Positions 1-32,000 are shown, counted from the stretch's first letter. The stretch is 32,000 nucleotides of DNA from Candidatus Nitrospira inopinata (GCF_001458695.1 NZ_LN885086.1:3240001-3272000); one strand, 5' to 3'. The notes: generated by a model not told the origin, from the letters alone. Numbers and translations are program-made.

Positions 1-20
1 GAAATGATCCCGATAAACGT

Positions 21-46
21 TTTAAAAACCGCCCGCTTTTTGGCGG
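21..46 (-). terminator. possible rho-independent terminator downstream of bd-like oxidase A
   Basis: Plus-strand CCGCC (29-33) can pair with GGCGG (42-46) across an 8-nt loop. On the minus strand the hairpin is followed by TTTTT (A-run 24-28). The stem is short, so this is a weak call. Confidence 0.3.
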
Positions 47-232
47 AAGGATCACTGATCGATACCTGAAAATAAATAAGAAGCCCAGTCAGGACGGCGA
101 GCGCCATCCAACCCATTGAAAGCGCCTCAGCAATCAAATTACCCAAGGTACTAACCCTCCTACCGCTTCACAAGAAAAAGAACGGCGACGCTGTCCTTCC
201 TCTCACAAAGCCGATCCTTAGATAAAAGTCCA

Positions 233-2149
233 TCAATGGCTTCCAGCCGGCTGCGGAATAGCGCCAGGAACCCCGACCTTTGACTCAACCGGAGCCTTCT
301 TCTCCGTCAAACTGCCGAGCCAGAAGACAAAGAGAATACTGATCCAGAAAAACAGAACGTTGGCCGAAATCACATTGGCCGCGAATCCTACCGTATGCGT
401 ATAGGCCCACGGAGAGTTATCCCGCATAATTTCATTGACGTGCCAAAAGAGACGAACCGATGAACGAATATAGCCCATCAATCCCATCATCCAGGTAAAC
501 GCGGTAGCCAGCATGATGAGCGCATATTGAGAGCGCGCCGAAATTTTTCCCCATTCGATCGGACCCAGCTGCTTGGCTCCCTTCATCATCATGCTATTGA
601 GCGTGAACATGAAAAAGAGACACGAAAGAGTCGTTGCGACCTGAGGCACAGACAGGCCGACGCGTACGTTCGCAGGAATGTAATAGCCGTATATCGCGAG
701 GAATATGATGTTTATATATGCACAGGCAAAAAACACCCCCATAAAGATATTGCCGAACCTTGCCCATGAGACAGTTGAAACTTTGTTGCCCCTCATGTAC
801 CAGACAAAACTCAGCACGGTGGTTGTAATAATAACGTTAATGCCACCATTCTTCGCCGACATGACGCCATAGTTACCAAGAACCGGGTGCTGCTGCCCTC
901 CCATCGCCTTCAATTCGGCAGGCGTCATCACCATGGTATGAGGAGTAATAAAGACCATGAATCCGCAGGCCAACAAAAAGACCAGGTACTTGATATATCG
1001 CTGGTACTTCTCAGCACCTCGCATGCGGCCCATGGCCTGCCATAAATAGTAATTGGTGCTCAAAAACAAGATCCCGATCATCGTTGCCTGAATAATAAAC
1101 AGCCAAGCCAGGAGACCGCCCATGAGCGTAATCCCCATTTGTTGCCTGTAGGCATAGACCTCTCTCATCAGCCAATAGCCGGCAAACGGAAGAGGAATGA
1201 GGAAGGCCACCCCGAGCGCCATCGCGATGTATCCCATCCAATCATAATGAGCGCGCTCTTCCTCTGTTTTTGCAGCCAGAAACTTATAGGCTGCGTACGC
1301 CGCCACCACGCCGCCACCGAACGCCATGTTGCCGAGAATACGGTGGAGGTTCAGCGGATTCCACAAAGCCGTGTGAATGACATGCCAAATATTCCCCAAA
1401 TAGCGGCCCTGCTCATCGACACCGGCTGGCGACATCATGAAACCGATCCACGAATTCGCCAAAAACATGAGCAGCGTGCCAATCACGTTCAGAATGACGG
1501 ACATGCTCAAGTGGATCCATTTCAGGAACCCCTCTTTCATTTTGTCCCAGCCATAGTAATAGATATAAAGGGTTCCACTCTCCGCAACGAACATCAAGGC
1601 ATAAATGTGCATCACGGGACGGAAAATGCTTGATAGGTACGAGAAAAAGGTTGGATACAGCGTCAGGAATGTAAAAATAAGAATCCCGCCCAGGATGGCC
1701 GTCAGCGAGTAGGCGGTCAGGCTGATCTTAATAAAATCATACGCCAACTGATCATATCGCTTAGCAAGCGCCTTATCCTTCGTGACCACCCCCATAAACT
1801 CAATGATCATGCAGAAAATCGGCACGGCAAGAACAAAACTTCCATAATAGAGATGCTGCTGATTGGCAAACCAGAGCAAGACACGGCTTTCAAAGTTGTA
1901 TCGCGGATAATCGGCGGGGCCGTCCGTCGTTTTAGGCGCAGGAGCGCCGACCACAATGCCTTCGGTCTTGTAGTAGACATCTCTCGCCTTTTCAACTTTT
2001 TCGCCTTCCTTCTGCGCCCCCTCGGCAGCCGGAGCCTCTTCACCTGTAGCCGGCGATGGAAGCGCCATAACGATCGGAAGCAGAAGAGCAACAACCATCG
2101 CGCCAAGCGCAATGATCGAGAATAACTTCTTCCGGGTTACGACACCCAT
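233..2149 (-). CDS. cytochrome bd-like oxidase, CydA (subunit I)-like membrane protein, paralog A
   Basis: 638-aa ORF with AAGGAGG 6 nt upstream of the ATG at 2149. About 14 hydrophobic helices. CydA-type motifs: QQH in the first core helix, a KWIH helix, LANSWIGFMMSPAGV (resembles the aNsWMq.P.G motif of cyt bd subunit I) and WNPLNLHR. The loop where the quinol-binding Q-loop sits in canonical CydA is only about 10 residues (MREVYAYRQQ). Paralog of 5725..7605. Confidence 0.8.
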   Translation of the reverse strand: MGVVTRKKLFSIIALGAMVVALLLPIVMALPSPATGEEAPAAEGAQKEGEKVEKARDVYYKTEGIVVGAPAPKTTDGPADYPRYNFESRVLLWFANQQHLYYGSFVLAVPIFCMIIEFMGVVTKDKALAKRYDQLAYDFIKISLTAYSLTAILGGILIFTFLTLYPTFFSYLSSIFRPVMHIYALMFVAESGTLYIYYYGWDKMKEGFLKWIHLSMSVILNVIGTLLMFLANSWIGFMMSPAGVDEQGRYLGNIWHVIHTALWNPLNLHRILGNMAFGGGVVAAYAAYKFLAAKTEEERAHYDWMGYIAMALGVAFLIPLPFAGYWLMREVYAYRQQMGITLMGGLLAWLFIIQATMIGILFLSTNYYLWQAMGRMRGAEKYQRYIKYLVFLLACGFMVFITPHTMVMTPAELKAMGGQQHPVLGNYGVMSAKNGGINVIITTTVLSFVWYMRGNKVSTVSWARFGNIFMGVFFACAYINIIFLAIYGYYIPANVRVGLSVPQVATTLSCLFFMFTLNSMMMKGAKQLGPIEWGKISARSQYALIMLATAFTWMMGLMGYIRSSVRLFWHVNEIMRDNSPWAYTHTVGFAANVISANVLFFWISILFVFWLGSLTEKKAPVESKVGVPGAIPQPAGSH

Positions 2150-2223
2150 GAAATACCTCCTTACAGCAGGACAATTACTTTGCGATCTTGTTCTTGTTCA
2201 AATTTCCATTCAGGTCAATCGGC

Positions 2224-2355
2224 CTATTGGCGGAAGAGATACCAAAAGTCCAACCCTTGCATCTCCATCAAGTAATGATCGACCAGTGTAAAGTACCCCA
2301 CCGCGATGACCAGCGATACAATCACTGCAATGACCGGATTATTCAGCGCGCTCAT
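2224..2355 (-). CDS. 43-aa single-TM mini-protein (possible CydX-like accessory subunit)
   Basis: Hand-translated; it falls below the track cut-off. Sequence: MSALNNPVIAVIVSLVIAVGYFTLVDHYLMEMQGLDFWYLFRQ. GAGGAG lies 9 nt upstream of the ATG at 2355. One hydrophobic helix. It ends 74 nt upstream of the bd-like oxidase A start, on the same strand. Confidence 0.45.
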   Translation of the reverse strand: MSALNNPVIAVIVSLVIAVGYFTLVDHYLMEMQGLDFWYLFRQ

Positions 2356-2438
2356 ACCTTTCGTCTCCTCTTTATCTCTCTGGTCGGTTTCACCAAAACC
2401 GAATCAAGCCCACAGCTCCACCTGATACCCCTTGACCT

Positions 2439-2564
2439 TTAGCAAGGGCACTGAATACCCGCGAACCAGTAAAAAAACCACAACCCAACGGCACAGGTGA
2501 TATAAAAAATCATTTTGCCGATTTTGATTTTAACGTCGCTATCCCGTTGTGCTGCCTCTGCCAT
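2439..2564 (-). CDS. 41-aa single-TM mini-protein ending in CPC
   Basis: Hand-translated: MAEAAQRDSDVKIKIGKMIFYITCAVGLWFFYWFAGIQCPC. AAGGAG lies 7 nt upstream of the ATG at 2564. One hydrophobic helix. Same strand as, and directly upstream of, the 43-aa ORF and bd-like oxidase A. Confidence 0.45.
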   Translation of the reverse strand: MAEAAQRDSDVKIKIGKMIFYITCAVGLWFFYWFAGIQCPC

Positions 2565-2616
2565 CTATAACTCCTTGTTCCTGATCAAGAGGAATGAATG
2601 ACCGGCCTTGTGTTTC

Positions 2617-2645
2617 TTGACAGAGAGGTGACCCTGTGTTAATCA
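2617..2645 (+). promoter_or_regulatory. candidate sigma70-type promoter facing the 34-aa plus-strand ORF
   Basis: TTGACA (2617-2622), 17-nt spacer, TAATCA (2640-2645) preceded by TGT (extended -10-like). The -10 matches the consensus at only 2 of 6 positions. Confidence 0.2.
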
Positions 2646-2693
2646 ACTCCTCGCAAGCACGGTGTGTACTTTTGAATTTGCAAGGAAAAAATC

Positions 2694-2798
2694 ATGTCGA
2701 AAAACGCAAAAGTGTTTGACATTATAGTTTTGGCCGGAATGGTTGTCAACATCATTTTGGCCGTGTTTTTGATCTTGTATTACTTCGATTTTCTCTAG
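2694..2798 (+). CDS. 34-aa hydrophobic mini-ORF, opposite strand to the cluster (coding status uncertain)
   Basis: Hand-translated: MSKNAKVFDIIVLAGMVVNIILAVFLILYYFDFL. AAGGA lies about 8 nt upstream of the ATG. One TM helix. Against coding: I counted only 38 G/C in 105 nt in a window that otherwise looks clearly more GC-rich by eye, and the ORF contains a perfect minus-strand promoter. Confidence 0.3.
   Translation: MSKNAKVFDIIVLAGMVVNIILAVFLILYYFDFL
2721..2749 (-). promoter_or_regulatory. perfect consensus sigma70 promoter driving the mini-ORFs and bd-like oxidase A
   Basis: The minus strand reads TTGACA (2749-2744), a 17-nt spacer ACCATTCCGGCCAAAAC, then TATAAT (2726-2721). That is 12 of 12 consensus positions at optimal spacing, in an AT-rich island just downstream of the FGE-like gene stop (2801). 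The predicted TSS is near 2714, about 150 nt upstream of the 41-aa ORF. Confidence 0.5.
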
Positions 2799-2800
2799 CA

Positions 2801-3697
2801 TCAGGTCTTTTCATTGCCCTGCTCGTTTTCTGAAATTTCTGACGTTGCACAGCGAAATCCTATCGTCTCATCCCGAAAATCAGGCATCATTTTGCTTCGA
2901 CTCGTAATGCGGATGTCGGCCCCGGTGGTCGTGTACCCCCCCCCTCGAAGCACCCGATAGGTTCCATACTCCGGCCCCATCGGATTCTTATCGGGGGAAT
3001 CCTTATAATATGTTTCTTGGTACCAATCAGCGACCCACTCCATCACGTTGCCTGCTCCATCCATGACTCCGTAAGGGCTGTGGTCCGTTTTGAAACTGCC
3101 TACCGGGGCAGACACCTCGTATCCGTCGTGCACTCGAGCCCAGTTTGCGCCGTTGGCCAATTCGTTATTCCCCCAGGGCCAGAGCCTCCCATCACTGCCG
3201 CGCATGGCCTTTTCCCACTCCGCCTCCGTCGGAAGACGCTTTCCCTTCCATCGGCAATACGCGTCTGCATCCTCCCAAGAGACGTACACCACCGGTTGAT
3301 TGGGCCCTTTCATCTTTCCGCCGCTCTTGGCATACCGTGCCGGCAATCCCGGTTTCCGATGTCCGGTCGCCAGAACGAATTGCTGATACTGCGCGTTGGT
3401 CACTTCGTATCGATCGATGAAAAACTCCTCCAGATAGACCGTTCGTTGTGGTTGCTCGTCAAACCCTCCGCTCTCGGTCCCGCGAATAAACGGTCCTGCT
3501 GGAATCCTCACCATCTCTTCTTCGATCGGCTCTTCCTTGGATACACTGTCGGCCTCTGGTTCAACTATTGCGGTCGTTTCTCCGACCGGCTCTTCGTAAG
3601 GCGTCAACGTTGTCCCCTTCATAATGCCCGCTATGGGAAGAGCGGCGCAGACCAACACGACGATCAAAAAAACAACTTTGAATTTGGTCTCGAGCAT
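2801..3697 (-). CDS. membrane-anchored FGE-sulfatase (SUMF1/DUF323) fold protein, paralog 2, no catalytic Cys pair
   Basis: Motifs: YCRWKGKRLPTEAEWEKAMRG, VLRGGGY and IGFRCATS. N-terminal TM anchor MLETKFKVVFLIVVLVCAALPIAG followed by an E/P-rich linker. I placed the start at ATG 3697, 7 nt after the stop of the upstream paralog at 3705. The track ORF extends to 3796 but would overlap that gene. Confidence 0.8.
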   Translation of the reverse strand: MLETKFKVVFLIVVLVCAALPIAGIMKGTTLTPYEEPVGETTAIVEPEADSVSKEEPIEEEMVRIPAGPFIRGTESGGFDEQPQRTVYLEEFFIDRYEVTNAQYQQFVLATGHRKPGLPARYAKSGGKMKGPNQPVVYVSWEDADAYCRWKGKRLPTEAEWEKAMRGSDGRLWPWGNNELANGANWARVHDGYEVSAPVGSFKTDHSPYGVMDGAGNVMEWVADWYQETYYKDSPDKNPMGPEYGTYRVLRGGGYTTTGADIRITSRSKMMPDFRDETIGFRCATSEISENEQGNEKT

Positions 3698-3704
3698 GCC
3701 CGCC

Positions 3705-4625
3705 TCACGGAGCCGAAACTGATCCGCTTTCCTGATCAAGATCCGCCGCGCAACGGATCCCGATCGTGATATCCGCACGCCAGTGCTTTGCCGCAAAACG
3801 CTTGGAGAGTCTCGCGTTATGCGTCGTTTCTCGCCATGATCCGCCGCGAACCACTTTGAGGTCGCCGTCTTCGGGTCCCTTGGGATCGCGGTACGGCGAC
3901 TTCTTGTAATAGTTCTCGTCGTACGAATCGGCCACCCACTCCGCGACGTTGCCGGTCATATCATAGAGCCCGTACGGACTCCGCCCCGACTCAAACGAGC
4001 CGGGAGGGGCAAGGTATTTATAACCGTCTTCGCTCCCGTCCAAATTGGCGTGCTCCGGAGCAAACTTATCCCCCCAGGCATACTTCCTTTTCCCCTCGCC
4101 TCGGCCCGCCTTTTCCCATTCCGCCTCCGTGGGAAGGCGCTTGCCGGCCCACTTGCAATAGGCCGCCGCGTCGCTCCAAGAGACGCTCATGGCGGCGAAC
4201 TCGGGTTGAAGCAGCTTGGATTGGTCGTCCTCGAACACTTCGATTCTCGGCATCGGGCGCTTTGTCATTTTGGCGAATCGCATGTATTCCGCCTGCGTCA
4301 CTTCCTTCAAATCGATATAGAACCCCTTTAAGAACACTTGGTGTTCAGGGGCTTCGTCCGGATCACCGTCGTTACTTCCCATGGTGAACGGCCCTTCAGG
4401 AATCTGCACCATTTCACGCCCTTCATCGCCGATTTTCGTTTTGTACATCGAATAGTCTTGGGGCATCGCTTTCGGCGCCGCCGACTGAGTTTCGGATGTC
4501 ACGGATTTCGCAAGTTCTTTAAGCTTGCTCGCCTTATACGACTCATAGACCAGCATGCCGATCAGTCCAAAAAACGACGCAAAGACAAAAATGATCGATC
4601 CATACAACACGCCTCTATTTTCCAC
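3705..4625 (-). CDS. membrane-anchored FGE-sulfatase (SUMF1/DUF323) fold protein, paralog 1, no catalytic Cys pair
   Basis: Motifs: YCKWAGKRLPTEAEWEKAGRG, VVRGGSW and IGIRCAADL. TM anchor VLYGSIIFVFASFFGLIGMLVY. I placed the start at GTG 4625, which has GGGGGA 6 nt upstream and lies 17 nt after the stop of ORF 4643..5044. The longest ORF reaches 4772, so the start is uncertain. Confidence 0.75.
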   Translation of the reverse strand: MENRGVLYGSIIFVFASFFGLIGMLVYESYKASKLKELAKSVTSETQSAAPKAMPQDYSMYKTKIGDEGREMVQIPEGPFTMGSNDGDPDEAPEHQVFLKGFYIDLKEVTQAEYMRFAKMTKRPMPRIEVFEDDQSKLLQPEFAAMSVSWSDAAAYCKWAGKRLPTEAEWEKAGRGEGKRKYAWGDKFAPEHANLDGSEDGYKYLAPPGSFESGRSPYGLYDMTGNVAEWVADSYDENYYKKSPYRDPKGPEDGDLKVVRGGSWRETTHNARLSKRFAAKHWRADITIGIRCAADLDQESGSVSAP

Positions 4626-4642
4626 GCCATTTCCCCCGCCGT

Positions 4643-5044
4643 TTACGGTTGCGGCGCCGACGGCTCGGTACGATCCGACGAGGCCTTCCTGGCCGCACGA
4701 AAATCCAGCAACATCGACACTTGGACACCAAGGAATCCACCCATCGCGGCCCCCGCGCCCGCGCCCACCCAAATCCTCTCAACATCCGCTACCAACCACG
4801 CCAGCGCCCCTCCCAGTAGCGTTCCCGTCATAATGCTCACGAGAAACCGGCGTCCGCCCAAAAACCCGACGACACCGCCCAGCAACAACCCCACCAGAAT
4901 GGCGACGGGCAACGCTCCCCACCCCATGACCATCCCGATCAGCGTTCCGACGGTCCCCATCACCGCCATCCCCAAAAGAATGTCCAGGATTTTTCCCATC
5001 GGCATCGCTCGGACTCGTTGACTCATCGGTCTTGACTCGCTCAT
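4643..5044 (-). CDS. Gly-rich (GxxxG / glycine-zipper) small integral membrane protein
   Basis: 133-aa ORF. Its ATG at 5044 directly abuts the TAA (5045-5047) of the upstream gene. It has 3-4 hydrophobic segments rich in GxxxG ([25 protein letters not shown]). No family was recognised. Confidence 0.5.
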
Positions 5045-5725
5045 TTATTTTCCTGGAAGCGCCATCAGCGGGCCGATATCGATCTCAACACCGGGTCCCG
5101 CCACAATCGAGATCCCCCATGCCTTTGCCGCGGGTTCATGCCCATGAATCTTCTTGAAATCTTCGTACACGTTCACGCGCTCCTCGAACCACCGTCCCAG
5201 CGTCGCGGTCCCGCTTCGGACCACGAGCTCGGACCCGCTGAACATTCCTCCCTCGGTGAGCGTCCCTTCGGGCTTCGAGGGGCTCCAGACGTATTTCGTG
5301 AAGACCGGAATAAACAGAAGATCGGTATCCAGCGAGGCATAGACGGCGGCGAGAGGTTCGGTTCCCGTCGGCGCCTTCAATAATCGCCATCGCCAGGTCA
5401 AGACCGGATAGGCTTTGGGGTCCCAATCGATCTTCTTTTTTTTGATCCGTTGCCCCGCGTCCTTCGCCGACAAAAAGACGTCACCGTTCTCCGATTGAAC
5501 TTTGTAGGCCTCGCGACCTTTTGCTTTGCTCCGTTGGTTTTCGTGTTCCCAATGCGAAGGAAACCCGTCGGCATCTTTCGCTTTGAAATCTTCCAGGATC
5601 AGGACTTGGCCTTCCGCCAGACCGAAACCGGGCCAGGAGGCAAATCCGATCGCCGCAAGAGTGATGACCATGGTTCGAATCGGCACGTTCCATCGCATCA
5701 GCTTACCCCTCTCCGTCTTTTTCAT
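5045..5725 (-). CDS. DUF3047-like secreted/periplasmic protein
   Basis: 226 aa with a signal-like N-terminus (MVITLAAIGFASWPGFGLAEG). YPVLTWRWRLLKAP, AAVYASLD and KYVWS resemble the DUF3047 signature (yP.L.WrW.v, a.vyv.F, YvW). The start ATG overlaps the TGA of bd-like oxidase B (TGATG at 5723-5727). Confidence 0.6.
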   Translation of the reverse strand: MKKTERGKLMRWNVPIRTMVITLAAIGFASWPGFGLAEGQVLILEDFKAKDADGFPSHWEHENQRSKAKGREAYKVQSENGDVFLSAKDAGQRIKKKKIDWDPKAYPVLTWRWRLLKAPTGTEPLAAVYASLDTDLLFIPVFTKYVWSPSKPEGTLTEGGMFSGSELVVRSGTATLGRWFEERVNVYEDFKKIHGHEPAAKAWGISIVAGPGVEIDIGPLMALPGK

Positions 5726-7605
5726 CAGGCTTCCGGTGAAGAGACCGGCGACAACAGCGGCGCGTTCGTATTATGACGCTCTTCGCCCATCACCGGTCGC
5801 CGACCCCATTGACACATCCAAAAAAGAACCAGCACAGCTCCCCAAAAGACCACCATGTTCAACGTCACCATTTTTGCGGCGAACGCGAGATCCGGAGTGA
5901 ACGCCCAGGGCGACACGTCGGCCATCACTTCGCTCACGTGCCACGCCAACCGTCCGGATGAGCGAATATAGCCCATCAGCCCCATCACCCAACTAAAAGC
6001 CGCCGCCATGGCGAACAGCACGACCATGCCTCGCGCCGGAATCTTTCCCCATTGGATTGGCCCATGAACGATCGACCGCTTCAGCATGGCGCGATTGATC
6101 AACAATCCGACGACGATGACCGTGAAAGTCGTGAAGGCTTGCGGCGCGGACAACCCCACGCGAACGTTCGCCGGCAAGTAGAATCCGTAAATCGACAGCC
6201 CCACGACATTTGCGAGACCGACCGCGAACAGCACCGCAATCATCACGTTGCCCGTCGTAACCCACGGCACCGTCATGGTGCGATTCGCCCGTCGCATGTA
6301 CAAGAAGCTGAGGGCGGTGCAGAGCAGAATGACGTTGATGGCTCCGTTCTTGGACGACATGACTCCATAGTTCCCGATGACCGGATGCTGCGCGCCGCCC
6401 ATCGCCTTCACCTCTCCCGCCGACACAAGAAGCGTATGCGGAGTCAGCCAAATAAACAGCGCCAACAGGAGCCCCCCGAACACCAATTGATAATAGGGTT
6501 GATAGCGTTCCGCCCCCTTCAGCCGCGCCATGCCTTGCCAGATGTAATAATTGATGCCCAGAAAGAGAGCTCCGATCAGCAACGCCTGCACGACAAACAT
6601 CCACGTCAGCAACCCCCCCATCATGGTCACGCCCATGGTCTGCCGAAACGCGAAGACCGACCGCATCAGCCAATACCCGGCGATCGGCATGGGCAACAAC
6701 GCGCACACCGTCACGAAGAGAAAGACGTACCCCACCCAATCGAAATAGGCCCGTTCCTCGGTCGTCTTGGCGGTAAAGAACCGGTAGCAGGCGTACGCCA
6801 ACACGACCGCTCCGCCGGACATGATGTCGGCCAGAAACCGATGCACATTGAGCGGATTCCAGAGGACGGAATGCAGCAGATGCCACCCGTTCCCAAGAAA
6901 CCGACCTTGAGCGTCCACGCCGGCCGGTGCCATCATGAACGCCGACCAGGCATTCGCCAGCAGCAACAGAGCGGTCCCCACGACGTTCGTCGCCACCCCC
7001 ATGGCCGCATGCACCCATTTCATGCCCCGCTCGGTCATCCGGTCCCAACTATAGTAATAAAGGATCAGGAGCACTGACTCGACCACGAACACGGCGGCAT
7101 AGGCCGGCATAAACGATTTGAAGGTTCCGCCCATGTAAGTCATGAAGCTCGGATACAGCCCGATAAACATCGCGAGCATCAGACTTCCGATGACGGCGGT
7201 CACGGAGAGCGCCAACACCGCCACCTTCGCCAGATCCCTCGCCAACCCGTCGTATCTGAGCGACAACGCCGGTTTGGAGGTCATCAATCCCAGAAATTCC
7301 AGCAAGGCGCAAAAAAGCGGCAACGCCAGCACGAACCCGCCGAAATACGTGTGCTGCTGAGTCACAAACCACACCAGCGCCCGGCTGTCGAACGAGCCGA
7401 TCTGCGGGTACGCCGTTTCATGAGGCGCGGGCGCGGCGGGACCTTGCGGCACGCCGGGCGTGTTGAAATAGACGTCCAGCGACCCCTCGGCCAAGGAAAC
7501 CCCTTCCATGCCGACGAACCCCAGCAAGGCGACCAGTGTCGCAATGACTCCTATCAGCTCGAGCGCCACCCGTTTCTCTCGTCGCAAACGATCCCGAACA
7601 ACCAT
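5725..7605 (-). CDS. cytochrome bd-like oxidase, CydA (subunit I)-like membrane protein, paralog B
   Basis: 626 aa, collinear with paralog A. By eye roughly half the positions are identical; this was not computed. Shared motifs: QQH, KWVH, LANAWSAFMMAPAGV, WHLLH..WNPLNVHR, TPHT, AQHP, WHV. About 14 TM helices and no Q-loop. The ATG at 7605 lies 1 nt after the stop of the upstream membrane-protein gene. Confidence 0.8.
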   Translation of the reverse strand: MVVRDRLRREKRVALELIGVIATLVALLGFVGMEGVSLAEGSLDVYFNTPGVPQGPAAPAPHETAYPQIGSFDSRALVWFVTQQHTYFGGFVLALPLFCALLEFLGLMTSKPALSLRYDGLARDLAKVAVLALSVTAVIGSLMLAMFIGLYPSFMTYMGGTFKSFMPAYAAVFVVESVLLILYYYSWDRMTERGMKWVHAAMGVATNVVGTALLLLANAWSAFMMAPAGVDAQGRFLGNGWHLLHSVLWNPLNVHRFLADIMSGGAVVLAYACYRFFTAKTTEERAYFDWVGYVFLFVTVCALLPMPIAGYWLMRSVFAFRQTMGVTMMGGLLTWMFVVQALLIGALFLGINYYIWQGMARLKGAERYQPYYQLVFGGLLLALFIWLTPHTLLVSAGEVKAMGGAQHPVIGNYGVMSSKNGAINVILLCTALSFLYMRRANRTMTVPWVTTGNVMIAVLFAVGLANVVGLSIYGFYLPANVRVGLSAPQAFTTFTVIVVGLLINRAMLKRSIVHGPIQWGKIPARGMVVLFAMAAAFSWVMGLMGYIRSSGRLAWHVSEVMADVSPWAFTPDLAFAAKMVTLNMVVFWGAVLVLFWMCQWGRRPVMGEERHNTNAPLLSPVSSPEA

Positions 7606-7606
7606 G

Positions 7607-8659
7607 CTACACCTTTGATCCAGGAGCAGTCGGCATCGGCGTGCTCACATGTTTTGTTTTTCCAAGAATGCCCATCACAAAAGGACACCGGAGCAGGGCT
7701 TCGTCGATTCTTTCTCCCTGTTGCTCTTCCACATGCCGGCGATGTCCCAAGTAGTATCCGTAGAGCGCCATCATTCCGCCCACGAATCCTCCGCCGGCGA
7801 CGGAAAAACCGGGGACCAGGGTCGGCCATTGCGCGACAAACAGGCCGACGCCCGTCGCGACCAAATAATAGGTGGACGAAAAAGCGAGCCCCGGCCACCA
7901 CCAATACTTGAAGAGTTCGGATACGCTTGTCGCGGAGAATCGCGCCGTCCATGAGACGCGTCCGTTCATACCGCCGAAATAGGCGCACAAGGTGATCGCG
8001 CCTCCCAGCAACGCGACGGCGAACAATTGCACGATGATCGCCTGCTGTCCCATGACCACGTGATCGAGGGACGCGGCCGCCGCGCCGATCACCGATCCGG
8101 CCGCCACCCAGGGACCGACCTGAGCCGCGCGGCTCCTTATCATGTCTCGCAACGGCGCTCCGTCGGGGAACGTGGGAAACGGTCTCCCCATCGCGGCCAT
8201 CCGGCGCACATGGCCGATCTCAAACGCATCCCGCGCCACCGACGTGCACGCGACCATGATCGCCATCATGGCGGGACCATCCGGATGTTGCAGATAGTCG
8301 TAGCCCACCATCCACAACAGCGCCAACACCAGCAGCGAGAGCTGCGCGCCGTAGACCGCTCCAATCCAGACAACCATCCACGCGAGAACACGTCTGCCGT
8401 CTTGGCGGGCAATCACCCCCCAGGAGGCGGATCGCCCGATCCGGTAAGCGAACAGGGCCGTTGCCATTGCGATCAGACTGCTCAACAAGAGCAATGTCAG
8501 CGGCTCCGCAATCGGCACCAGGTGTTTGGCCGCACGATACACCGCGAAGGCGACCAAGCCCGGCACAAGCATGATCAGCCGTTTCCGTTTTCGGACGGAC
8601 TCCTCCGTCACAGCCAGGCTCAAGCTGGGAAGCACTCGCAAGGCCATCCGATGCAACAT
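7607..8659 (-). CDS. uncharacterised polytopic (about 8-9 TM) membrane protein
   Basis: 350-aa ORF with GGAGGAAAG immediately upstream of the ATG at 8659. It has multiple hydrophobic helices, a WWWPG segment and a GGGFVGGMMALYGYY helix. It is separated from bd-like oxidase B by 1 nt. No family was recognised. Confidence 0.65.
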   Translation of the reverse strand: MLHRMALRVLPSLSLAVTEESVRKRKRLIMLVPGLVAFAVYRAAKHLVPIAEPLTLLLLSSLIAMATALFAYRIGRSASWGVIARQDGRRVLAWMVVWIGAVYGAQLSLLVLALLWMVGYDYLQHPDGPAMMAIMVACTSVARDAFEIGHVRRMAAMGRPFPTFPDGAPLRDMIRSRAAQVGPWVAAGSVIGAAAASLDHVVMGQQAIIVQLFAVALLGGAITLCAYFGGMNGRVSWTARFSATSVSELFKYWWWPGLAFSSTYYLVATGVGLFVAQWPTLVPGFSVAGGGFVGGMMALYGYYLGHRRHVEEQQGERIDEALLRCPFVMGILGKTKHVSTPMPTAPGSKV

Positions 8660-8748
8660 CTTTCCTCCGCCGAACGTGACGCTTGAGGAGAAAAACGGAC
8701 CATGAGTCGCGCGTCGGGTCGCATGTTCCCGATCGACATTTCCGCTAT

Positions 8749-9246
8749 CTAGATCCTCTGAGCTCCCATTCCAAAATACTTCGCTTTGACCTCTTCCATC
8801 AGCGACACGGTCACGACATTCATCCCTCGCTCGACCGCCGTCCGTTCCAGCTCAACCTTCGCCATCGCCCGCACGGCGGCCGGCACTTTTTCCAATCGTC
8901 GTTCCGCTTCCGGCTCCCACTCGATCCGTTCTTCGGATGAGGGGTTGAGGAGCGAGTCATAAGTAATAACCCTTGTTTCTCGGGCTCTGGCCCGCGCTTC
9001 CGCTTCCTGCCGAACGAGTGACGCCAGGTACGGCGGCATTCGGTCCAACCGATGCAGCGCCTCGTCCGTCCACATCAATCGATCGACCAATCCGCCGATG
9101 TTACCGGCCGGCACGTCAACGCCCACCTTCAGTCCGCACCCACGACATTCGGACCGAATAAACCACTGGGCCGCTCCGTCTTCGCAAGCCCGTTCCTCGA
9201 TCCCCTCCGTGTGCATCCACCGCCCACAGCCGCAGGTCAACATCAT
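8749..9246 (-). CDS. Cys-rich protein with two PCP_red (protochlorophyllide reductase B C-terminal-like) domains
   Basis: 165 aa. The N-terminus has CGCG..C..CRGC. There are two repeats of the PCP_red pattern W-x-x-E-A-x-x-x-L-x-x-hP-x-x-hR: WTDEALHRLDRMPPYLASLVRQEAE and WEPEAERRLEKVPAAVRAMAKVELERTAVERGMNVVTVSLMEEVKAKYF. Confidence 0.6.
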   Translation of the reverse strand: MMLTCGCGRWMHTEGIEERACEDGAAQWFIRSECRGCGLKVGVDVPAGNIGGLVDRLMWTDEALHRLDRMPPYLASLVRQEAEARARARETRVITYDSLLNPSSEERIEWEPEAERRLEKVPAAVRAMAKVELERTAVERGMNVVTVSLMEEVKAKYFGMGAQRI

Positions 9247-9352
9247 CCGCTATCCGCCGCTTGCTCCAAAAGCAGCGACCGCAAGGCTCGACTCGCAGCC
9301 GAACCCCTAATTCGCTCAACGGCCATGCGTCGTCGCTTCGCCGCAATGCTTC

Positions 9353-10066
9353 TCATCCGATTTTCCCTGGATAGAGAATGTACAACATCGTGTAGGTGAA
9401 GCTCCCGGTTACGAACAGCACGCAGTAGATTACCATGGTGAACCGACCGAGCGCCCGATGTCGCTGAGCTCCGTCCGGCCATATTCGTTGAATCGCCATC
9501 TCCATCAGCAAAACCACCGTAAAGATGAGCATGAACGCAATCCAGACACTGGACCTCCGCATTGAAAGGCGGTCTGTCAGGTGCAGATAAAGGAGATACG
9601 TTCCTATCAAGCCGCCGACGGCGGTCCACAGCTTGGCGATCGCGCCCCATGAAGCTTGCCTGGGGCCGGCTTTCAGCCGCCGTTTCCCGCCGACAAACGT
9701 TTGGACTCGAAAGCCGAGGACAATGAGATACACCGCCATGATGAGACCGACGATGACGAGGGTAATGTGAAGGATCAGCACGGGGACGAACACGCGGTCG
9801 TACAGTTCCTGAGAACCGCCGAACCCTTCTTTCCCCTCGAACGCCAAGACGCCGAGCTGGCGAAACAGATAATAGACCACAAAGAAACCGGCCATGGAGA
9901 TCATGCCGCCCAACATCAACCAGTGGTGAGCATCGGTGTGTTGCTTGCGAGCCTGCACCCATCCGACGATGAACAAAACAGTAAAGAGCGTCGCCATCAA
10001 TTGGCTCAAGTCCGCCCCCACCGTGGCATGTGTGCCAAAAAATCCAGACTCCCGCAGCCAATCCAT
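9353..10066 (-). CDS. DUF420 (CtaM-like) integral membrane protein, enlarged 6-TM version
   Basis: 237 aa. It has HHWLMLGG, VLILHITLVIVG and a C-terminal HRALGRFTMVIYCVLFVTGSFTYTMLY, matching the DUF420 pattern (H..lm, iL..H, HR.l.r...p.W.yv.vTG...Y). Two extra hydrophobic helices sit between the conserved parts. The overlapping 9243..10061 ORF in another frame is Arg/Gly-rich and was rejected. Confidence 0.65.
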   Translation of the reverse strand: MDWLRESGFFGTHATVGADLSQLMATLFTVLFIVGWVQARKQHTDAHHWLMLGGMISMAGFFVVYYLFRQLGVLAFEGKEGFGGSQELYDRVFVPVLILHITLVIVGLIMAVYLIVLGFRVQTFVGGKRRLKAGPRQASWGAIAKLWTAVGGLIGTYLLYLHLTDRLSMRRSSVWIAFMLIFTVVLLMEMAIQRIWPDGAQRHRALGRFTMVIYCVLFVTGSFTYTMLYILYPGKIG

Positions 10067-10151
10067 CGTCGGATCTCTCTCGTCAGATCGTTCGCCGGCT
10101 GTTTCGGTTCAAAGCACCAGGCCTATTCGTTGTCGCGTCGCATGCCATACG

Positions 10152-11141
10152 TCAGATCGCCCGACTCTTGACGCCCTGGACGACGGCCGTTTTTTCCAAC
10201 TCCGCAATATCGGCAAACCCGGCCCTCGTCATCCATCTCACCGCATCACTGCATCGATAACAACTCCCGGCCTGAGTGTTCACCAGGATGTGCACGGCGA
10301 ACGCGGTCGTCCATGCGGGACCGGTTCCGGCTTCATTAAGGAAACGATCCTTGATGACCAATCGCCCTTGGGGGGCGAGGTGCGCGAATGCTTTTTCGAC
10401 CAACGCTTCATTCGCTTCATCGGTCTGATAATGCAACACGTCGGACATCAACACGACGTCGTAGGGGCCGCCGAGAGGGTCCCGGTTAAAGTCACCGGGG
10501 AGCAGGGCAATCCGCGAGGCCAACCCTCTTTCTTTTACCGTCTTCTCAGTCAGTCGGAGCGTGGTCGGAAGGTCGAACACCGTCGCGGTCAAATCAGGAT
10601 ACACTTCGCAAAACGCGATCGCGTTCGTTCCGGCTCCTCCCCCCAAATCCAACAGACGAACAGGCCCGCTCAATCCAAGGCGTCTCGCCAATTCCGGGCC
10701 GCTCTGCCGGCCGATTCGATCCAATACGGCCAAGACGTTGCCGCCTAATTCCGGATCGGTCTCGAACACGTGTCGATCGACCGCCCGCCTCCCCGTGCGA
10801 ACGGTTTCTTCCAACTTGCCCCAATTGTTCCACTCCGCGTCATGAAGCAGCAGCAAGTGCCCCACATAGTGGGGCGACCGTGGAACAAGATGTTTGTCCG
10901 CGACCGACGAATTGCCGTATCGATCGCCTTCTTTGGCGAGTAATTTCATGGCCACAAGGGCGTTCAGCAAAAGGCGAAGCGTCGGTTCATGGACGCCGAT
11001 CCGGCCTGCGACTTCACCGGCGGTTTTGGGCGTGCCGTCCAGTGCGGAAAACACGTTCAACGTCACCGCGGTTAATAAAATTTTCGTTTCCCAGTAGTAG
11101 CCGAGTTGAAAAATCTCGGCGAGCGAAAGCTCTCGCGACAC
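10152..11141 (-). CDS. class I SAM-dependent O-methyltransferase (family 2, COMT/CrtF-like, with N-terminal dimerisation/wHTH domain)
   Basis: 329 aa with a GTG start. SAM motif LLDLGGGAGTNAIAF; also VFDLP, DVVLMSDVLHY and an N-terminal LNVFSAL..PKTAGEVAGRIGVHEPTLRLLLNALVAMKLL. Confidence 0.85.
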   Translation of the reverse strand: MSRELSLAEIFQLGYYWETKILLTAVTLNVFSALDGTPKTAGEVAGRIGVHEPTLRLLLNALVAMKLLAKEGDRYGNSSVADKHLVPRSPHYVGHLLLLHDAEWNNWGKLEETVRTGRRAVDRHVFETDPELGGNVLAVLDRIGRQSGPELARRLGLSGPVRLLDLGGGAGTNAIAFCEVYPDLTATVFDLPTTLRLTEKTVKERGLASRIALLPGDFNRDPLGGPYDVVLMSDVLHYQTDEANEALVEKAFAHLAPQGRLVIKDRFLNEAGTGPAWTTAFAVHILVNTQAGSCYRCSDAVRWMTRAGFADIAELEKTAVVQGVKSRAI

Positions 11142-11232
11142 ACGTCTCCCCTGTCACTAGAATGCCGAGAAAGAAGGGATCTTACCGAGATCGGAAATCG
11201 AAAGGCAAGGAGCGAGGGGGACCCGATTTCCC

Positions 11233-11271
11233 GCAAAAACACGAAAGGCAGCGGACCAACCGCTGCCTTTC
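11233..11271 (-). terminator. rho-independent terminator of the cupredoxin-like gene
   Basis: Perfect 12-bp stem, GAAAGGCAGCGG (11243-11254) with CCGCTGCCTTTC (11260-11271), and a 5-nt loop. On the minus strand it is followed by GTGTTTTTGCGG. It lies 30 nt past the stop at 11301. Confidence 0.7.
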
Positions 11272-11300
11272 GACGAGACCCGTGAATTGAAAGAAATCGT

Positions 11301-12095
11301 TTACTTGATCTCGGCCTTGAGATTGGCCGTTCCACCATCCGTCACGTCGATCTCAAACTCGATCTTCTTGGCCTTCCCGGCGAACGGATGCCAGGCCACC
11401 ACCTTATGTTTGCCGGCCGGAACGTCCTTGATCTCGAACGAACCGTCTTCCTTCGCCACCGCGTAGTACGGATTGTTCACCGGAAGGAAAAAAGACTGCA
11501 TGAACTCATGCTGATCGCACTGCAAGCGGAAGTAGCCCTCTTTCTCCGCGCCGCCGCGGAACACCACGGGCTTTTCCAGTTTGTCGCCCTTCTTGGCAAG
11601 ACCGATGTTGAAGCCGGTCGCGGAGGTCGCTCCCTTCACCACAAAACTGTGCGGGTTATGAAGCACGCCCGCCACCGATTTGGGATCGTCCGGATCAGCA
11701 TCGAAGTTTTCGACTTTAAACGGCCGATTGTTGACGACAATGCCGCTGAACGGCTGGAAATCGCAGAACTCCGCCTTGACTTCAGTGCCGGCATAGCCGT
11801 CCATGAAGGCTTTGTCTTCGATATCCACCACCGCGACGATCGCGTTCTTTAAACCGCCGTCCTTGCCGACTTCAATCGTCTTGATGAACCGCTTATCTCC
11901 TTCCGCCAAACCCTTGGTCGGAATCTTGTTACAGAAATTCGGGTTGGGGAACTTGGAGAAGAGAAACTCCTTCTGCTCGGACTTTCCGGCGTAGGTGACT
12001 TTGCCGGAAATCGTCCCACCCGCAAACGACGCGACAGGCGCCGCCACCACGGCGACGGCTACCACGCCCAACATGATCGATAACGAACGCCTCAT
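11301..12095 (-). CDS. secreted cupredoxin-like (type-1 copper motif) protein with a C-terminal beta-sandwich (carboxypeptidase-regulatory-like) domain
   Basis: 264 aa with AAGGAGG 7 nt upstream. Signal peptide MRRSLSIMLGVVAVAVVAAPVASFAGG. The candidate T1Cu ligand set is LHNPHSF plus CDQHEFM (C-x2-H-x2-M, the amicyanin spacing). The C-terminal GSFEIKDVPAGKHKVVAWHP is typical of the beta-sandwich fused to these proteins. Confidence 0.6.
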   Translation of the reverse strand: MRRSLSIMLGVVAVAVVAAPVASFAGGTISGKVTYAGKSEQKEFLFSKFPNPNFCNKIPTKGLAEGDKRFIKTIEVGKDGGLKNAIVAVVDIEDKAFMDGYAGTEVKAEFCDFQPFSGIVVNNRPFKVENFDADPDDPKSVAGVLHNPHSFVVKGATSATGFNIGLAKKGDKLEKPVVFRGGAEKEGYFRLQCDQHEFMQSFFLPVNNPYYAVAKEDGSFEIKDVPAGKHKVVAWHPFAGKAKKIEFEIDVTDGGTANLKAEIK

Positions 12096-12523
12096 AACAT
12101 TGCCTCCTTGGTGATGGACTTAGGGATCCCATTGCGTCCCTAGGGAGTCCTCTCCCGGATCCCCCCGATCGACACACGGGAACAGCCTACGCTGGATTGT
12201 GTCAAGACGATCGGCACCGTGCCGGAAAGACTGGCCTAGGACTGTTGACTTGCACGGATATTACCGCACCCAGCCTTTGCAAACAAGACCCAAAATTTCC
12301 GTAGAACGGCGCCCATGAGACCCCCCCCCTCGCCTTCGCTCCTTGGAGACGGCCCTCGCTCTCTACAGATGCCGCTCGCAATTCCCGCATGGCACATGAC
12401 GTGATCCGTCGCCGAATCCCGGCCCTAAAAAAATGAATGGCGAATCGGCCGGCAACCTGCTAAAGTGCCACCCATTCGTTGCCGGTTTTCTTTCTGAGGG
12501 AATCCAGGGTCCGATTCACCTGC

Positions 12524-13474
12524 ATGCTTCACGCATCAAAGTTTTCTAAAGTCTCTTCATCATCCGGTCCTTTTTTCGCAGGGCTTCCCGATCAAACCTC
12601 AACCGGTCCGCGGCGGACCTATCCTCAGTTTGCGACGGTGCTTCTCTTCTGTCTGATCGTAGCCGCGACGGTCATCGGGGTCCCCCTCTTCGGATATCTC
12701 TACGGGTACAATCGGCTTGATTGGATGATGTTCGGCCTGTTGTACGTGGTCACCGGACTGGGCATTACCGTCGGCTACCATCGTTTGATTTCGCACCGCA
12801 GCTTTGCCTGCCCCGATTGGGTCAAAGCGGGGTTGCTGATCGCCGGCGGGTGGGCGCTCCAAAACTCGGCGCTGAAGTGGGGCGCTGACCACATCCGGCA
12901 CCATGCGGCCTGTGATCAAGAAGCCGACCCCTACAATGCGACGCGCGGCTTTTGGTACAGCCACTGTGGATGGCTCTTGGTGGGGCAACGGTACACCGAG
13001 GAGAAATACGCCACACGGCTCCGCCAAGACCCAGTCGTCATGTGGCAACACCGGTACTACGTTCCGATCGTGTTGTCGGGGCTGGCACTGCCATTCGTTG
13101 TCGGATTCTTGCACGGCGGCTGGGGCGGCGGGCTGAGCTGTTTCATGCTGGCCGGTATCGGCCGAACGTTCGCCGTCCTCAATTCCACGTTTTGCATCAA
13201 TTCGATCTGCCATATCTGGGGACGCCAACCGCACAGTCAAGCCGATTCGAGCCGCGACAGTTGGTTGGTGTCGCTGTTGACGTTCGGCGAGGGATACCAC
13301 AACTATCACCACACCTACCCGAGCGACTATCGCAACGGCCCGCGATGGTACAACTTCGACCCTTCGAAATGGCTGATCTCCACTCTCTCGTTCCTGGGGT
13401 TGGCATGGTCGCTCCGAACGGCCGGTGATCCCGCGGCAAAGGGTTCCGGGCTTCGGACTGCGTCCGGCGGATGA
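12524..13474 (+). CDS. membrane fatty-acid (acyl-CoA/acyl-lipid Delta9-type) desaturase
   Basis: Three His boxes typical of Delta9 desaturases: GYHRLISHRSF, HIRHHAACDQEADPYN and GEGYHNYHHTYPSDY. I placed the start at ATG 12524; the track ORF begins at TTG 12479. Confidence 0.85.
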   Translation: MLHASKFSKVSSSSGPFFAGLPDQTSTGPRRTYPQFATVLLFCLIVAATVIGVPLFGYLYGYNRLDWMMFGLLYVVTGLGITVGYHRLISHRSFACPDWVKAGLLIAGGWALQNSALKWGADHIRHHAACDQEADPYNATRGFWYSHCGWLLVGQRYTEEKYATRLRQDPVVMWQHRYYVPIVLSGLALPFVVGFLHGGWGGGLSCFMLAGIGRTFAVLNSTFCINSICHIWGRQPHSQADSSRDSWLVSLLTFGEGYHNYHHTYPSDYRNGPRWYNFDPSKWLISTLSFLGLAWSLRTAGDPAAKGSGLRTASGG

Positions 13475-13497
13475 TGGCAAGCCCTGGGGACAGAAGC

Positions 13498-14379
13498 TTA
13501 ATACTTTCGCAAGGACACGGCGGGGAGATTCCATAATTCCAGACGCACCGCCGTCCACAGCGCGTCGAAGATTCGGTTCAAGTCCGGAGCCGCCTTGGCC
13601 AAGAGTTTGACGGCAAGACCGGGCGCGGCCGGCGTCGAGACTCCCCCCAGCACCTGCCCCGGCCGTTCATCCAGTAGAGACGCCGCTTTCGATTCCAGCC
13701 GATTCCAGACCTCCGGTGCAATCGAGTCACCGACCACGTAGAGCGACGCAACGTAATTCCATGCTTCCGCCAGCCCGACTTGTCCCAAGTCCGTCGAGGG
13801 GTCAAGCCTATATCGTTCCAGAAGCGCCCCTCCAGAAGTCGTCGTAATGTGAACGTCATTCTCCAGAGCGGCAAACGCCCACCGCTCTCCCCGAGCGATT
13901 CGTCCCGCAGCGATAACATCCCACAACATGATCGTCGCACCAGGCTCCAATTGCACGCGAATGATCTGCCGAAACCGTGAGCCGGCAAATGGAATGGTCT
14001 GTTCGGGCAGCCACTCCAGAATCGCGCCCGATCCGACCGTAATCGTGACAATCTGCTCCGACGGTTTCTCTTCCGATCGATAGACACGGTTGGCGGACGG
14101 AGTGGAAATAAGGACGTGCGCCCCCTTATCCAGGTTCAGTTCGATGGAGAGACGGTCTCCCCCCACCAACCCACCGGATGGGTTGACCAGTTGCGTGTAG
14201 GCCGCGCCCGTGTCATCGAGGTACGCGGGAGGAAGCACATGCCAGGGAGTCGTGCAATGCGAGCGCGTCAGGATCGTCCGACCGTCGCGCACACCGTAGG
14301 CAAGCCGCAACACACCGACACGGCCGACCGCTTCGATTCCATCAAGGCCAAGGCGAGTACGCGATCGTTTCCGTGTCAC
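13498..14379 (-). CDS. ureD: urease accessory protein UreD
   Basis: 293 aa, the last gene of the ure cluster. UreD-like features: LRLAYGVRDGRTILTRSHCTTPWHV, NPSGGLVGGD, and a middle region followed by IAAGRIARGE. GTG start with no clear RBS, so the start is uncertain. Confidence 0.8.
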   Translation of the reverse strand: MTRKRSRTRLGLDGIEAVGRVGVLRLAYGVRDGRTILTRSHCTTPWHVLPPAYLDDTGAAYTQLVNPSGGLVGGDRLSIELNLDKGAHVLISTPSANRVYRSEEKPSEQIVTITVGSGAILEWLPEQTIPFAGSRFRQIIRVQLEPGATIMLWDVIAAGRIARGERWAFAALENDVHITTTSGGALLERYRLDPSTDLGQVGLAEAWNYVASLYVVGDSIAPEVWNRLESKAASLLDERPGQVLGGVSTPAAPGLAVKLLAKAAPDLNRIFDALWTAVRLELWNLPAVSLRKY

Positions 14380-14395
14380 AAGCGGGGTATGCCGT

Positions 14396-15082
14396 TCACA
14401 CCGACCGGTTCTTGGCGGGGATGCGCTGCTCGACCCAATTCACGACGACGTCAAGCCCCTCTCCGGTCAATATATTGGTAAAGATGAACGGCAGATCACC
14501 TCTCATACGGCGGGCATCGCGATCCATGATGGATAAATCGGCCCGAACGAAGGGGGCCAGATCCATCTTGTTGATGATCAGGAGGTCTGACCGTGTGATC
14601 CCCGGCCCGCCTTTGCGCGGAATCTTGTCCCCTCCCGCCACGTCGATCACATAGATCACGTAATCCACCAATTCGGGACTGAACGTCGCCGCCAGGTTAT
14701 CGCCGCCGCTTTCCAGAAAGATCAGCTCAACGTCCGGATGATGACGCAACAGATCGTCGATCGCTTCTTGATTATGCGACGCGTCTTCCCGGATCGCCGT
14801 GTGGGGGCAGCCTCCGGTTTCCACCCCCACGATGCGATCAACCGGCAGGGCCGCGCGACTGGTCAAAATCTCCGCGTCGATTTTCGTGAAGATGTCGTTC
14901 GTCACGGCGGCCAGGCTATATCGATCACGGAGGCGACGACACAGTGCTTCGACGAGCGCGGTCTTGCCTGACCCGACCGGTCCTCCCACGCCGATGACCG
15001 GAATACCCTTCGCTCTGGCTTGAGTGGGCTCTACCCCGCCGTGATGATGTCCATGATTCAGATCATGCATAAGAACACCCAC
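14396..15082 (-). CDS. ureG: urease accessory GTPase UreG with a His-rich N-terminus
   Basis: P-loop [13 protein letters not shown]; also [20 protein letters not shown] and NKMDL. The N-terminus is [11 protein letters not shown]. The GTG at 15082 has GAGGAA 8 nt upstream. Confidence 0.95.
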
Positions 15083-15124
15083 GCATACCGTTCCTCGCCT
15101 GCCCCCTCACTTCCTGTCAATGTC

Positions 15125-15811
15125 TTAAGACCGAAACAGCCTCCACTCCAACTGACCGTGGCGCATGGCATAAATGTCTTGGAGAGGCGACCACGAACTC
15201 ATGGGCGTCTTGACATCAATCTCTCGACTGATGCGATCGATCAATGGAAGCCACTGGCCCAAAACCCGCTGTCCTTCTCGCTGACCGATGGAACAGAGCC
15301 GCATGGCGGCTGACACGAGTCCCACGGCCGTTTGATACAGAAACGCCGCGACCGTTTCTCGACCGCTCCAGCCGCAGGCGCCCAACGTCAATCCCAGACC
15401 GACGGCCAAGTGCCCCGGAGCTCGGCTCGTCTCAACAGCCTCCCGATAGTCAGTTACGATCGCTTGACCAGGCAGTTGGTCCGCGGCGATTTTGATCACC
15501 TGCCGCCCCATCTGGCGGCTGGCCAAGCGGGATTCGCGGCTTAATTTCATGGCGTCCAACTCGTGATCCAGACGGATGGCCGCAGGTAACGAACCGATCG
15601 ATCCGGCTCGACTCGCCGACTTTGCCGCCAGCGCCTCCCGCCGACTCATCCCCCCGCGCAGCAGATCCTCCCCGTACCGAGCCAATTGTTCCGAATCCCG
15701 AACCGCGCCGCCTTGAACAGCCGCTTCCAGTCCCGAAGAAAACGCATATCCCCCGGAGGGGAAAAACGTATCGGTAAATCTCAACCCCTCCAGCAACGCC
15801 CTCGTATTCAT
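15125..15811 (-). CDS. ureF: urease accessory protein UreF
   Basis: LRFTDTFFPSGGYAFSSGLEAAV is the typical UreF N-terminal motif. I placed the start at ATG 15811, downstream of the ureC stop at 15849. The track ORF to 15886 would overlap ureC. Confidence 0.85.
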   Translation of the reverse strand: MNTRALLEGLRFTDTFFPSGGYAFSSGLEAAVQGGAVRDSEQLARYGEDLLRGGMSRREALAAKSASRAGSIGSLPAAIRLDHELDAMKLSRESRLASRQMGRQVIKIAADQLPGQAIVTDYREAVETSRAPGHLAVGLGLTLGACGWSGRETVAAFLYQTAVGLVSAAMRLCSIGQREGQRVLGQWLPLIDRISREIDVKTPMSSWSPLQDIYAMRHGQLEWRLFRS

Positions 15812-15848
15812 TCGGCCGACGCCTTTCTTCTCCGCGGTCTTGCTGTCG

Positions 15849-17573
15849 CTAAAAGAGAAAATATCGCTGAGCCATCGGCAGCACAATCGCCGGTTCGCAG
15901 GTGAGCCGCACCCCGTCCGCGGTCACCGCATACGTCTCCGGATCGACCTCGATCTTGGGCAGGTAAGCGTTCAGTTTCAGATCGCGTTTCTTGACGGCGC
16001 GGCAGTTCTTCACCGCAACGACGCGCTTTTGCAAGCCCAGGTTTTTTGGAATCTCCCGATCCAGCGCCGCCTGGGACACAAAGGTCAAACTGGTGCTCCA
16101 GAGCGCCCGCCCGAACGAGCCGAACATCGGTCGACTGATGACCGGCTCCGGCGTCGGAATCGACGCATTCGGATCTCCCATCTGCGCTTGGGCGATGAAC
16201 CCGCCTTTTAACACCATCTCCGGCTTCACCCCGAAGAATGCCGGCTTCCAAATCACGAGATCCGCGATCTTGCCGACCTCCACCGAACCGACCTCATGGG
16301 CGATCCCATGGGTGATGGCGGGGTTGATCGTGTATTTGGCCACATACCGTTTCGCCCGGAAATTGTCATGGCGTTCGGAGTCCTGTCCGTCGGGCGGAGC
16401 AAGGTGTCCCCGCTGGACTTTCATTTTATGAGCCGTCTGCCAGGTCCGAATAATGACCTCGCCGATCCGACCCATGGCCTGGGAATCAGAGGACATCATG
16501 CTGATCGCACCCAAGTCATGCAGGATGTCTTCAGCCGCGATCGTCTCCCGACGGATGCGGGATTCCGCGAAAGCCACGTCCTCGGGAACCCGTTTGTTTA
16601 GGTGATGACAAACGATGAGCATGTCCAAATGTTCATCCATCGTATTAACCGTAAAGGGCATCGTGGGATTGGTCGACGATGGAAGCACGTTGGGCTCGCC
16701 GCAGACCTTGATGATGTCCGGCGCATGGCCGCCGCCTGCTCCCTCCGTATGGAATGAATGGATCGTCCGGCCTTTGAAGGCCCGAATCGTGTCCTCGACG
16801 AATCCGGCTTCGTTCAACGTATCCGTATGGATGGCCACTTGGACGTCGTAACGATCGGCGACGCTTAAACAGGTATCGATCGCGGCCGGGGTCGTTCCCC
16901 AATCTTCGTGCAACTTCAAGCCGATCGCCCCGGCCTCGATCTGCTCGTTCAACCCCTCGGGCTGCGAAGAGTTGCCTTTCCCCAAAAACCCAAGATTGAT
17001 CGGAATGCCATCAGAAGCTTCCAACATGCGATGAATATTCCACGGTCCAGGAGTGCAGGTCGTCGCGTTCGTTCCGGTCGCCGGTCCGGTTCCTCCACCG
17101 ATCATGGTCGTGATGCCGGCCGAAAGCGCCTCCCAATACTGTTGAGGGCATATAAAATGGATATGTGTTTCCACGCCGCCGGCGGTCACGATACAGCCTT
17201 CGGCAGAGATGGCTTCCGTCCCGGCTCCCACTTCCATCCCTGGCGTCACGTTGGGCATGAGATCGGGATTGCCGGCCTTGCCGACTCCGACGATGCGTCC
17301 GTCCTTGATCCCGATATCCGCTTTGACGATACCCCAGTAATCGAGGATGACGGCGTTGGTGATCACCGTATCAAGCGCACCACCCGCGCTGGTGGCGCGA
17401 GACGATTGCCCCATTCCATCCCGCAACACCTTGCCGCCGCCGAAGACCGCCTCATCTCCGTACGACGTAAGGTCTTTTTCCACCTCGATCAACAACTCCG
17501 TGTCGGCCAACCTGATACGGTCTCCGACGGTGGGACCGAAGAGATCGACGTATTGTTTGCGCGGAATTTTCAC
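15849..17573 (-). CDS. ureC: urease alpha subunit UreC
   Basis: 574 aa. Motifs: [50 protein letters not shown] and MVCHHL. The GTG start overlaps the ureB stop (GTGA). Confidence 0.97.
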
Positions 17574-18040
17574 GCTGCCCCTCCTTTGCCGGAAAATCCC
17601 GACTCCGCCGCCCGAGCGAGCGCCTTCGACTTGACCTCGGGATCGTCCAACGATCCTTCCGTCAGGGCGTTGATGCCGTACGCCATCCGTCTGCCGGCCA
17701 ATGCAACGATCGTGACTCGTTTTTCTTCTCCCGGTTCGAATCGCACCGCCGTCCCTGCCGGAATCGACAATCGAAATCCGAACGCTTGCTCCCGATCGAA
17801 TCGCAACGCGCGGTTGACTTCGAAAAAATGACAGTGCGATCCGACCTGAATGGGACGGTCACCCGTATTCACGACGGTCAATTCTCTGGTCGGACGGCCG
17901 GCATTGGCCTCGATGTCGCCGGCGGCCAAGAATAGCTGTCCTGGAACGATCGGCCTGGCCAATTCGTTTTTGATCAAAGCACCCATGGATCTCCGTTTTG
18001 GAGTCGAAGCGGTCTTTGCCTTTCCGGATTTCTTGGTCAT
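17570..18040 (-). CDS. ureB: urease beta subunit UreB with N- and C-terminal extensions
   Basis: The core is VPGQ...[26 protein letters not shown]...[21 protein letters not shown] lies 10 nt upstream of the ATG at 18040. A 31-aa Lys/Arg-rich N-terminal tail and a C-terminal tail of about 25 aa lie outside the core. Confidence 0.9.
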
Positions 18041-18111
18041 GGCATGGTACCTCCCATAAAGAATTCCCCCAGGAATGAACCGCCCCCGCGGCTCACGGCC
18101 AGACGGGACGT

Positions 18112-18414
18112 CTAGCGGATCGGATCATGGATGGTGACAAGCTTGGTCCCGTCCGGGAAGGTACCCTCGACCTGCAGCTCATGAATCATTTCCGGTACGC
18201 CCGGCATCACATCCTTGCGAGAAAGCAGCGTAGTGCCGTACGTCATCAGGTCTGCCACCGACATGCCGTCTCGAATACCTTCAAGAACGGCGGCGGTCAA
18301 ATACGCGACCGCTTCCGGATGGTTGAGCTGAAGACCGCGCTTTTTCCGGTCGGCCGCCAACTGTCCGGCTGTATAAATCAACAACTTCTCCTGTTCTCTC
18401 GGAGTGAGCCGCAT
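18112..18414 (-). CDS. ureA: urease gamma subunit UreA
   Basis: 100 aa: [39 protein letters not shown]...[25 protein letters not shown] lies upstream. Confidence 0.95.
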
Positions 18415-18514
18415 GGATCCTCCTCCTGACTCGCCAATCTTTCAAAACGAACCGTTGACTGCGCCTGTCGGCCTTTGCCCGTCTTTCAATGAAGATACGC
18501 GGCAATCAACCACT

Positions 18515-19228
18515 TTAGACCGTCAGATGCTGCCGAACCATCTCCGCGCTCAACTCAGTGCTCTTTCCCTGCGCCTTGACGGCGCCCCTGGCCATGATCA
18601 CGTATTTCTCAGCCAAGCGGGCTGCAAAATGAAGTCCTTGTTCCACCAATAATATCGCGAAACGCCTGGACTTTTTGAAACCGATAATAACGTCTTCGAT
18701 GTGATCCACGATGGAGGGCTGAATGCCTTCCGTCGGCTCATCGAGCAAGAGCAATTTGGGATTGGACAAGATCGCGCGGCCGATCGCCAACTGCTGTTGT
18801 TCTCCACCGCTCAAAACACCACCCGGCCGATGGAGGATTTGTGTCAGTTTAGGAAACAGTTGATAGACCTCGTCGAACACCTCCTTTTCCGACAGGTCGC
18901 CGCTGACTTTCGGACGGTTCCAATAGCCGAGCAGAAGGTTCTCGCGGACGGTCAGGTGCGGAATGATTTCCCGCCCTTGAGGCACGTAGGCCAAGCCGTA
19001 TTTCGCCCGAAGATCAGTCTTCCAATGAGTAACGTCCTTGCCGTCGAACGTGATGGTTCCGCCCTTCACCGGCAGCAAACCCGTTAAAGTCTTCAGGGTC
19101 GTGGTCTTTCCCACCCCGTTTCTGCCCATCAGACAGACCACTTCGCCAGGGTCGATTGTGAAGGACACATTCCGTAGAATGTGACTCTCTCCATAGTAGG
19201 CGTTGACGTTTTCAAGTTTCAGCACCAT
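18515..19228 (-). CDS. urtE: urea ABC transporter ATP-binding protein UrtE
   Basis: Walker A GRNGVGKTT, signature LSGGEQQ, Walker B LLLLDEP. It is the second ATPase of the urt set. ATG 19228 (MVLKLENVNAYYG) has AGAGGA 9 nt upstream; the track ORF starts at 19249. Confidence 0.9.
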   Translation of the reverse strand: MVLKLENVNAYYGESHILRNVSFTIDPGEVVCLMGRNGVGKTTTLKTLTGLLPVKGGTITFDGKDVTHWKTDLRAKYGLAYVPQGREIIPHLTVRENLLLGYWNRPKVSGDLSEKEVFDEVYQLFPKLTQILHRPGGVLSGGEQQQLAIGRAILSNPKLLLLDEPTEGIQPSIVDHIEDVIIGFKKSRRFAILLVEQGLHFAARLAEKYVIMARGAVKAQGKSTELSAEMVRQHLTV

Positions 19229-19279
19229 GACTTTCGATCCTCTGCACATCGGAACGTAGGATGCGCCGGGCGCTACTTA

Positions 19280-20044
19280 CTAATGGGCGACTTTGGCTCG
19301 TCCCAGATAGATTTCTCTTACCTGATCGTCTGCCTGGACGTGCTCGACCGTCCCTTCACAAATAACCGTCCCTTCCGCCAGCACCGTGACGATACGGGCG
19401 ATTTGTCTCACAAAATCCATGTCGTGCTCGATGACGACGATGGCCTGTTTTTGAGAAAGAGTTTCTAGGAGACGACCTGTCTGCTCTGTTTCCTTGTCAC
19501 TCATACCGGCAACCGGCTCGTCCACGAGAAGCAACGACGGGTCTTGTAGTATCACCATGCCGATTTCCAACCACTGTTTTTGACCGTGCGAGAGCGAACC
19601 GGCTCTGTCGTACGCATGGGCCCCGAGCCCGATCATCTCCAGCGTTTCTTCGATTCGTGCGCGCTCGGCCGGCGTCGACTTGCCGACCAAGGTAGAGAAC
19701 ACTCCCTTGCTGGTGCGTTTGAGCGACAGATCCAAGTTCTCCCACACCGAAAGATTGCCGTAGATTGAGGGAGCTTGAAACTTGCGGCCCACCCCCAGTT
19801 TCGCAATGGTCTCCGCGTTCTTCGTCGTCAAATCAACGTTGTCGCCGAAGATGACCTTCCCGGAAAACGGTTTGGTTTTTCCGCAAATCACGTCCAGCAG
19901 CGTCGTCTTGCCGGCGCCGTTCGGCCCGATCACCACGCGAAGCTCATTGTGGCGGACGCTGAAGTTGCAATTGTTGAGCGCCTTAAATCCGTCGTAATCA
20001 ACCGTCACGTTTTCGCATCGGAGAATGAAGCGATCCTCGGCCAC
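19280..20044 (-). CDS. urtD: urea ABC transporter ATP-binding protein UrtD
   Basis: Walker A GPNGAGKTT, signature LSHGQKQ, Walker B LLLVDEP. I placed the start at GTG 20044, which has AAGGGGGG 7 nt upstream and lies 1 nt after the urtC stop. The track ORF uses TTG 20077. Confidence 0.9.
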   Translation of the reverse strand: MAEDRFILRCENVTVDYDGFKALNNCNFSVRHNELRVVIGPNGAGKTTLLDVICGKTKPFSGKVIFGDNVDLTTKNAETIAKLGVGRKFQAPSIYGNLSVWENLDLSLKRTSKGVFSTLVGKSTPAERARIEETLEMIGLGAHAYDRAGSLSHGQKQWLEIGMVILQDPSLLLVDEPVAGMSDKETEQTGRLLETLSQKQAIVVIEHDMDFVRQIARIVTVLAEGTVICEGTVEHVQADDQVREIYLGRAKVAH

Positions 20045-20045
20045 G

Positions 20046-21179
20046 TCAGGACCCCCCTTGCGCTTTCTGCACGGCAAGTCCCGGAGCCGGAGGCCCGCCG
20101 GAGAAAAGCTTCCTAAATATGCCGATCAGGCCGTCCGGAAACATCGTCACGACAACGACGAAGAGTCCGCCCAAAATGAACGGCCAGGCTTCAGGAAAAT
20201 AGTTCGTCAAGACACTGCGACCATAGTTCACCGTCACCGCCCCCAACACCGCCCCTACCAACGTACCTCGCCCTCCGACCGCCACCCAAATGACCACCTC
20301 AAGCGACGGCAGGACCCCAATCTGCGCCGGCGTGATGATCCCAACCTGCGGCACATATAACAACCCCGCCAGCCCCGCCAGCCCCGCCGCCACGACGAAG
20401 ACGAACAATTTATAGACCCAGGGAGTGTACCCTGAGAACACGACTCGCGATTCGCTGTCCCTTATGGCAACCAAGACCTTTCCGGTCCTCGATTCGACAA
20501 TCCAGCGGCAGAGCAGGTAGGCGCCGATAAGCGCCAGCACCGTCAAGATGTAGAGGCCCCGTTGCGTGGCGGGGTCCGAAAGTCGAAAGCCGAGAATTTG
20601 TTTGAAATCCGTCAGGCCGTTCGTTCCTCCCAACCGCGTCTCGTTGCGGTTGAAAACCAGCCACGCGGCAAAGGCAAGCGCTTGGGTGATGATGGCAAAA
20701 TACACGCCCTTGATTCTGCTGCGAAAGGCCAGAAACCCGAAAATGGTGGCAAAGAGCACGGGGACAAGAATCGCCCCCAAGAGGCCGGCCCAAAAACTCT
20801 TGAACGGGACCCAGAACCAGGGGAGCTCTTTGACTTGAGTCCATACCATGAAATCCGGAAGGTCGCTGCCATAGACACTTTCCTTCCCGATCTGCAACGC
20901 CAAATACATACCCATGCAATAGGCGCCGAACCCGAAAAACACCCCTTGCCCCAAACTCAGCACGCCGCAATAGCCCCAGGTCAAATCGAGCCCGATCGCC
21001 AGGATGGCAAAACAAAGGAACTTGCCGAACTGATTCAATCTAAAGTCGGATAGATGCAGCCAGGAATCTTCCGGCGGCAACACGTTCAACAGCGGCAGCA
21101 CAATCAGAAAGAGCGCGACCGCCGAATAAAAGGGCCATGTCTCACGGCTGTCCTGCGGCGAACGCATCGGTTCAGGCAT
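20046..21179 (-). CDS. urtC: urea ABC transporter permease UrtC
   Basis: Polytopic branched-chain-amino-acid-type (LivM-like) permease located between urtB and urtD. ATG 21179 has GGGAG about 8 nt upstream and overlaps the urtB stop by 8 nt. Alternative starts are 21167 and 21203. Confidence 0.9.
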   Translation of the reverse strand: MPEPMRSPQDSRETWPFYSAVALFLIVLPLLNVLPPEDSWLHLSDFRLNQFGKFLCFAILAIGLDLTWGYCGVLSLGQGVFFGFGAYCMGMYLALQIGKESVYGSDLPDFMVWTQVKELPWFWVPFKSFWAGLLGAILVPVLFATIFGFLAFRSRIKGVYFAIITQALAFAAWLVFNRNETRLGGTNGLTDFKQILGFRLSDPATQRGLYILTVLALIGAYLLCRWIVESRTGKVLVAIRDSESRVVFSGYTPWVYKLFVFVVAAGLAGLAGLLYVPQVGIITPAQIGVLPSLEVVIWVAVGGRGTLVGAVLGAVTVNYGRSVLTNYFPEAWPFILGGLFVVVVTMFPDGLIGIFRKLFSGGPPAPGLAVQKAQGGS

Positions 21180-22752
21180 CGGCGCTTCTCCCTTTCGCGG
21201 CAAAGAGACCGGACGGCCGCCATTGCAAGAAAAGAATCACTCCGAGGAGAATAAACACCTTTCCATACACCGCTCCGGTGAACGGCTCGATGACCTTGTT
21301 CAAGCCTCCGATCCCCAACGAGGCCCATATCGTCCCAGCCAGTTTGCCGACTCCTCCGGTCACGACCACCATGAAGGAATCGACGATGTAGTTTTGCCCA
21401 AGGCCCGGATCGACGTTGCCCACCATGGTCAGAGCCCATCCGGCAACCCCGGCCAGCCCCGAAGCGAACGCGAACGTGTAGGAATCGACTTTCCGGGTCG
21501 GAATGCCCAGACACGCGCTCATATTTCGATTCTGCGTGACGGCCCTGACGCGCATTCCCAAATTCGACCGAAACAAGAGGTAATACACGCCGACGACGCA
21601 CACGATGGACAGGACGATGATGAAAATCCTGTTGTAGGGGAGATAGACCCCCACCATCACTTGCGCTCCTCCTCTCAATGCCTGCGGCGCAATGACGGCC
21701 GTGAGATCACCGAAGTACACCCGAGCCGCCTGCATGAGAATCAAGCTGATCCCCCACGTCGCCAGCAGCGTTTCCAGGAGACGACCGTAGAGAAACCGGA
21801 TCACCGCGGCTTCGAGGACCCACCCGACCCCCGCCGCGGCGAGAAAGGCGACGGGAAGGGCAGCCGGGAAGTACCAATCGAAGACGTCCGGAGAAAACCA
21901 GTCGATAAACGCCTGTTGAGTGACGTACGTGGCGTAGGCGCCGATCATCATCAGCTCACCATGAGCCATGTTGATCACGCCCATGAGACCGAACACAATG
22001 GCGAGGCCGAGAGACATGATGAGGAGAATGGAACTCAGGCTGATGCCTCGGAACAGAGTCTCCAACACACCGGCCCACATGGACCAGGTTTCAATTCGTT
22101 CCACTGCGGCCCTTCCTGCCGAGGCCAACTCCTTTTGTTGCTCCGTCGCTTCGGACTGCTCGCCCGCTTCAATCAACTCTTTCAATGTGCTCAGGCTGTT
22201 GAGGCTTCGAAGTTCGCCCAACTTCTTGACGGCTTCCAGCCGAACGGCCGGATCGTCGGAATTCAGCTCAAGAAGATGCCACGACTCCTCCATCGTATAT
22301 CGAACCCACCAGACGTCCTCCTTGTCCGCCGCTTCCTTCAAATAGGGAATGGCCTCGACCCGGCCCGTCAAAGCGAGATCGGCGGCGGCCGATCGCCTGA
22401 AATCAGGAGATTGGTGCGTCAAGTTTGCTTTGTTTTTGAGAAGGTCAACAACAGGTTTAATGGTCTGACGCACGATCCGCGAGCCTTCGGCTCGAATTTC
22501 GTCAAGCTTTGGAATGAGCCCGGCATCTCCTTTCTCGATGAGAAAGGTGGCCGCCGCCTGGCGAATCGCGGCATCGTCGCTTTGAATTCCCAAGAGCGCC
22601 TGCTCAATGGAAAGAACGGCGACGGGGGCGAAAGCCGTCTCGGAGGGTTGAGACGATACCTCCTCTGCAAACAGCAACCTTTGATGCGGGCCCGTCACCG
22701 CCGACAGGACCGTCAGCAGAATGATGACCGCGACACACCGCCATCCTTTCAT
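21172..22752 (-). CDS. urtB: urea ABC transporter permease UrtB, long form with an N-terminal HEAT-like repeat domain
   Basis: The C-terminal roughly 300 aa is a LivH-like permease (LGLAIVFGLMGVINMAHGE...). The N-terminal roughly 230 aa has a signal-like helix followed by HEAT/PBS-lyase-like repeats (DAAIRQAAATFLIEKGDAGLIPKL; PDFRRSAAADLALTGRVEAIPYL; DPAVRLEAVKKLGELRS). I preferred ATG 22752 over the TTG at 22770. Confidence 0.9.
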   Translation of the reverse strand: MKGWRCVAVIILLTVLSAVTGPHQRLLFAEEVSSQPSETAFAPVAVLSIEQALLGIQSDDAAIRQAAATFLIEKGDAGLIPKLDEIRAEGSRIVRQTIKPVVDLLKNKANLTHQSPDFRRSAAADLALTGRVEAIPYLKEAADKEDVWWVRYTMEESWHLLELNSDDPAVRLEAVKKLGELRSLNSLSTLKELIEAGEQSEATEQQKELASAGRAAVERIETWSMWAGVLETLFRGISLSSILLIMSLGLAIVFGLMGVINMAHGELMMIGAYATYVTQQAFIDWFSPDVFDWYFPAALPVAFLAAAGVGWVLEAAVIRFLYGRLLETLLATWGISLILMQAARVYFGDLTAVIAPQALRGGAQVMVGVYLPYNRIFIIVLSIVCVVGVYYLLFRSNLGMRVRAVTQNRNMSACLGIPTRKVDSYTFAFASGLAGVAGWALTMVGNVDPGLGQNYIVDSFMVVVTGGVGKLAGTIWASLGIGGLNKVIEPFTGAVYGKVFILLGVILFLQWRPSGLFAAKGRSADA

Positions 22753-22900
22753 GGATCCTCTCTCAGACAAGGTGAAGGACCATAATCGGCTTCAGGATGA
22801 AGAAGCGAAAATCTGGTTCCTCGGACCATCCCCTCCATCCGGCCCGCCATGATTTCTTGGGCGGGCTCATCCTCACGGAATGGCCCGCCGCTCATTTATG

Positions 22901-24271
22901 CTACTTCTTCTGATACGTCCCCTGATGATTCACCCAATCGCACCCTTTCTCGGGATTCGTAAACTCGCTCCAAGGTTCGGGTTTGACCAATCCCTTGGAT
23001 CGCCAGATCACCTTGAACTGACCGTCCTTGAGGATTTCCCCGATGAGCACGGGCTTATGCGTGTGATGATTGCAGCAGTCCATCATGATGGTCCCGCCGG
23101 GAGCCAGAAACTTTTGGTTGTAGACGGCCTGGCGAACCTTGTCGACCTCGGTTGAGCCGGCCTGCTCAACAGCCTGCTTCCACACATACACGCCGAAATA
23201 GGCGGCTTCGATCGGATCATCCGTCACCCGATTCTCGCCGTCCGGCAAGTTATTTCGCTTGCAGTACGCCTTGAAATTCGCGACGAACTTCTTGTTTTGA
23301 GGCGTATCCACACTTTGAAAATAGTTCCACGCGGCCAGGTGTCCGACCAACGCCGTCGTGTCCATTCCTCGCAATTCGTCTTCGGCCACGCTGAAGGCCA
23401 TGATCGGAGCGTCTTCCGCCCTCAGTCCCTGGTTGGCGAATTCTTTGTAAAAGGGAACATTGCTGTCGCCGTTGATCGTGCTGATGACGGCGGCTCCTCC
23501 GCCGGCCGCGAATTTTTTGATCTTGCCGCAGATAGTTTGATAATCCTGATGATGGAAAGGAGTGTATTCTTCCGCAATGTTGGCCGGTGGCACCCCTTTG
23601 GCCAGCAGCATCGCCCGAAGAATTTTGTTCGTCGTGCGAGGATAGACGTAGTCGCTCCCCAACAAATAAAACTTTTTGTACGAGCCTCCTTCCGGACTCA
23701 TGAGGTATTCGACGGCCGGCTGCGCCTGTTGATTGACGGCGGCGCCGGTGTAGAACACGTTCCGCGAACATTCCTCGCCTTCGTACTGAACAGGATAAAA
23801 GAGCAGGCCGTTGTTCTTCTCGAAGACGGGCAGGACGGATTTTCGGCTGACCGACGTCCAGCAGCCGAAGACGACGGACACTTTATCCTGCAACAACAAC
23901 TGTTTGGCTTTTTCTGCAAAGAGATCCCAATTGGAAGCGGGATCAACAACGACGGGCTGGATCTCCCGTCCCATCACACCGCCGGCTTTGTTAATTTCTT
24001 CCACCGCCATCAGCACGACGTCGCGCAACGACACTTCACTGATGGCCATGGTGCCGCTCAGTGAATGAAGAACGCCGATTTTGATTGGTGGTCCACCCGC
24101 CGCATAGGAGAGGGCGTAGTTTCCAAGATTGCCCAATAGGGCGGCAACCCCTACGCCTGCGGCTATTTTCCCGCTTTGAGAGAGGAACTCTCGCCTCGAT
24201 GACCCGCTATCGGTAGCGCTCTCTTCCGTTTTGCTGAGGTTTTCCGTACACGGTGGCATTCCCGTTTCCAT
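22901..24271 (-). CDS. urtA: urea ABC transporter substrate-binding protein UrtA
   Basis: The mature part is a type I periplasmic binding protein (IKIGVLHSLSGTMAISE, VVFGCWTSVSRK). The signal is twin-arginine-like (SRREFLSQSGKIAAGVGVAAL). AAGGAG lies 8 nt upstream of ATG 24271; the track ORF begins at GTG 24280. Confidence 0.9.
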   Translation of the reverse strand: METGMPPCTENLSKTEESATDSGSSRREFLSQSGKIAAGVGVAALLGNLGNYALSYAAGGPPIKIGVLHSLSGTMAISEVSLRDVVLMAVEEINKAGGVMGREIQPVVVDPASNWDLFAEKAKQLLLQDKVSVVFGCWTSVSRKSVLPVFEKNNGLLFYPVQYEGEECSRNVFYTGAAVNQQAQPAVEYLMSPEGGSYKKFYLLGSDYVYPRTTNKILRAMLLAKGVPPANIAEEYTPFHHQDYQTICGKIKKFAAGGGAAVISTINGDSNVPFYKEFANQGLRAEDAPIMAFSVAEDELRGMDTTALVGHLAAWNYFQSVDTPQNKKFVANFKAYCKRNNLPDGENRVTDDPIEAAYFGVYVWKQAVEQAGSTEVDKVRQAVYNQKFLAPGGTIMMDCCNHHTHKPVLIGEILKDGQFKVIWRSKGLVKPEPWSEFTNPEKGCDWVNHQGTYQKK

Positions 24272-25224
24272 GAGCATCACTCCTTTCAGTTGCCGTGAGA
24301 TGCAAACTTCCGGTTGATGCGCGATTTATGGAACTTTGCCAAAACGTTCCGACGCTCTGGTTCCTGCCACACCCGAAAACCCGACTCGGCTATCGGCTAC
24401 ATTCCCTCCTTTCTCGAGACGCCAATAAGGCTGTTGGTTGTATTTTGAATGATGCCCTTCCCGCTCCTTGAAATACCTCGGTCATCCTCAGAACTCGACA
24501 TCACGACCGACTATCCGATTTTTCCTGTTTTTCCAGCGCTATCGCCCTTATAAAGAAAGACCTTCCAGCCTGTCAAGCGCTCTTCCCCGGATTCAACGTC
24601 ATGCGGAACAATGTTGTTCGCATACCGAAAATACACCCAGGCCGCTGCGCGCCGTCGCAGGATTCCTGCGATGTCTGAAGAGACCACGTGGTAGCCAAAG
24701 GTAAAAGGAATTTGGAACGACAACGACACCGGACGGCATAGTTGCAGGACAAAACTCCGCAGAGCATCATCGACTGCTCCGGAGCCATTATGATCTCTTA
24801 GCGAGCTACCTCCGCATAGACTCGGATGACAAGCCCGGCAAACGACGATACGGGACCGGCCTCTCGCCGCGATTGTGGATGATTCAAGTTATTGAGGGAT
24901 TGACAGGTTTCACTCGTTTCTATAGACTCCCCCCACCTTACAGGACTTCCCAATAAGAAAAAGAGAGACCTCAGCCATGGACATGGACATCGGTCTCTTA
25001 CATCCCATCCTCCCATCCTCTGTCACGACAGTTGTTTTGATCGGTTGTAGACTTCCGATGCCCCTTCGCAGTGAAGAAGAGACTTCGTACGGCCTTTGGA
25101 ACAAGCCCATTTTTTCGACACGATTGTGTCCCTGTGCGTCCAGGTGGATCCCGCCTTTTCATCAACGATGAACGGACGGGATCTGTAGAGCATCTTTAAT
25201 CACTACCACAAAGGAGGCGCCATC

Positions 25225-26508
25225 ATGAAGGTGGATCTAGTAAGGTGGTGGAGGAGGTGTGCGGTTTCGTGGGCTCTCGTGGCCGCGATAATAGTCGGTA
25301 TCGGGGCCATGGTACCGGAAGATGGTTACGCAGGGGGAACCATTAAGGTCGATGATGACAAGTGGATTTCAATCGGAATGGGCATCAAGACAAGTTTCAA
25401 TGCGGTGGAAGGCGCCTCGCCGGCGGGGCACTACACCAATGATTTCAAGGTGGACTTTGCTCGAATCTATATTAACGGCAAAATTCACAAGTACGTCGGG
25501 TTCGAGTTCAACACCGAGTGTTTCAACTGCGGGGTTGCTGGAGGAGCAAATATCTTCGGCGGGAACTCGGCTATCGGGCTGCTGGACGCAATCGGGAAAT
25601 TTGAATTTGACGAAAAGTTCAACATCTGGGTTGGACGGCTGTTGCTGCCGAGCGAGCGTGGTGAGCTAAATGGTCCTTTCTATCATGCGACCTATGCGGG
25701 TTTCAGAACTCCGTTTTTCCCAGCGGACTTCAGCTCAAATTTCGACAATGGGGCAGGACTCTATGGTCGTGATAACGGCGCGACTCTCTGGGGGAAGGTC
25801 CATCCCATGGGCACCCATTTATTGTACGCGGTTTCCGTATCTCAAGGATTGCGGGCTGCCGCAAACAGCGGGAGCAGTTTGATGTACACCGGACGCTTGC
25901 AGTGGAACCTGCTGAACGACGAAACCTCTCCGGGCTATTACACGTCCGGCACCTATTTTGGGACGGCCGGAGACATCCTGGCCATCGCGATCAGCGGGCA
26001 ACACCAGAAAGACGGAGCAGGCAACGTCAACGCGGCGTTCGGCGTGAGCGATTTCACCGGCATGTCCATTGATCTCTTGGTGGAAAAGGTCCTTCCGAAC
26101 AACTGGGGCGTCTTTACATTCAATGGAGAATTCAAGCGATTCTGGGCTCGATATGCACTTGACGCATTTACCGCTGTGTCGCCGGTGACCGGATTGGTGG
26201 ATTGTTTCTGTATCTTCAACGGCCACTCGTGGACCGTCTATGGATTGTACTTGATTCCCGCGAAGGTGGGGATCGGCCAATTCCAGCCCTATGCCCGTTT
26301 TACCTCCATCAATCCTCTGAACAGTTCAACGCGTCAAGAATGGGAAGGCGGCGTGAACTATGTGATCGATGGCTTCAATGCGAGAATATCTGCGTACTAC
26401 ACCTACGGCGATCTCAAAACGAAGGGAGGCCCGGCAGGGAGCTTTTCCCCCACTGCGACGGGAGACAAGGTCGATTCGTTCCACGTTGCCTTGCAGTTGC
26501 AGTACTGA
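25225..26508 (+). CDS. outer-membrane beta-barrel porin, possibly an FmdC-like short-chain amide/urea porin
   Basis: 427 aa with AAGGAGG 7 nt upstream. Signal peptide WALVAAIIVGIGAMVPEDGYAGG. It has alternating-hydrophobicity strands rich in G/Y/F/N and a C-terminal HVALQLQY with an aromatic terminus. It is divergent from urtA. The FmdC assignment rests on context, not on recognised motifs. Confidence 0.75.
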   Translation: MKVDLVRWWRRCAVSWALVAAIIVGIGAMVPEDGYAGGTIKVDDDKWISIGMGIKTSFNAVEGASPAGHYTNDFKVDFARIYINGKIHKYVGFEFNTECFNCGVAGGANIFGGNSAIGLLDAIGKFEFDEKFNIWVGRLLLPSERGELNGPFYHATYAGFRTPFFPADFSSNFDNGAGLYGRDNGATLWGKVHPMGTHLLYAVSVSQGLRAAANSGSSLMYTGRLQWNLLNDETSPGYYTSGTYFGTAGDILAIAISGQHQKDGAGNVNAAFGVSDFTGMSIDLLVEKVLPNNWGVFTFNGEFKRFWARYALDAFTAVSPVTGLVDCFCIFNGHSWTVYGLYLIPAKVGIGQFQPYARFTSINPLNSSTRQEWEGGVNYVIDGFNARISAYYTYGDLKTKGGPAGSFSPTATGDKVDSFHVALQLQY

Positions 26509-26545
26509 ATTGAACATATCGATCAAGGATCAACGACCTGCTTAC

Positions 26546-26590
26546 GAAGAGCCGATTCCAGGGTATCCTGGGTCGGCTCTTCTGTTTTCC
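26546..26590 (+). terminator. rho-independent terminator of the porin gene
   Basis: GAAGAGCCGA (26546-26555) pairs with TCGGCTCTTC (26573-26582). An inner CCAGG/CCTGG helix adds to the stem. The hairpin is followed by TGTTTTCCTTTC. Confidence 0.75.
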
Positions 26591-26984
26591 TTTCATTGCC
26601 GCCGAACAGCGCGAGATTCTCTTAAAACAATCAAACCATCCAAGCTCCGAGTTGATCGGTGCGGCCTGGTTTAAATGAGGTTTTACGGCGGCAATCGAGG
26701 GGGCGGTTCTGGAACCGGCGTATTGAGCCGATGATCCGACACGCTTCGCACACGTTGGGGATGAACGGGGGCCGGATCTCGTTCTCTTGAGACAACAGAG
26801 CGATGGCTGACAGACCTGCTTTCTGTTAAGGTACGCGACCACGCCGATTATTCTTCATGGCTTGCCCCCCATCAGACAGAGAAGCGGCAGGTGAGCTGCT
26901 CTTATGAGACAACGATCGTCATGGGCACAATGAGTCTTATGCGCGTTTGTTTTAAGAAGACCATTTTTGTTAGACTGATGCGCT

Positions 26985-27905
26985 GTGCTCTTTTTTAACC
27001 CGTCAACCAAGAGTATGACCATGCGCGTCGTCGATCGCCCGCTTACTCTCTCTTCTTGCTTTGTCCTTGTGATGGGATGTCTCACGTTTTTCTTCATCGG
27101 CTGCGCCGGCATGAAGACCCCCGTCACCACTGTCTACGAGGAAAGTCGGGGCGCCGTGTTGCTTGAGACCGTGCGGGACAAATCATTTCAAGCAGCTCAT
27201 CCCATTAAGCTGGATGAAGCGACGATCGCCAACGTCTTGCGCGGCGTTCATACCAAAGAGAAACCGGGGCTGGTGCTGTTGCTCGGCAAAGCCTTGATGG
27301 CTGCCAACTTGAGCGACATCAGAACCTTTTCAGAAGACGACATCGCGCTCTTGGCACCGCATATAGCCGCCGCGCTCGCACAGGCCGCTCCGAACCAACA
27401 GGTCGCGTTCCGATTGTATTATGCGCCGGAAGGACAGGTTCGCGCGGCCAAAGGACAGGATGTCAGGGAAGTCACGGCGGGGTATCTCTTCGCGGAGGGA
27501 CTTTCCCTCAACTTGACGCTGACACATTATCGGTACCGCCCCGGAAAAATCGACAAGACACAGCCCCATCAACTTCCAGATCCCGACGGCCTACGCAACC
27601 GCGAAGTGCGATTTATTCCCGAAAAGGCGTTGCGGAAAGAAATCGGCTCATCAAGCTGGTTCGGCGGATCGGATGATCGAACGGCGGTCGTCGATTACCA
27701 ACTTCTCAACAGACTCCTCGCCTCGCCATTCGCCGCCCAATCTGCCTCCCCGACACCGACAATCGGCGGACAACCGGCGCAACCGACGCCGGGCGCAACC
27801 GACACGGAGCTGCGCGCCTTCAGAGAAGAATTAAAAGCCATGCAAAAAAAACTGGCCGAGCAAGAGGCGGAACTGGAACGGCTGAGACAGTCGTCAGGCA
27901 AATAA
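26985..27905 (+). CDS. hypothetical lipoprotein with a C-terminal coiled coil
   Basis: 306-aa ORF. The N-terminus MRVVDRPLTLSSCFVLVMGCLTFFFIGCAG has a lipobox-like FIGC. A Pro/Gln/Thr linker precedes an ELRAFREELKAMQKKLAEQEAELERLRQ coiled coil. The start is uncertain (GTG 26985, ATG 27015 or ATG 27021). No family was recognised. Confidence 0.55.
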   Translation: MLFFNPSTKSMTMRVVDRPLTLSSCFVLVMGCLTFFFIGCAGMKTPVTTVYEESRGAVLLETVRDKSFQAAHPIKLDEATIANVLRGVHTKEKPGLVLLLGKALMAANLSDIRTFSEDDIALLAPHIAAALAQAAPNQQVAFRLYYAPEGQVRAAKGQDVREVTAGYLFAEGLSLNLTLTHYRYRPGKIDKTQPHQLPDPDGLRNREVRFIPEKALRKEIGSSSWFGGSDDRTAVVDYQLLNRLLASPFAAQSASPTPTIGGQPAQPTPGATDTELRAFREELKAMQKKLAEQEAELERLRQSSGK

Positions 27906-28120
27906 GCGCTTCTGCGACCGCCCAATTTTCCCCTCCGCAACACCGTTCGCTATTCTCCCGTAAGAAAGTGTAGGCCCCTGTCGCCAATGACCTACAAACA
28001 ATGCACGGCTTGCGCCAAGCGTTACGCGCGGAGTCGCCTGAAACCGCTCCTATTCGCTTCACACTGAGAAGGCATAGGTATTGCTCAATTACAGCCGAGC
28101 AGACCGGACGATTCTCTTAA

Positions 28121-28594
28121 ATGGGTGATGCGGCCATGTGGGAAAGTAAGAAATGGATGGATAGGCCCAACGGCGAACCGTTCACCATTCTCGGCAAGGA
28201 TGTGGTCTTCAAGGGGATCGCCCATTTCGAGGGCGTCGTTCAACTCGACAGCCGCTTCGAAGGCGACATTCACACGACGGGAACGATCGTGATCGGCGAG
28301 CACGCGGTCGTCTGCGGCACACTCGACGTCGGCACATTGATCTGCAGCGGCAAGATTAAAGGAACCGTCACGGCAAGCCAAAAAATCCACCTCCTCAAGC
28401 AAGCCGTCCTTATCGGCGACATCCGCACGCCGGTGTTTTTGATAGAGGAGGGAGCCTACTTCAAGGGACTCAGCGATATGGGAACCCATCCTTTTGAAGC
28501 GGAGCCCATCACCGACACCCAAGCGCTGCCCGCCACGGTCGAACCGCCCGAGCTCTCTCGATCGCTGCTCATCGAAGGTGCCACTCGCGGCTAG
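28121..28594 (+). CDS. bactofilin (DUF583) family cytoskeletal protein
   Basis: Repetitive beta-helix pattern typical of bactofilins: FKGIAHFEGVVQLDSRFEGDIHTTGTIVIGEHAVVCGTLDVGTLICSGKIKGTVTASQKIHLLKQAVLIGDIRTPVFLIEEGAYFKG. The start is uncertain among ATG 28121, 28136 and 28157. Confidence 0.8.
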   Translation: MGDAAMWESKKWMDRPNGEPFTILGKDVVFKGIAHFEGVVQLDSRFEGDIHTTGTIVIGEHAVVCGTLDVGTLICSGKIKGTVTASQKIHLLKQAVLIGDIRTPVFLIEEGAYFKGLSDMGTHPFEAEPITDTQALPATVEPPELSRSLLIEGATRG

Positions 28595-28649
28595 CTCTCT
28601 TCGCCAACCCGACAAACTCTCGAGGGGCGGCCGACCCGTCGTCAACGTC

Positions 28650-28678
28650 TTGCGCCCATGGCATCGATCTCCTAGAAT
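28650..28678 (+). promoter_or_regulatory. candidate sigma70-type promoter for the 28774 gene
   Basis: TTGCGC (28650-28655), 17-nt spacer, TAGAAT (28673-28678). The match is partial only. Confidence 0.25.
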
Positions 28679-28773
28679 GCGACTCGCTTGCGGAACTGCG
28701 AGTTATCCCATCGTCACTCAGACAGACAGAGGCGCCCCTGGCTGGGGCAATAACTACAACCTGGAGGTATGGC

Positions 28774-29358
28774 ATGAAAGCAGTGAACGGTGTTGCGGCT
28801 GTGACCATGGCGTCGGCTCTCTTATTCGGCGTGGCGTCGTGCCCTCCCGCCGAGGCCGGCACGGTCGAGTCGCTGGTCATAGTGGACGCGAAGGGGAAGA
28901 CGCTCGGCCCCATCGTCGAGTTTGCCGGCCCCTTCTTTAAACTGCCCCTTGTTCCGTTCAAAGTCGGCGACTCCGTCTTCGTTCTTTCCATCTTCAAGAA
29001 CAAGATCGCCGGAAGCGGGAACCCGGTCAATCTGTATTTTGACAACCGACGGTGCGACCATAAAGCCGGTCAAGTCGTCGCCGCTTTGGACGAAATCATC
29101 ACAAAGGAAGCGGTACGAGACGAGACGTTCTGGTCTTTCGTCGGCGCGGACGGGAAGACGGTGTATGTCCCGACGCCCAAGGCGCAGCCGATCAAATCCT
29201 TCAAGGTTCAGTCCAGACTTTACGTGGAACCCAACGGAGAGGTCGAGTGTCAGGAATACCCGAAATTCATTCCCACGGCCATCCCCGCGACTGCGATTGA
29301 AAACATGCTTGACTCGTTTACGCCCCCGTTCTCCGTTGACGCCGTCGTTAAGAAATAA
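28774..29358 (+). CDS. secreted hypothetical protein
   Basis: 194 aa with GGAGG 6 nt upstream. Signal peptide MKAVNGVAAVTMASALLFGVASCPPAEAG. A strong terminator follows. The overlapping long ORFs 28822..29730 (-) and 28922..29755 (+) are Arg/Pro-rich and were rejected. Confidence 0.65.
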   Translation: MKAVNGVAAVTMASALLFGVASCPPAEAGTVESLVIVDAKGKTLGPIVEFAGPFFKLPLVPFKVGDSVFVLSIFKNKIAGSGNPVNLYFDNRRCDHKAGQVVAALDEIITKEAVRDETFWSFVGADGKTVYVPTPKAQPIKSFKVQSRLYVEPNGEVECQEYPKFIPTAIPATAIENMLDSFTPPFSVDAVVKK

Positions 29359-29376
29359 CCGGCGATTCAAACGGCT

Positions 29377-29430
29377 GAAGGCGGGCGCGACAGCAACATG
29401 CGTCGCCCCGGCCCGCCTTCTTCGTTCTTG
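29377..29430 (+). terminator. rho-independent terminator
   Basis: GAAGGCGGGC (29377-29386) pairs with GCCCGCCTTC (29411-29420). An inner GCGAC/GTCGC helix adds to the stem. The hairpin is followed by TTCGTTCTTG. Confidence 0.7.
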
Positions 29431-29508
29431 CCGCGATCGAGATTTTCCTGGCTTTACCTGCCAAGCGAAACCGAATAGGGTACGGCAGACCACGATCGAG
29501 ATTCCGTC

Positions 29509-30279
29509 ATGTCCGATCACGCGAACCATCCAAGGCCCGACCCAAAGCCAGCCTTGGCTCGCGCCATGCGTCTCATTCCGCTCGGAGACTCGGCCGTCAC
29601 CGTGGAACTTGGGGAGTCGATCGATCCCGACGTCAACGCGCTCGTCGTCGCCTACGCGAACAGGATCATCGAGCAAGGGTGGAGCGGCATCGTGGACGTC
29701 ACCCCCACCTATCGGTCGATCACCGTTCATTACGATCCGGTTCAGTGGGACTTGACCGCCCTGACCGATCGGTTGCTGGCACTGCCTTTCCCCTATCCGC
29801 GTGAAGCGGAGTCACAAGGAACGCCGCACGACATCCCCGTCTTGTACGGTGGAGACGATGGACCGGACTTGGAAGCCGTGGCGTCTTTCGCGGGATTGGA
29901 ACCATCCGAGGTCATCACCTTGCATGCCTCCGTTCGCTATCGCGTCTATATGCTTGGGTTCACCCCTGGATTCCCCTATCTGGGACTGCTCCCAGAGAAA
30001 CTGGCGATGCCCCGGCTCCCAACGCCACGCCCGAGAGTCCCGCCCGGATCGGTCGGCCTCGCCGACCGCCAGACCGGCATCTATCCGATCGCGACTCCGG
30101 GAGGCTGGAGACTGATCGGCCGAACCCCCATCTCTCTGTATCGCCGGACCGGCCTCGATCCCTTTTTACTCAAGCCGGGCGACCTGGTCCGATTCCGACC
30201 GATTGACCAAAATGAGTTCGAACGACTCAGTCGTGAAATGGCTCATGAACACGATCGACCTCAACAGCGACCTCGGTGA
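29509..30279 (+). CDS. pxpB: 5-oxoprolinase subunit B (PxpB; KipI / allophanate hydrolase subunit 1 family)
   Basis: Motifs: MRLIPLGDSAVTVELG, VDVTPTYRSITVHYDP, YRVYMLGFTPGFPYLG and TPGGWRLIGRTP. The true start may be ATG 29566 (MRLIPLGD). Confidence 0.85.
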   Translation: MSDHANHPRPDPKPALARAMRLIPLGDSAVTVELGESIDPDVNALVVAYANRIIEQGWSGIVDVTPTYRSITVHYDPVQWDLTALTDRLLALPFPYPREAESQGTPHDIPVLYGGDDGPDLEAVASFAGLEPSEVITLHASVRYRVYMLGFTPGFPYLGLLPEKLAMPRLPTPRPRVPPGSVGLADRQTGIYPIATPGGWRLIGRTPISLYRRTGLDPFLLKPGDLVRFRPIDQNEFERLSREMAHEHDRPQQRPR

Positions 30280-31006
30280 GTACGACGGCGAAGAATTTCG
30301 GCTCCGCGAAGCCGAACTGATGCCGCTCATCACGTCGGTCAACATCGCCTGCGGCGCGCACGCCGGCAATCCGACCCTCATGCGCCGAACCGCACGACTG
30401 GCCGCTGAACACGGCGTGGCGATCGGAGCCCATCCGGGATTTCCCGACAGGGGGGACTTCGGCCGAGGCGACCGTCGCGCATCCCTCGATGAAGTGGCGT
30501 CATTAGTCCTGGAGCAACTCACCACCCTGTCGCAGGTCTTGATGGAAGAACGTCTGCCTCTGCGCCATGCCAAGCCTCACGGCGCGCTCTATCACTTCGT
30601 GAGTTGGAATCCTGACGCCGCCGAATCATTCGTCCAAACCGTGGCGGCTTTCGATCGCCGGCTGCTGATCGTCGCACCGGCCGGCTCCGTCTTGATCACG
30701 AGGGCGGAACGAGCCGGCCTGGGAGTCGTCCGAGAAGCTTATGTCGATCGAGCCTACCGGGCCGACGGCACCCTCGTGCCTCGTTCTCATCCCGACGCCC
30801 TGCTCACGACCGATCAACACGTTCTCCGCCGATTGCGCGAGATCTTTGACGGCTTCGTGACCAGTGTCGAAGGGTATCGCGTGCTCCTCCACGCCGACAG
30901 TCTGTGCGTCCACGCCGACACGCCGCGGAGCGTCGAACTCGCCCGCCTCATTCGAGCGGAACTTGAGTCGGCCGGATACCGACCGGCCTCTCCGACACGT
31001 CCGTAA
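30245..31006 (+). CDS. pxpA: 5-oxoprolinase subunit A (PxpA; LamB/YcsF family)
   Basis: Motifs: MNTIDLNSDLGE, NIACGAHAGNP, GAHPGFPD and KPHGALY. I placed the start at ATG 30245, which overlaps the pxpB end by 35 nt. The track ORF begins at 30203. Confidence 0.85.
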   Translation: MNTIDLNSDLGEYDGEEFRLREAELMPLITSVNIACGAHAGNPTLMRRTARLAAEHGVAIGAHPGFPDRGDFGRGDRRASLDEVASLVLEQLTTLSQVLMEERLPLRHAKPHGALYHFVSWNPDAAESFVQTVAAFDRRLLIVAPAGSVLITRAERAGLGVVREAYVDRAYRADGTLVPRSHPDALLTTDQHVLRRLREIFDGFVTSVEGYRVLLHADSLCVHADTPRSVELARLIRAELESAGYRPASPTRP

Positions 31007-31031
31007 CGGCCATGTCCAGATCGAGAACAGG

Positions 31032-32000
31032 ATGAAACGCAAACGGGCCGAGATCGACGTCGTCAAACCGGGCTGGCTCACGACCGTCCAAGACCTGGGA
31101 CGGCACGGATACCAACGCTACGGCATGCCGGTCTCCGGCGTGATGGACCGTTTCGCGGCCATCGTGGGCAATCGCCTTGTCGGAAACCCCGACGGAGCGG
31201 CCGTGCTCGAATGTACCCTCAAGGGTCCCGAGCTCTTTTTTCGTGACGACGCACACCTGGCCGTAACCGGAGCGGACCTCTCTCCGACGCTTGACGGAAA
31301 CGACATCCCCCTCTGGGAATGTCTCAACGTTCGGCGCGGCAGCCGACTTCGATTCGGCACGCGGCGCGTCGGGTTTCGTTGTTACCTGGCCATCGCCGGA
31401 GGATTCGATGTACCGGCGGTCCTGGGAAGCCGTTCGACCCATTGCCCAAGCCATACCGGCGGACTTGACGGGCGGCCGTTGCGAGCAGGGGATCTTCTGT
31501 TTGGCGGCCCATTTGACAGTGACGCCGAGCGGTTGGTCGGGCGACGGCTGCCTGATCGATTGCTCCCTCGTTATGATCGATCGGTCATCCTGCGCGTCGT
31601 TCTCGATCCTCGTCGCGAATTCTTCCAGGACGCGGCGGTCTCTACCCTCCTCCATTCCGTTTACACGGTCGCTCCTCAATCCGATCGCATGGGGTATCGG
31701 TTGATAGGCCCCCCGCTCCCTCGCGCGGGCGCACGCCACTTCATCTCAGAAGGCACGGTGACGGGCACGTTGCAAGTCCCGGCCGACGGACAACCGATCC
31801 TTCTGATGGCCGATCGCCAGACCACCGGGGGCTATCCTCCCATCGCCGTAGTCATCTCGGTCGATCTGCCTTCCGCCGCCCAGTTGGGTCCCGGCGACAC
31901 CGTCCGATTTGTTTCCTGCTCGATTGTCGAAGCCCAGGCCCTTTTGCGAACCCGTGGCTCCCTTCTCGATGCAGCCCTTCCTCCCGTCACAATCAACCGG
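31032..32000 (+). CDS. pxpC: 5-oxoprolinase subunit C (PxpC; KipA / allophanate hydrolase subunit 2 family), 3' end outside the window
   Basis: This ORF is not in the supplied track because it runs off the window. Hand-translated from ATG 31032 with no stop through 32000: MKRKRAEIDVVKPGWLTTVQDLGRHGYQRYGMPVSGVMD...SDRMGYRLIGPPL...LMADRQTTGGYPPIAVVISVDLPSAAQLGPGDTVRF. Confidence 0.85.
   Translation, partial: MKRKRAEIDVVKPGWLTTVQDLGRHGYQRYGMPVSGVMDRFAAIVGNRLVGNPDGAAVLECTLKGPELFFRDDAHLAVTGADLSPTLDGNDIPLWECLNVRRGSRLRFGTRRVGFRCYLAIAGGFDVPAVLGSRSTHCPSHTGGLDGRPLRAGDLLFGGPFDSDAERLVGRRLPDRLLPRYDRSVILRVVLDPRREFFQDAAVSTLLHSVYTVAPQSDRMGYRLIGPPLPRAGARHFISEGTVTGTLQVPADGQPILLMADRQTTGGYPPIAVVISVDLPSAAQLGPGDTVRFVSCSIVEAQALLRTRGSLLDAALPPVTINR

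Follow-up and report, generated by a model that had tools for sequence, protein, structure and literature searches.

The literature already notes membrane proteins that resemble cytochrome bd and are associated with nitrite oxidation, yet the type of gene cluster that encodes them is biochemically uncharacterized, in agreement with the first-pass annotation of the region studied here. A conserved NXR-cluster gene set that includes a 14-helix bd-like oxidase without a Q-loop was described by Lucker et al. (2013; PMC3578206), and Mundinger et al. (2019; PMC6606698) reported alt_NxrC_2 and a pair of c-type cytochromes alongside a protein of N. moscoviensis named bd-like_3. Proposals for this module are found in both papers, and the pair of paralogs treated below as A and B has been published in N. 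moscoviensis as bd-like_3 and bd-like_4. The OR-N2 subfamily of CydA homologues, whose operons encode an EbdC homologue along with several cytochromes c, was defined by Murali et al. (2021; bioRxiv 10.1101/2021.01.16.426971).

The window analyzed here is a stretch of 32,000 nucleotides from Candidatus Nitrospira inopinata (NZ_LN885086.1:3240001-3272000). We infer, with a probability of about 0.5, that the region in question is the Nitrospira form of a conserved membrane electron-transfer locus accompanying the periplasmic nitrite oxidoreductase, organized in two minus-strand transcription units, A and B (Table 1). All of the ORFs of 233-9246 were recovered on the minus strand, together with the tight junctions and the perfect sigma-70 promoter that had been reported, so that the layout first proposed, a tightly packed unit spanning 8659-2801 and, downstream of it, another with its own promoter, stands. 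Unit B would comprise, in order, the 8-helix protein, bd-like B, the DUF3047 protein, the Gly-rich protein, FGE-fold protein 2 and FGE-fold protein 1. Unit A would run from its promoter through mini-protein 1, mini-protein 2, bd-like A, a dihaem cytochrome c, a monohaem cytochrome c and an alternative NxrC; these last three genes lie beyond the window edge, which is why the first-pass annotation missed them.

Table 1. Features of the two-unit bd-like locus and of its upstream genes, in window coordinates.
Feature	Position	Strand	Length (aa)	Remarks
Secreted cupredoxin-like protein	11301-12095	-	264	Signal-like N-terminus; beyond the range of the first-pass annotation
O-methyltransferase with dimerisation domain	10152-11141	-	329	Pfam Methyltransf_2, E 7.5e-20; Dimerisation, E 1.7e-12
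DUF420 (CtaM-family) membrane protein	9353-10066	-	237	Pfam DUF420, E 5.8e-20; conserved position
Cys-rich zinc-finger-like PCP_red protein	8749-9246	-	165	Two PCP_red stretches, Pfam E 8.5e-22
8-helix membrane protein	7607-8659	-	350	First gene of B unit
bd-like B	5725-7605	-	626	Pfam Cyt_bd_oxida_I, E 1.2e-16
DUF3047 protein, secreted	5045-5725	-	226	Pfam DUF3047, E 1.2e-16
Gly-rich small membrane protein ("Gly-zipper")	4643-5044	-	133	Hydrophobic Gly-rich segments
FGE-fold protein 2, membrane-anchored	3705-4625	-	306	Length from GTG start; Pfam FGE-sulfatase, E 5.5e-57
FGE-fold protein 1, membrane-anchored	2801-3697	-	298	Pfam FGE-sulfatase, E 8.9e-61
Hydrophobic mini-protein gene	2694-2798	+	34	Conserved; contains A-unit promoter
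Sigma-70 promoter of A unit	2721-2749	-		TTGACA-17-TATAAT; 12/12 consensus positions
Mini-protein 1	2439-2564	-	41	Single helix, C-terminal CPC; Shine-Dalgarno site ahead
Mini-protein 2	2224-2355	-	43	Single helix; Shine-Dalgarno site ahead
bd-like A	233-2149	-	638	Pfam Cyt_bd_oxida_I, E 2e-20
Membrane-anchored dihaem cytochrome c gene start	1-146	-		Cut by window edge

Within unit B, the 8-helix protein gene stops 1 nt ahead of the bdB start (7607/7605, +1 nt, TAG C ATG), the DUF3047 start overlaps the bdB stop in a TGATG (5725, -1 nt), and the remaining junctions measure 0 nt (5045/5044), +17 nt with a GTG start (4643/4625) and +7 nt (3705/3697). A gap of 236 nt downstream of FGE-fold gene 1 houses the A-unit promoter. 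Over ~80 species, with start codons assigned approximately, the B-unit junctions had medians of 4, 8, 21, 24, and 6.5 nt and the gap ahead of the first mini-ORF a median of 229 nt. In each of the 80 Nitrospira species loci the gene order was the same over the length covered by the contig, and the set is complete in the thermophilic strain Kam-Ns4a. It could be argued that the accessory genes are mere passengers with no functional connection, their order being kept only through shared descent in a young genus, as would fit the finding of the full B unit in Nitrospira alone and partners without a recognizable redox motif. This is highly improbable given that the order is unbroken over 80 species despite divergence of the cluster proteins to 54-80% identity, that the few-nucleotide junctions are maintained, that expression is coherent within each unit, and that the FGE-fold gene, the 34-aa gene, the mini-proteins and A stay linked in more distant lineages despite differing flanking genes.

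Pfam matches place both A and B in the CydA family, as originally proposed. The match of bd-like B spans only positions 2-247 of the 418 in the Cyt_bd_oxida_I profile; its AlphaFold2 model (pLDDT 78) is predicted to have the CydA fold, the ten best Foldseek matches in the PDB all being CydA (E 7e-8 to 5e-5). The sole PDB sequence match of bd-like A was a weak one to CydA. The two paralogs are 49% identical across 588 aa, and H85, E176, H199, H255 and M416, as well as three more histidines (H390, H407 and H556), are invariant across all three types (A, B and orphan). The bd-like proteins keep the His/Met pair of haem b558 and the His19 equivalent and have lost the E99 and E445 equivalents; for the Q-loop, a loss is indicated by the literature (PMC3578206) and by the truncated Pfam match. 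Judged by sequence, bd-like A, which agrees with the OR-N2 reference of Murali et al. at 15 of 15 diagnostic residues with zero offset, is an OR-N2 CydA homologue and the counterpart of N. moscoviensis bd-like_3 and Kuenenia kustd1712; bd-like B is an OR-N2-type CydA homologue and the counterpart of bd-like_4. Median identity between species is 92% for A, and B retains 74-98% identity over 80 species with every haem-ligand residue kept, a pattern of purifying selection.

Expression values from a single growth condition of a single species, N. moscoviensis (Mundinger 2019 supplement), form two tiers, with B-unit transcripts ~10-fold below those of the A unit: alt_NxrC_2 (level 4743, rank 17), the dihaem cytochrome c (3243, rank 29) and bd-like_3 (2645, rank 37), followed by the PCP_red protein (443, rank 471), the FGE-fold protein NITMOv2_3647 (402, rank 539), the 8-helix protein (306, rank 788) and bd-like_4 (262, rank 921). 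The first-pass annotation saw neither CydB nor CydDC, and indeed the cluster, ten ORFs sampled elsewhere in the window and the neighbor lists of related loci contained no such gene; a canonical cydB was likewise missing nearby in the related loci examined. A and B might instead form one heterodimeric CydAA'-type enzyme in which B stands in structurally for CydB, an arrangement put forward for other paired OR-N subfamilies. Co-assembly of duplicated cydA paralogs was proposed by Murali et al. (bioRxiv 10.1101/2021.01.16.426971), OR-N CydAA' oxidases are assumed in later genome papers, and ~3.6 kb separates the genes for A and B in every Nitrospira locus with a contig that covers the two. CydB chains also occur among the weaker Foldseek matches of the B model (probability 0.6-0.96), as expected because CydA and CydB have a common fold. 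However, the ten-fold transcript difference, the separate promoters and partner sets, and the presence of A without B in two distant loci (L089 and L090) and in 80 distant metagenome loci make such a heterodimer improbable, and Murali et al. name OR-N1 and OR-N2 as a possible exception, OR-N2 often occurring without another cydA-like gene.

In the preferred two-unit reading, unit A would be the ancestral, highly expressed module. Downstream of A on the same contig lie genes for proteins of 436 aa (two CxxCH), 345 aa (one CxxCH) and 591 aa (two CxxCH plus EB_dh), and of the 80 distant metagenome loci, most of those with contigs extending to these genes show the same succession of bd-like, dihaem, monohaem and NxrC-like genes. 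Electrons from nitrite oxidation may enter via the NxrC-like haem c/haem b protein and then reach the b hemes of bd-like A by way of the two membrane-anchored c cytochromes, with the mini-proteins as putative single-helix subunits in the manner of CydX/CydH.

The promoter of this unit lies inside the opposite-strand 34-aa gene, which is convergent with FGE-fold gene 1. A scan of 12.5 kb gave only 3 promoter-like sites versus 5.2 expected from shuffles. Both promoter hexamers are invariant at every base in 69 species, including synonymous sites of the opposite-strand ORF, and third codon positions within the spacer vary. The 34-aa protein hardly varies across 75 loci, the distant L086, L088, L089 and L090 among them; in 69 Nitrospira loci its amino acids are fixed and third positions are variable (for example codons 4, 11, 15, 22 and 23), and gene callers predict it in several genomes. 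Mini-proteins 1 and 2, for which a family search returned no match, are kept in 67 and 65 loci with median identities of 85 and 83%, respectively. L089 and L090, both distant, retain the WFFYWF core of the former, and L088 and L089 the motif LMDxQGLDxWYxFR of the latter; where the small proteins are absent from distant loci, this may stem from the limits of single-sequence phmmer.

Turning to the partners of B, the 8-helix protein matched no Pfam or NCBIfam family and has 1021 homologues; among the 120 listed, all are unnamed or "hypothetical" and every stated source organism is Nitrospira. It had been described as a 9-TM protein of no recognized family, and it is a membrane protein of this kind, with about 8 rather than 9 helices: the AlphaFold2 model (pLDDT 75, pTM 0.76) has 8 long helices and found no match in the PDB by Foldseek (best E 0.17, TM 0.19), nor any CydB. 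The DUF3047 protein begins with a hydrophobic, signal-like segment, has no sequence relative in the PDB and was seen only in loci also carrying bdB. The Gly-rich protein contains neither Cys nor His, is kept in 77 loci with a median identity of 71%, and gave as its best family match a sub-threshold DUF6332 (E 0.012). As the DUF3047 protein is also free of cysteines and none of the B-unit partners has a recognizable redox motif, a catalytic role of the B complex is speculative.

FGE-fold proteins 1 and 2 are 46% identical. Where the S. coelicolor FGE (6muj) has its C-x4-C active site, FGE-fold protein 1 has TTTGA and a gap, and FGE-fold protein 2, which carries an N-terminal hydrophobic anchor, has no cysteine pair at the catalytic position, its only cysteines being C157 and C292. 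As aligned, both thus lack the catalytic pair that also provides the copper ligands, which counts against the role as maturation enzymes implied for them at first. An FGE1-like gene adjoins the A module in L086, L089 and L090, all without bdB, so that the FGE-fold gene can hardly be regarded as a plain partner of B, and at least one of the FGE-fold proteins may act for A instead.

Upstream of unit B, the cupredoxin-like gene is the first in the conserved cluster order, occurs in 1-4 tandem copies in other species and is followed by a strong terminator-like hairpin (11272-11242); H146, H149, C193, H196 and M199 of its product are invariant in 61 sequences, and the Kuenenia counterparts kustd1699 and kustd1713 have been called blue copper proteins (PMC11897245). 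The O-methyltransferase gene has the same place in every locus long enough to include it. In the PCP_red protein C5, C7, C34 and C37 are invariant, and PCP_red proteins also border the module in numerous distant metagenome loci, fused to Usp or radical-SAM/SPASM domains in the five examined. Together with the DUF420/CtaM-like protein, these genes plausibly provide electron carriers and cofactor (copper/haem) handling.

A further explanation, possible though rather unlikely, is that the B-unit partners, and perhaps B too, are maturation or assembly factors and not parts of a functioning redox complex. The A complex and the cupredoxins would then receive copper or haem, or be chaperoned in their assembly, through the DUF3047, FGE-fold, Gly-rich and 8-helix proteins acting jointly with those of the DUF420/CtaM-like and PCP_red types. 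The ~10-fold lower expression of the B unit is usual for assembly factors, lineages lacking B have an FGE-fold gene and the opposite-strand 34-aa gene immediately ahead of the A module, CtaM/DUF420 is required for haem-copper oxidase assembly and is a proposed copper exporter (PMC13344008), the PCP_red-radical-SAM/SPASM fusions hint at tetrapyrrole chemistry, and genuine FGEs are copper enzymes. Both copper-binding cysteines are, however, lost from the FGE-fold proteins, the full retention of haem ligands by B across 80 species would be unexpected for a mere chaperone, and the occurrence of the DUF3047 and 8-helix proteins only beside B ties both to B and not to A. We continue to favor two units, in which bd-like B and the 8-helix protein would form a separate, low-abundance membrane complex whose periplasmic face is covered by non-redox DUF3047 and FGE-fold scaffolds in place of cytochromes; such a tightly packed unit of a duplicate plus its partners might be an auxiliary isoform or an assembly platform.

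Compared with known systems, the statement of the first-pass annotation that this combination is not a described one holds for the accessory genes only, as the A module has been published (PMC6606698; PMC3578206; Murali et al., 2021) and its gene order is that of Kuenenia kustd1712-1709. No discussion of the conserved set of B-unit partner genes was found in the searchable literature. What appears to be new relative to these systems is the B unit (8-helix protein, bdB, DUF3047, Gly-rich and FGE-fold proteins), found only in Nitrospira, the missing catalytic cysteine pair of its FGE-fold proteins, the occurrence of an FGE-fold gene beside the A module even where a B copy is absent, and the three conserved mini-proteins of 34, 41, and 43 aa.

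Every open reading frame and junction described in the first-pass annotation was present when ORFs, Pfam domains and junctions were checked, and Pfam placed both large bd-like proteins (bdA and bdB) in the CydA family and confirmed the FGE-sulfatase, DUF3047, DUF420 and PCP_red assignments. The cluster comprises two units on the minus strand. In unit B, which runs from 8659 down to 2801 and encodes an 8-helix protein, bdB, a DUF3047 protein, a Gly-rich protein and two FGE-fold proteins, successive genes are joined by junctions of +1, -1 (TGATG), 0, +17 and +7 nt. A gap of 236 nt follows, containing a TTGACA-17-TATAAT site that matches at 12 of 12 positions (2749-2721), and between this promoter gap and bdA lie the 41-aa and 43-aa ORFs, each with a Shine-Dalgarno site. 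Unit A continues past the window edge, where three genes come straight after bdA, one for a 436-aa dihaem cytochrome c, one for a 345-aa monohaem cytochrome c and one for alt-NxrC, whose 591 residues include two haem c motifs and an EB_dh domain; these genes were absent from the first-pass annotation because they sit beyond the edge.

Features of the cluster and its upstream genes, with coordinates in the window
Feature	Coordinates	Strand	Match
bd-like A	233-2149	-	Pfam Cyt_bd_oxida_I, E 2e-20
43-aa mini-protein	2224-2355	-	no Pfam match
41-aa mini-protein	2439-2564	-	no Pfam match
34-aa protein	2694-2798	+	no Pfam match
FGE-fold 1	2801-3697	-	Pfam FGE-sulfatase
FGE-fold 2	3705-4625	-	Pfam FGE-sulfatase
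133-aa membrane protein (Gly-rich)	4643-5044	-	no Pfam match
DUF3047 protein	5045-5725	-	Pfam DUF3047
bd-like B	5725-7605	-	Pfam Cyt_bd_oxida_I, E 1e-16
350-aa membrane protein (8-helix)	7607-8659	-	no Pfam match
PCP_red protein	8749-9246	-	Pfam PCP_red
DUF420 protein	9353-10066	-	Pfam DUF420
O-methyltransferase	10152-11141	-	Pfam Methyltransf_2 + Dimerisation

A strong terminator-like hairpin (11242-11272, minus strand; 13-bp stem with 9 GC pairs, then a T run) follows a cupredoxin-like gene and a weaker one (9276-9301, minus strand) follows the DUF420 gene, which suggests that the genes ahead of PCP_red belong to transcription units of their own. The genes of unit A are clearly lower in G+C (0.44-0.51, GC3 0.52-0.68) than those of unit B and upstream (0.55-0.62, GC3 0.61-0.77) in a comparison of window positions 1-3000 versus 3000-12000 that also drew on positions 12004-16217 of a locus on the same contig (L002), a difference that could reflect expression-linked codon use or a different history. 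The remainder of the window (12479-31006) is ordinary context without respiratory genes, and includes genes for a fatty-acid desaturase, a bactofilin, a porin-like protein and a protein with a carboxyltransferase domain, besides ureD, ureC and neighboring urease-type ORFs and a urea ABC transporter, of which the binding protein and the permease were confirmed. A sample of ten ORFs from this remainder contained nothing similar to CydB or CydDC.

The first-pass annotation had regarded the cluster, with two bd-like paralogs, no CydB and its own partners or maturation factors, as encoding an uncharacterised membrane redox complex, and the combination as undescribed. The idea of bd-like paralogs without CydB in an uncharacterised redox system was correct, but the novelty holds only for the accessory genes, since this core is already known from PMC6606698, PMC3578206 and the Kuenenia gene order. 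Mundinger et al. (2019; PMC6606698) described bd-like_3 of N. moscoviensis, the counterpart of bdA, in a cluster with two c cytochromes and alt_NxrC_2 whose transcription places it in the top 40 of all genes and whose conservation extends to Nitrospina and anammox bacteria, and reported its duplication a few genes away, as bd-like_4 (the counterpart of bdB), in all Nitrospira genomes. The NXR-cluster set of Lucker et al. (2013; PMC3578206) comprises an alternative NxrC, one monohaem and one dihaem cytochrome c, a zinc-finger protein, two cupredoxin-like proteins and a 14-helix bd-like oxidase without Q-loop. In Kuenenia the order is kustd1712 (cydA-like), 1711 (dihaem), 1710 (monohaem) and 1709 (dihaem), and kustd1699 and kustd1713 have been called blue copper proteins (PMC11897245). 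What appears to be new is the partner set of unit B, the three mini-proteins, and the finding that the FGE-fold proteins are pseudo-enzymes with an association reaching beyond unit B; our literature search found no paper on DUF3047 in Nitrospira or on FGE proteins with bd-like oxidases, which is not proof of absence.

The two paralogs share 49% identity and exceed the Pfam Cyt_bd_oxida_I cut-off (26.2 bits) with 73.2 bits for bdA and 60.8 bits for bdB, the profile being covered only in its N-terminal part (positions 2-241 and 2-247, respectively, of 418). For an AlphaFold2 model of bdB (pLDDT 78, pTM 0.77) the ten best PDB matches were all CydA chains (E 7e-8 to 5e-5, probability 1.00, target-normalised TM 0.46-0.57); the predicted fold of bdB is that of CydA. 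The equivalents of E. coli His19 and of the His186/Met393 pair are H99, H269 and M430 in bdA and H85, H255 and M416 in bdB. Across 51 aligned sequences of the A, B and orphan types, H85, E176, H199, H255 and M416 (bdB numbering) were invariant, as were three extra histidines, H390, H407 and H556, two of which reach 90% conservation or more among distant homologues; all three might contribute to an additional haem or metal site.

Murali, Gennis and Hemp (2021; 10.1101/2021.01.16.426971) distinguish three families within the bd superfamily, qOR, OR-C and OR-N, and tabulate diagnostic residues for each subfamily. Against their OR-N2 reference TKS59798.1, bdA was identical at 15 of 15 diagnostic residues with zero offset (H99, Y183, E190, Y197, Y199, H213, L227, I235, H269, M430/N434, S563, W569, G155 and I158), and it thus keeps the haem b558 His/Met pair and the equivalents of His19, Glu107 and His126; Glu99 is replaced by Tyr183 and Glu445 by Ser563. 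Alignment with bdA shows the Tyr-x6-Glu, His and Met/Trp positions of this pattern to be common to bdB, and on residue pattern both proteins are of the OR-N2 type, bdA by direct match and bdB by alignment. The operon features of OR-N2, namely several cytochromes c and an EbdC homologue, are present in unit A but not in unit B, which contains neither a CxxCH motif nor an EB_dh domain. No Cyt_bd_oxida_II match was found in the cluster or its neighbors, so that the pair does not constitute a canonical qOR CydAB, and Glu445 and Glu99 of canonical quinol-oxidising bd are lost; the Pfam match ends ahead of the Q-loop region in both paralogs, and loss of the Q-loop has been stated for this protein type (PMC3578206). 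A PDB sequence search returned a weak CydA match and no solved OR-N structure, and the His19-equivalent ligand is all that can be discerned of a terminal-oxidase active site. Identity to outgroup homologues is 44-46% for bdA and 37-39% for bdB, which indicates that bdB is the faster-evolving copy. In one Nitrospirales MAG (L087, 10001-15775), yet another bd-like paralog, of 653 aa, is followed directly by a 56-aa ORF and a 1145-aa molybdopterin (NxrA-like) gene.

A scan of species-representative genomes gave 80 Nitrospira loci with bdB orthologues (74-98% identity), which were annotated by phmmer with the window proteins as queries; the nearest relatives of the window were all Nitrospira genomes. 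The first-pass annotation had made its reading depend on synteny in related genomes, and gene order was indeed identical in the 80 loci as far as the contigs reach: cupredoxin-like (1-4 copies), methyltransferase, DUF420, PCP_red, 8-helix, bdB, DUF3047, Gly-rich, FGE-fold 2, FGE-fold 1, mini-protein 1, mini-protein 2, bdA, dihaem, monohaem and alt-NxrC. With start codons assigned approximately, the unit B junctions had medians of 4, 8, 21, 24 and 6.5 nt across species, and the gap ahead of mini-protein 1 had a median of 229 nt and was never 20 nt or less. Median identity to the window was 92% for bdA, 86-87% for the cytochromes and alt-NxrC and 83-85% for the mini-proteins; in unit B it was 79% for bdB, 75-80% for the FGE-fold proteins, 77% for DUF3047, 71% for the Gly-rich protein and 63% for the 8-helix protein.

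Nitrospira sp. Kam-Ns4a carries the complete gene set. Three distant lineages with related flanking genes (L086, L089 and L090) are without bdB, DUF3047 and the Gly-rich protein; they retain bdA with both cytochromes and alt-NxrC, an FGE-fold gene, the 34-aa gene on the opposite strand and, where these could be detected, mini-protein genes. In L086 the place of unit B is taken by a bd-like paralog of a third type, in inverted orientation, and a weak 8-helix homologue lies upstream of the methyltransferase. This third type is otherwise a solitary gene with unrelated neighbors in Nitrospiria MAGs, and was therefore rejected as a lead to B-like units elsewhere. The order bd-like, dihaem, monohaem, NxrC-like came back in 80 distant metagenome loci as far as their contigs extend, PCP_red and cupredoxin-like genes often lying near the module, and no FGE-fold, DUF3047, 8-helix, Gly-rich, mini-protein or opposite-strand 34-aa gene was detected in them. 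Taken together, these gene contents suggest a layered system, with a widely distributed four-gene core, FGE-fold and small-protein additions seen so far in Nitrospira and three related lineages, and a unit B found only in Nitrospira.

Among the partners of bdB, the 8-helix protein had 1021 homologues; all of the matches listed are unnamed or "hypothetical", every named organism is Nitrospira, and there was no Pfam or NCBIfam match. We considered whether this 350-aa protein might be a divergent CydB and rejected the idea: it has no sequence match to CydB, and the best PDB match that Foldseek returned for its AlphaFold2 model had E 0.17, with no bd oxidase chain among the matches, so that it is not a recognisable CydB, although at the moderate confidence of the model (pLDDT 75) a very remote kinship is possible. 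The DUF3047 protein scores 61.3 bits against a Pfam cut-off of 27 and has a signal-like N-terminus; a PDB sequence search found no relative of known structure even at E 10.

The two FGE-fold proteins score 206 and 194 bits for the FGE-sulfatase domain (cut-off 23.3) and align to genuine FGEs at E 1e-41. FGE activity requires both active-site cysteines, which bind copper (10.1101/2021.05.21.445229). Relative to the S. coelicolor enzyme (6muj), FGE-fold 1 has TTTGA and a gap in place of C-HDSY-C, and the cysteines of FGE-fold 2 are two structural ones only (C157 and C292). The best NCBIfam scores (PvdO, EgtB, SenA and GldK models) were 93-107 bits against cut-offs of 350-500, which leaves both proteins outside all these named families. 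With the catalytic cysteine pair missing and no named family reaching its cut-off, an active formylglycine-generating or copper enzyme was rejected. Other cysteine-less proteins of this fold (PvdO, Tsi3 and NirV) are scaffolds or have unknown roles (10.1101/2021.05.21.445229).

Upstream of unit B, the Nitrospira PCP_red protein is of a small 4-Cys type and adjoins the DUF420 and O-methyltransferase genes (8749-11141). In the five distant metagenome loci examined PCP_red is fused to Usp or radical-SAM/SPASM domains, and its recurrence beside bd-like modules (L102, L110, L116 and L154 as well as the window) hints at tetrapyrrole or metal cofactor handling. The DUF420 gene belongs to the family of CtaM, which is needed to assemble haem-copper oxidases and is a proposed copper exporter (PMC13344008). 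Together with the cupredoxins and the extra invariant histidines it keeps a possible copper-related reading open. A very large protein (>1600 aa) with faint or weak matches to multicopper-oxidase domains is encoded upstream of the cupredoxin-like genes in Kam-Ns4a and one distant lineage (L088 1-1817 and L090 1-314), and a multicopper oxidase in this cluster was mentioned by Lucker et al. (PMC3578206).

The 34-aa ORF on the opposite strand (MSKNAKVFDIIVLAGMVVNIILAVFLILYYFDFL) encodes a hydrophobic protein that is the most conserved of the locus, near-invariant in 75 loci including distant ones, in which its gene always lies just past an FGE-fold gene and antisense to the module. Across 69 Nitrospira loci its amino acids are fixed and its third codon positions vary: the major base accounts for only 51%, 57%, 52% and 58% at the third positions of codons 4, 11, 15 and 23, and Leu codon 22 changes at two positions. 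Such a pattern is typical of a translated gene. Not a single position varies in codons 6-9 and 12-14 or in the first two bases of codon 15, and within these stretches fall the reverse complements of TATAAT and TTGACA of the unit A promoter (2721-2749, minus strand), whose bases are thus fixed even at synonymous sites. Fixed hexamers and third-position variation elsewhere imply that promoter and mini-gene are both under selection in the same DNA. Minus-strand ORFs at 2643-2801 and 2639-2755 were rejected as the cause of this conservation, since the variable sites are plus-frame third positions and hence first positions of the 2643-2801 frame. Upstream of the 34-aa ORF, the plus strand (2565-2693) has a conserved TTGACA and, 14 nt downstream, a TGTTAA block; the two may form a promoter of the 34-aa gene, and the 34-aa and unit A transcripts would then overlap head to head at their 5' ends.

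In size, hydrophobic helix, position and conservation, the sequences of the 41-, 43- and 34-aa proteins all fit CydX-type subunits. The RefSeq tags of N. moscoviensis leave room for only one gene between RS16745 (bd-like_3) and RS16755 (an FGE-fold gene), and judged from this tag numbering only (supplement of PMC6606698) the mini-proteins and the 34-aa gene are probably unannotated there. Their apparent omission from at least one reference annotation means that they would be overlooked in proteomic databases.

Transcript levels from the N. moscoviensis supplement of PMC6606698 were coherent inside each unit and differed approximately ten-fold between units A and B, which fits a strong internal promoter.

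Transcript levels of the cluster genes in N. moscoviensis
Gene	Location	Level	Rank
alt_NxrC_2	unit A	4743	17
dihaem cytochrome c	unit A	3243	29
bd-like_3	unit A	2645	37
PCP_red protein	upstream of unit B	443	471
FGE-fold NITMOv2_3647	unit B	402	539
8-helix protein	unit B	306	788
bd-like_4	unit B	262	921

Our interpretation is based on the observed anatomy of the cluster, the family placement of its proteins, the residues retained and lost, and the two expression tiers. Electrons would pass from the periplasmic nitrite oxidoreductase to the NxrC-like protein, from there to the anchored c cytochromes and on to the b haems of bdA, which would either reduce O2 or feed quinone for reverse electron flow, as proposed in PMC6606698 and PMC3578206, with the small proteins acting as CydX-like helices. 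The paralog bdB would most likely form a separate, low-abundance complex with its tightly packed neighbors, the non-redox ones covering its periplasmic face. We give this scheme as a whole about an even chance (roughly 0.5). A heterodimer of bdA and bdB, which are encoded at the same locus in the 80 Nitrospira loci as far as the contigs reach and are transcribed at levels about ten-fold apart in N. moscoviensis, bdA also occurring in three lineages without bdB, seems to us quite improbable. That the unit B partners are assembly factors, for which the DUF420 gene upstream speaks as a member of a family linked to oxidase assembly, seems rather unlikely, though less so than the heterodimer.

We put forward a bolder reading only tentatively, as less likely than not: unit B might encode an undescribed membrane complex, in which a bd-like haem protein without CydB or cytochromes is joined by the 8-helix protein of unmatched fold and by the DUF3047, Gly-rich and copper-ligand-free FGE-fold proteins and has a catalytic or metal-handling role of its own in respiration, with the mini-proteins and the 34-aa protein as further subunits of A or B. 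A copper site built from the three extra invariant histidines would be one option for that role.

Much of the nitrite oxidation worldwide, and complete ammonia oxidation, is the work of Nitrospira. The cluster touches two questions, namely how electrons leave the periplasmic nitrite oxidoreductase and which enzyme reduces O2, and the bd-like proteins are standing candidates for both roles. The picture of "four bd-like paralogs" is here turned into a defined parts list with operon boundaries, consisting of a universal four-gene core, its additions and a second unit with its own partners, found only in Nitrospira. Complexome proteomics, heterologous expression and structural studies can now be aimed at defined proteins.

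Compared with known systems, unit A most resembles the NXR-associated module of Nitrospira (bd-like_3 with two c cytochromes and alt_NxrC_2 in N. moscoviensis), Nitrospina and anammox bacteria (kustd1709-1712 in Kuenenia stuttgartiensis), with which it shares the succession bd-like, dihaem, monohaem, NxrC-like (EB_dh plus two haem c), the nearby cupredoxin-like and zinc-finger/PCP_red genes, a 14-helix bd-like protein without Q-loop and, in N. moscoviensis, very high transcription. It differs in that the Nitrospira module lies apart from nxrAB and that an FGE-fold gene, the 34-aa gene on the opposite strand and two mini-protein genes come ahead of the module, which are not listed in the Kuenenia cluster. 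The OR-N2 likeness extends from the residues (all 15 in bdA, the key ones in bdB) to approximately 14 helices in both proteins and, for unit A, to the presence in the operon of an EbdC homologue next to several cytochromes c, as Murali et al. (2021) describe. In contrast, the bdB operon has no cytochrome c or EbdC homologue, and the parts of that paper and its supplement that were consulted do not mention a setting of 8-helix, DUF3047, Gly-rich and FGE-fold proteins.

With canonical bd (CydABX; E. coli bd-I, 6rko), bdB shares the CydA fold, and both paralogs have the equivalents of His19, His126, His186, Met393 and Glu107 and small single-helix proteins encoded beside the large subunit. They differ from it in the absence of CydB and CydDC, in the replacement of the Q-loop by extra helices in this protein type (PMC3578206), in the changes of Glu99 to Tyr and Glu445 to Ser, in the three extra invariant histidines and probably in the electron donor, likely cytochrome c rather than quinol. 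Like the non-catalytic FGE-fold proteins (PvdO, PorK/GldK, the T6SS immunity protein Tsi3 and NirV), those of unit B have a single FGE-sulfatase domain, have lost both copper-binding cysteines and are exported or anchored on the periplasmic side, and PvdO aligns over their whole length with a score below its family cut-off; unlike them, they have an N-terminal-helix membrane anchor and a position inside a respiratory gene cluster. Finally, the mini-proteins resemble CydX, CydH and CydS as single-helix proteins of approximately 40 aa that are conserved across species beside a cydA-like gene, but they have no Pfam similarity, are encoded upstream rather than downstream of the large subunit, and include a third member encoded on the opposite strand.
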